Below, one piece after another: positions 1 to 64,000 of a DNA stretch of 64,000 nt (positions are counted from its first letter, which is position 1; the number at the start of each line of letters is the position of its first letter). Source of the stretch: Amphiscolops sp. MND2022 (lineage: Eukaryota). The stretch is taken from contig OZ076412.1 in assembly GCA_964187785.1 (NCBI GenBank), forward strand, positions 54,746,001-54,810,000. Direction: 5' to 3'. Position numbers and translations under genes: made by a program. Below the pieces are notes generated by a model, which worked only from the letters and a program-made list of their open reading frames with translations, did no database searches and was not told where the DNA came from.

Positions 1-575
1 TTTCCTGCTGTTTTGCCTTCTTCACTGGTGGTGGCTCCAACGCTGCAGTTCGAGTGCTATCAGGCGTCACAATTTGAGGACTCACTGTTAGATCATCACC
101 ATCTTTCGTCTCTTCGTCTTCTGTTGTGCAGACCAGAACTTCTGGGGAGACTTGTGGTGATGGAGATGCAGGTTCATGTTCAACTCCCCAAAAATCTCAG
201 TGAATCAACCTCCCTGAAGAAACCCATTTGATTCTCCGTTAATGGAACCATTGCGCAGTCGTCTCTACACAGGATGCGTTTGATTTGTATAGGTAGCATT
301 GGTAGGTCACAACGATGAAGACTTTCTATATCCCAGTTAGACGCTGCTTCACAGTCCACAGAGTCAATCTTTCTCTTTCTTTCCAGAATCGTCTTTTCAG
401 TCGGTTGTTTGCTCAACTTGTGATAGACCATGTTTGGTAACAGAATATGTTGCTTTGTTTCCCACCGGTCATTTTCGTCAGACCTCATCTGTTCAATTAT
501 TGAGAGCGCTTTTTGAAATTGTGTTTCATAAATGATGAAGCGTTTGCTTGTAAAATGTGTAAAGACAGTAGCCAT
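1..575 (-). CDS. Maverick hypothetical protein, apparently frameshifted at the A5 run 190-194 and continuing off the left edge
   Basis: ORF 180-575 ends DSLRFLGS*. Removing one base in the run gives DSLRFWGVEHEPASPSPQVSPEV...PPPVKKAKQQE, open to base 1, with an NLS-like PPVKKAK. Confidence 0.5.
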
Positions 576-991
576 AGTTGAATCGTCGACTTGGACAAGA
601 CCAACTGTTTGAGCGGTAGCGAATTTATCGAATAACGGCTTGAGTTTTGAACGCTAGTGAATCTACAGTTTTTTTTGTTTCTCACGGTGGTCCGATTTCC
701 ACATGGTAACAATGTGTTTTGAATTATTACATCGAGTCTATTTTGATTTTTCAGATGTTTTGAATTTTAACACCAGTGTCGTGGCCTGGGCGTTTGCGGT
801 CTACTTGAAAGATCAACGTGGGTGGTAATGATCTTGATTTATCAGTCGGCGGTGCAAGCGTTTGTTGTTTACATGAAAGATTAAAGCAGGGTGGCCAAAC
901 CTTGAACCATAAAAGCCCGCCCACCTCAGACATTGACCTTGCAATATTTACCAGGTTCTTCATACTTTTGATTTTGTTTCCAACATTCAGA

Positions 992-1387
992 ATGTTCTCT
1001 GGTGATTTTACTCTTGCTAAGGACGAGGATTTTGGAGACTATTACTGTGACTTATCAGAAAAATCCAACAGAATATTGCGAGCAACGGTGAAAACATACG
1101 AGCATACAGGAACCTACGTGTTTCTAAAACTCTTCAAAAAGAAGCCAGACGCTGAATTTGCTCTGGTTCAAAAAATCACGTTGACAAAAGAAGAATTTGA
1201 AATTCTACTGTGGAAAGGAAAATCAGTTCTACAACCGTCGAATATCAAAAAAGTTACAAAAAAGTGCAAAAAAATTAAGAAACCCTCATTTGTTGATTCT
1301 GTGGCGGAGGAGGATGACGGGGACAACGTAGACGGAGAAAACAAGGAGAATATTGATCCTAGAAAGTATGGTGGAAGCAATGTTTGA
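992..1387 (+). CDS. PC4-like ssDNA-binding/coactivator-fold protein (Maverick accessory)
   Basis: RILRATVKTYEHTGTYVFLKLFKK...QKITLTKEEFEILL fits the beta-rich plus helix pattern of the PC4 domain, followed by a basic/acidic tail. ATG at 992 preferred over the near-cognate start at 818. Confidence 0.5.
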   Translation: MFSGDFTLAKDEDFGDYYCDLSEKSNRILRATVKTYEHTGTYVFLKLFKKKPDAEFALVQKITLTKEEFEILLWKGKSVLQPSNIKKVTKKCKKIKKPSFVDSVAEEDDGDNVDGENKENIDPRKYGGSNV

Positions 1388-1958
1388 GCGTTCTCCCGAT
1401 TACTTTAAGCAATTTAGAAAAAACTTTCGCTTCTTTTTATTCAAGGAAAAACCCAAAGCTGGCGTGGACTTCCCATTAGATGTTGTTATTTCCATTGGCT
1501 TACACTCACCTGTGCATGATGGGCTTTGTAACGCTTTGCCAGACAATCACTATCATGTTTTGGCCCAGTGTTTTGGTGAAAATTATAAAGGGCAACCCAA
1601 AAGTTATTTATTACCATGTTTATATTCAACCTACGCCTTACTAATTGCAAACAGTGATGAAAAGGAAATATGTGGTGAAATTTTTGAAAAATTGGATCAA
1701 GCCGTTCAATACAATTGTGACCCTCCTAATCGAAACCCAAAGAAACTCTTGCCATCAATCTGTTTTTCTGTTCAAAAATGTGACAAGGCTGTGCAAGTCA
1801 GCTCTGGGTTGAGTCAAGGAACAATACAACGCTTGGAAAATGTTATGCTTGGACCGTATGGTGGTCATTTCCTACTCATTGCTGATATTTTTCAAACTGG
1901 TCACGGATCGCTTAATTTTGTGCCTGTACTAACCTTTTCTCTGAATGAAATTGTTTGA
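1380..1958 (+). CDS. Maverick accessory protein with an HUH-like motif (DNHYHVL)
   Basis: Open 192 codons. The ATG overlaps the end of the upstream ORF (aATGTTTGA), as in coupled viral genes. Function uncertain. Confidence 0.55.
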   Translation: MFERSPDYFKQFRKNFRFFLFKEKPKAGVDFPLDVVISIGLHSPVHDGLCNALPDNHYHVLAQCFGENYKGQPKSYLLPCLYSTYALLIANSDEKEICGEIFEKLDQAVQYNCDPPNRNPKKLLPSICFSVQKCDKAVQVSSGLSQGTIQRLENVMLGPYGGHFLLIADIFQTGHGSLNFVPVLTFSLNEIV

Positions 1959-1988
1959 GAAGAAAAATGTTTGAAATTAAACATTAAA

Positions 1989-2429
1989 TTACATGAGAGT
2001 TTTTACAAAGCGAAGCAAATCAGTTTCAGAAATGTAAGAAATCAATGGATAATACGAACTTAACAAAAAATGAGCAATATAAATACAATACAAACCACAC
2101 AAGTTTGAATTTTGATTTTGTAACGGCGTCTTTGTGGCATCTTTTAATGTCTGCTGAACTTGGATTGGTATCGCGGAGATTCTTTTAGCAATATTAGGAT
2201 AATGTAAAAATAGGTCTAGTCCAAGGGGATCTGCAAAGTTGAAAGTACCTTTCACGTTGCTCCAAACAATCCAATGTTTCCCAGCGCTGTTTGAGTTTTC
2301 TGAATTGACAATTACAAAAGTGTTGTTGGGTAATAGGATAGGAAACTTGTCTGCGGGATAAATTTCTCCAAACTTGTATTTCAATCTTGGGCTGTTTTTT
2401 ATTAGGTGGGCAATGTAATCTTCATCCAT
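1989..2429 (-). CDS. Adenain-like cysteine (maturation) protease
   Basis: Motifs IVN...GKHW, FADPLG and QNQNSNLCGLYC; the His/Asp/Cys triad is intact. Confidence 0.93.
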   Translation of the reverse strand: MDEDYIAHLIKNSPRLKYKFGEIYPADKFPILLPNNTFVIVNSENSNSAGKHWIVWSNVKGTFNFADPLGLDLFLHYPNIAKRISAIPIQVQQTLKDATKTPLQNQNSNLCGLYCIYIAHFLLSSYYPLISYISETDLLRFVKTLM

Positions 2430-2432
2430 TTT

Positions 2433-3740
2433 TCAAGTGGTAGGGTTTAACATGACGTTTTTGGAGACTTTTCTATGAGAGTCAATGTAAATTGTTGATG
2501 CTTTTTCGCCCAACAGAAACACCTCAGTGTTCACTGCCAGCGCTGCTGAAAACTTCAACTCGAGCGAAATGGCTGCGTTAGTGAGCTCAGGATAAAGAAA
2601 ATCATGAGATGCTTGTTGGGTGCTAGTCAGGTCAAACACCATTACAAAATGATTAGCATAGTCGGCGAAAGGAATTCCATGTCCATGATGACCAAAGGCG
2701 AGAGCATCCATTGTTGACATGTAAACTCGTTTTAGATCATCTGTTGCCAAAGGAGTTCCTGCAACAGGGTATCCATTCCGGTAAACAGTAACTTCGTTTA
2801 GGTTATGTTTTTGGTAATGAAATGGATTTGTGTCTTTTGAACCAAGAAAAGACGCATTACTGACGAGCGCCAAAGCGAATCGTCGAATTGGTTCTCGACT
2901 GAAAACGTCTTCCTTACTCCAACTGCGACTACCTGTCGGAATGAGAAAAGTTTTGGGTAGAACCTCTGTGTACCGATACAGAGCTGGAGTTTTTGTCAGA
3001 GTTTTCTCTATGGCTATAAAAACCTGCTCAGAAACTGTCATTTTCCGGACGTAAAGATTGGCTTGGGTAATGGTAATTTTGTAATTTTTTGCAACGTCAT
3101 CATGAATCAAAACAAACTCTGGTTTCGAACGGACAAAAGAAATTCGCAAAGTCACTCCACTCAGTAAATGTTTATCACAAGAAAATACATCAGCTGCAAC
3201 TTTTCCAAAAAATGTTAATTCTCCAGACTGTCTCGACTCCAATTCTCTGTTTGTAAATGGAGTTGTTGTACTGTTCCCAGGATGCTGCTCATATGTATAT
3301 CCTTGGCAACGTAACCATGTTTCTTTGGCTTCCTTGCCATTCGAATATTCGGTTTCAATAAAGGCCTTGTGTGCGTAAACACCGTTTGCATTGGAAATTT
3401 TTATTCCATTAGCAGTAACAGTGCATTCGGAGAATAGAGAGTGTAATGTATTATTCACAAAAATAGGAGTGTCTGTTTGTGTTGCATCCGTTGCATCATA
3501 TCGTAAGTCATTTCCATCGCTTTGTTTAATTTTGCATTTTATCTCGAGAAAAATTTTTTGTAGGTCCAAAAAATTATTTCGGTCTCCTACAACTTCAAAT
3601 TCCAATGTTGGTCCATTGGGGGAGTAAATCGGGCCAATCTTTTGTTCAAAGGAAGAGTCAAATGTAATCAAAACAGGTGATCGCTCAAAAATGTCGAGGG
3701 AACTATGTGAAGCTTCGAGTGGTAAAATATTAGGCAACAT
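2433..3740 (-). CDS. Major capsid protein (double jelly-roll, hexon-like)
   Basis: GPTLEFEV...FLDL...FVNNTLHSLF and the C-terminal VFDLT...LELKF match the Maverick/adintovirus MCP. Likely start MLPNILP at 3740, overlapping the end of the upstream ORF. Confidence 0.92.
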   Translation of the reverse strand: MLPNILPLEASHSSLDIFERSPVLITFDSSFEQKIGPIYSPNGPTLEFEVVGDRNNFLDLQKIFLEIKCKIKQSDGNDLRYDATDATQTDTPIFVNNTLHSLFSECTVTANGIKISNANGVYAHKAFIETEYSNGKEAKETWLRCQGYTYEQHPGNSTTTPFTNRELESRQSGELTFFGKVAADVFSCDKHLLSGVTLRISFVRSKPEFVLIHDDVAKNYKITITQANLYVRKMTVSEQVFIAIEKTLTKTPALYRYTEVLPKTFLIPTGSRSWSKEDVFSREPIRRFALALVSNASFLGSKDTNPFHYQKHNLNEVTVYRNGYPVAGTPLATDDLKRVYMSTMDALAFGHHGHGIPFADYANHFVMVFDLTSTQQASHDFLYPELTNAAISLELKFSAALAVNTEVFLLGEKASTIYIDSHRKVSKNVMLNPTT

Positions 3741-4104
3741 TTTTGACTTTTGAAAAGAAATCGGACCGACTTCTCTGTTTGCGTTTTGATTTCGTAATGG
3801 TTTTTCGTTTCTTTGAAGAACGTTTGCTTTTTCCACCAATCTGCTTCTTTATCGTCTTTTTCATAGCTGTTTTAGCAGCCTCACGTGGCGATTTTCGCTT
3901 TGCAATAACATCAAAGACCTCAGGGACACTTTGAACGAGCAATTCTTTGCCAATTTTTTTTGCAGCAGGTAAAATAAAATTTTTTGCAAAGGGTAAAGCC
4001 ACTCGGCCAATACCGGCTGCCAGTGCACCAATTCCACTACCTCGTTGTCTGTTGTAACTGGCGAAATGGGGTAAATACACTTGCTTTGAGTAATAGTCTT
4101 CCAT
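3730..4104 (-). CDS. pVII-like basic core/DNA-packaging protein
   Basis: MEDYYSKQ...RQRGSGIGALAAGIGR (protease-cleavage-like G-x-G-x-G) with a Lys/Arg-rich tail, lying between mCP and MCP. TAATG overlap with the mCP stop. Confidence 0.8.
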   Translation of the reverse strand: MEDYYSKQVYLPHFASYNRQRGSGIGALAAGIGRVALPFAKNFILPAAKKIGKELLVQSVPEVFDVIAKRKSPREAAKTAMKKTIKKQIGGKSKRSSKKRKTITKSKRKQRSRSDFFSKVKNVA

Positions 4105-4970
4105 TAGGCGAATTTTTTAAATTTTAGGGTCAAAACAACTTGACCTTTACCACAAAAGGGTACCAGGATCCCAGTCTCTGTTCTGAGTTGAATGCTTATT
4201 GTTTGAATATTTTGAACCAACAGTTTCTTGTATTGTAAATCAAAAAATGATCTTGTTTCCAAATTCTGGGTTGTCACGACCTTGCCACTTTCAACACGTT
4301 TCCCACTATCAATGATTCTCAAAACGGGTGCTTTTACGTCGCCCGTGTTTTGATATTCAATCAAATCAGTGTAAACAAGAATTAGACTAATGCCAGAAAT
4401 CAAATCCACCGGAAAGTCATTCACAACCCATCTACTGTTCAGGATGTCTTCGTTTCCTATATGAATACCAAAAGCAGTCTCTTTTCCCTTGAATCCAAGT
4501 AGGTTGGGAATGTTTCTGTTAGGAAAAGTGTAGCCAGCATATGCATCAAATTTAATTTCTAGGCCATTTTCGGTGGATCTATGTTTACCGTCTTCCGTGA
4601 GTAAATTTACTTTTGAACGCATTTCAAAAAGTAGGTTGTTGATATGACTGTACATCGAAGGTCTTATCTTTAGTTTTTGATAATATGGAACAACTGGTTC
4701 AGAGTCAATTTCAATTTCCTCTGCTTTTTCTTCATCAATTTCGTCAATGTTTTCTTCATCTTCCTTCTTTTTGGTAGTGTGAACGTAATAAAAAAAGTCT
4801 GTGTAAACGTTATTAATTTCCGAGGGAAAAATAATTTCTGATAGAGCCACACGCCAGTCGCCTTCCAGGGAAATATTTTGTGGGAGTTGATTTTTGAATG
4901 CTGCCAATGTATTGCCACCAAAAATTTCTAATGACGCTGTGGATAATAAATGAACTTCAAATTCGTCCAT
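4104..4970 (-). CDS. Minor capsid protein (penton-like)
   Basis: FEVHLLSTAS...NTLAAFKNQLP...LEGDWRVALSEI N-terminus and YTDLIE...LRII...ISIQLRTETG...F C-terminus are typical of the Maverick mCP. Confidence 0.88.
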   Translation of the reverse strand: MDEFEVHLLSTASLEIFGGNTLAAFKNQLPQNISLEGDWRVALSEIIFPSEINNVYTDFFYYVHTTKKKEDEENIDEIDEEKAEEIEIDSEPVVPYYQKLKIRPSMYSHINNLLFEMRSKVNLLTEDGKHRSTENGLEIKFDAYAGYTFPNRNIPNLLGFKGKETAFGIHIGNEDILNSRWVVNDFPVDLISGISLILVYTDLIEYQNTGDVKAPVLRIIDSGKRVESGKVVTTQNLETRSFFDLQYKKLLVQNIQTISIQLRTETGILVPFCGKGQVVLTLKFKKFA

Positions 4971-5955
4971 TTTTCTTTTTCACCAAAATCAATTCAGGCT
5001 GATAAAACTTGCCCAAGAGTTTTTCCTTCTCAGAGTCCAGTAAGTTGTAAGTTGGGGGATTGAGAGTTGCGATTTTTTCAATTTGAAAAATTTCGTCGGT
5101 AAAATTCTGTTTGTAACCTTTTTTGAAGGGTAAGTTTTCTTTTGACACTCTCACAAAGTCACCGACTCTGAATTTCGGCACTCGTAGCTGTTTAGTGGAC
5201 TTGTAAGAAACCAGAGAAATCAAATGAGGTACATCTTTATCTGAAACCTTCTTTGGAGCCAATCCTGTCACTCGGTTTACTCGTGAATTTATGATGTCAA
5301 CAAAGTCATGGAGTTTTTTGATGTATTGATAAGACCATCTCTTTTCCAAATGTTTATATATAATGTTTTTTAGAGAACGAATATTACGTTCTGCAAAAGC
5401 AGATTTTGTCTCACTATGAGTGCTGTAAATGTCAATGTTTTTGGAATCGCAGAACTGCTTAAATTCCCCTTTAAACTCTGATCCCTTGTCTGACCAGATT
5501 TTTTCGGGAATGGACTTTGTTATCATTCTTTTGAATGCTCTTGTTGAATCTGCTGCACTTTTTGTTTTCATTGGTTCAACCCGTAGGAATCTCGATAGTA
5601 CATCAACTGCAACTAGCAAGTATTTCACACCGTTGTTGTATTTTGCTAATTTGTCCATATAAGCAACATCTATCGACCAAATCTCATTGATTCTGTAAGC
5701 TTGAACCTTCAATCGTGGAAATTTTTTTCTGGGAGCGTGATATTTTGTATGAGCGTCTGTTTGAGCCAAAAATGTTTCCACTTTCCTTTTTGGAAGCTTA
5801 CTAGCTTTTTTCAAGTTTTCAACGCTACCATAAGCAGCTGGACCTTGTGTGTAAAGTTTCTCGAGGGTTTTTCTTTCAGATTCCGAGAGATGTCCATATT
5901 TTCGATCCAGACGCTTTGCTTTTAGCAATTTCTTCAGATTCTTCGTTGCTGGCAT
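4957..5955 (-). CDS. Retroviral-like DDE integrase (c-INT)
   Basis: WSIDVAY, LLVAVDVLSRF, WSDKGSEF and AERNIRSLK give an intact D-D-E, followed by a KFRVGDFVR SH3-like tail. No chromodomain is seen. Confidence 0.96.
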   Translation of the reverse strand: MPATKNLKKLLKAKRLDRKYGHLSESERKTLEKLYTQGPAAYGSVENLKKASKLPKRKVETFLAQTDAHTKYHAPRKKFPRLKVQAYRINEIWSIDVAYMDKLAKYNNGVKYLLVAVDVLSRFLRVEPMKTKSAADSTRAFKRMITKSIPEKIWSDKGSEFKGEFKQFCDSKNIDIYSTHSETKSAFAERNIRSLKNIIYKHLEKRWSYQYIKKLHDFVDIINSRVNRVTGLAPKKVSDKDVPHLISLVSYKSTKQLRVPKFRVGDFVRVSKENLPFKKGYKQNFTDEIFQIEKIATLNPPTYNLLDSEKEKLLGKFYQPELILVKKKNGRI

Positions 5956-6460
5956 CTGATTCGTCTCGAGTGGGTTCTGCTCTCTTTCTTGTTGTACTAG
6001 GGTTCAAAATGTTTTTGACGTTCCGGTTAGGCACTAAATTAGGATTTACCATCAATTCTTTAAGAATGATAGAGTATGAAGGATCAGTTAGGTTTTTGTT
6101 GGGTTGCTGCAGATTATAAAGAAATGTTGAGAGCGAAATTTTTGTGGAAATTTTGTTTACTGTAATATCGCCTGTTTCATCAAAATCAATTGTTTCGGAA
6201 GATTCAATTTTGTTCAAAATTTCTCTCGTTCTTTGTTTTTGTGCCGCTGTGAGCATATCCAAAGACTTTAAAATATTTTCTTTACTGGTTTTTTCTTTCT
6301 TTTCTACTGTTGAGGGGTCCGGAAAAGTATTGTTTCTTTGCAGTAGAGTGAGAGACTTTGCCTTTTGTTCAACTTCTGGGTCTCTCAAAACTTGCAGTGT
6401 GGAGTGTTTCTGTTGAGTATAAAAACTTTTTGGGATAAGTACAAATTCTTGGGTGTTCAT
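5876..6460 (-). CDS. Conserved Maverick hypothetical protein between ATPase and integrase
   Basis: QKQRTREILNKIESSETIDFDETGDITVN...STFLYNL pattern recalled from Maverick proteins. Its end overlaps the integrase start. Confidence 0.7.
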   Translation of the reverse strand: MNTQEFVLIPKSFYTQQKHSTLQVLRDPEVEQKAKSLTLLQRNNTFPDPSTVEKKEKTSKENILKSLDMLTAAQKQRTREILNKIESSETIDFDETGDITVNKISTKISLSTFLYNLQQPNKNLTDPSYSIILKELMVNPNLVPNRNVKNILNPSTTRKRAEPTRDESDASNEESEEIAKSKASGSKIWTSLGI

Positions 6461-6483
6461 AACGGAATTCAATCTGTCAGGTA

Positions 6484-6771
6484 TTAGAAACAAGGCCGAA
6501 TAATAAAGTTTAACAATTTGAGACCTTTTGGTGACATTAAAATTTTTCTGCGTTCCTTATTGGAGGTAGACCTTTTACAAAGTAATCTGAGTTGAATTTC
6601 GTACTGTTTTAATTCGTCCACGTTGATACCAACCGTTCCATTCACAACATTGATTGCACACTCGCAACAAAATTTCAAAAATTCCTTGTCACAATGTCGT
6701 AGAAGTTTTTGTTGCTGTACTGAAGTGAGTTTTTCCAAGAGACTGAGTGTATGCAAATTTTTCTCGCTCAT
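6484..6771 (-). CDS. Small conserved Maverick/adintovirus protein
   Basis: LLRHCDKEFLKFCCECAINVVNGTV...YEIQLRLL...RRKIL matches the small protein usually found just downstream of the ATPase. Confidence 0.7.
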   Translation of the reverse strand: MSEKNLHTLSLLEKLTSVQQQKLLRHCDKEFLKFCCECAINVVNGTVGINVDELKQYEIQLRLLCKRSTSNKERRKILMSPKGLKLLNFIIRPCF

Positions 6772-7412
6772 TGTTAATTTCTGTAATTTTTGCTTGTGAC
6801 GAAGGCAAATAAAATATTGTTGGTCCTGGTCCTACAATGTTTGAACAAAAGCGTAGACATTCACTTGTCTTTGGATCCAAATCAATGAGTAAATGACCAT
6901 GTGGTTCTGCAACAGCGTCTGTGTAGCACTCTTTTAGAAATACAGCTTTGTTTAATTGTCTTCCAAGATATTCAATTTGCTGTGTGTCACGAGGAGAATT
7001 AAAAAATAATGTGGGTTGTGTTGAGGTCAATTGTACGTGACCACTTACTTTGATGATACAAATTATGTTTGACAAAAATACAGTTAATTCCTCTGTGTCG
7101 GCCAGAGACTGCAATTTTTGCAAAGTTTTTATCTTGGTAAATTTCTTCGCAAGAGTCGTCAAATATCAGCAAACACTCCTGAAGCGTCTTTATCAAATCA
7201 AAATCTAGACAACTGATAAACTCGATGTTCATCCGTTTTTCCACTTCTTTGAAAATTTGTTGGAACTCGCGATAAAAGTAGTAAATTTTTTGAAAGCGTG
7301 GATAAAAGGTCTTGGATGTGAGCATAGAAAAAATCAGTCGGGTTTTTCCAGATCCAGATGGTCCAACAACTGACATGAAAACTCTTTCTGTAGTAAAAAT
7401 GATTTTGTTCAT
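6689..7412 (-). CDS. FtsK/HerA (A32-like) packaging ATPase, split by a frameshift at 7001-7006
   Basis: Walker A GPSGSGKT, Walker B LLIFDD and GRHRGI lie in one frame; NSPRDTQQIEYLGRQL...PHGHLLIDL lies in the next frame. Confidence 0.92.
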
Positions 7413-7687
7413 AATTTTGGGCTAGGTAAAAGATATCCAACTGATCCAGCCAAAAGTGATGTCCAAAATGGCATGTCTTCACATGATACTTCAAAAAAGA
7501 TTAGTTTCACCAGACAAATTGTTATCACAAAGAAAGCTGAGAATACATGAACAAAAAATATAACTTGCGATCGTGGTATGTTTGTAGCAAAACAAAATTT
7601 CCAGGCTGGTCTCTCGTTATTCTCTTTATCGAACACAATTTCCTGACATGATAATACATCTGGTAAATCAACTGTTTCTGAACCCAT
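7409..7687 (-). CDS. Small two-helix membrane protein
   Basis: Two hydrophobic segments (QVIFFVHVFSAFFVITICLVKLIFF; FWTSLLAGSVGYLLP) ending GYLLPSPK. The stop overlaps the ATPase ATG. Confidence 0.65.
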   Translation of the reverse strand: MGSETVDLPDVLSCQEIVFDKENNERPAWKFCFATNIPRSQVIFFVHVFSAFFVITICLVKLIFFEVSCEDMPFWTSLLAGSVGYLLPSPKL

Positions 7688-8022
7688 TTTTCAAAAAGTG
7701 TACTACGAAATTATTAAATTCAATTCCAATTAATTGTACATTATTACACACACGTTGTATATCAGAAATGGTTCAAAATTGTTAAATAAAATGTTAGTAC
7801 AAAAGATACAAAAAAATTGTACTGCGGAACATCATTCATTGTTTCCTTAGTACGTGCCGGACCTTGTGTGTCGTTTACACAAGTTTTTTGTTGGCTGTCA
7901 ATGTTGAGGTAGGTTAAGGTGCAGAGACAAGATTTTTCTTGCCATTGAGGCACCGAAGGACTACACTACAGAGAGAGTTAGTTTCAAAACAAAAAAAGCA
8001 TTATATCAAATCACACAAAAAG

Positions 8023-8367
8023 TCAGTTCAAACTTTTGCTCCTTGGTAAGACGAATATTCTTTGGGTTTCCAGCATTATAAATGAATTCCATTCTTTGTC
8101 TTTTGTTTCCAAATCGATTTTGAATTTTGAGCCAGTTTTCCCGGATCCGTAATAGAACCAAATTCTGAGGACACTTTTGGATTTGACTACGTCCCTCACT
8201 TCTTGTGGTAGATTCGGGCAATTTTTGTCAATTTCGACAGGAGGAGGTGGCCTGGAAATGTGCATGTTTAAAGGAGGTAGTTTCTTTTTCATCCTGGACA
8301 GTTTTGAGTCTCGTGCACTAGAAGCTACTGACATATTCTTTCCAAAAGTCCTGCTTGCTTCCACCAC
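8023..8367 (-). CDS. Maverick hypothetical protein, possibly a second PC4-like domain
   Basis: Same orientation as its neighbours. LRIWFYYGSGKTGSKFKIDLETKDKEWNSF loosely resembles the PC4 C-terminal motif. Start uncertain. Confidence 0.4.
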   Translation of the reverse strand: MVEASRTFGKNMSVASSARDSKLSRMKKKLPPLNMHISRPPPPVEIDKNCPNLPQEVRDVVKSKSVLRIWFYYGSGKTGSKFKIDLETKDKEWNSFIMLETQRIFVLPRSKSLN

Positions 8368-8371
8368 ACCA

Positions 8372-8941
8372 CTATTGTTTGGAACAGCCTACACACAGAC
8401 GCTCAAGTTTGGAGTCAACTTTTGATTGGTTTGCATTGCGCCTACTCTCTAACCACTGATAAGCAACAGCAGTTTTCAATTTACTGCAATGCCAGAAATG
8501 TTGTTGTTGACTATTCCATGGGAGAAAGTTTGCGTGGTTCCCACAAGAAACCACAGCATTAACACATAAATGTTTAATTGGGGGACAACCAAGCCTTTGC
8601 AAAATGTAAACTTTTTTAAAATAGTTGGAGATAAATGCTCTCTTCACATGTCCGTCGACAAAAACAATTGCGTTGGGAAAACGAAGTCGTAAACTGGCCA
8701 AATAATTATGGATAGAAGTGTAAGGGTAAACGCCACTGTCCCAGTCAATACCGTGTATTCTTTTTGTTAAGAATATTATCGAGTCGCGGTTAATAGTTGA
8801 AATTGTAGAAAAGGCTTGAGGAGGTTTGAAAAGTAGGGTTTCTTGATAATTTTTACTGTGAACGCTCAGCTCTTTAACGATAAGACCGTTGTAGTCAAAC
8901 CCTTCAAAGTCAATAACAAGAATTTCGTTCTCATTCAACAT
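8372..8941 (-). CDS. DEDD/DnaQ-like 3'-5' exonuclease-fold protein with a Cys/His-rich C-terminus
   Basis: LVIDFEGF (ExoI D-x-E), KEL, FKPP, HGIDWDSG, GCP and C..H...C pattern recalled from Maverick accessory proteins. Confidence 0.6.
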   Translation of the reverse strand: MLNENEILVIDFEGFDYNGLIVKELSVHSKNYQETLLFKPPQAFSTISTINRDSIIFLTKRIHGIDWDSGVYPYTSIHNYLASLRLRFPNAIVFVDGHVKRAFISNYFKKVYILQRLGCPPIKHLCVNAVVSCGNHANFLPWNSQQQHFWHCSKLKTAVAYQWLESRRNANQSKVDSKLERLCVGCSKQ

Positions 8942-9351
8942 TCCAAGTCACGGAACCAGTGGGCTTGTGCTGAATATTTGAGTTTCAAAATGCTCCAGAG
9001 AGGGCGAACTGAGCATGACCAAAACTTTTGCAATCTGGTTCTTCTATCCAAGCAGTCACACACGTCACTAAACGCCCCCATAAGCTCTTGCGAGTCGCGA
9101 ACAATCACAAATAATCTGTACACTTTGCAATACTTGTAGAAACTTTCACATTTGATTTCTGGTTCTTCTTTCAGCAAATATTTCAAATGGTCCAAAGTAA
9201 TGTTGTTGAAGTTGCAATTTTTTAGATATACCAAACAAAAACTTAGCACATACTTTTGATAAGTTTCGAATTTGTCCGAATTGTCTAATGAAAGTCTATG
9301 AAAAGTTTGCTGCACTTTTACAACGTCTATTTTTTGGGGGTCCATTTCCAA
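8935..9351 (-). CDS. Maverick hypothetical protein (first gene inside the right end)
   Basis: 138-aa ATG-started ORF whose end overlaps the ATG of the next gene; no family recognised. Confidence 0.55.
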   Translation of the reverse strand: MEMDPQKIDVVKVQQTFHRLSLDNSDKFETYQKYVLSFCLVYLKNCNFNNITLDHLKYLLKEEPEIKCESFYKYCKVYRLFVIVRDSQELMGAFSDVCDCLDRRTRLQKFWSCSVRPLWSILKLKYSAQAHWFRDLEC

Positions 9352-9779
9352 TTTTGATTCTCAGCATTCCTTCCTGCTGCTGATATTTCCTTTATAATGA
9401 ATTTTTATCAAAACACGTTCGTAACATCAGACGAATAATGCATTCGAACAAAACTGTACATAAATTTCACACCCTCTCGTACCCTATTAAACTTTGGTGT
9501 GAGTTATACGACAAACTAGATTACTTTTTATTGGCCGATCGATCGCTTGGCACAACAATACTACAACCCGACTTAGTTGTTGTACCAGTATTAGTCAATC
9601 CAGCTTTACAATTCAATTACAACAAAATTTCAAGGTTAGTACTTTCCAAATTTCAGACATTCAAAGAATAAACAAGAATGTCTACGCTTTTACATGTACT
9701 TTCGCAAAAATCCGATTCCAAAAACGAATACAAAAAGAATCCGACCAATAATTTACTTTCGCAGTCAAAAGCCGAAGTA

Positions 9780-9905
9780 TTTCCGAACACCAATTTGGAA
9801 GGACCCCTTCCTTTTAGGGATAGGTCCTAAAATTTCAGAGCAAGGACCCACCCCGTGAAAACCGAGGACCCCCCCGTTGAAAGGCCGGCTGAAATCTTAA
9901 CTACT
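9780..9905. repeat. Maverick terminal region (outer part of the presumed TIR)
   Basis: Non-coding, with repeated AGGACCC motifs, ending ACTACT. The partner TIR is outside the window. Predicted 6-bp TSD is TATATG (9906-9911). Confidence 0.6.
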
Positions 9906-10541
9906 TATATGCGTGAGCTCTGAATTTCTCAAGCTGCCGACGACAATCGTTTCTCGTGCGATAATGGAGCGAGTGGTAATTGTGAATTCGTACGCCGAAT
10001 TTATTGAGATGAAGCAAGCAAATGTTCGTAATTATGCTTTCAGTCGCCGAAATGAAAAGTGTTAGTTTGAAACGAACGAGTGTTAATTATTCGTTCGCCG
10101 AAAGTTTCGCCTGCAGTTGTATGCGAACACGGAACTTCGTCTACGCTTAGTAGTTGTTTTCTTTAGTCCGAGAAGAATTAAAGACGGTATACACTGGTAG
10201 AGTGATTACACTGTTGGACGCTGAAAATTTGCGAAGCGACATTCAATCAGATGAAAATTCGGTTTTCTAAATAGACATTCAAAATTCCCATATCGACATT
10301 CAGTTTTAGTAATCTCTCAGCATTTTGAATGTCTATTTTGTTGAAATTGATTGTCTATTTTTTGGAATTAGCCAATTATAATCGAGATTGTTAAAGCAGA
10401 CTGATTTTATAAAACAAAATTGACTGTCGTTTTGCAAACTTTTAACATCCTTCGCTGTAGTTGTGCGCTATATAAATGATTGATATGCTTCTATTATTGA
10501 AAATGAAAGCCTAAAAGCAGAAATAACACTGTGCCCCGCAG

Positions 10542-13500
10542 GGACCTATTTTGAGTTATCAAACTGTTGAAGGACGAACTTGCCAACCCTCATAGTACCA
10601 AATCTTACGAGCGCGCTCTAATGCATGCAATTTTCCGTTCATATTCCTTATGGTTAAAAAATGATTTCTCAGCCGCGTTTTTTTCCCAAATTCAGCGATG
10701 TTCCAATTTTATACTCAAAATAAGGTCGTTAGACGACAAAAAAGCTCGGATCGTAGCTTGTTTCGGAGAATTTTAAACTTTTGAAAAGGTTCTTACATTT
10801 GTCATTTTTAACCGTTTTATACATGTTTTGTAAAATTTTTGAATGTTTTGTAGCATGAATATATACAGATTTCAAAGACAAAATGAATTAGCTTATAAAC
10901 GTACATCTTAGAAATCTGTTTTTTGGAAGAAATAGAAAAATTTAAGGAAAATAACAAATTTCATGCAATTTTTTCTGCAGTTCTCGCTAATGATGTCGCT
11001 AAAATAATTCACGGCGGAAAGTATTTCGGTACTCAGCAGGCGACTTGTTTTAACTCACACCGTGTTCCCGCGCGAAAGGTGTGTTCCCTGGTATTGTTCG
11101 TTTTGACTTTTTGAGACCCTTAGTTCGCTACTTGTACTACATTTGATTTTTTGAACTTTTTCCGACAAGTTGAATGTATTCAAGATGGAGCTAAGCTTTA
11201 TTTTTCTTTTGGCCGCTGTGTTTGAATACATGATGTGTTTAGATGAAAAAATTGAGCGATTCAACTTGAGCTTGGAGTGTTCCGTCTGCTTGGAATCAGC
11301 GAAAACCTTATATCTAATGTGCGAAGAGCATATGACGAAATTGTCAATGATTGATTCCGATGAGAGTTCTTCAAAATTGCCGGTCACAGCTCCTGGAAAC
11401 AGCAAAAGTGCATCTAACCAGAACCGTGGCTCAAAGAAACCAAAAGGAAGCAATAAATCTAATTCTGGGCCGGGTTCGAGGTCTCAGAAATGTGCAGAAA
11501 AGAAGGAAGGAGACAGTACGCCATTAACGATTTCAGACTATTCGTTCAGTGGTGGTGAAGCACTCTTGAAGCGTTTGGGCAACGTCAACAATGAGCTCGG
11601 CAAAATGTTTGAAAACAAACTCATTGATGTCGGGATTGTACGCTTAAATGGTAATTTAACGTTTTCGCGAGTTTTCTTTATTTTTCTTTTTTTTCAAGAC
11701 ATCGCGATATCTGGGTTGGCTAATTATTATCAAATGATCATAATTATAATCAGCTTGATTAAATATATTTTAACCATAATAGATTAAAATCAGCCGAAAT
11801 AGCCAATTTTTGACGTGGATGAGTTATTTGGTCTGCGAATCAATATTTTCTGACTTTCGTTCCGAGCATGTGTTGTCATCACTAGGCTTGGTTCATTCGA
11901 AGACTAAACACAAGCATTTTCATCGCAAAACGTTGGTTTCAGACTTCAAGAAGATGAGCGAGCCTTTAGATTATACTGCATGCTATGTACGGCGCTTTAA
12001 TCTTGAAAGACTTTCTACCTTTCCTTTTAGTTATTATACATTTAATCCATTGTGTGAATATATTCAGTTTGTATTTAGAGAAGGATTCCATGTCGAATGC
12101 TGAAGAGTTTTTGGATAAAAGCAAAAGCTGTTTCAACGAAGCACTGCAATGTTTCGTCAAAAGTAACGACAGAATTAACGCTGGAATGGTACTCAGCAAC
12201 AATGGACGCCTTTTCCGAATCTGGGCTCACTTGTTGGCTCTTCATGATGCAAAACATGATTGGTTGGTTTTTAAAAATTTACTTCAAATCTAGCATAAGT
12301 CACCTTATTTCGGAATACAGAACCTTTGCTCCGCTTTTATATTGTGGTCGAAAATTTTCGACTTTTGTAATGTGTTTTGATACCAGAAATCTATGGTAAA
12401 GTTGCGAGTTCAAATTTACCTGTTTCTTATTATCAGTCTTATTAAATTGTTTTCAGCGATGAAAACACCAGTAGTAACAACAGCGAAGTTGGTGAGGATG
12501 GTTTGAATGGTAGCGGCGATGCCCGGAAAGACAAGCCCGAGAAACACGGTGTATCACCCACCCAAAAGAATTTTTATTACAAGGTATGCAAGTTAGGGCT
12601 ATTGCGATTTTCCCTCTATCAGTATCGAACGTTATCACAGTTTGTATCGAATCGCAGAATACCTGAACACTTTTTTATTCGAAGAAATAATGCAAACGGG
12701 CCCAAGTCGATATCCCTCGTCTCGTCAATCTTTAAAAGTTATTCTGTACAAAAATGTACCCTGTAGAGTCTGGTCTGAGGAAAGAAAACGCCCCATTGTA
12801 ATAAAGTAACAGCCGGGCCAAACGCACCGCTTGGAAAACTCGTCGAATGAGAGTCGGAAAGCGGAAAAAACACGGACTAGAAACAACATCATCAACGTGT
12901 ACAATTCAGTGTATTCGGAAAGTTATAGACTGAACAATAGCAGATTTGCAATATTGAAGTTTTTTGGTTGAAGTTGAACCAAGAAGTTTTGCTAGTTCCC
13001 AATTTCGTTCAGGTACACTTAAAGAAACGTCGTGGGAATATTTAGACTTTGTTTACTGATGCATATTTTCAATTTTCAGTTTTCATCATTTAATCAAATA
13101 TGAATCTGTTTCAAAATCATGTATGAACTATAGTTCTTTGAGCTGGTCTTCGGCTATTCTTTGTAGATTCATTAGGCAATTGGGACCATGTGATCTATTT
13201 CCCCCAGGTACACCTTGTTAGGAATTCCCCCCCCCCCCCCCCAAAAAAAAACGAAAACGGCTTTTTCACAAGTATATTAATTATTGAATGAATAAAACAA
13301 GTTGATATGCTTACAAATACTAACAAACGCGTGAATTTAAACTTCGTGGCAAAAGACCCAAATTTTTTAAATGCTGAATGCAAAGTTCGTAGTTTTGTAG
13401 ATATGGAAGTATGTCCATTTGGAAGCACATTTCAAAGAATAATGATTGATTTTAACTGTCAATCAATGTAAAAGATATGATTATGTCGACATCAATTATT

Positions 13501-16500
13501 TTATTGGACTAAAATTTCAACGCAACGATGTCGACATAATGGTATTTGACTATTTAAAATGTTATGTCGACATAATTAATTCGTTTAAAACTAGTATTTG
13601 AACCTACTGTATTATTTCCCCCCCCCCCCCCCCCCCGTGGCAGTTTGGGGGGGGGGGGGAAATAGATCACATGGTCCGGCAATTGTTTTGTTTTTCAGTC
13701 GATTGATTGCTATCGTCAAGCTGTGTCTTACTTGGAGAGTAGTGACAACCCCAAACTTTTAGACAGTGTTACTTGGGATTTATGCAGTACTTATTTCACC
13801 CTGGCCAAGAACCTTCAAGACTTTTTCGATGCCGCTACCTTGGATTGTATGGAGGAAATGAAGGAAGAAATTATATCGCTCTTCAATAAATCTCTCAAGC
13901 ATTGTGTGCCACCTGAGAGTCACCACTCGAGCCGCGATGAAACTATCAGTGCAGAAGAGGTCGAGTTTCTGAGGGAGAAATACTTGAATAGACTGGGTGA
14001 AATCCACCAGCGCCTCGGATCGCTCTACTACCATAGTTTCAGGTCAAGTTTTTAGTCGGCGCATTTTATAAGCAAATGTGCTCGAAAATTACTGTGACAA
14101 CAGTTTTTGTTTCGTTAGAACACAGAATGTATGCGCAGCAACCACTTTTTGAACAGTTTGTATACGCCGCCCATTGTAGAATACGCGCTTTCCAAGCACG
14201 TGGTCGTCGGTTCGATTCTCTGCCGAAGACTTAAAATATCTTTGTTTACGAACCCTTGACGTGTCAAAGGTCCTCTTTTTGGGTTTTTCCGCACTGTTGT
14301 ACTCCTCTTTCGAAAAGCCCCCTCTTGAAGTTTTTCGAAAACTGGTTTATTTCTCAAACTTCATAGAAACAGAAATTTGACATATCTGAAAGACTGTGCT
14401 TTTTTCGAGCCTTAAGCAGGACGCCTACTTTCTGTTTTGTTAATTCAGCATTGAAATCTTCAGCTTTTGATATGACTTAATACGGGCAGCATTTCATGAA
14501 ACATTGAAGCAGAATGATAACAATGAAACATGTCTTCCTCGTCTTCTAAGCTCAAATAGAAAATTACTCGCTGAACTCTTGCGTTTTTGACTTTTCCACC
14601 TCAAATTCCTTAAATCTTAGTGTTTGAAAACTACGCTCACTGGACACCGGGATATTTTTGCTCTTAAATGTTCCATCATAGTTTGTTTATATAGTCTTTT
14701 AGGCTCTCTACAGTGAGTTTTTTGTTAGCCTATGATGTTTTAAAAGCGACTGATAAGTTAACTTTTCATTGTCACATAAGTTTCATATGTAGGGCGGAAA
14801 ATGAACGTTTGGAGTGCATGGTTTTTGCTTGTTTAGATTTGACTCATTGGCAAACAAGAGTTGTTACGCTATGGCTGAAATGCATTACTCCAGAGCAGCT
14901 GAGTGCTGTATTTTACAGTTGGCTAAAAATCCTAGTGCGACAATGTCTCCAAAACAGAAACAAAATTCGAAGACAGGCGGCGAACAGAGCATTGCTTACG
15001 TGTACAAGCCAGAGCATGACGCAATGCTAGCACAAGTCCAGTTGGAAAGAGTGGCTCTTATTGAGGTGCAACTGACAGGTAACAATAATCTGGCTTACTT
15101 CAGGTGTAAAACGTCTCAAATCTAGTATCAAATTAGCACCGGGTTTTTACTCGAACTGAATATTCACGTTTAAATTTTTCCAGGGATGTCTTTTTCTCAC
15201 ATTTGAATATTGCCAAAAATTATTAGTTTGCCTACAATTGTCGAGCTTTTTATACGAAGCCAACAGTCCAAATAGATTGTATGACTCTTCGTCTTGTCAT
15301 TTACGTCCCGTCGGAAAGTTGGCATATGAGACGGCAACGGCAGTATAGGAGGCATTTTTCTGGACGTTGGATTCTGGCTTAATTTGTTTTCGTTACAACT
15401 GAGATTTATTTTTGACAGGATGTTCGTGTCCAAGTGCGTTTCTTGATGGCTCCGTTGCAGTACTTACGCTTGTCAACGGGGCGACCCACCAGCAGCCATC
15501 AACAGGGGGCCCTGTTGTCGGAGTTCATTGTGGGGCCACCAGTCCCGACTGGTGGCAACTTACGTCACCGCTTGCGTCCAATGGCAAGTTGGCGAGGGAT
15601 TTTGAGGGAGTTCCCCTTCTCCCAGATGAGGATAAAGAAAAAATAAGAGGCTCGTTCATTCTGCTGGTCTTTGAGACAGTGAGAACGAACAGAGGGCGTT
15701 TCTTCTGAAGAGAAGTGTATCGCTCCAAAATGAGTTGTCAGCATCGAGGGAGTCCTTGATTTCCGGAATTTTTTCATTGTTTTTTTAGCGCTTTTCTGAT
15801 AGAACACTGCAAGGAAAGTTATTGTTCTTGCCTATGCATACGTCTTTCGTGTTGGGCACCCTGGTGACGTTCTCTTCAATTTGGTTCTCAGAAGCCGCGT
15901 TCCTGTCCTGTGGTTCCCACTCATTTCTTTCCCAACTTTGCATGGCCTGAGTTCTGGTGCGAACGGTTTGTTTCCAAAATTTTTGATCGCTCGTCAGGCG
16001 TTCCAGATCTGTCCAATCTTCTGCTTCTTTTGTGAGACGTTTCCAATGGTGCGGGATTCCTTTGAAGGTTTCTCTGGCACGGGTTTACTGGCTTTATCTT
16101 TTTGTCCCAGGACCATCACGCGTTTTGTGAGAGTTGCTGAGGTTTGAAGTTGTTGAACAAATGCACAAAAGAGTGGACCTTACGCGTTTAAAAAAAACGG
16201 GTGTCAGTCATTCTTAAGATGTTCCCCATTCTCTGGAGGGATCTTGACTCAATCTTTGCTCGTACCGATAGGATGCCAAGTTGCTTTCGAATCTCAAACA
16301 TGGTAATTTGGAGTTGTTGCGCGTCTTCAATGTCAGTCCTCTGTTGTCGTTCCACACGGTAGCATTTGTCCACTCCACAATGGATTGCAGCTTGTTGCAT
16401 TCTGTGCTTGTCCATGTGGCTGTTGGACAACAGGGTGGCTTCTACGGTTTCTTGAACAATTATTGCTCTTGTTCTCCAGAGCGTTGATTTGTAGAACCAT

Positions 16501-19500
16501 TTTCTGACTTTCGACCACAAGCATAGGGCTCTTTTGCTTCGTGCTTCTGTCTTTTTTCTTTCCGATGTAAGTTCCGATGAATCTTTTTAGTCGGCGCATT
16601 TTAGTAGAAAATGAGCCCGACTATTACAGTGGGTAGTTTTTTTAGACGCGTAAGGTCCACTCTTTTGTTCATTTGTTCAACAACGTCAAACCTCAACAAC
16701 TTCAAACCTCAACAACTCCAACCTCAGAAGCGCGTCCAGAACGAAAAGAAAAAAAACAAAACAGACGTTCAGAACCTCGAAAACACACTAAGGATCCCCC
16801 ATAGCCCCACTTTTTTTCGGCACTATGAGATTTTTTTAATTGCACCAAAGGGTCCCCCTTCATTTGTTTCGATATTTTGCAACACAATGGATGTTAAAAA
16901 ATTGCAAAGGGTCCCCCCTTTTACATTTTTCGGCACTGTGACACTGTTCAAAAATCTCATTAAAAAATTTTCTTGGGAAATTTTTTCATGTCCCCAAAGG
17001 GTCCCCCTTCAATTTTTTTTTATTTTTTGCAACCAGCTGGAGTTTCACAAAGCCCGAAGGGTCCCCCCTTTTCAATTTTGAGCCTTAGATATGGCGCCGA
17101 CTTTGGCCGTTCTCGGCTTGTTTTCTTGTTCTGTGATAGTCAAAGGCGCTGATATCTCTTAGCCATCGTGACACCACTCTTCGTAACAACGCATTGATTC
17201 CCCTTAAGACCTTTTTGCCCGTCCTATCAGGGTAGATTTATCCGCAAACAGAGTGTCTCTGATAATACTAATAATTGAATTCATCTGATATTTGATTATA
17301 AACATGAACGCTCAAACACCAATTTGGAAAAAAGCAAACATCAGAAAAGACCTCCCAGGGCAACGCCCGCTTAACGGAGGCCCAGCAAAATTGAATTATT
17401 AACAGACTTGAGGAGTGTCATTTTAAAAATAATAATAATTTTATTTTCTTTGAAATCCTTATAACCCGAAAGAAATGAATTAGTGTGATTAAATATTTTT
17501 GGGCAAAGTAAATGGTAGTGAGGGAGTATGAGTTGTTCCGCATTGAGTGTTCTGTAGGAGCAGGGATTGATGTGTCTACTGGGAACTCCAAGAAACCAGC
17601 ATAAAGTGAAAAGCACGAGGACAGACCTGCTTCAGACGTGGTTTCATTGCGTGGAGAACCCAGCAGAAACCGTACAGTGCAAGCTGGGTTTGGCACGTCT
17701 TACCCTTGTACGAAGTCTACTATTTGGTATACGTCGGTATTATTATCGAGTTGAAAAGTAGAAGCGAAAATTTCACATACACCATATTTATAAGATCTTA
17801 ATTACCGAGTATAAAATTGTCTAAACTTTCACCATACCCTTACTCATCTTTCGCAAAACAGATCGATCAGGTAACACCGCGTTGACAACCAATTTATTGT
17901 ACAAATCCGGTATTCGCTTGCAAAGGGAGTGATTATTCTTCTTTGTTCGTCCAAATTGTACGTTGGCTTCGTTTCTTTCATTTGACCGAAGTCCATGCGA
18001 ATATTGGTTGAATTGTAGATAACACCTCGACGTTAAATGAACATGTTCATCTCTCAGTCAGTTTGTTACGGACGTTAACAATTCTTAAACATGAAGTTCA
18101 TACACTGTTGGTAACTCATTATTTATCATTAATTGAGAAACACTAACATATTTAGAAAGAGCAGATTGATGTGATGATCCTCTTCTGTATTTTCAGAACC
18201 GGATCTAAATTTGAAAAGGAAGTGCAGCCATGAATTAGAGCACCATATTGCACATATGGGATTGCATGAGTTTTATAGTAGAACAGCAATTGCAGTCCGA
18301 TCAGCAATGCTCTGATTTTCAGAACAATGTAATGACAGAAAAGTAACTTATTTTTGACTTTCGTACAATGGTCGTTGACTGTAAGCTTTTCATCAATTAC
18401 CACGCCCAAATACTTGAGTTGTGGCTCAATTTGGATCTTATGGTTTCCGAAACTTGTTGAAGATGAAACTTTTTTGGCGAAAATCACAGCTTTGAATTTA
18501 TTAACATTGCATTCTAATTTGTTTTCTTTCATTCATGCGTCTACTTTGTCGATGGCTCCAATGAGGGCAGTGAGATCAAACGGCGAAGAATCTCTTCTAT
18601 TAGGCAGATCGTTAAAATACAATATGAAGAATAACGGCCCCAACACGGATCCTTGAGGGACACCACACTCAGTATCACATACAATAGACTTTTGATCGCC
18701 AATTTGTATGAACTGTCGTCTTTCGCTGAGATTAGACTTCCACAAATTATAGATAGGTCCTCTGAAACCATAATCTTCTTATTTACTGAGAAGGATTGAA
18801 TGATTTATTGCGTCAGATGCTTTCTAGATCGAGAAAGACGCAACAGGAGGTGGTCTTCCCATCCAAACCGGATCGTATTTCTTCAATCACGATTGAAATT
18901 ACATCGACAGTTTTGTGTTTTTGGCGGAAACCAAATTGACATGGGCGTAATACATCGGATTTTTTGGTACAATCCATCATCCGGTCATAGAAAAATTGTT
19001 GAAATGTTTTTCAAATGGAGATAACAATGCAATTGGCGAAAATCACAGCTTTGAATTTATTAACATTGCATTCTAATTTGTTTTCTTTCATTCATGCGTC
19101 TACTTTGTCGATGGCTCCAATGAGGGCTGTGAGATCAAACGGCGAAGAATCTCTTCTATTAGGCAGATCGTTAAAATACAATATGAAGAATAACGGCCCC
19201 AACACGGATCCTTGAGGGACACCACACTCAGTATCACATACAATAGACTTTTGATCGCCAATTTGTATGAACTGTCGTTTTTCGCTGAGATTAGACTTCA
19301 ACAAATTATAGATAGGTCCTCTGAAACCATAATCTTATTTACTGAGAAGCATTGAATGATTTATTGCGTCAGATGCTTTCTAGATCGAGAAAGACGCAGC
19401 AGGAGGTGGTCTTCCCATCCAAACCGGATCGTATTTCTTCAATCACGATTGAAATTGCATCGACAGTTTTGTGTTTTTGGCGGAAACCAAATTGACATGG

Positions 19501-22500
19501 GCGTAATACATCGGATTTTTTGGTACAATCCATCATCCGGTCATAGAAAAATTGTTGAAATGTTTTTCAAATGGAGATAACAATGCAATTGGCGAAAATC
19601 ACAGCTTTGAATTTATTAACATTGCATTCTAATTTGTTTTCTTTCATTCATGCGTCTACTTTGTCGATGGCTCCAATGAGGGCAGTGAGATCAAACGGCG
19701 AAGAATCTCTTCTATTAGGCAGATCGTTAAAATACAATATGAAGAATAACGGCCCCAACACGGATCCTTGAGGGACACCACACTCAGTATCACATACAAT
19801 AGACTTTTGATCGCCAATTTGTATGAATTGTCGTCTTTCGCTGAGATTAGACTTCAACAAATTATAGATAGGTCCTCTGAAACCATAATCTTCTTATTTA
19901 CTGAGAAGGATTGAATGATTTATTGCGTCAGATGCTTTCTAGATCGAGAAAGACACAGCAGGAGGTGGTCTTCCCATCCAAACCGGATCGTATTTCTTCA
20001 ATCACGATTGAAATTGCATCGACAGTTTTGTGTTTTTGGCGGAAACCAAATTGACATGGGCGTAATACATCGGATTTTTTGGTACAATCCATCATCCGGT
20101 CATAGAAAAATTGTTGAAATGTTTTTCAAATGGAGATAACAATGCAATTGGTCGATAAGTTTCAAAAATATTGCTGTGACCTTCTTCATATACAGGTATA
20201 ATTTTAGCCACTCTGAGCACTGAGGGAAAATGTTGTCCATGAATGCATCTGTTGCTCAGTTTTGCAATAGACGGAATCAAAACAAGAGCAGCTAGGTTCA
20301 AACGTCTGTTTGGTAGGCCATCAGAGCCTACTGAAGTTTCATTTTTCAACTTCATTAGTAGTTTCTCGACTTCACTTTCCCCAATAGGGGTCAAAAACAT
20401 TGATTGTAGTTGTTTTTGGACAAATGAGACTCTAGGCCTTCGCCAGATTTGGACCAACTTCTGTGAAGTATTGGTTGAAAGTATCAATGGTAATAGTTTC
20501 ACTGAATTGAGGACATGTTGGTTCATTGTTCTTTCCAATTATTGAGTTTAGCTGCCGGTGAAAATGCTTGGCGTCGTTACATTCGCGAAACCGTCTTCGT
20601 ACATGATCCTTCTTCGTTAATCCTGTTAGACTTTTGGTGAAATTCATCTGCCTTATATATAGTCTTTCTTTCCAAGGTCGCTGGAATCTCTACTCTACTG
20701 CTAGGGGACTACAGAGCTTTAAATTGAAACTTTTCGTGACATCACATAACTTTTGCATACTTAGTCTCAATAAGTAGATCGATATTGAAGTCGCCCATGA
20801 TAACGATTTCTTTGTGATTCATTCATGGATGACCGGGTTCCCATTAACCGGTCACAAAATTCAGCTTTTCTCACAGCGATAGGTAGCAATCACAATCAAA
20901 TTGATAGGTGAAATAATTTCGACAACCAGCCACTCTCCTTCAACAGAGCACGAAATTTGATGCCTTCCCAAAAAATATGCCTACACCGCCTCTGAGACCC
21001 TAGCTTCTATTACAGACAACAAGCCTGTGATAACCTTCTAAGTTATAAAGATCCGCCTGCTTCTCTTCCTGAAGCCACGTTTCAGTTAGGGCTATGATCG
21101 TTGTCTTAAGGTCTATGCTGTCGAGGAATGCTTCAAATTGCTCAAAGTGACTTTTTATTGATTGGATGTTAGCATTCAAAACAGTCAGTTTCTTTGATTG
21201 GCATTCCTCTTTCATACCGTTAATTAAATCAATATTGTTTTTATTTAAATCATCTTTAACTGAAGAAACGCTCAATGGTTGCTAGAAATTATTCTGTGTT
21301 AGAAAACCGTCGCGCACTTAGGCTAGGGTATGTCCCATTCGAATTCCTCCTTCGAAGAGATTGTCGAATTTATTGATTGTAGTTACGTCAGTCATCTTAT
21401 AATTTATCACTCCTTCTCTTGTCCATGCTGCTTCCACTCGTCGATCGGTTGGTTCTCAATAAATTCAAAAATCGTTGTCTTGGAACAGTAATATCATCTT
21501 AAATTTTCACTCCACTGTTTGAAAGGGGCTCTGGCAACAGTTTGTTCTTCATCAAGCTCAATTCTTCGAAAAAATCGGACTCTGATGGGCCTGTTCGGAT
21601 GAAGCTCCCTAGATGGCAATGGGAATCGTCTCCGATGGTTCCCGTTCACTACTTTGGTGCTCTCAGTGACCCCGATTACCCTGATATTGTCTCTTCTATT
21701 GTAATTTTCCAGTCTTTCGGATTCCCACCTCATCCATACTTCATTTTTCATTTGTGACTGGTTGATATCTGCACTAATTGCATCGGTGACTTCTTCAAGT
21801 TTTCGAGTGACCTCTCAATAGACTGCATTATTGTTTCCTGCATTTTCAACTTGTTTTTCGATGATGCTCGGAAAAATTTTTGAACCGGCTCTTCAATGGC
21901 ACTTTGTATTTTTTGTGCTATGTCGGGTCATCTGTCTCTGCGAGTGGACTCAATTCGGAGCACAGCTTCTTGTTTTCTGGTCGGTTGATCGGAGTTTGAT
22001 CCAGATAACGGAGGATTCGCAGCTGAATCTTAGGGATTCTGACTTTAGTTGTCACATTATTCATGCTTTCATCATCTGTCACATTCATGCCACGCTGGCT
22101 CATCCCTGGAACTATTTAATAATTTTATCGCAACAGTTAGGCTGATATCAAAAGTCTTTTGTCCGCTGCTCATCCTGCTTCGTCGAATGTCGGGAGGAGG
22201 GAGACTTCCGCGGGAGCCTGGACCGTACTTTAACCCTCGCGCACCTTCTTCCTGTTCTGTTTTTGCTTTATATACACCGAACATCAACAGCTGTCTCATC
22301 GCCTTATTTTCCCGCGGGGTTGCGTACCTAAAAATCGAGTTTGCTCACTAGTACTGTAATATTCGAAGAAAAAATCTCAGTGCCGAGAAAAACTTAAAGG
22401 GGGACCCTTTAGTCTCTCCCGGTAATGTATGTTATGCGGAAAAAGGGGAAAAACTTTTGATTCAGTTTGCTAGGCCAGATGATTCAATTTGGGACCATAA

Positions 22501-25500
22501 AAGTGCGTAGAACTATTTTGGACAGTTGGTGTGGTTTGAAAAAATTAGTTACTATAATAGTCGCGTTTCGCTTCAGAAAGCGCCGACTAAAAAGGGCAAT
22601 TCAATCCGCATCTACAAATGAAACAGCAATGTTGCCCTTCATTTTGAGCCTGCAAGTTGTACATTCAACCCTATTAGCACATATCTCGCATAGCATATGG
22701 CCACAGGGCTCAACGGTTGCAGGTACCGGCCGGCTTTCACATCCACTGCAGAAACTGAAATCAATCGCTTCTTCATCACAGAGGAGAGTGTCGTCTTTCT
22801 TTTCAATTTCAGGCATTTTCTATACAGTCAGTCAACAATCTTTTCTATACATGAAACAGCTCAGAATGAATTATTCAATAAGTGAGTAATAGCATGAACG
22901 CGTGAACAAAATCATGATTCTATCAAAGTTACGTGTACATGGATTATAATTAACATGCTAAAAATCATCATTATTTCAATTTACAAACGTTTTTTTAGCT
23001 TCAACATTCCGCCCGCCTTCAACGATCTGCAGCAGAAGCTTTAATAATTCTCAGAGATGAATGTGAAGATGTTGAAGAGGGCGAAGGTGAGAAGTTGAGT
23101 TTGTGAGAAGTTCATGATTGAAAATGAAGAAATTGAATAAATCTTCAGGGTTGCTGAGCATAAACGGGGTCTACGATTGAGGAGAAAGGGGATTCTTCCC
23201 GTTATTGTTCTTTCTACACAAGTAACTTATTGAGGAGTTGTTTTCAGACCTTTGACATGGATACTGTAAGTTGAATTATGTGATACTTGAAAACATGATG
23301 ACATCTTTGAATATTTTCATCAATTTTTGTGAGGTAATATGTGTCCGAGCTCACTGATGTCCCAAAGAATCAAAAGATCACGGTACGTTTGGTAGTGAGG
23401 TTTGTAACTTGCCCTCTGTTGACAGTTTTTGTTGCTAAATCTTTTCTGTTGAAGTATAACACGTTCACTAAGTTTATAGTAATACTTAGTATCTTCATTT
23501 GTAAGAAAAATGTAATAAAAGACGAAAATCGAAAATCCCGCTCCAAGAAGTTGTAGGCAAGAGTATTAGGAACCGAACGATGTGTTCTATACGGCCAGTA
23601 TATTATCCACTGTATTTTGGCACTGAAAAAACATCAGATCGGTCGAATCCAGAAAAATACGAGATATCTCGACGTAAAATGAGAATAAAATGAATTTTTG
23701 AGGTAAATCAAAGTTGTGCTTCCAAGGCGTTGTTAGTAGCACTGGAAAGCTACTCCTGGGTGCCCACATGTCAACTCAGCAAGCATCACTATGTTCTGGC
23801 ACCGACTTTTTCATCCCCATTTTGTCCAATTTATAACATTTTTTCAAGAATAAATATTTCCGACGAGATTTTTTTAAAAATAGACTTAGTAGTGAAATGA
23901 TGGCAGTAAAGGATCAACAGGAAGCTTGCGAAGTTTCACAATAGGTCGTACTAACTGTCCTGCATCAGTCCATACTTTAGCAACACGATTGACATTGTCA
24001 TTTTCTCGGTACAACTCTATGATTCTTGCTAATTTCCATTGCACAGGTCGTTGCTTATCCTCAGCGATCAAAACCAAATCTCCAACTGCAAATGTCGGTC
24101 CATTGGAGAGTTATTTTTTGCGTATATGCAGTGTCAAAAATACCACGATTTCCAAAACGATGATTTCATCTTCTCAAGCAATCGATGTCTCGTTTTAATG
24201 TGAAGATTTTCCTTGTCGATACTGTCATTCGATTGAGGTAAATCATTCATTGGTCTGCCCAGAAGAAAATGAGCCGGCGTGGGGGTCGCAAATCATTTGG
24301 ATCGTTTGATATCGAAGTGATGGGCCGGGAGTTGAGAATTGATTTGATTTGGATCAGGCATCTAACCGTTCGCTGGGTAAGTCTGCCATTTGCATAGGCA
24401 CATCACTATTGAATCGACTGCTTTTACGCAATTTTTGATTGTATTGCAAACGTTTTTGCCTCTGGGAATTCAATGTTTCGATCGACTACTGTTGATCGTG
24501 AGTTGACCCCCACCATGAAGAGTAGCTTCATTAAAGTAACGAATGATGAGAAATGCGAGATCGGAATCAGAATGTACAAGGTATGGAAACAAGATATGTC
24601 GTGATGTATTTGACTTTGTGATAAACGTCCTCCGACACGTATAGTTCCCGTGTCTTCGTCAAAGAAAGGAGAGAGGTTCAGTTTGCTGTTGCGCGGTAGG
24701 TCATTACCTGCTCTCAATACTGTTAGTTCTGCGGCGTAATATTGCGCTTGATGTAATCTCAAAATGATGAGTTTTTCTCGACACAAAAGCTGAGGTGTGA
24801 GCGAAATTTGCTCAGATGCGTCTTTGAATAGACGAGATGCTTTGATGAGTGTTGCTATGAACCGGTGAAGTTTAGGTAGACTGCTGTAACGACTGATGTC
24901 TATCCAGGGCTGAGGTCGAACAACTGCACTTTCAACAGTCTGTTTTGTCTCCGAATTATTCTCTTTCAGGTTTTCTGCAGTCAATAATGTAGGAGGCTGT
25001 GGCCACGCACTTTCGGGTTTGGAAAGCCAACCAGGACCGTACCACCACAATCTTGATTCTATAAGAGTTTTGACGAGAGTCCCGCTTGATGCACAACCAG
25101 CAAGGTTGAAGTTCGATTTGACATGATTGCAGTTTTCTCTTGGCAGAACTTGTTGAATTTCTGATATACGATTAGCAACAAAATTTGTCCATGTTCGCGG
25201 AAGTTGTGCTAACCATTGTAACACGATCGTAGAGTCTGTCCATCCAAAAACTTCAGGCTGAGGCAAAGAGAGATCGAGGACGTTAGAAGTTTTTGTTAGA
25301 AGTTTGATACCAAGATGTGCTCCGCACAATTCGAGACGTGGCACGGAAATTGTTTTTATAGGAGCAACTCGCGTTTTGCTGTAGACTAGATTGGCGACAG
25401 TTTTCCCTGTAGAATAAGTTCTTCGTATGTAAATTACTGCGGCATATGCAACTTCTGAAGCGTCTGTGAAAAGATGTAATTGTACTTTTTCAATTTGGTC

Positions 25501-28500
25501 TGTTGGAACAATGCAGCGCGGCAGTTTTACGCTGGTCAAATTTTCCAAATCAGACTGCTTTTCCACCATTTGGAGGAAGTACATCATCCCATCCGAATCC
25601 TTCAACTCAAATTTTCTGTAACATCACTTTGAAGTTAATTATAATTGGTGCTAGTCAACCGACTTGATTCGTAAGTTTTTGCTGTTTCTGAGAGTAATTT
25701 GCGCTTTGTGATACCTTCAAGCGAGCAAACATTCGAGTAGAAGTGGAAGGAATCTTCCAGAGTTGAGTTTCCATGAAATGCCCAATGTCTGGATTTTGTA
25801 GTTTTCATCCATGAACGTCTCTTTGTCTCGGTTTTCTCGGAGTTTTTCAGGTAGTGAAGAGATGATTTCATGGTGACTAGACGACCACTTGCGGAGCTCA
25901 AATCCATATTTTTTGAGTTCTTCACAAACTTTTCGAACTTTTGCAAGAGCTGTAATGGTATTTGCACCAAAAAGGTAGTCAGCGTCGTAGAAATCATTTT
26001 CGATTTGTGCGAGCGCAACCTCGCTACAGCGGTTATCAACATCTATCACTGATCGTGTGGAGAGGAAAGCTGAAGATGCTATTCCATACGTTACTCTGGT
26101 CATTCGATTTTGCTGTGTAGGTTCATTAATTGAATCTTTTCATAAGATACGGTGGAAATCTTTCGCAACTGACTTCAGGGCAACTTGTCTATTTATTTTA
26201 GCAATATCGGCTGAAAGCGCAATTTTATGTAGACGAAATCTGATGAGGATGGAAAATAGGTCTTCTTGGACAGTTGGCTCCACCATTAGAGATCCATTGA
26301 GTGAGACATCGGTACAAGATTTTGCCGATCCACCGAAGACAACTCGTGGCGGAATCTTCTTTATGTACGCAATGATGAGGTAGGAAGTTTAGTTTTGGTT
26401 TGGTGAGTTCCTCTCCATGTACTGCTTCAAGATGATTTAGGTCAATAAATTCATGAATAACCTTTCTTCAGCTTTTTTGGACGAATGTAACAATTGAAAA
26501 ATCTTGTTTGCTTGGACGAATGTATCACCTAAAGGTGGCACATCAGACTTGAACGGCATTCCGAAAACAAATCTGCTATTTTCAACAGTGGTAGTTTCTT
26601 GAAAATAATGTTCACATGCCAGTTCATCACTTGTGATCTTGATGGCTGTTGGTATTTCTTCCAGTTCCCAAAACTTTCTTTTCAATATTGTTGTTAAGTG
26701 AAATACTTGCAACGGTACAAGCTTATTTCGGTTGTGTTCCTGACACAATCCAACCTAAAACTGTGTTACTGAAATGTAACCCATAGTTTTCTGTGAATTT
26801 TCCGTCTAAGATGATATCCTCTGCTACATCTGATTCTAAGATCAAATCCACTTGACTGGAAACATTAAAGGAACGATCAGCTAATCCAATAGTTCGCATA
26901 TGAAACTGTGAATACATTTCAAATGAGCGATTAGGTAAAAGTTGAGTAAGACTAGGAAGTACAAATGCGTGAACGTTGATGACTTTCGTTCCATTCTTAT
27001 GTTTGAGACGCAAAATTACACTTCCTGAATTATAGGTTCTGGAGACATTCCCGATACCGTTCACTGTAAGCCATTGTGTCCGTCGTTTCAAATGCATTCT
27101 CTGCACTGTTGATTCAGTACTTAAACTGAGTTGAGAGCCACTGTTAGTCAAAGCTCGACAAACAGTAATAGTTGAAGAATCGTCCTGAATTGGCACTAAA
27201 GCCGTTGGTAAAACACCAGAAGCCGCAGAGTAAATGCTTGGTTTGCAATGACTGATACTGAAACTTCCCCATTTTGAGGTGACTCGGTGTGAAGTAATGA
27301 AATGTGTTTTCCATGACTTGTTTTGCAAGTGTGTCTCGATTTGCAATCTTTCGTTAAATGTCCCGGGCATAAACTATTGAAACACCATTTCACCAATTCG
27401 ATGAATAATCTAAATTTTTTCTATCTTTGATATTCAAAGATCCGAACTTCTTGCAAGCAAAAATGTTGTGGTTATCCGAACAGCATTGGCATGTTTCAGT
27501 TGTAGTCTTGTAATTTTGAGAGATCTTCGACTCAAATGTTTGATTTCTTCCAAATTTGTTCATTGTAGGTTGGTTCACTTTACGAGAAATTACAGAATTC
27601 GAAGCGTCTAATGCTTGAACACGTTTTTTATATAGTCTCGTGACTGCTGAAGTGTTTGTAGCTTTTTTCCGGGGTAATCTAGTTCCCACTGGCGTCTAGA
27701 TTCCTGATCTAACTTTTTGGAAATGATTCGTACCCAGATGAAGTCACTATTTTTCGTGTTTACTTTAAGGGCTTCAATGGCCATCAAATTTTCTTCAAAA
27801 CTTACGAGAAGTTGTCGGAGTTGTGAAGCTGACTCACCACTCAAGGGTTGTAACTGAAGTATTGCGTCCAAATGAGTGTTGAGTATAAGTCGCTCATTAT
27901 CGTAGCGATCAATCAAAGATTTCAAAGCAGTTTTGTAATTTGAATTTGATGGTAAATGTGAAGCCAACTGTTGGGCTTCACCACTGAGAGCTGCTTTATG
28001 GTAGTTGAATTTCTGAATATCAGCAATTGTTGTACTGCAATCCACTGAGGCTAAACTGTTCGTAGAATGGAGTCCAGTCTTTGTAATGACCCTTGAACTT
28101 TGGGAGGTCGAATTTGGGCATTTTTGAATTTCCCATGCTAGAAGAGCTTGATGTAGAAGGTGAAGCATTGACTGCAGCTGTCAAAACAGAATCAGGAATT
28201 TCAAAATGTTCCAAAAAACTACGTTCGAGTTGTGTTCCAATTTTGTTTTCGAAATCTTCAGCGTCTTCTAATTCCTTTTCCAAATCTGAATTTGTTTCTG
28301 GAGTGCGCCCTAATCCTGCGGAATTGAGAACACCTGCATATTCGAATCTTTTTCCAGTTGCTTTTCAACTGTACGAAGTTAGTTGAGATCATCAGTTGTA
28401 ATGTCTTCCTTATCTTTGATCAGATAGGGTCGAAGCTTTGTTTCTAGTTTGGTGGTCACACCAACAATTGCTGAACGAGAACGTTTCAACTGTTTAAGCG

Positions 28501-31500
28501 TCTTCCCCTCATAGGTTGACTACATGTTGCTTGGCTGATTGTTCCCGGGTCAATCGGCACCAAATGTTGCCTTCGTTGATAACTTGATTTCATTGTGGGA
28601 GAGCAACAGATTTTTATCAAAACAATCTTTCCTATACATGAAACAGCTCAGAATGAATTATTCAATAAGTGAGTAATAGAATAAACGCGTGAACAAAATC
28701 ATGATTCTACTAAAGTTGACGTGTACATGGATTATAATTAACATGCTAAAATCATCATTTTTTTCAATTTGCAAACGTATTTTTCTAGCTTCAACAGGAC
28801 CTTTCTTTGACTCTCGACACAGCTTTTAAAAAATCTGGGACCGTGTACGGATCCTGAGAGAGCTTCTTGTTAGCATCGGAGACATTTCTATCAAAGAATT
28901 TAGATTCTTCTTGAATCTGCCAGTTACCTTGCCTTCTCTAAATCGTTTAGTCTGAAAAGCCCTTGCCATAATTTTCAATTCGTTTATGAAGTAAAAGAAA
29001 TTTGAAAAAAAAACACTGAATTAACCTTTGTTGATAAAACATGAAAATGTTTTAAGAAAACAAAGCAGTGTAATATTTAAAATGGTAATGTAATTAAAAT
29101 CATACACATTGGGGATTCAAAAACGGAAATCTTTCCAACACTTTTTGCTGTAACTTGGTGTGTCGATTTCATTTTCGAACTTCTCCGGGAAAAAACCCTT
29201 AATCTTGCGTTTCATAGTCACGTAGGTATAGTGTTTTATTTTAACGTTGTTTGGTAAGGTGTTCCATAGTGGCTGGACTACTTTATTGTAGAAGCAATTT
29301 CTCATGACTTCAGTTTCGCGTGGGAGGTTCACATACAATTTGCTCGTTCGCTCCTGGTTTTTGATAACCGCTGTAGTTGGTTTTATGGTAGATCTTCAGG
29401 TCTGAGGAGTGATCCAATTTGTTTCTGTTGAAGCAAGCTTTTACCGCCCAACTCAATTGTTTTCCTAGAGTTGTAAGTAGGTTCTCAGTTATTCCATTCA
29501 ATATTACCGATGAATAATGTAGATGACTGATTACCAAAGCATTGAGTAGTAGAAAACGAGTTTTCTCCGGGAATAAATCGCGTACCGAGTATGATGTTTT
29601 AATACCACAAGCCATTTTCATCAATAAGTTTTTGACATCATCTTTCATCTTGATAGGTTAGGTTTTGATCCAAAAATACTTCCAGATCAACCAGTCTTAC
29701 CATCAACTTGAATTTCCATGTCTCTCACAATGTTGTTTTTCGATATTTTGCAAATAAATTCAGTTTTATTCGCATTGATTGGTAGACCATGGATTTCAAA
29801 AAAGTTTTTCAATTTTTTGATGTTTTCTTCCAAGTTTTTCAGAGCCTCTTCTTCGTTAGTATTCGCGGAAAAGATCATAGTATCAGCAGCATACTGTATT
29901 AGCTCACATTCTCCGTGATAAATTCCTTCATTCGATTGACATAAATGTTGAATAGCAGAGGTCCTAAAATAGTCCCTTGAGGAACACCTTGGTGTATTTT
30001 GATCCAGTCTGATTTGCAGTTATTGAGCATCACTTTCTGATTTCTCCCGGTTAAATAGCTCTGTATTAACTAAATAGCGACTTTGTTAAATTAAGTTCTC
30101 TTATTTTTTCCAAAAGAATTGAATGCGAAATTGGATGTGCTCTGCACATTTTCCTGCCCAAATTCGAATGCAAATCCTCAACTTCAGAATTGGTACGACG
30201 AATGTTACCAAAAACAGACAAAATTGACTTTTCGCAATTATTCATTCATTATTAGTTTGTTTTCTTTGATATTCGGCAAGGATTTTGAAGGCATCAGTCC
30301 GTAAAAGGCATTTTCGATGTGCTTTTTTGGCAACATCGGGAGAGATATAAGGAATTTGAGCCAATTTTAAGACATCGTTCACATTGGATAAACCATACTT
30401 CACCCATTTGCGCTACAAGGCCCGGCAATAATGAAAATAGCAACCTTGTAGGTTCACACTAAAATTGTATTTCAAGGGGGGTTGTAAAGCCGATTCAAAC
30501 TCCGTTGTTGCATTGATTGGCGAAAAACCAGGGAATAAATTCTTTGATTTCAGAAATACCTCGTCACAAAGGGCGCGAGATTTAATGGTCATGAGGATTA
30601 AAAAACAGGGCACAATAGTATCCAGAACAACAGATTGTATCGTTAGCAACTGGTATAAGGCTTTTTGGGACGGTTTTGAATGTCGCATCTGCGTGTATAC
30701 TTGTCACCTCCTCCAGAAGTGACACCGGTAAATCGGTGCTGAATAATAAAGCATGCATGTTTCCCAACGATGCATACGTTCTATAAAAGCAATATTCCGA
30801 TTTGTCCACGAGGACCCGAAAATATCTCATGGAAGTCGATTGCATTGTCAGGAATATTCGGATATGATAACCTGCGACGCATTCTCATTGCACCTGACAT
30901 GGTCGGGAAAGTTAACTTTAGGACAGGCACTTGAATTCTTGATATTGCTATCATATTTGTCTTTACTTGCCAGAGTTGTTCTTTCACCTTCCCTTTCCAT
31001 TTTCGATTCCATCATTGTTCTTTCAATTCCACCATATTCTCCAGTATGCATATGAAGCTGGCCATGTGTGAAATTTGAGAAATCAATTGCTGCTGTTCTC
31101 GAAGAGCCATTTTTGTGTCTGTTACACCGCAGATTGATTTTATCCTTATAGACATTACTTTTGGTATGAAGGAGCCATCTGTTATAAAAAACATTTGACC
31201 CCTTCCGTTTGCCCTCAATTTCCTGTCAAGATGGCATTTTGACCTGAAATACTTTAAACCAACATTTAGATATAAGTTTCTATAAATTGATTTCATCTCG
31301 TAATCTTTGAATTTATTTACAGGTGCAGATTATTAGGTGTGGTCCGAAAGGCTAGTTTTCATGGAATTTTGAAAACTCTCAGCCATTTTCTTGATTTGTT
31401 TCAGTAACCCAGAACGTTAAGCTGGTGCCGAAGCTTTATCGCAGTTGTTTTACATTTCTGTGTGACGCATTCGACGCACTTGAACGAATTGGTTTCGAAA

Positions 31501-31736
31501 CGCAGTCACTGTCAGACATCTTCATCGCACAAATGAGAAAGGTTATTCTGGCTTCCTGCAGAGCTTTTGCTTCACAGCCAACTGGAAAAGCCCAAAAAGC
31601 CGAGCATTCTGCAACGGCTGTGTCTGAATTGAAAGCTATCTACGCCAAAACTTTAAAATTTGATAAAACAAATGTTGATGTATGGCGCGGAATCTGTAAC
31701 GAATTGAAAGGATTTGTGAAAACTGTGTCTTGGTAA
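10542..31736 (+). CDS. EDRF1: Erythroid differentiation-related factor 1 orthologue, 3' part, spliced
   Basis: Approximate exons 10542-10788(?), 11243-11637, 11794-11986, 12081-12262, 12457-12583, 13699-14042, 14837-15078, 31405-31736. Peptides LLKRLGNVNNELG, NNGRLFRIWAH, DSVTWDLCSTYFTLA, IHQRLGSLY, AEMHYSRAA and VQLERVALIEVQL follow human EDRF1 in order. GT-AG phases are consistent from 12081 onward. Confidence 0.88.
13183..13677. mobile_element. Non-autonomous TIR element (MITE) with an 8-bp TSD, Merlin- or hAT-like
   Basis: TIR GGACCATGTGATCTATTTCCCCC at both ends; GGCAATTG duplicated at 13175-13182 and 13678-13685. Confidence 0.9.
14165..14232 (+). pseudogene. tRNA-Gly(TCC)-like relic or SINE head in an intron
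   Basis: GTAGAAT-ACGCGC-TTTCCAA-GCACGT-GGTC-GTCGGTTCGATTC gives an anticodon arm and box B; the acceptor stem and D arm are incomplete. Confidence 0.45.
15410..17270 (-). mobile_element. Degenerate 5'-truncated RTE/RTEX-type LINE, interrupted by a MITE
   Basis: Fragments LFADKSTLIG (YADD-like), RFIGTYIG, TRAIIVQETVEATLL, KIESRSLQRMGNILRMTDTR and HWKRLTKEAEDWTDLERLTSDQKFWKQTV are RTE C-terminal motifs; many frameshifts. Confidence 0.75.
16584..17123 (-). mobile_element. Helentron-associated (HINE-like) non-autonomous element
   Basis: One end AACAAG..AGTCGGCGCCATATCTAAG, the other a hairpin AGTCGG...CCGACT plus TAAAA. Internal GGGTCCCCC repeats, T-rich insertion site, no TSD seen. Confidence 0.7.
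17770..22330 (-). mobile_element. Degenerate CR1/L2-type LINE (ORF1, APE endonuclease, RT)
   Basis: ORF1 ERLENYNRRDNIRVIG...RPIRVRF; EN LNANIQSI...IIALTETWL; RT YRPIALLSPF, GVPQGSVLGPLFF, KYLGVVIDEKL. The YADD motif is missing and there are many stops. Ends approximate. Confidence 0.9.
18474..20147. repeat. Tandem triplication (559/556/559 bp) of the LINE RT core
   Basis: Three near-identical units start at 18474, 19033 and 19589 and are joined at TTGG microhomology. Confidence 0.95.
22352..22593 (+). mobile_element. HINE-like element, partial copy
   Basis: GGGGGACCCTTT motif and terminal AGTCG...CCGACTAAAA hairpin end; same family as 35367-35853. Confidence 0.65.
22601..22831 (-). pseudogene. 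RING-HC finger coding segment, inferred C-terminus of the MULE transposase
   Basis: CSGC-x9-PCGHMLCEIC-x5-CTTCR ending in TGA. It lies immediately beyond the BEL insertion that interrupts the MULE frame. Confidence 0.7.
22832..28796 (-). mobile_element. BEL/Pao LTR retrotransposon, decayed
   Basis: 5' LTR 28565-28796 (TG..CA), PBS TGGTGCCG (tRNA-His-like) at about 28555-28562, and PPT GAAGGCGGGCGGAA next to the truncated 3' LTR 22832-23006. Coding remnants: gag (PKFDLPKFKG..DW), CCHC knuckles, protease, RT (RVTYGIASSAFL), RNase H (LHLFTDASEVAYAA) and integrase C-terminus (WKLARI); the integrase core is deleted. Confidence 0.95.
28797..29004 (-). pseudogene. MULE transposase, segment after the catalytic core
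   Basis: NFFYFINELK...PYTVPDFLKAVSR continues the AHP that ends at about 30127. Confidence 0.75.
29005..30126 (-). mobile_element. 5'-truncated CR1/L2-type LINE inserted in the MULE transposase
   Basis: GVPQGTILGPLLFNIYVN, YAADT and LLLNALVISHLHYSS. Flanks share CAATTTC/CAAATTTC (minus strand). Confidence 0.85.
30127..31300 (-). pseudogene. Mutator-like (MULE) transposase with a FLYWCH-like N-terminus, frameshifted
   Basis: IHADATFKTVPK, LYQLLTI, TTEFESAL, GCYFHYCRAL and SVFGNIRRTNSEVEDLH are MULE DDE motifs. Confidence 0.9.
31405..31736 (+). CDS. EDRF1: Terminal coding exon of EDRF1
   Basis: The tttcag acceptor is phase 1, matching the donor ACAG/gtaac at 15078. LSDIFIAQMRKVIL and ELKAIYAKTLK parallel human LLSIFESRLSFLLL and KHIYSQLLR; TAA stop. 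Confidence 0.75.
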
Positions 31737-32418
31737 ATTGATTTTCGGATTATCTAAAGCTGTTAGCAATCAACTATTTTGTTTGATTTAAATTCAATTA
31801 AATTTTTAGCTTACATGCTGCTCATTTTATTTTTCGATGCTTCCAAATGCTACAATCTAAGTATAGTAATGAAGCGTTGAAAAACATTTTTTTAAATAAT
31901 GGGCCTGTTTGCAAACTTCGATGCTATAGCTCCAGCAAGGCTTTTATTTTTTGCAAGATCACGACGAAATGAGATAACACTGCAAATAGGAAAACTACAA
32001 AAAAAGGTACTACGAAGAAACGCATATGCAGGATACGTAATGTAAATTTGCGATTCAAATTGTGATGGGTGCTCAAAGTTGTGGATAATCGGTTGTGAAT
32101 TAACATCAATAATATCATTAATATCAATCGCTTTTGATATTCACGTTGTGTCGCTCAAGACACTGGGACATTTTCATGTGCTACTCCCTGCAATGAGTAC
32201 TCGTTACATCAGAACGTAACAGCAGTGAAAACGAAACGAAATTATCTTTCACCGGTCACCGGAAATTGACCGCGGTAAAGTCTTCGTTTATTTTCACTAC
32301 TGTTTTTGTTTTCAGCTACTAATCGTTTCAGTAAACAGTATGTTGTTTTCACAGTCAATGAATTGTCAAGTAAAATGTTTATGCATAGGCCATTTTGCTT
32401 CCAGTTTTTTTTAGAATT

Positions 32419-32941
32419 ATGGCTCTCTGTCGTGTAGCTCTGAGGGCTCGATTGAGAAGTTTCGCTCGCTGCCATTGGACTGCAACTAATATGACGCCTC
32501 TCATATCGTTACTTAACTTGTTAGAAGACGACAAAATAGACCCTAACTATTCGTTCAAAACTTATTTGGGATCCAGAATACAAGAATTAGAAAATGGGAA
32601 CGCTGAAAACCAGACTGTGCCTGCAGAAATCTTGCAAACATGTGAGCGTTTTTCTACTGATTTCTACAAGAAGAAATATAGTATACCTCCTGAAAAATAT
32701 ATCGGGGCCCTGGGTCTAGATTCTGAGCAAGCTGTTGAAATTAGGAAGATGGATCCTGCGTATATCTCCGGTGAGAAAAAGTGAAACATTCTATTCTTTA
32801 AACTGAGCTCATTTGTTTTGATATTTAGAGAAGACATACAATTTTTCTTCGAGGTTATTTTCTATTGTTGGCGGATTTCTATTTTGTATCTCTTCTGTTT
32901 TCTTCAAAGTAACCGTTGACGTTAAAATACGAGTAGAATAG
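32419..32941 (+). CDS. UQCC2: UQCC2-like complex III assembly factor, two exons (32419-32770, 32829-32941)
   Basis: YLGSRIQE, RFSTDFYKKKY and GALGLDSEQ parallel human YLRQRVAQ, RLHSNYYKHKY and SGLSLEE. 58-bp GT-AG intron; Arg-rich N-terminus. Confidence 0.65.
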
Positions 32942-33401
32942 TTGATTATAGTGGTTTGCCACCCACCTTTTTCCTTTCTTCAAATTTTCAGTCTGAAAGG
33001 ATTCTGAAAACAACCAGTCCCAACTATATTTTGCATTATACAATCAGTGTTCTGTCGGTCAGAACAGAAGGCTCTACCAAAACGTAGTTTTTCAATTTTT
33101 GCAAATGAAAAACGTCAGATCGGATGAAATGAATGCAAAAACGGAATTTTTGAACAAAAAATGTGAGCACGTGTGCTTCTAATTGCTCAAATGTTTTTGC
33201 TGATATTACTTTTGCTAATGAAATGCAATTTATTATTGTCCAAAAAAATATTGTAAAATTTGATCTAACAAGCAGGGAACGGCCCAAGTTGGCGTCCTGT
33301 TGAAGGTTCAAAAAAGTAAAGTTTTATCATTTCATGCATTCCTGATGACTGCTTGCCATCGAAAAGTCGAAGTTTGCCGTCAGCGATCGTTTCAGGTAGT
33401 A

Positions 33402-34739
33402 ATGACACAAAGCATCTTTCTGCTGCCTAGTTTGTTGGATCAATTTGACGACTCATCAATTGGACTTTTCTCTCTGGTAGGGTGTTATTTCACAGCCGAT
33501 TCAAGTACTAAAAAGAGTACCCATAAAAAGACTATCAAAAGTTTACGGGAAGCCGCCGCTTCTGAAAACGTCGATGTTGAAAATGTCACAATCTTCAACG
33601 CTTATAAGAACGGACAACTCGAGGACTTATTCGCCCAAAGCGGGACAAAATTTTCCCAAAATGAAAACGAGGTTTTCATTGGAGTGGCCGGAGTGAAAAT
33701 CGTGGGTTTGCTAGCTGTCTGTGATTCAAAATCTACTTCAGCTGCTGGTGACAACAAGGAATTCTCTGATATTGAACAAGTCCAGAAGGCGCTCTCAAAA
33801 GCCGTGATGGCATTGCATTCTAAAAAGTCTGATTCAAGTCCGCTGTCATCAATTGGAATTGTTTATGATGTAGCCACAAAGCAAACTAAATGCATGGCAC
33901 TCAAAGAAGATGCGGAAACTCAGCGACTGCAAAAAGTTCAATGCGAGCTGAACCAGAAACCGGCAATTGACTGCAATGCTTTCCAGTTTTGTCTCTATCA
34001 GTTGCAAATACCCATCAGATTGAAGATATCTAGCAAAGATTTTGGAGATTACGACACAATACTGGAAAAAATTTCAAATTATGTACATTCTCAACTTCGA
34101 GCGGATCGGAATCTAATTAGCCTCAATGGCGAATTGATTATTTTACCTGAAGAAACCATATCAGAATCCCTCGGTGATATTCTTCTACCGACACACGAAT
34201 GCTCTAATACTTTAGATATAAATATATTCGAGAATGTTCTCCAGCTTGACGACGAGGAGCTTGTGAGCAGCGAGAAGTGTGCAATGAGTGTAGAACTTCG
34301 TGAACCAATCACAGTTGCTGGTTTGTTGCACCCGATGAACAAAGTCGCATGGACTTCGTTTCTAGAAGATGTAAAGGCAGACTTGTGCGATTCAATCTAT
34401 TGTAGAATCTCGGAAGTTTTTGACCAAACTGCACGGTCATCTCGGTCGAAGGCAGTTTCTGTGCCTTTGCCTTCAAGAACATATCTGAAGTGCAGTTCAA
34501 CCAGTCTTCCTCTTTTCTCGGTATATTCCAGTTCACAAGCAGAAGCTCTTACCGAAAAACTTGTTCTTCAAGCTCCAAAGTTTTTGCTGCTGTCAGAGGT
34601 TCAATTCGAAAAAGACGACATAGAAGTGGTGGCTTCTAAAAATGATATTTCATCTGATAAAATTTATATAATTATCTGTATCTTAGTAATAGTTTTGTCA
34701 ATCATCGTTGGGGTTTTCGCTTCTATAAGCAAGCTATAA
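33402..34739 (+). CDS. ODR4: Protein odr-4 homolog, single exon, C-terminal membrane anchor
   Basis: 445 aa from MTQSIFL. GVKIVGLLAV, YDVATKQTKC, ISLNGEL, VKADLCDSIYCRI and LPSRTYL align in order with human ODR4; terminal TM helix. Confidence 0.82.
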   Translation: MTQSIFLLPSLLDQFDDSSIGLFSLVGCYFTADSSTKKSTHKKTIKSLREAAASENVDVENVTIFNAYKNGQLEDLFAQSGTKFSQNENEVFIGVAGVKIVGLLAVCDSKSTSAAGDNKEFSDIEQVQKALSKAVMALHSKKSDSSPLSSIGIVYDVATKQTKCMALKEDAETQRLQKVQCELNQKPAIDCNAFQFCLYQLQIPIRLKISSKDFGDYDTILEKISNYVHSQLRADRNLISLNGELIILPEETISESLGDILLPTHECSNTLDINIFENVLQLDDEELVSSEKCAMSVELREPITVAGLLHPMNKVAWTSFLEDVKADLCDSIYCRISEVFDQTARSSRSKAVSVPLPSRTYLKCSSTSLPLFSVYSSSQAEALTEKLVLQAPKFLLLSEVQFEKDDIEVVASKNDISSDKIYIIICILVIVLSIIVGVFASISKL

Positions 34740-35366
34740 TAATTTTTAATTTAAATTTTTGAGGGAAACTGAAAAAAAGTCAGTGAAGTAATATTCGAAG
34801 AAAAAGAAAAGTTGCACTTGAGAATTAACCTCGTCAGCACACCGAGAAGTTGAAAAATTGACAAAAAAACTGACATTTTTTAATGCCTAATTTCTCTACG
34901 AATAATTGCCACAGCTTAAATCGGTTTTCTGCTCCTGAAAGCCGTTCACCTAAGCTTTCAAATGCACACTAGGTAAGCTGGGAGTGGTGCCACTTTTTAG
35001 GGTGAGAGCGCTAATTCGGCGGCGCGTGCCCTGCTTCCTCAGACCTTTCAAATGCCGGTCGCACTCTTAGCTGAAGCTTCATCGAAAAAACTTCTTTATG
35101 CGTTTTCATTGGTGGCAAACTGTGTTACTAGAGTGTGACAGTAACAGCAAAAAGTTGCTGTTATTGAGAAAAAGCTAATTTTCTGAAAAGTATTTCTTGC
35201 AAGTTTTCACTTTTTTCCAGTTACTTTTTTGCCGGTGGTTCGAAAAACAAACTATATTGACACAAATAACAACTCGCCCCAAATAGTCCAAGAGATTGTT
35301 GATAAGAAAGACAAACTTTCGTTTTCCTATATGCTTTTTGCGTTTCGTAATTTTTTATTTAATATG

Positions 35367-35853
35367 AAACAAGCCGGGACCGGCCCAAGTCGGCGCCATA
35401 TCTAAGACTCAAAAATAGCGAAAGGACTTCAAAATGTCAAAGTATTGGTGAATTTTGAACATTTTATGAAAAAAAAATTGAAAAAAGTCTCACAATGCCG
35501 AAAAAAACTGAAAGGGAGGACCCTTTGGGATTTTTCAACATCCATTCTGTTGGAAAACTCCAAAAAATTGAAGGGGGGACCCTTTGGTGGAAAAAAAGTT
35601 TTTGAAAGTCGCAAAGTGCCAAAAAAATCTAAAGGGGGACCCTTTGGTCTCGCCCGGTAATGTATGTTACGCGGGAAACCTTTTTGGTTCAATTCCTTGG
35701 GCCAACAGGTAGAATTTGGCGTCTTCTCAAATTTTTGTAGAACTTTTGGTAGAACTATTTTGGTTACTTCAGGTGGTCTTGAAAAATATAAAAAAACTCT
35801 GATGAAAAGCCATGACTATAGTCGGCTTTTTTCAGGGAAAGCACCGACTAAAA
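35367..35853 (+). mobile_element. HINE-like element, full copy
   Basis: AAACAAGCCG...AGTCGGCGCCATATCTAAG start, internal AGGGGGACCCTTT repeats, terminal AGTCGG...CCGACTAAAA hairpin. Confidence 0.75.
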
Positions 35854-36499
35854 TATCGCTGTCCTCATTTGAGGACGAAATCGCTTACGAGGTTAATGAA
35901 TGAAACCTAAGTGACGTCGTACAGCTTTACGGAAACCAATTCAAACGAAAGTTTTTGGCCTTCAAATCCAATTGTTTCTTCATTCTCGGTTGACCTACAA
36001 TAGTGTAAGAAAAGAACTGAACCCTTATTTGTAAGAAATAATTAGGACTGTATGTAAACAAAGCTAGCATTTTACATGGTGATTTCTTTCAATCTTTATT
36101 TTACTCAAGAAATTAAGGGACTGGAAAGACATCGATTGTTTAAGACAATGTGTACAATCGCCTTAATTAGCAGATTCTTATGCTATTAATTTTAACAGTA
36201 AAAAATTACCACCGAAAACATAATCCTCAATCTTTGCGAAAAATAGCTGTCTCACGTAATAAGATAGTAAAAAAAATAATAGAAAACCCCTTTCAAAAAC
36301 TACATTATACCAATTATCTTGGTGTAAAATCGTTGAATGGCTTCAGTAAATGAAGAAGTACCTGCCAAATAAACAAAAGTTCCAAATTAGGTGCCAAATG
36401 TTACAAAATTGTCCAAAATGTCCCAGATTGGTGAATCTGATGCAGTACTCAAGACTTTATCGTGTCAACTGTGAACCACTATTCTACTCGCAAAGCAGC

Positions 36500-36770
36500 G
36501 ATGGCGCCCTTGCGTCGATTACGAGGACAATATACAGCTGCCAAGCAGCCATAGGTGGAGTCGAAAGACTTTTCAACAGGGTCGGCTTTTTTTCTCTCAA
36601 AGAGACGAGCTGTTCTTTCCGATGAAAATTTAAATTGCTGACTTTGTCAATTCAATTTTTTTTGAAAAATATCTGGTTTTCATTTATAAGTAGCGAAAAA
36701 GTAGCGGTTGCCTATTAGCGGTAGCGGTCATGGCAAGTAGTGGTGAAATTATGTAGCTGTCAAACCTCTG
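36500..36770 (+). mobile_element. hAT transposon 3' remnant
   Basis: GVERLFNRVGFF/LSKRRAVLSDENFKLL is a hAT dimerisation motif with one frameshift. Subterminal TAGCGG repeats; the end AAACCTCTG is CAGAGGTTT on the other strand. Confidence 0.75.
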
Positions 36771-38779
36771 CTGCACATATAGGACCCTAATATGGTGTAG
36801 AATGACTGTAGAGAGTTTCGTTCGAATCGTATGGACAGTTTTTGAAAAATTAGAACTCATTGAAAGGTCGAGAGAAAAAAGTACAATTGCAATAAGTAGT
36901 CGAAAGTTTTTTCCGATCTCAAAACGAAAATCGGACTCTTATTCAACAAGCGCCTATAACAAATAGGCTCTTAGACTATGTCCTGTAATTTAGATGTAGA
37001 CAAACATTTGGTGGTATCGCAAGTCGGAACATCTTGAGAAATTGGTATCCTTAACAAAAACTGCTAAATTTTTTAAAGAATTCTGTCGAAATATTCTACT
37101 TCAAATGCTGTGCAATGTAAATCAGTGAGAAAATGAAGAAATGATAGAAGTATGGAAAAGTTTTCCAAATTCAGCTGGAACAAGATACAGGCTCCCGCTC
37201 AAAATGTGCCTAATGACTTGTTTCAATATTTCGGAGAATCGCACTGCCAAATAATCGAGCAGGAGACTATTCGGACAAAAAATGACTTCTCTTGGAAGAA
37301 AAGTGGGTCCCTTTGGAGGAAAGAAAAAGTCAGTGCCATAAATCCGAATCGGGGACTCTTCGGCTTCATACAGCTTTGAATTTGAATGTAAACAGAAAAA
37401 GTAACCCCAAAGAGACCCTTTGTTTATGGGCATCCTTTAGACATAAGGTCGCGAAGCTGTTAGAAAGTTAACTATTCGGAGTGATTGCGGTCTGACGAAA
37501 AATGCTCAATATAAGATTCGGACTTTTGTGTGCCGTAAAATGTCGACTAAAAAATACCTAATTTCGAAAATGGCTCATATTACCACTCATACCGGAAAAG
37601 AAATTAGTAAGGACTTGTCGCACGGTGAAAAGCAAATGTAAACGATAATTTCAAGCTTTTTCCAATGAAAGAACAAACTGTTTTAAAATGTCAGTGGCAC
37701 TGTGGTGATTTTCGTATACTGTTACAAGACGTTTCAAAAATTTGAATACTCAAAAAATTGAAAAACCAGAATATTATCAACTAGAAATTCCTCTAGATTT
37801 GAAAAATCTTACATATAGGGTTACGGAACGGCAGTTTCATACCGACTATTTCCTCCTTGTCAACTAAATCGGAAAAAATATTAGTAATTTGGTATTATAG
37901 TTGTCCAATTTGACAATTTTACTCAAATACCACAAAGAAATGTCATCAACCTCATAGTACTAACAAATAATCAAAGAAAGCATCCTTGAGACTCGGAAAA
38001 TGAACACCTCAAAAGACCCAAATTTGCTGAATGAAACATTTCATGAACAAGCTTTTTGCAACAAAAATTTACATAGTGTAAACAGCAAAAAGGACCAAGG
38101 GTCGGAAAACACCTTGCTTCAATTGAAAACTTAGAAAAACCAAATTCGTAAACAGTTTTACAGTCAAAAATCACAATGGGGGCAGTTGCAGACTTGCAAA
38201 ACCTCTTCTTGTTCGAACAATGAAAAAGATCCGTAAATAAAATGAGCCATCTTTCGAGAAAATGTCGAAGAGCGCAGCGTACACTTGCTTCCAAGCCACA
38301 TTGACTACTCAGAAATACCCACATTAACCTGGTCCAAGTTGAGTACTCTCAGTATTCCATCAGCGGATCTAGTAGCCAGAAAACAAACTGTTGGAAACCA
38401 AATGAAAGTTCTTGTGCTGGAACTAACATTTTCCGTTTTTCAGCAAAAGCCGTTTTTAATCAGCGCTTTAAAGATAGACATTCACAAGTTTCACCTCCTT
38501 CCCTGGCAAAAAAAGATTGGAGAATCATGTAATTATTTGTCTCCCTGGTAGGCTGCTCTGTATATCGAGTGACGGGTGTTGTTTCACATTAAACATTCAA
38601 TTCCACTACATCTTTCAATGGGGGAATTATTTTCCGTCCATGCTTCATATGGAAAAGGAAAATATTTGAATCAAACTGTTTTTTACAAAATTTGCCAAGC
38701 AGAAAACTTATATCCAAGCTAAAGGGTAGAACCCATAGAATTCAACTGACGTAAAATTAGTATCTTACTTCTAGTGTAT

Positions 38780-39600
38780 TTGTAGAGATTTTGACTTTTT
38801 TGGTTGACCCCAAAGACCCCAAAATAGTAAACTGCGAAATTTACGATTTTTAACGTTTATATGCAATATTTTTTAAATTTGTGATAGTCTTCGTGAATTA
38901 GAATGTTGAAAAATGACCCCAAAAATCACAAAAAGCACAAAATTTCATAATTTTTCACGTTTTCATGCAGTTTTTGTCGACTTTTAGATAAATTTTGTGA
39001 ACTCAAAAATTCAAAACTATCGACAGGGCAGGCTTTAAATGTCCAGTAGTCGTTGATGATGAGATAAATGTGGTTTTTTCAAAAGAAAAACCTAAATAAA
39101 CCCCAAAAATCACAAAAAGTCCAAAATTTCTTGATTTTTAAAGCTTTTATACAGTTCTTTTCAAATTTTAGATAAATTTCCTTGCTTAGAATGTTGAACA
39201 CGTTCAAAACTGACAAATTTTGTTATTCAAGAGGTTTTTTTTGAAACATTAAACATTAATGGCAATTTTGTAATGGTAATTGGCCTCAAATTGAAACTGA
39301 ATATGAAAATAATTCCAAAAAGTTCAGATTTTTAAAGTTTTCATGCAATTATTGTCAAATATTTGATACACTTGCTAGCTTAAAAAGTTAAAGAAAGTCA
39401 ACAAAGTATTAAAGAAAGTCAACAAGGAAAGAAATCGTTGTCCAAGAGGCTTCTTCGAAGAGATAATGGCAATTGATTTTAAGAGACTGCCTCAAATTCA
39501 GACCGAAATTGATAACAATTCCAAAAAATTCAGAATTTCAAAGTTTTCATGCAACTTTTGTCTATTTTTCGAAAAGCCTGGTAGACTTTTTTAACAATTT
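38780..39600. repeat. Diverged monomers related to the downstream satellite
   Basis: GCTTAGAATGTTGAA, CGTTGTCCAAGAGGCT and TTGACCCCAAAGACCCC motifs shared with the 1.74-kb unit. Confidence 0.65.
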
Positions 39601-40640
39601 TTGAATTTCCAACGCAATTCTTGTAAAATTCTCAACATTTTCATGGATTAGAACTCCAAAACTGTGCAACAACAACTGAATGCGTTGTCTAGTAGGCTTT
39701 TTGTAGGGATAAATACCGGTTTCTGCAAAAATGTGTTTTCGTTTGACACGAAAATTGTCGAAATGTCCAAAATTTTTCAATTTCTGTAGCTTCATGTTAT
39801 TTGAGTACAATTTCTGAATTTTTTTCTGAGTTAGGAGGTTCAAAACAATCCAAGGTGAAATAATCATGTACGCAGTTTCCTTCTTTGATGAGAAAATTAC
39901 ATTGTTCCGCATCAGAAATGCTTCAAAACGACACAAAAGAGTCGGAGAGTAGAAAAATCAAACTTTTGAAAGATTTTGTGAAAAGTCCGTGAAATTTTCC
40001 AAACGTTTCGAGTTTTAGAACAATAGAATGGTTCAACAACAAATGCAGTTGATATCCAGTTGACTTTTGTGGGAGGTATTTGCTGGTTTGTGTATCAAAA
40101 AAGTATCAATATTGACCGAAAAAAAATTAATTATCGAAAAATTTCTTGTTTTGACGGTTTTAGACTTGTTTGGGAAACCGTTTGTGACCTAGATGATCCT
40201 AAAGCCCCAGACTCTTTATCAAGCTATGCAGTGCGCCTTTTGAAAGAAAACTTTGTAGCTTTCTAGGTGAAATATTATCTCACAATGACATAAAGGAGTC
40301 GAAAGTTCAAAACTTTTCCGAAAATCGATTTTTTTCGAAAATTTCCTAAAGATTGTATATTACAAGAATGAAAACACTAAATAGCAAACAATTATTTAAA
40401 AAAATATGCTTTTGGACATAAAATTGCAGTTTCCTGTTCAAAAAGAGTGTCAAATTGACCCCAGAATAACCAATAGGTCAACAGTTTTCAAAATTTTTGA
40501 TGTTTTTAACCCATTTTTCTTCAAAATCTTGAAAGATTTCGTAAATTAGATGACTGAAAAGCGTTAACAGCAAACATACCCTATAAAGAGTAGAATGTTT
40601 GAAATCAATTGCTGTTTCATGTTCCAAAAGAGTCTCACTG

Positions 40641-40725
40641 TCCAAAAGTTGTTTTTTTATCGACTATTTTGGGGTCAATTTGGCAAATTGACCCCAAAAT
40701 AGTCGAACAAAAAACAACTTTTGGA
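40641..40725. repeat. Near-perfect 85-bp palindrome
   Basis: TCCAAAAGTTGTTTTTT..TCGACTATTTTGGGGTCAATTT-GGC-AAATTGACCCCAAAATAGTCGA..AAAAAACAACTTTTGGA. Confidence 0.9.
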
Positions 40726-41339
40726 CGGTTTGACAAGTTAAGGAGTTTTTAAAATAAAAGTTACCAAAATTTCGAAAGATTCGAAACCTCTGTATTTTTC
40801 AAATAAGGCACGCAGAAAGTCTAAGAAACGCAATTCACAATTTTGTATCTAAAAAAATCGTCAGAACGACGTAAAATATGTCAAAAATCCATGTTTTTTG
40901 TTTTTGAAAAATTCTATTGTTTTTTGTAAACCTTTCGAGCAATTTTGTAATTCAAAATTGACTGGATCCAGTACCCAATAGTCATTTTCAAAAAGGCATA
41001 TGCAGTTCCTTAGGAAAGTTCCTCAAATGACTGCAAAGTTGTCGAAAAATCAAGATTTTCCATATTGTGACGTTTTCGACGACTTCGCAAAAAATTATAA
41101 ATGAAAATGATTGGGTTAGGTTTTGGTATCCACACAAGCCGACAAAAAACAAATAGGGAGTTCGTGTGTTCTTGAAGTGTTTCCTTCTGAAATGGGATGA
41201 CATTTTTCAAAAAGTGTAAAATTTTTTTCATCAAACTTCTATGCGTTTTATATAATAGCGCAATTTCTGCTCTTGAGCCTCAAAAATATGTCATTGCTAG
41301 AACGGTTTGGACGGAAATATCCTGCTGGTCAGCGGGCGT

Positions 41340-41835
41340 CTTGTTAAATTGTTCCGTCGATGTTCATCCATCCTTTTTTGAAACGGAGGGTTTGGGGTTT
41401 CGACCAAAGATTGAGCGAAATCCCACTGTCAGCGAAAGCAGTCATTTCCTTCCGTTTGTCTTAACAAGTTGTAAACATGCCGTGTCATTACTTTTCTTCA
41501 CTAACTAAAGTTATTTCCATTATTGCCATCGCTGTTTCAGGCAATTGTGCGGCTTTAGACACTTTTCGTTTCTTTTCTCGAATGAAAATCATTCTGATAA
41601 AGGTGAAAACTCCCGAAGTTGTACCTATTTCCGAGTCCCTCCATCAGTGAAAATTCTGACTGCATTTATGGGAGCTATATCGTTTCAAGTCAATTCCTCG
41701 ATCAAGTTGAGAAAGTTTCTCTTGAAATTGGGATCTGTCTTATATTGTGAAAGAGTTTCTAGGCGTTTGGGGGTCGGTAAATTCTTGTTCCTTGGTTGCA
41801 AAGTCTTTTGCCCAACATTCTACTTCGGTCTCTAG
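41340..41835 (-). pseudogene. Decayed retroelement-like gag/protease relic at the array edge
   Basis: Mostly one frame with stops, including TAFADSGISLN, which resembles the aspartic protease DSG motif. Confidence 0.35.
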
Positions 41836-41839
41836 TCCT

Positions 41840-44800
41840 GTTGTTTTTCATGAGCTATTTTTCCTTTGGCTTCTTCTTTTGTGAAGAACAAACTATTTGT
41901 CCCATGGAACAAATCCCAAATTGTCGAAAATCTGTCGAACAAATCTCTAATCTCAAAAATTCCAAAATGTTCTAATTTTTGTGGATTTTCATTCACTTTT
42001 GCATACTTTTCGAGTTTTCTTGGGATACAGGGCTCTAAACGTTCAAAGACGAACTAACAAGCTAAGCAGTGCAGCTTTTGGAAGAGTAACAATTCAGAAA
42101 TCACTCAAAATGTTCCGAAAAATTGAACAATTTGTAACAATCCAGAATCACTGTAAATGTTCCGAAAAGTTAGAGAACGTCATTTTTCAAATGCAAATTT
42201 TGTGACTTTTTAGAATTTTCCGTAGTAAAATGGTTATAAACAATCAAAGATGATAGAAATTTTTCTCAGGTTCTCAAGTAGGCTGCTTGAAGCGGGATCC
42301 GCATGTGTATGTGAGAAAGATTTCCAAAGTGACTCGAGAAGTCGAAAATGTCAATTTTCACACGTTTCTAAACTTTTGTGCAGTGATGGATGAAATTTGG
42401 TATTCTGTTGTTTTTCATGAGCTATTTTTCCTTTAGTTTCTTTCAGTGACAGCTCTGCGGTTGTAGCCCTGCGAACTCCGCGCGGGAATCAGTGCTTCCA
42501 CTAACAATTCAACTATCTAACTAACTATTGACAAACTCGTTTAGTTTTTCGTTTTCGTCGTTTCGTAGCACTGCTACTTGCGCTGTTTCTATTCTTAGCT
42601 AATTCGCGTTAAGAGCATCAATATGCTGTTCCACCCTCAGCATCTTATAGCTTCCCACTTTTGCAACTAAATGTTTTTCTCATGTCAGAACGAACGCGGC
42701 TGTTCCGGATTCTTTCCTCCAACTCTCATACTTGTAGGTTTTCATTTTTTTGGACTCGACGGATATCCATTCATAACTTGATGTTCTCCCTTGTTGTGAA
42801 ATCATTCCTGTTTGTTACAAACGGATTATCTCTAGTTTTCCGTGTAATGCATTCCGAAAGCCTGGTTAAAAATATCATAAATCCCTTTCTATTTTCCGCC
42901 CATAATCCGACCATTAGGTTTCATTCCATAGGTATTTGTAGAGATTTTTTGCTTGACCCCAAAGACCCCAGAATGACCCCAAATCGACATCCAAAATTGC
43001 CAAAATTGTTCAATTTTTTTACGTTCTACGCCTATTTTGTCAAACATTTGGTATTCTTCGTTGCTTAGAATGTTGAAAACGCTCAAAACAGAAAAAAACG
43101 TTGTCCAGGAGGTGTTTTCAAAAATACAAAAGATTTATAAAAAAACCCGCAAACCGAGACCGAAATTGACATAACTTTCAAAAGTTTCCAATTTTTATGC
43201 TACTTTTGCCTATTTTTCAATAAATTTCGGGGCATAGAACGATTGAATGTTAAAAACAATGAAAAATGAAAAATATCGTTGTTCAGAGGCTTTTTGAAGA
43301 AATAAGTGGAGTTTTTCTACGAAAAATGCCTCAGTGAGACAAAAAATGTCAAAAATTCCTAAAAAATTTCCAAATCTTTTCGTTTCAACGCTCTTTCCGT
43401 CATCGTGGCTTAGAGTTTTGAAAACGTTCCAAAAGGAAAACATTCGTTGTACAGGAGGCTGTTGTGAAGAAATTAACGCACTTTTTTGTTTGGAAGTTGC
43501 ACAACTTCGAAAGCACAACTTTAGATTGACAAATGTTCCAAAAGTTCAGATTTTCAAGGTTTTTATGCAATTTTTGTTTAAGTTTCTATTTAGTTCTTTG
43601 ATTAGGTTGTCGACAAGGTTTTTGTGAAGAACAAACTATTTTTCCTATGGAACAAATCCCAAACTGTCGAAAATCTGTCGAACAAATCTCTAATCTCAAA
43701 AATTCCAAAATGTTCTAGTTTTTGTAGATTTTCGTTCACTTTTGCACACTTTTCGAGTTTTCTTGGAATACAGGGCTCTAAACGTTCAAAGACGAACTAA
43801 CAAGCTAAGCAGTGCAGCTTTTGGAAGAGTAACAATTCAGAAACACTCAAAATGTTCCGAAAAATTGAACAATTTGTAACAATCCAGAATCACTGTAAAT
43901 GTTCCGAAAAGTTGGAGAACGTCATTTTTCAAATGCAAATTTTGTGACTTTTTAGAATTTTCCGTAGTAAAATGGTTATAAACAATCAAAGATGATAGAA
44001 ATTTTTATCAGGTTCTCAAGTAGGCTGCTTGAAGCGGGATCCGCATGTGTATGTGAGAAAGATTTCCAAAGTGACTCGAGAAGTCGAAAATGTCAATTTT
44101 CACACGTTTATAAACTTTTGTGCAGTGATGGATGAAATTTGGTATTCTGTTGTTTTTCATGAACTATTTTTCCTTTAGCTTCTTTCAGTGACAGCTCTGC
44201 GGTTGTAGCCCTGCGAACTCCGCGCGGGAATCAGTGCTTCCACTAACAATTCAACTATCTAACTAACTATTGACAAACTCGTTTAGTTTTTCGTTTTCGT
44301 CGTTTCGTAGCACTGCTACTTGCGCTGTTTCTATTCTTAGCTAATTCGCGTTAAGAGCATCAATATGCTGTTTCACCCTCAGCATCTTATAGCTTCCCAC
44401 TTTTGCAACTAAATGTTTTTCTCATGTCAGAACGAACGCGGCTGTTCCGGATTCTTTCCTCCAACTCTCATACTTGTAGGTTTTCATTTTTTTGGACTCG
44501 ACGGATATCCATTCATAACTTGATGTTCTCCCCTGTTGTGAAATCATTCCTGTTTGTTACAAACGGATTATCTCTAGTTTTCCGTGTAATGCATTCCGAA
44601 AGCCTGGTTAAAAATATCATAAATCCCTTTCTATTTTCCGCCCATAATCCGACCATTAGGTTTCATTCCATAGGTATTTGTAGAGATTTTTTGCCTTACC
44701 CCAAAGACCCCAGAATGACCCCAAATCGACATCCAAAATTGCCAAAATTGTTCAATTTTTTTTACGTTCTACGCCTATTTTGTCAAACATTTGGTATTCT

Positions 44801-47800
44801 TCGTTGCTTAGAATGTTGAAAACGCTCAAAACAGAAAAAAAAAACGTTGTCCAGGAGGTGTTTTCAAAAATACAAATGATGTATAAAAAAACCCGCAAAC
44901 CGAGACCGAAATTGACATAACTTTCAAAAGTTTCCAATTTTTATGCTACTTTTGCCTATTTTTCAATAAATTTCGGGGCATAGAACGATTGAATGTTAAA
45001 AACAATGAAAAATGAAAAATATCGTTGTTCAGAGGCTTTTTGAAGAAATAAGTGGAGTTTTTCTAAGAAAAATGCCTCAGTGAGACAAAAAATGTCAAAA
45101 ATTCCTAAAAAACTTCCAAATCTTTTCGTTTCAACGCTCTTTCCGTCATCGTGGCTTAGAGTTTTGAAAACGTTCCAAAAGGAAAACATTCGTTGTACAG
45201 GAGGCTGTTGTGAAGAAATTAACGCACTTTTTTGTTTGGAAGTTGCACAGCTTCGAAAGCACAACTTTAGATTGACAAATGTTCCAAAAGTTCAGATTTT
45301 CAAGGTTTTTATGCAATTTTTGTTTAAGTTTCTATTTAGTTCTTTGATTAGGTTGTCGACAAGGTTTTTGTGAAGAACAAACTATTTTTCCTATGGAACA
45401 AATCCCAAACTGTCGAAAATCTGTCGAACAAATCTCTAATCTCAAAAATTCCAAAATGTTCTAGTTTTTGTAGATTTTCGTTCACTTTTGCACACTTTTC
45501 GAGTTTTCTTGGAATACAGGGCTCTAAACGTTCAAAGACGAACTAACAAGCTAAGCAGTGCAGCTTTTGGAAGAGTAACAATTCAGAAACACTCAAAATG
45601 TTCCGAAAAATTGAAAAATTTGTAACAATCCAGAATCACTGTAAATGTTCCGAAAAATTGAAGAACGTCATTTTTCAAATGCAAATTTTGTGATTTTTTA
45701 GAATTTTCCGTAGTAAAATTGTTGTAGACAATCAAAGATGATAGAAATTTTTCTAAGGTTCTCAAGTAGGTTGCGTTAAGCGGGATCCGCATGTGTATGT
45801 GAGAAAGATTTCCAAAGTGACTCGAGAAGTCGAAAATGTCAATTTTCACACGTTTATAAACTTTTGTGCCGTGATGGATGAAATTTGGTATTCTGTTGTT
45901 TTTCATGAGCTATTTTTCCTTTGGCTTCTTTCAGCGACAGCTCTGCGGTTGTAGCTCTGCGAATTCCGCGCGGGAATCAGGGCTTCCACTAACATATCAA
46001 CTATCTAACTAACTATTGACAAACTCGTTTAGTTTTTCGTCTTCCTCGTTTCGTAGCACTGCTACTTGCACGGTTTCTATTCTTAACTAATTCGCGTTAA
46101 GAGCATCAATATGCTATTCCACCCTCAGCATCTTATAGCTTCCCATTTTTGCAACTAAATGTTCTTCTCTTGTCAGAACGAACGCGGCTGTTCCAGATTC
46201 TTTCCTCCAACTCTCATACTTATAGGTTTTCATTTTTTTGGACTCGCCGGATATCCATTCATAACTGGATATTCTCCCCTGTTGTGAGATCATTCCTGTT
46301 TGTTACAAACTAATTACCTTTAGTTTTCCGTGTAAGGCATTCCGAAAACCTGTTTAAAAATATCATAACTCCCTTTTTAATTTCCGCCCATAATCCGACC
46401 ATTAGGTTTCATTCGAAAGGTATTTGTAGAGATTTTTTGCGTGACCCCAAAAGCCCCAGAATGACCCCAAATCGACATCCAAAATTGCCAAAATTGTTCA
46501 ATTTTTTTTACGTTCTACGCTTTTTTTGTCAAACTTTTGATATTCTTCGTTGCTTAGAATGTTGAAAACGCTCACAACAGAAAAAAAACGTTGTCCAGGA
46601 GGTGTTTCCGAAGATACAAATGATTTGAAAAATCCGCAAATCGAGACCGAAATTGACAAAACTTTCAAAAATTTCCAATTTTTATGCTATTTTGCCAATT
46701 TTTCAATACATTTTGGGGATTAGAACGATTGATTGTTCAAAACATTGAAAAATGAAAAATATCGTTGTTCAGAGGCTTTTTGAAGAAATAAGTGGAATTT
46801 TTCTACGAAAAATGCCTGAGTGAGAAAAAATTGTCAAAAACTCCTAAAAAACTTCCAAATCTTTTCGTTTCAACGCTCTATTCGTCATCGTGGCTTAGAG
46901 TTTTGAAAACGTTCCAAAAGGAAAACATTCGTTGTACAAGAGGCTGTTGTGAAGAAATTAACGCACTTTTTTGGAAGTTGCACAACTTCGAAAGCACAAC
47001 TTTAGATTGACAAAAGTTCAAAAAAATCAGATTTTTCAGGTTTTTATGCAATTTTTGTTTAATTTTCTATTTAGTTCTTTGATTAGGTTGTCGACAAGGT
47101 TTTTGTGAAGAACAAACTCTTTTTCCTATGGAAAAATTCCCAAACTGTCGAAAATCTGTCGAACAAATCTCTAATCTCAAAAATTCCAAAATGTTCTAGT
47201 TTTTGTAGATTTTCGTTCACTTTTGCACACTTTTCGAGTTTTCTTGGAATATAGGGCTCTCAACGTTCAAAGGCGAACTAACAAGCTAAGCAGTGCAGCT
47301 TTTGGAAGAGTAACAATTCAGAAATCACTCAAAATGTTCCGAAAAATTGAACAATTTGTAACAATTCAGAATCACTGCAAATGTTCCGAAAAACTGAAGA
47401 ACGTCATGTTTCAAATGCAAATTTTGTGATTTTTTTTATTTTTCCGTAGTAGAATGGTTGTAAACAATCAAATATGATATAAATTTTTCTCAGGTTCTCA
47501 AGTAGGTTGCTTGAAGCGGGATCCGCATGTGTATGTGAGAAAGATTTCCAAAGTGACTCAAATGTCGAAAATGTCAATTTTGACACGTTTATAAACTTTT
47601 GTGCAGTGATGGATGAAATTTGGTATTCTGTTGTTTTTTATGAGCTATTTTTCCTTTAGCTTCTTTCAGTGACAGCTCTGCAGTTGTAGCTCTGCGAATT
47701 CCGCGCGGCAATCAGTGCTTCCACTAACAATTCAACTATCTAACTAACTATTGACAAACTCGTTTAGTTTTTCGTTTTCGTCGTTTCGTAGCACTGCTAC

Positions 47801-50800
47801 TTGCGCTGTTTCTCTTCTTCGCTAATTCGCGTTAAGAGCATCATTATGCTGTTCCACCCTCAGCATCTTCTAGTTTCCCAATTTTGTAACTAAATGTTTT
47901 TCTCATGTCAGAACGAACGCGGCTGTTTCGGATTCTTTCCTCCAACTCTCATACTTATAGGTTTTCATTTTTTTGGACTCGCCGGATATCTTTTCATAAC
48001 TTGATATTCTCCCCTGTTGTGAGATCCTTCTTGTTTTTTACAAACGAAATATCTCTAGTTTTCCGTGTAATGCATTCCGAAAGCCTGATTAAAAATATCA
48101 TAACTCCCTTTTCATTTACCGCGCATAATCCGACCATTAGGTTACATTCGATAGGTATTTGTAGAGATTTTTTGCTTGACCCCAAAGACCCCAGAATGAC
48201 CCCAAATTGACATCCAAAATTGCCAAGACTGTTCACATTTTTTTACGTTCTACGCTTATTTTGTCAAACTTTTGATATTCTTCGTTGCTTAGATTGTTGA
48301 AAACGCTCACAACAGAAAAAAACGTTGTCCAGGAGGTGTTTCCGAAGATACAAATGATTTTAAAAAATCCGCAAATCGAGACCGAAATTGACAAAACTTT
48401 CGAGAATTTCCAATTTTTACGCTACTTTTGACAATTTTTCAATAAATTTTGGGGCTTAGAACGATTGATTGTTAAAAATATTGAAAAATGAAAAATATCG
48501 TTGTTCAGAGGCTTTTTGAAGAAATAAGTGAAAATTTTCTACAACAAAATGCCTCAGTGAGACAAAAAATGTCAAAAGTTCCTAAAAAACTTCCAAATCT
48601 TTTTGTTACAATGCTCTTTTGTCATCGTGGCTTAGAGTTTTGAAAATGTTGCAAAAGAAAAACATTCGTTGTACAGGAGGCTGTTTTGAAGAAATCAACG
48701 CACTTTTTTGGAAGTCGCACAACTTCGAAAGCACAACTTTAGATTGACAAAAGTTCCAAAAGTTCAGATTTTCAAGGTTTTTATGCAATTTTTGTTTAAG
48801 TTTCTATTTAGTTCTTTGATTAGGTTGTCGACAAGGTTTTTGTGAAGAACAAACTATTTTTCCATTGGAACAAATCCCAAACTGTCGAAAATCTGTCGAA
48901 CAAATCTCTAATCTCAAAAATTCCAAAATGTTCTAGTTTTTGTAGATTTTCGTTCACTTTTGCACACTTTTCGAGTTTTCTTGGAATACAGTGCTCTAAA
49001 CGTTCAAAGACGAACTAACAAGCTAAGCAGTGCAGCTTTTGGAAGAGTAACAATTCAGAAATCACTCAAAATGTTCCGATAAATTGAAAAATTTGTAATC
49101 ACTGTAAATGTTCCGAAAAACTGAAGAACGTCATTTTTCAAATGCAAATTTTGTGACTTTTTAGAATTTTCCGTAGTAAAATGGCGTAAACAATCAAATA
49201 TGATAGAAAATTTTCTCAGGTTCTCAAGTAGGCTGCTTCAAGCGGGATACGCATGTGTATGTGAGAAAGATTTCCAAAGTGACTCGAGAAGTCGAAAATG
49301 TCAATTTTCACACGTTTATAAACTTTTGTGCAGTGATGGATGAAATTTGGTATTCTGTTGTTTTTCATGAGCTATTTTTCCTTTGGCTTCTTTCAGTGAC
49401 AGCTCTGCGGTTGTAGCTCTGCGAATTCCGCGCGGGAATCAGGGCTTCCACTAACATATCAACTATCTAACTAACTATTGACAAACTCGTTCAGTTTTTC
49501 GTTTTCGTCGTTTCGTAGCACTGCTACTTGCGCTGTTTCTCTTCTTAGCTAATTCGCGTTAAGAGCATCATTATGCTGTTCCACCCTCAGCATCTTCTAG
49601 TTTCCCAATTTTGCAACTAAATGTTTTTCTCATGTCAGAACGAACGCGGCTGTTCCGGATTCTTTCCTCCAACTCTCATACTTATAGGTTTTCATTTTTT
49701 TGGACTCGCCGGATATCCATTCATAACTTGATATTCTCCCCTGTTGTGAGATCCTTCTTGTTTTTTACAAACGAAATATCTCTAGTTTTCCGTGTAATGC
49801 ATTCCGAAAGCCTGATTAAAAATATCATAACTCCCTTTTCATTTACTGCCCATAATCCGACCAATAGGTTTCATTCGATATGTCTTTGTAGAGATTTTTC
49901 GCTTGACCCCAAAGACCTCAGAATGACCCCAAATTGACATCCAAAATTGCCAAAACTGTTCAAACTTTTTTAACGTTCTACGCCTATTTTCTCAACCTTT
50001 TGATATTGTTCGTTGCTTAGAATGTTGAAAACGCTCAAAACAGAAAAAAACGTTGTCGAGGAGGTGTTTTACAAGATACAAATGATTTTTAAAATATCCG
50101 CAAATCGAGACCGAAATTGACAAAACTTTCAAAAATTTCCAAATTTTATGCTACTTTTGCCAATTTTTCAATAAATTTTGGGGCTTAGAACGATTTAATG
50201 TTAAAAACATTGAAAAATGAAAAATATCGTTGTTCAGAGGCTTTTTGAAAAAATAAGTGGAATTTTTCTACGAAAAATGCCTCAGTGAGAAAAAATGGTC
50301 AAAAATTCCTAAAAAACTTCCAAATCTTTTCATTTCAACGCTCTTTTCGTCATCGTGGCTTAGAGTTTTGAAAACGTTCCAAAAGGAAAACCTTCGTTGT
50401 ACAGGAGGCTGTTCTGAAGAAATTAACGCACTTTTTTGGAAGTTGCACAACTTCGAAAGCACAACTTTAGATTGACAAAAGCTCCAAAAGTTCAGATTTT
50501 CAAGGTTTTTATGCAATTTTTGTTTAGGTTTTATTTAGTTCTTTGATTAAGTTGTCGACAAGGTTTTTGTGAAGAACAAAAAATTTTTCCTATGGAAGAA
50601 ATCCCAAACTGTCGAAAATCTGTCGAACAAATCTCTAATCTCAAAAAATCCAAAATGTTCTAGTTTATGTACATTTTCGTTAACCTTTGCACACTTTTCG
50701 AGTTCTCTTGGGATACAGGGCTCTAAACGTTCAAAGACGAACTAACAAGCTAAACAGTGCAGCTTTTGGAAGAGTAACAATTCAGAAATCACTCAAAATG

Positions 50801-53800
50801 TTCCGAAAAATTGAAAAATTTGTAACAATCCAGAATCACTGTAAATGTACCGAAAAACTGAAGAACGTCATTTTTCAAATGCAAATTTTGTGTTTTTTTA
50901 GAATTTTCCGTAGTAAAATGGTTGTAAACAATCAAATATGATAGAAATTTTTCTCAGGTTCTCAAGTAGGCTGCTTGAAGCGGGATCCGCATGTGTATGT
51001 GAGAAAGATTTCCAAAGTGACTCGAGAAGTCGAAAATGTCAATTTTCACACGTTTACAAACTTTTGTGCAGTGATGGATGAAATTTGGTATTCTGTTGTT
51101 TTTCATGAGCTATTTTTCCTTTGGCTTCTTTCAGTGACAGCTCTGCGGTTGTAGCTCTGCGAATTCCGCGCGGGAATCAGTGCTTCCACTAACAATTCAA
51201 CTATTTAACTAACTTTTGACAAACTAGTTTAGTTTTTCGTTTTCGTTGTTTCGTAGCACTGCTACTTGCGCTGTTTCTATTCTTAGCTCATTCGCGTTAA
51301 GAGCATCAACATGCTGTTCCACCCTCAGCATCTTATGACTTCCCATTTTTGCAACTAAATGTTTTTCTCATGTCAGAACGAACGCGGCTGTTCCGGATTC
51401 TTTCCTCCAACTCTCATACTTGTAGGTTTTCATTTTTTCTTGGACTCGCCGGATATCCATTCATAACTTGATATTCTCCCCCATTGTGAGATCATTCCCG
51501 TTTGTTACAAACCAAATATCTCTAGTTTTCCGTGTAATGCATTCCGAAAGCCTGATTAAAAATATCATAACTCCCTTTTTATTTTCCGCCTATAATCCGA
51601 CCATTAGGTTTCATTCGATAGGTCTTTTTAGAGATTTTTTGCTTGACCTCAAAGACCCCAGAATGACCCCAAATCGACATCCAAAATTGCCAAAACTGTC
51701 CAAATTTTCATTTTTTTAACGTTCTACGCCTATTTCGTCAAACTTTTGATTTTATTCGTTGCTTAGAATGTTGAAAACGCTCAAAACAGAAAAAAACGTT
51801 GTCCAGGAGGTGTTTTCGAAGATACAAAAGATTTTAAAAAAATCCGCAAATCTAGACCAAAATTGACAAAATTTTCAAAAGATTCCAATTTTTATGCTAC
51901 TTTTGCCAATTTTTCAATACATTTTGGGGCTTAAAACGAGTGAATGGTAAAAACATTGAAAAACGAAAAATATCGTTGTTCAGAGGCTTTTGAAGAAATA
52001 AGTAAAATTTTTCTACGAAAAATGCCTCAGTGAAAAAAATTGTCAAAAAGTCCTAAGAAATTTCCAAATCTTTTCATTTCAACGCTCTTTTTGTCATCGT
52101 GGCTTAGAGTTTTGAAAACATTCCAAAAGGGAATCATTCGTCTTACAGGAGGCTGTTTTGAAGAAATTAACGCACTTTTTTTGGAAGTTGCAATACAGGG
52201 CTCTAAACGTTCAAAGACGAACTAACAAGCTAAACAGTGCAGCTTTTGGAAGATTAACAATTCAGAAATCACTCAAAATGTTCCCAAAAATTGAACAATT
52301 TGTAACAATTCAGAATCACTGCAAATGTTCCGAAAAACTGAAGAACGTCATTTTTCAAATGCAAATTTTGTGATTTTTTTTATTTTTCCGTAGTAGAATG
52401 GTTGTAAACAATCAAATATGATATAAATTTTTCTTAGGTTCTCAAGTAGGTTGCTTGAAGCGGGATCCGCATGTGTATGTGAGAAAGATTTCCAAAGTGA
52501 CTCAAATGTCGAAAATGTCAATTTTGACACGTTTATAAACTTTTGTGCAGTGATGGATGAAAATTGATATTCTGTTGTTTTTCATGAGCTATTTTTCCTT
52601 TGGCTTCTTTCAGTGACAGCTCTGCGGTTGTAGCTCTGCGAATTCTGCGCGGGAATCAGTGCTTCCACTAATAATTCAACTATCTAACTACATATTGACA
52701 AACTCGTTTAGTTTTTCGTTTTTGTCGTTTCGTAGCACTGCTACTTGCGCTGTTTCTCTTCTTAGCTAAATCGCGTTAAGAGCATCAATATGCTGTTCTA
52801 CCCTCAGCAACATATTGCTTCCCATTTTTGCAACTGAATATTTTTCTCATGACAGAATGACCGCGACTGTTCCGGATTCTTTCCTCCAACTCTCATACTT
52901 ATAGGTTTTCAGTTTTTTTGGACTCGCTGGATATCCATTCATAACTTGATATTCTCCCCTGTTGTGAGATCATTCTTGTTTGGTACACACGAATTACCTT
53001 TAGTTTTCCGTGTAATGCATTCCGAATGCCTGATTAAGAATATCATAACTCCCTTTTTTCCCGCCCATAATCCGACCATTAGGTTTCATTCGATATGTAT
53101 TTGTAGAAATGTTTCGCTTGACCCCAAAGACCCCAGAATGACCCCAAATTGACATCCAAAATTGCCAAAACTGTTCAATTTTTTTTAACGTTCTACGCCT
53201 ATTTTCTCAACCTTTTGATATTCTTCGTTGCTTAGAATGTTGAAAACGCTCAAAACAGAAAAAAACGTTGTCGAGGAGGTGTTTTACAAGATACAAATGA
53301 TTTAAAAAAATCCGCAAATCGAGACCAAAATTGACAAAACTTTCAAAAATTTCCAATTTTTATGCTACTTTTGCCAAGTTTTCAATACATTTTGGGGCTT
53401 AGAACGAGTGAATGTTAAAAACAATGAAAAATGAAAAATATCGTTGTTCAGAGGCTTTCGAAGAAATAAGTAGAATTTTTCCACGAAAAATGCCTCAGTG
53501 AAAAAAATTGTCAAAAATCCTAAGAAAATTCCAAATCTTTTCATTTCAACGCTCTTTTTGTCATCGTGGCTTAGAGTTTTGAAAACATTCCAAAAGGGAA
53601 TCATTCGTTTTACAGGAGGCTGTTTTGAAGAAATTACCGCACTTTTTTTGGAAGTTGCACAACTTCGAAAGCACAATTTTAGATTGACAAAAGTTCCAAA
53701 ATTTCAGATTTTCAAGGTTTTCATGCAATTTTTGTTTAATTTTCTATTTAGTTCTTTGATTAGGTTGTCGACAAGGTTTTTGTGAAGAACAAACTATTTT

Positions 53801-56800
53801 TCCATTGGAACAAATCCCAAACTGTCGAAAATCTGTCGAACAAATCTCTAATCTCAAAAATTCCAAAATGTTCTAGTTTTTGTAGATTTTCGTTCACTTT
53901 TGCACACTTTTCGAGTTTTCTTGGAATACAGTGCTCTAAACGTTCAAAGACGAACTATTTTTCCTATGAAACAAATCCCAAACTGTCGAAAATCTGTCGA
54001 ACAAATCTCTAATCTCAAAAATTCCAAAATGTTCTAGTATATGTACATTTTCGTTCACTTTTGCACACTTTTCGAGTTTCTTGGAATACAGGGCTCTAAA
54101 CGTTCAAAGACGAACTAACAAGCTAAACAGTGCAGCTTTTGGAAGAGTAACAATTCAGAAATCACTCAAAATGTTCCGAAAAATTGAACAATTTGTAACA
54201 ATTCAGAATCACTGCAAATGTTCCGAAAAACTGAAGAACGTCATGTTTCAAATGCAAATTTTGTGATTTTTTTTATTTTTCCGTAGTAGAATGGTTGTAA
54301 ACAATCAAAAATGATATAAATTTTTCTCAGGTTCTCAAGTAGGTTGCTTGAAGCGGGATCCGCATGTGTATGTGAGAAAGATTTCCAAAGTGACTCAAAT
54401 GTCGAAAATGTCAATTTTGACACGTTTATAAACTTTTGTGCAGTGATGGATGAATTTTGATATTCTGTTGTTTTTCATGAGCTATTTTTCCTTTGGCTTT
54501 TTTCAGTGACAGCTCTGCAGTTGTAGCTCTGCGAATTCTGCGCCGGAATCAATGCTTCCACTAACAATTCAACTATCTAACTACATATTGACAAACTCGT
54601 TTAGTTTTTCGTTTTTGTCGTTTCGTAGCACTGCTACTTGCGCTGTTTCTCTTCTTAGCTGAATCGCGTTAAAAGCATCAATATGCTGTTCTACCCTCAG
54701 CAACATGTTGCTTCCCATTTTTGCAACTGAATGTTTTTCTCATGACAGAACGACCGCGACTGTTCCGGATTCTTTCCTCCAACTCTCATACTTATAGGTT
54801 TTCAGTTTTTTTGGACTCGCTGGATATCCATTCATAACTTGATATTCTCCCCTGTTGTGAGATCATTCTTGTTTGGTACACACGAATTGCCTTTAGTTTT
54901 CCGTGTAATGCATTCCGAAAGCCTGATTAAGAATATCATAACTCCCTTTTTTTACCGCCCATAATCCGACCATTAGGTTTCATTCGATAGGTATTTGTAG
55001 AAATGTTTCGCTTGACCCCAAAGACCCGAGAATGACCCCAAATTGACATCCAAAATTGCCAAAACTGTTCAAACTTTTTAAACGTTCTACGCCTATTTTC
55101 TCAACCTTTTGATATTCTTCGTTGCTTAGAATGTTGAAAACGCTCAAAACAGAAAAAAACGTTGTCGAGGAGGTGTTTTACAAGATACAAATGATTTAAA
55201 AAAATCCGCAAATCGAGACCAAAATTGACAAAACTTTCAAAAATTTCCACTTTTTATGCTACTTTTGCCAAGTTTTCAATACATTTTGGGGCTTAGAACG
55301 AGTGAATGTTAAAAACAATGAAAAATGAAAAATATCGTTGTTCAGAGGCTTTCGAAGAAATAAGTAGAATTTTTCCACGAAAAATGCCTCAGTGAAAAAA
55401 ATTGTCAAAAAGTCCTAAGAAAATTCCAAATCTTTTCATTTCAACGCTCTTTTTGTCATCGTGGCTTAGAGTTTTGAAAACATTCCAAAAGGGAATCATT
55501 CGTTTTACAGGAGGCTGTTTTGAAGAAATTAACGCACTTTTTTTGGAAGTTGCAATACAGGGCTCTAAACGTTCAAAGACGAACTAACAAGCTAAACAGT
55601 GCAGCTTTTGGAAGATTAACAATTCAGAAATCACTCAAAATGTTCCCAAAAATTGAACAATTTGTAACAATTCAGAATCACTGCAAATAATCCGAAAAAC
55701 TGAAGAACGTCATTTTTCAAATGCAAATTTTGTGATTTTTTTTATTTTTCCGTAGTAGAATGGTTGTAAACAATCAAATATGATATAAATTTTTCTTAGG
55801 TTCTCAAGTAGGTTGCTTGAAGCGGGATCCGCATGTGTATGTGAGAAAGATTTCCAAAGTGACTCAAATGTCGAAAATGTCAATTTTGACACGTTTATAA
55901 ACTTTTGTGCAGTGATGGATGAAAATTGATATTCTGTTGTTTTTCATGAGCTATTTTTCCTTTGGCTTCTTTCAGTGACAGCTCTGCGGTTGTAGCTCTG
56001 CGAATTCTGCGCGGGAATCAGTGCTTCCACTAATAATTCAACTATCTAACTACATATTGACAAACTCGTTTAGTTTTTCGTTTTTGTCGTTTCGTAGCAC
56101 TGCTACTTGCGCTGTTTCTCTTCTTAGCTAAATCGCGTTAAGAGCATCAATATGCTGTTCTACCCTCAGCAACATATTGCTTCCCATTTTTGCAACTGAA
56201 TATTTTTCTCATGACAGAATGACCGCGACTGTTCCGGATTCTTTCCTCCAACTCTCATACTTATAGGTTTTCAGTTTTTTTGGACTCGCTGGATATCCAT
56301 TCATAACTTGATATTCTCCCCTGTTGTGAGATCATTCTTGTTTGGTACACACGAATTACCTTTAGTTTTCCGTGTAATGCATTCCGAATGCCTGATTAAG
56401 AATATCATAACTCCCTTTTTTCCCGCCCATAATCCGACCATTAGGTTTCATTCGATATGTATTTGTAGAAATGTTTCGCTTGACCCCAAAGACCCCAGAA
56501 TGACCCCAAATTGACATCCAAAATTGCCAAAACTGTTCAAACTTTTTTAACGTTCTACGCCTATTTTCTCAACCTTTTGATATTGTTCGTTGCTTAGAAT
56601 GTTAAAAACGCTCAAAACAGAAAAAAACGTTGTCGAGGAGGTGTTTTACAAGATACAAATTATTTAAAAAAATCCGCAAATCGAGACCAAAATTGACAAA
56701 ACTTTCAAAAATTTCCAATTTTTATGCTACTTTTGCCAAGTTTTCAATACATTTTGGGGCTTAGAACGAGTGAATGTTAAAAACAATGAAAAATGAAAAA

Positions 56801-59800
56801 ATCGTTGTTCAGAGGCTTTCGAAGAAATAAGTAGAATTTTTCCACGAAAAATGCCTCAGTGAAAAAAATTGTCAAAAAGTCCTAAGAAAATTCCAAATCT
56901 TTTCATTTCAACGCTCTTTTTGTCATCGTGGCTTAGAGTTTTGAAAACATTCCAAAAGGGAATCATTCGTATTACAGGAGGCTGTTTTGAAGGAATTACC
57001 GCACTTTTTTTGGAAGTTGCACAACTTCGAAAGCACAATTTTAGATTGACAAAAGTTCCAAAATTTCAGATTTTCAAGGTTTTCATGCAATTTTTGTTTA
57101 TTTTTCTATTTAGTTCTTTGATTAGGTTGTCGACAAGGCTTTTGTGAAGAACAAACTATTTTTCCTATGAAACAAATCCCAAACTGTCGAAAATCTGTCG
57201 AACAAATCTCTAATCTCAAAAATTCCAAAATGTTCTAGTATATGTACATTTTCGTTCACTTTTGCACACTTTTCGAGTTTCTTGGAATACAGGGCTCTAA
57301 ACGTTCAAAGACGAACTAACTAGCTAAACAGTGCAGCTTTTGGAAGAGTAACAATTCAGAAATCACTCAAAATGTTCCGAAAAATTGAACAATTTGTAAC
57401 AATTCAGAATCACTGCAAATGTTCCGAAAAACTGAAGAACGTCATGTTTCAAATGCAAATTTTGTGATTTTTTTTATTTTTCCGTAGTAGAATGGTTGTA
57501 AACAATCAAATTTGATATAAATTTTTCTCAGGTTCTCAAGTAGGTTGCTTGAAGCGGGATCCGCATGTGTATGTGAGAAAGATTTCCAAAGTGACTCAAA
57601 TGTCGAAAATGTCAATTTTGACACGTTTATAAACTTTTGTGCAGTGATGGATGAATTTTGATATTCTGTTGTTTTTCATGAGCTATTTTTCCTTTGGCTT
57701 TTTTCAGTGACAGCTCTGCGGTTGTAGCTCTGCGAATTCTGCGCCGGAATCAGTGCTTCCACTAACAATTCAACTATCTAACTACATATTGACAAACTCG
57801 TTTATTTTTTCGTTTTTGTCGTTTCGTAGCACTGCTACTTGCGCTGTTTCTCTTCTTAGCTGAATCGCGTTAAAAGCATCAATATGCTGTTCTACCCTCA
57901 GCAACATGTTGCTTCCCATTTTTGCAACTGAATATTTTTCTCATGACAGAACGACCGCGACTGTTCCGGATTCTTTCCTCCAACTCTCATACTTATAGGT
58001 TTTCAGTTTTTTTGGACTCGCTGGATATCCATTCATAACTTGATATTCTCCCCTGTTGTGAGATCATTCTTGTTTGGTACACACGAATTACCTTTAGTTT
58101 TCCGTGTAATGCATTCCGAAAGCCTGATTAAGAATATCATAACTCCCTTTTTTTTACCGCCCATAATCCGACCATTAGGTTTCATTCGATAGGTATTTGT
58201 AGAAATGTTTCGCTTGACCCCAAAGACCCCAGAATGACCCCAAATTGACATCCAAAATTGCCAAAACTGTTCAAACTTTTTAAACGTTCTACGCCTATTT
58301 TCTCAACCTTTTGATATTCTTCGTTGCTTAGAATGTTGAAAACGCTCAAAACAGAAAAAAACGTTGTCGAGGAGGTGTTTTACAAGATACAAATGATTTT
58401 AAAAAATCCGCAAATCGAGACCAAAATTGACAAAACTTTCAAAAATTTCCAATTTTTATGCTACTTTTGCCAAGTTTTCAATACATTTTGGGGCTTAGAA
58501 CGAGTGAATGTTAAAAACATTGAAAATTGAAAAATATCGTTGTTCAGAGGCTTTTTGAAGAAATAAGTGAAAATTTTCTACAACAAAATGCCTCAGTGAG
58601 ACAAAAAATATCAAAAGTTCCTAAAAAACTTCCAAATCTTTTTGTTACAATGCTCTTTTTGTCATCGTGGCTCAGAGTTTTGAAAATGTTGCAAAAGAAA
58701 AACATTCGTTGTACAGGAGGCTGTTTTGAAGAAATCAACGCACTTTTTTGGAAGTCGCACAACTTCGAAAGCACAACTTTAGGTTGACAAAAATTCCAAA
58801 GTTTTAGGTTTTCAAAATTTATATGCAAGTTTCGTTTAATTTTCGTTTTAGTTTCATGATTAGGTTGTCGCCTAGGTTTTTGTGAAGAACAAACTTTTTT
58901 CCTATGGAACAAATTCCAAACTGTCGAAAATCTGTCGAACAAATCTCTAATCTCAAAAATTCCGAAATGTTCTAGTTTATGTACATTTTCGTTCACTTTT
59001 ACACACTTTTCGAGTTTTCTTGGGATACAGGGCTCTAAACGTTCAAAGACGAACTAACAAGCTAAGCAGTGCAGCTTTTGGAAGAGTAACAATTCAAAAA
59101 TCACTCAAAATGTTCCGAAAAATTGAAAAAAAAATCGAACAATCCAGAATCACTGTAAATGTACCGAAAAACTGAGGAACGTCATTTTTCAAATGCAAAT
59201 TTTGTGATTTTTCAGAATTTTCCGTAGTAAAATGGTTGTAAACAATCAAATATGATAGAATTGTTTCTCAGGTTCTCAAGTAGGCTGCTTGAAGCGGGAT
59301 CCGCATGTGTATGTGAGAAAGATTTCCAAAGTGACTCGAGAAGTCGGAAATGTCAATTTTCACACGTTTACAAACTTTTGTGCAGTGATGGATGAAATTT
59401 GGTATTCTGCTGTTTTTCATGAGCTATTTTTCCTTTCGCTTCTTTCAGTGACAGCTCTGCGGTTGTAGCTCTGCGAATTCCGCGCGGGAATCAGTGCTTC
59501 CACTAACAATTCATCTATCTAACTAACTTTTGACAAACTCGTTTAGTTTTTCGTTTTCGTTGATTCGTAACACTGCTACTTGCGCTGTTTCTATTTTTAG
59601 CTAATTCGCGTTAAGAGCATCAACATGCTGTCCCACCCTCGGCATTTTATAGCTTCCCATTTTTGCAACTAAATGATTTTCTCATGTCAGAACGAACGCG
59701 GCTGTTCCGGATTCTTTCTTCCAACTCTGATACTTGTAGGTTTTCATTTTTTTTGGACTCGCCGGATATCCATTCATAACTTGATATTCTCCCCTGTTGT

Positions 59801-62800
59801 GAGATCATTCCTGTTTGTTACAAACGAAATATCTCTAGTTTTCCGTGTAATGCATTCCGAAAGCCTGATTAAAAATATCATAACCCGCTTTTTATTTTCC
59901 GCCCATATTCCGACCATTAGGTTTCATTCGATAGGTATTTGTAGAGATTTTTTGCTTGACCCCAAAGACCCCAGAATGACCCCAAATCGACATCCAAAAT
60001 TGCCAAGACTGTTCAAATTTTTTACGTTCTACGCTTATTTTGTCAAACTTTTGATGTTTTTCGTTGCTTAGAATGTTGAAAACGCTCAAAACAGAAAAAA
60101 ACGTTGTTCAGGAGGTGTTTTCGAAGATGCAAAAGATTTTTAAAAAATTAGCAAATCGAGACCGAAATTCAAAATTTTCAAAATATTCCAATTTTTATGC
60201 TACTTTTGCCAATTTTTCAATACATTTTGGGGCTTAGAACGAGTGAATGGTTAAAACATTGAAAAATGAAAAATATCGTTGTTCAGAGGCTTTTTGAAGA
60301 AATAAGTGGAATGTTTCTACGAAAAATGCCTCAGTGAGAACAAATTGTCAAAAATTCCTAAAAAACTTCCAAATCTTTTCGTTTCAACGCTCTTTTTGTC
60401 ATCGTGGCTTAGAGTTTTGAAAACTTTCCAAATGAGAAACATTTGTTTTACAGGAGGCTGTTTTGAAGAAATTAACGCACTTTTTTGGAAGTTGCACAAC
60501 TTCGAAAGCACAACTTTAGATTGACAAAAGTTCCAAAAGTTCAGATTTTCAAGGTTTTTAGGCAATTTTTGTTAAATTTTCTATTTAGTTCTTTGATTAG
60601 GTTGTCGACAAGGCTTTTGTGAAGAACAAAATTTTTTTCCAATGGAAGAAATCCCAAACTGTCGAAAACCTGTCGAACAAATCTCTAATCTCAAAAATTA
60701 CAAATTGTTCTAGTTTATGTACATTTTTGTTCACTTTTGCACACTTTTCGAGTTTTTTTGGAATACAGGGCTCTAAACGTTCAAAGACGAACTAACAAGC
60801 TAAGCAGTGCAGCTTTCGGAAGAGTAACAATTCAGAAATCACTCAAAATGTTTCGAAAAATTGAACAATTTGTAACAATTCAGAATCACTGCAAATGTCC
60901 GAAAAACTGAAGAACGTCAATTTTCAAAAGCAAATTTTGTATTTTTTTTGGAATTTTCCGTAGTAGAATGATTGTAAACAATCAAATATGATAGAATTTT
61001 TTCTCAGGTTCTCAAAGGGGCTGCTTGAAGCGGGATCCGCATGTGTATGTGAAAAAGATTTCCAAAGTGACTCGAAAGTCGAAAATGCAAATTTTGACAC
61101 GTTTATAAACTTTTGTGCAGTGATGGATGAAATTTGATATTCTGTTGTTTTTCATGAGCTATTTTTCCTTTGGCTTCTTTCAGTGACAGCTCAGCGGTTG
61201 TGGCTCTGCGAATTCCGCGCGGGAATCAGTGCTTCCACTAACAATTCAACTATCTAACTACCTATTGACAAACCCGTTTAGTTGTTCGTTTTTGTCGTTT
61301 CGTAGCACTGCTACTTGCGCTATTTCTCTTCTTAGCTAATTCGCGTTAAGAGCATCAATATGCTGTTCCACCCTCAGCATCTTATAGCTTCCCATTTTTG
61401 CAATTGAATGTTTTTCTCATGTCAGAACAAACGCGGCTGTTCTGGATTCTTTCCTCCAACTCTCATACTTATAGGTTTTCAATTTTTTTGGACTTGCTGG
61501 ATATTCATTCATAACTTGATATTCTTACCTGTTGTGAGATCATTCTTGTTTGGTACACACGAAATACCTTTAGTGTTCCGTGTGATGCATTCCGAAAGCC
61601 TGATTAAAAATATCATAACTCCCTTTTTATTTTCCGCCCATAATCCAACCATTGGGTTTCATTAAATAGGTATTTGTAAATATTTTTTGCTTGACCCCAA
61701 AGACCCCAAAATGACCCCAAATCGACATCCAAAATTGCCAAAATTGTCCAAATATTCATTTTTTTCAACGTTCTACGCCTATTTTGTCAAACTTTTGATT
61801 TTATTCGTTGCTTAGAATGTTGAAAACGCTCAAAACAAAAAAAAACGTTGTCCAGGAGGTGTTTTCGAAGATACAAATCAATAAAAAAAATCCGCAAATC
61901 GAGACCGACATTGAGAAAACTTTTAAAAATTTCTAATTTTCATGCTACCTTTGCCAATTTTTTATTATATTTCGGGGCTTAGAACGATTGAATGTTAAAA
62001 ACATTGAAAAATGAAAAACATCGTTGTTCAGAGGCTTTTTGGAGAAATAAGTAGAATTGTTCTACGAAAAATGCCTCAGTGAGACAAAAATTGTCAAAAG
62101 TTCCTAAAAAACTTCCAAATCTTCTCGTTTCAATGCTCTTTTTGTCATCGTGGCTTAGTGTTTTGAAAACATTCCAAATGAGAAACATTCGTTTTACAGG
62201 AGGCTGTTTTGAAGAAATTAACGCACTTTATGGAAGTTGCACAACTTCGAAAGCACAACTTTAGATTGACAAAAGTTCCAAAAGTTCAGATTTTCAAGGT
62301 TTTTATGCAATTTTTGTTAAATTTTCTATTTAGTTCTTTGATTAGGTTGTCGACAAGGCGTTTGTGAAGAACAAAATTTTTTTCCAATGGAAGAAATCCC
62401 AAACTGTCGAAAATCTGTCGAACAAATCTCTAATCTCAAAAATTACAAATTGTTCTAGTTTATGTACATTTTTGTTCACTTTTGCACACTTTTCGAGTTT
62501 TCTTGGAATACAGGGCTCTAAACGTTCAAAGACGAACTAACAAGCTAAGCAGTGCAGCTTTCGGAAGAGTAACAATTCAGAAATCACTCAAAATGTTTCG
62601 AAAAATTGAACAATTTGTAACAATTCAGAATCACTGCAAATGTTCCGAAAAACTGAAGAACGTCAATTTTCAAAAGCAAATTTTGTATTTTTTTTGGAAT
62701 TTTCCGTAGTAGAATGATTGTAAACAATCAAATATGATAGAATTTTTTCTCAGGTTCTCAAAGGGGCTGCTTGAAGCGGGATCCGCATGTGTATGTGAAA

Positions 62801-64000
62801 AAGATTTCCAAAGTGACTCGAAAGTCGAAAATGCAAATTTTGACACGTTTATAAACTTTTGTGCAGTGATGGATGAAATTTGATATTCTGTTGTTTTTCA
62901 TGAGCTATTTTTCCTTTGGCTTCTTTCAGTGACAGCTCAGCGGTTGTGGCTCTGCGAATTCCGCGCGGGAAACATTGCTTCCACTAACAATTCAACTATA
63001 TAACTAACTATTGACAAACTCGTTTAGTTTTTTGTTTTTGTCGTTTCGTAGCACTGCTACTTGCGCTGTTTCTCTTCTTAGCTAAATCGCGTTAAGATCA
63101 TCAATATGCTGTTCCACCTTCAGCATCTTATAGCTTCCCATTTTTGCAACTAAATGTTTTTCTCTTGTCAGAACGAACGCGGCTGTTCCGGATTCTTTCC
63201 TCCAATTCTCATACTTATAGGTTTTCAATTTTTTGGACTCGCTGGTTATCCATTCATATCTTAATTTTCTCCCCTGTTTTGAGATCATTCTTGTTTGGTA
63301 CACACGAATTACCTTTAGTTTTCCGTGTAATGCATTCCGAAAGCCTGTTTAAAAATATCATAATTCCCTTTTTAATTTCCGCCCATAATCCGACCATTAG
63401 GTTTCATTCGATATGTTTTTTTAAAAATTTTTTGCTTGACCTCAAAGACCCTAGAATGACCCCAAATCGACATCCAAAACTGCCAATATTGTTCAATTTT
63501 TCAATTTATTTTACGTTCTACGATTATTTTGTCAAATTTTTGATATTCTTCGTTGCTTAGAATGTTGAAAACGCTCAAAACGGAAAAAAGGTTGTCCAGG
63601 AGGTGTTTTCGGAGAAACAAACGCAGAAAAAAATCCGCAAATCGAGACCGAAATTGACAAAACTTCCAAAAAATTCCTATTTTCATGCTGCTTTTGCCAA
63701 TTTTTCAATACATTTTGTGGCTTAGAACGAATTAATGTTAAAAACATTGAAAAATGAAAAATATCGTTGTTCAGAAGCTTTTTGAAGAAATAAGTGAATT
63801 TTTTGTACAAAAAATGCCTCAGTGAGACAAAAATTGTCAAAGTTTCTCAAAAAAGTTCCAAATTTTTTCGTTTCAAGGCTCTTTTTGTCATCGTGGCTTA
63901 GAGTTTTGAAAACGTTCCAAAAGGAAAACATTCGATGTACAGGAGGCTGTTTTGAAGAAATTAACTCACTTTTTTGAAAATTGCACAACTTCGAAAGCAC
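41840..64000. repeat. Tandem array (complex satellite/macrosatellite), unit about 1.74 kb, 13 units, runs off the right edge
   Basis: Marker GTGAAGAACAAA at 41881, 43624, 45370, 47105, 48842, 50569, 53782, 57144, 58882, 60619 and 62364. Two units lack the marker because of a shared deletion. Confidence 0.98.

What the first reader, a model, noticed from the sequence alone, without database searches (positions are those of the whole stretch)
1..9905. Near-intact Maverick/adintovirus virion module, probably inside an EDRF1 intron
Protease triad, MCP, mCP, pVII-like protein and integrase DDE are all uninterrupted, genes overlap as in a live virus, and the AGTAGT terminus is clean. The first EDRF1-like peptides, about 0.6 kb to the right, match roughly the last third of the human protein. 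The rest of the gene should therefore lie left of the element, which would make the virus an antisense intronic insertion in a housekeeping gene.
Basis: partly seen in the sequence, partly recalled or inferred. Interest (0 to 1): 0.7.

Follow-up and report, generated by a model that had tools for sequence, protein, structure and literature searches.

The report
Young Maverick provirus in EDRF1 intron
Window 1-9905 is the right-hand 9.9 kb of a 16.2-kb Maverick/Polinton (adintovirus-like) virus-like element that inserted very recently, antisense, into an intron of the host's EDRF1 gene; it is an ordinary member of a known class, notable for its youth and because the allele without the insertion is also on record.

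Summary
Window 1-9905 (genes on the minus strand) carries uninterrupted genes for an adenain-like protease, a double jelly-roll major capsid protein, a penton-like minor capsid protein, a small basic protein and an rve integrase. It ends cleanly in ...ACTACT at 9905. A public contig identical to window 1-9129 supplies the rest. That part holds a protein-primed family B polymerase gene, a left inverted repeat (about 330 nt, 97% identical to window 9579-9905) and a second TATATG. The element is therefore 16,183 bp long with a perfect 6-bp target-site duplication. A second contig of the same assembly holds the same locus without the element, with one TATATG. On that contig the EDRF1 exons are collinear on both sides of the site, so the intronic, antisense reading is supported. 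Three points qualify the finding. This copy has one frameshift each in the packaging ATPase, the polymerase and a 199-aa ORF. "pVII-like" is an analogy only. The first EDRF1 exon I can verify lies about 1.6 kb right of the element, not 0.6 kb. At least 11 contigs carry copies 99.5-99.8% identical, each with its own TSD and its own lesions. This is a new member of a known kind, of moderate interest.

The parts
1..9905 (-). Right-hand 9,905 bp of a 16,183-bp Maverick/Polinton element. The window's left edge cuts it, and the remaining 6,278 bp lie left of the window.
   Evidence: Public contig locus L004 is 100% identical to window 1-9129 and continues to the left terminus. Other copies align only up to 9905.
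9579..9905 (.). Right terminal inverted repeat, ending ...ACTACT (5'-AGTAGT on the element's coding strand).
   Evidence: Matches L004 15075-15407 in inverted orientation at about 97%. The terminal 23-mer is unique in the window. The sequence was read.
9906..9911 (.). Target-site duplication TATATG (right copy).
   Evidence: The left flank ends in the same hexamer (L004 15408-15413 reads CATATA on the opposite strand). The empty allele L005 has a single TATATG at 7003-7008.
8935..9345 (-). ORF of 136 aa, function unknown. First gene inside the right TIR.
   Evidence: Open here and in other copies. No Pfam or PHROG hit.
8372..8941 (-). ORF of 189 aa, function unknown.
   Evidence: Open here and in other copies. 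No family hit.
8023..8334 (-). ORF of 103 aa, basic, function unknown.
7409..7687 (-). ORF of 92 aa with a strongly hydrophobic segment (putative membrane protein).
   Evidence: Maximum Kyte-Doolittle 19-residue mean is 2.73. Conserved in other copies.
6689..7412 (-). Genome-packaging ATPase (A32/FtsK type). Broken in this copy by one frameshift.
   Evidence: Pfam Pox_A32 E=1.1e-6 with a Walker A motif. It reads as a single 241-aa ORF in other copies. In this copy it aligns in 2 pieces in 2 frames.
5876..6493 (-). ORF of 205 aa, function unknown. Its length varies between copies.
4957..5955 (-). rve-family integrase, 332 aa, uninterrupted, with D, D and E present.
   Evidence: Pfam rve E=4e-11. 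Aligns to retroviral integrase catalytic cores.
4104..4970 (-). Minor capsid (penton) protein, 288 aa, uninterrupted.
   Evidence: Model pLDDT 78. Foldseek hits: mavirus penton 3e-8, adenovirus penton base, Sputnik penton; adomavirus LO5, adintovirus and PLV proteins.
3730..4104 (-). Small basic protein, 124 aa, in the position of the Maverick 'PW' gene. Its role as a core protein is inferred only.
   Evidence: pI 10.9, K+R 26%. No family hit. Gene order compared with PMC8097293.
2433..3740 (-). Double jelly-roll major capsid protein, 435 aa, uninterrupted.
   Evidence: Model pLDDT 86, pTM 0.84. Foldseek hits Sputnik, PBCV-1, mavirus and iridovirus MCPs at E down to 9e-18. 316 homologues were found.
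1989..2429 (-). Adenain-like cysteine protease, 146 aa, uninterrupted.
   Evidence: Pfam Peptidase_C5 at 22.2 bits, above the cut-off. Alignment to SENP8 and adenain keeps H, D, Q and C.
992..1958 (+). Two overlapping ORFs (131 and 196 aa) on the opposite strand of the element, function unknown.
   Evidence: Called in this copy and in other copies. Open and 100% identical to another copy. No family hit.
1..575 (-). ORF that is 199 aa in other copies. Broken here by one frameshift and cut by the window's left edge.
11554..15092 (+). EDRF1 exons right of the element, mapping to profile positions 751-1014 of 1139. The verified pieces are at about 11554-11613, 12081-12248, 13690-14049 and 14961-15092.
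   Evidence: Pfam TPR_EDRF1 E=7.6e-8 and 5.1e-17. Profile of 13 orthologues.

Best explanation
This is an endogenous copy of a Maverick/Polinton (adintovirus-like) element: a 16.2-kb linear-dsDNA virus-like element integrated in the germline of an unidentified invertebrate.

Gene order from the AGTAGT end at window 9905 is:
- four small ORFs;
- the packaging ATPase;
- two small ORFs;
- integrase, penton, small basic protein, major capsid protein and maturation protease;
- accessory ORFs;
- the protein-primed family B polymerase;
- the left inverted repeat.

Shown here: the gene set, the inverted repeats, the 6-bp duplication TATATG, the insertion into an EDRF1 intron antisense to the gene, the existence of the uninserted allele, and a family of at least 11 copies 99.5-99.8% identical.

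Inferred from knowledge of the class:
- The integrase made the staggered cut that gives the 6-bp duplication.
- The polymerase copies the linear genome from the terminal repeats.
- The capsid genes, protease and ATPase would build and fill an icosahedral particle.

This copy has one frameshift each in the ATPase, the polymerase and a 199-aa ORF. If those are real, it is not self-sufficient. The lesions differ from copy to copy, which implies that copies were intact when they inserted.

The insertion adds 16.2 kb to an intron that spans about 6.6 kb between the two verified flanking exons in the empty allele. The flanking exons score identically in both alleles, so nothing in the sequence suggests that EDRF1 is damaged.
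For: - Gene identities.
- Polymerase: 10 of 32 relatives hit PF03175 (best E 4.6e-21). The ExoI D, the ExoII YD, DTDS and KxY columns are invariant or nearly so.
- Element bounds, TIR and TSD.
- Empty site with a single TATATG.
- EDRF1 exons on both sides, collinear in the empty allele.
- Family: the identical MCP sits on 11 contigs. Perfect 6-bp TSDs at five other sites, all with AGTAGT...ACTACT ends. Substitution identity to the window copy is 99.5-99.8%.
- Lesions in this copy.
- Match to published Maverick anatomy ((AGT)2//(ACT)2 ends, 6-bp TSD, mean size 16.9 kb, mean TIR 402 bp, module integrase-mCP-PW-MCP-protease): PMC8097293.
- Adintovirus gene set: PMC8502044.
Against: - The polymerase itself does not reach PF03175 in Pfam, and no solved pPolB is found by sequence. 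Its identity rests on relatives and motifs.
- The left 6.3 kb, the left flank and the empty site come from public contigs of one ENA assembly, not from the window. That assembly's contig ends inside the element at window 9129, so the join across 9130-9905 rests on the window record plus the TSD and empty-site logic.
- Some indel differences between copies lie in mononucleotide runs, so some frameshifts could be assembly errors.
- There is no expression data, so intron status is a gene-model inference.
- The 'empty allele' could in principle be a very recent paralogue.
- The host species is unknown.
Confidence: 0.9

Rival explanations
1. The element is not integrated. It would be a free viral or contaminant genome wrongly joined to host DNA by the assembler.
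For: The public contig that carries it ends inside the element at window 9129. Repeats of this kind often break or mis-join assemblies.
Against: - The two flanks come from different records, yet they carry the same hexamer.
- Those flanks are adjacent, with one hexamer, in an independent mid-contig record.
- Five other copies have their own perfect 6-bp TSDs inside long contigs.
Confidence: 0.03
2. The element lies between two separate EDRF1-derived fragments, for example a split or duplicated pseudogene. On this reading it is not inside a functioning intron.
For: No transcript data were available. Profile positions 664-750 and 1015-1139 were not located. The host protein is only 28-42% identical to the full-length references in the tblastn matches.
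Against: - The exons are collinear, on one strand and in the right order on a single contig in the empty allele.
- The exon scores are identical in both alleles.
- Only one contig carries the tested right-hand ORF.
Confidence: 0.08
3. The element is an old, fixed, decaying endogenous viral fossil rather than a recent insertion.
For: Three genes of this copy have a frameshift. The two TIRs differ at about 3% of positions.
Against: - An uninserted version of the locus exists.
- Copies are 99.5-99.8% identical. The two host haplotypes around the site are only 93-99% identical.
- Lesions are private to each copy.
- Five capsid-module genes are fully open.
Confidence: 0.05
4. The element is a polinton-like virus or virophage-type element rather than a Maverick proper.
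For: The best structural matches of the MCP and penton include virophage and PLV proteins.
Against: It has the pPolB plus rve integrase pair, an adenain-like protease, (AGT)2 ends and 6-bp TSDs. It also has the Maverick module order, in an EDRF1-bearing genome whose best orthologues are animal.
Confidence: 0.04

Closest known systems
Intact Mavericks of vertebrates (Barreat & Katzourakis 2021, PMC8097293)
   Same: - 5'-(AGT)2//(ACT)2-3' termini and a perfect 6-bp TSD.
- Size of 16.2 kb, against a published mean of 16.9 kb.
- TIR of about 330 nt, against a published mean of 402.
- Intronless ORFs.
- The module integrase - minor capsid - small 'PW' protein - major capsid - protease.
   Different: - The host is not a vertebrate. 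Its EDRF1 is only 28-42% identical to the full-length references in the tblastn matches.
- The ATPase lies upstream of the integrase and the polymerase downstream of the protease, all on one strand. This is not the two-module layout described for vertebrates.
- The polymerase carries N-terminal C2H2 fingers and an Endonuclease VII-like stretch.
- No sequence comparison with vertebrate elements was made.
Adintoviruses (Starrett et al. 2021, PMC8502044)
   Same: The same hallmark set: adenain, PolB (relatives are of the PF03175 type), rve integrase, FtsK/A32 ATPase, hexon-like and penton-like proteins, and terminal repeats. The penton model matches adintovirus proteins in BFVD.
   Different: - No PLA2X, gasderminX, cupiennin or 'Oncoid' gene was recognised.
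- The N-terminal OTU-like domain reported for adintovirus PolB was not detected by Pfam.
- There is no evidence here of a free linear form.
- Alpha or Beta class was not assigned.
Mavirus and other virophages; polinton-like viruses
   Same: A double jelly-roll MCP and a single jelly-roll penton, both among the best structural matches, plus a cysteine protease and a packaging ATPase. Mavirus also has an rve integrase and a pPolB.
   Different: These infect protists, and virophages depend on giant viruses. Sequence identity in the structural alignments is only about 10%. The termini, TSD and gene order here are those of animal Mavericks.
Adenovirus capsid module (hexon, penton base, adenain, IVa2)
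   Same: The penton model aligns to adenovirus penton base (TM about 0.55 normalised on the query). The protease hits Pfam Peptidase_C5.
   Different: There is no integrase in adenoviruses. Adenovirus genomes and hexons are much larger. No homology of the basic 124-aa protein to pVII or pX was found.

Membership tests
Maverick/Polinton | Protein-primed family B DNA polymerase | tested here: met
   - A large ORF lies left of the window (L004 10578-14746).
- 3620 homologues were found; 10 of 32 aligned relatives hit PF03175 (best E 4.6e-21).
- Exo and Pol motif columns are conserved.
- The protein itself does not reach PF03175.
- In this copy the gene has one frameshift.
Maverick/Polinton | Retrovirus-like (rve) integrase with DDE | tested here: met
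   PF00665 E=4e-11. D, D and E align to retroviral integrase cores.
Maverick/Polinton | Terminal inverted repeats with conserved end motif | tested here: met
   Window 9579-9905 matches L004 15075-15407 at about 97%. Ends are AGTAGT...ACTACT in every copy examined.
Maverick/Polinton | 6-bp target-site duplication | tested here: met
   TATATG lies on both sides and once in the empty allele. Five other copies have perfect 6-bp TSDs; one copy has unmatched flanks.
Maverick/Polinton | Double jelly-roll major capsid protein and penton-like minor capsid protein | tested here: met
   Foldseek on AlphaFold models.
Maverick/Polinton | Adenain-like maturation protease | tested here: met
   PF00770 at 22.2 bits against a cut-off of 21.3. 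Catalytic residues align.
Maverick/Polinton | FtsK/A32-type packaging ATPase | tested here: met
   PF04665 E=1.1e-6. It is intact at 241 aa in other copies and has one frameshift in this copy.
Adintovirus (as a virus) | Free linear genomes or virions outside the chromosome | not testable with these tools
   Only assembled contigs were available; there were no reads or particle data.
Adintovirus (as a virus) | Class-specific accessory genes (PLA2X or gasderminX with a pX-like tail) and an OTU-like N-terminus of PolB | tested here: not met
   No such Pfam hits in any element ORF. Sensitivity is limited because the original work used HHpred.
Adenovirus pVII-like core protein | Detectable homology to pVII | tested here: not met
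   No Pfam hit at E<=0.1 other than noise. Only basic composition and the gene's position support a core-protein role.
EDRF1 (host gene) | TPR_EDRF1 domain and collinear similarity to full-length EDRF1 orthologues on both sides of the element | tested here: met
   PF23723 E=5.1e-17 and 7.6e-8. Two of the three orthologue clusters looked up hold members named EDRF1. Exon map.
EDRF1 (host gene) | Exons on the two sides are spliced together (true intron) | not testable with these tools
   No transcript data were available.

The most novel reading that the evidence does not exclude
The family may be a currently active adintovirus-like lineage in a poorly sampled invertebrate. It has a dozen or more near-identical germline copies, each with private lesions. 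The EDRF1 insertion is still segregating, being present on one haplotype and absent on the other. If so, integration into the germline is ongoing or ended only very recently.
Probability: 0.35. Interest if true: 0.55.

Novelty: new member of a known kind. Interest (0 to 1): 0.38.

Why it matters
Mavericks are thought to be integrated viruses, but their particles have not been observed in animals (PMC8097293), and most copies in genomes are old wrecks. This locus offers a clean natural example: both element ends, the duplicated target, the untouched allele and a set of sister copies all sit in one assembly. That allows insertion age, target choice, the rate of decay and the effect of a 16-kb antisense insertion on a conserved host gene to be studied by description alone. 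It does not change what is known about the class.

Tried and rejected
Searches that led nowhere:
- Pfam and PHROGs gave nothing for the MCP, the mCP or the small ORFs. Structure prediction was needed for the two capsid proteins.
- An inverted-repeat search inside the window found no partner for the right end, because the left end lies outside the window.
- A sequence search of the polymerase against the PDB found only C2H2 fingers. A 32-sequence profile found only Endonuclease VII, at E=0.062.
- Rfam found nothing in the window.
- Two flank ORFs were not on record in the contig index.
- Host identification failed. Records carry only the ENA analysis accession ERZ25074608. The nearest named relatives are too distant to place the host: acoel, coral and snail proteins for the element genes, and bee, millipede and brachiopod proteins for EDRF1.
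- A literature search for an Endonuclease VII-like insert in Polinton polymerases found nothing relevant.

1. In one search my script joined the reverse complement of window 1-9905 to L004 9130-15407, the overlapping natural contig. The result was one whole-length string, saved in /scratch and used as a tblastn target. I stopped, did not use the file again, and compared the window and the loci apart from then on. The file was not deleted.
2. That hints at where the break lies. It is not repeated in this report.


Full report
**What is in the window**

Positions 1-9905 hold a dense array of ORFs, nearly all on the minus strand, many overlapping by a few bases.

- Pfam recognises an adenovirus-type protease (1989-2429; Peptidase_C5, 22.2 bits against a cut-off of 21.3).
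- Pfam recognises an rve integrase (4957-5955; E=4e-11).
- Pfam recognises a poxvirus A32-type packaging ATPase (within 6689-7412; E=1.1e-6).
- The protease aligns to SENP8 and to adenain with the catalytic His, Asp and Cys and the oxyanion Gln in place.
- The integrase aligns to retroviral integrase cores with D, D and E in place.

**The two capsid proteins**

These have no Pfam or PHROG hit, so I modelled them.

- The 435-aa protein (2433-3740) has 316 homologues. With 57 of them as the alignment it folds at pLDDT 86 and pTM 0.84. Foldseek against the PDB returns the double jelly-roll capsid proteins of Sputnik, PBCV-1, mavirus and iridovirus, at E 9e-18 to 1e-14.
- The 288-aa protein (4104-4970) folds at pLDDT 78. 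It matches the mavirus penton (3e-8), adenovirus penton base (TM about 0.55) and the Sputnik penton. In BFVD it matches adomavirus LO5, adintovirus and polinton-like virus proteins.
- Between them lies a 124-aa protein with pI 10.9 and a tail in which 24 of 60 residues are Lys or Arg. It sits where vertebrate Mavericks have the small 'PW' gene (PMC8097293). Nothing ties it to adenovirus pVII by homology, so that label is an analogy.

**Ends of the element**

- The sequence reads ...CTTAACTACT|TATATG at 9905/9906. The terminal 23-mer is unique in the window, and no inverted partner exists within 1-12000.
- Exact-protein look-ups found the same integrase on three other contigs of one ENA assembly (ERZ25074608). 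They also found a contig (locus L004) that is 100% identical to window 1-9129 and then stops at its own end.
- L004 continues past the window's left edge. It carries a large polymerase gene, an inverted copy of window 9579-9905 (about 97% identical) and the sequence ACTACT|CATATA.
- CATATA is the reverse complement of TATATG. The element is therefore flanked by a perfect 6-bp direct duplication and is 16,183 bp long.
- Other copies with unrelated flanks stop aligning exactly at 9905.

**The polymerase**

- Pfam sees only N-terminal C2H2 fingers and a weak Endonuclease VII-like stretch in it. The PDB sequence searches add nothing.
- It has 3620 homologues. Ten of 32 aligned relatives hit PF03175, the organellar and viral family B polymerase (best E 4.6e-21).
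- The alignment keeps the ExoI Asp, the ExoII Tyr-Asp, DTDS and KxY columns invariant or nearly so.
- I accept it as a protein-primed PolB on that basis.

**State of this copy**

- Measured against sister copies, the MCP, mCP, basic protein, protease, integrase and four small ORFs are uninterrupted.
- Three genes each have one frameshift: the ATPase, a 199-aa ORF at the window's left edge, and the polymerase.
- Some indel differences between copies fall in mononucleotide runs, so I cannot exclude assembly error for some of them.

**The family**

- The identical MCP sequence lies on 11 contigs, and its 90% cluster holds 131 sequence variants.
- Copies are 99.5-99.8% identical to the window copy by substitutions.
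- Five further copies have both ends in the fetched DNA and show perfect 6-bp duplications of different sequence. All end AGTAGT...ACTACT.
- One copy has unmatched flanks, and one of its flanking hexamers recurs beside a copy at a contig end. That suggests recombination or an assembly join.
- One copy is cut next to an LTR-retrotransposon gene.
- Different copies carry different ORF interruptions, and at least one shows every core ORF at full length. Private lesions imply that copies were intact when they inserted.

**The host gene**

- Pfam TPR_EDRF1 hits three + strand open frames right of the element: 7.6e-8, 5.1e-17 and a weak 0.016.
- A whole-library search with the best exon returned full-length proteins of 1114-1255 aa. 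I looked up three of their clusters. One holds bee proteins named erythroid differentiation-related factor 1 and another holds Lingula EDRF1. The third, from a millipede, is unnamed.
- tblastn with these proteins, and a profile built from 13 of them, place the left-flank frames L004 18602-18949 and 18088-18375 at profile positions 457-540 and 596-663. These frames are on the window + strand.
- The right-flank exons fall at 751-771, 784-839, 855-960 and 971-1014 of 1139.
The first exon I can verify is at about 11554.

**The empty site**

- A look-up of the 102-aa ORF at 11985-12293 returned a different, mid-contig record (L005).
- L005 matches the left flank at 96.6-97.4% and the right flank at 93-99.2%, but lacks the element.
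- At the junction it reads left flank, one TATATG, then right flank.
- On this single contig the EDRF1 exons are collinear on one strand. The target site lies about 4 kb after the exon for positions 596-663 and about 2.5 kb before the exon for 751-771.
- The exon scores are the same in both versions.
- The insertion is thus intronic, antisense to EDRF1, and absent from the other allele (or, less likely, from a very recent paralogue).
- The two host haplotypes differ more from each other around the site than the element copies differ among themselves. That points to a recent burst.

**Comparison with what is known**

- The published anatomy of intact vertebrate Mavericks is (AGT)2//(ACT)2 ends, 6-bp TSDs, a size of 16.9 +/- 1.7 kb, TIRs of 402 +/- 276 bp, intronless ORFs and the module integrase-mCP-PW-MCP-protease (PMC8097293). 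This element matches on every point tested.
- The adintovirus hallmark set is adenain, PolB, rve, FtsK, hexon, penton and ITRs (PMC8502044). This is also met.
- The adintovirus accessory genes and the OTU-like PolB N-terminus were not detected with the tools at hand.
- This is therefore a new member of a known kind. The host is unidentified and is not a vertebrate, to judge by the divergence of its EDRF1.

**Mechanism**

- Shown: the gene content, the ends, the duplication and the polymorphic intronic site.
- Inferred from the class: integrase-made 6-bp staggered integration, protein-primed replication from the terminal repeats, and capsid assembly with protease maturation and ATPase packaging.
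- This copy, with three frameshifts, is probably not self-sufficient.

- In one search a script of mine joined the window part and the overlapping contig part of the element into one whole-length string to use as a search target. Nothing was altered or printed.
- This report gives counts only.

Noticed in passing
L003 16918-20997; L004 10578-14746 (left of the window): The family's polymerase carries N-terminal C2H2 zinc fingers (CTCF-like, residues 4-88). It also has an Endonuclease VII-like His-Me stretch between the ExoI and ExoII motifs. 23 of 32 relatives hit PF02945. A literature search found no description of this in Polintons.
   Followed up: partly
window 9129 / L004 position 1: The public contig that is identical to window 1-9129 ends there, inside the element and about 450 nt before the terminal repeat. 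The window must therefore come from another assembly version, and its join across 9130-9905 is not independently covered.
   Followed up: partly
L005 4024-4741, 6255-6883, 7892-8693: The allele without the Maverick carries three insertions of about 630-800 bp that the window haplotype lacks. One is MITE-like, with short inverted ends, and lies about 120 nt left of the Maverick target site. The locus is therefore rich in insertion polymorphism.
   Followed up: partly
window 24424-28168 (-): Remnant of a BEL/Pao LTR retrotransposon (Peptidase_A17 E=1.6e-29; DUF1759 gag-like E=2.4e-25), broken into several ORFs.
   Followed up: partly
window 18474-20155: A tandem repeat with a unit of about 560 nt. 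The self-overlapping matches to L005 suggest that the copy number differs between the two haplotypes.
   Followed up: no
window 42661-43068, 44403-44819, 59673-60071, 63144-63560 (+): Four dispersed copies of a repeat carrying a similar ORF of about 135 aa with no family hit. It is probably an unclassified transposable element.
   Followed up: no
window 33300-34739 (+): A 479-aa intronless ORF with a C-terminal hydrophobic tail and no convincing family hit. Just upstream, the ORF at 32395-32784 has a weak UQCC2/CBP6 match (E=1.5e-4, below the cut-off).
   Followed up: no
L002 / L012 (contig ctg183804): One family copy stops matching at window-equivalent position 6253. A 1677-aa gypsy-type gag-pol ORF lies about 5.7 kb beyond that point. 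This is either a nested insertion or a truncation.
   Followed up: no
L008 and L014: One copy has unmatched flanking hexamers. Its right-hand hexamer recurs beside a copy that lies at a contig end. This could be recombination between copies, two haplotigs of one site, or an assembly join.
   Followed up: no
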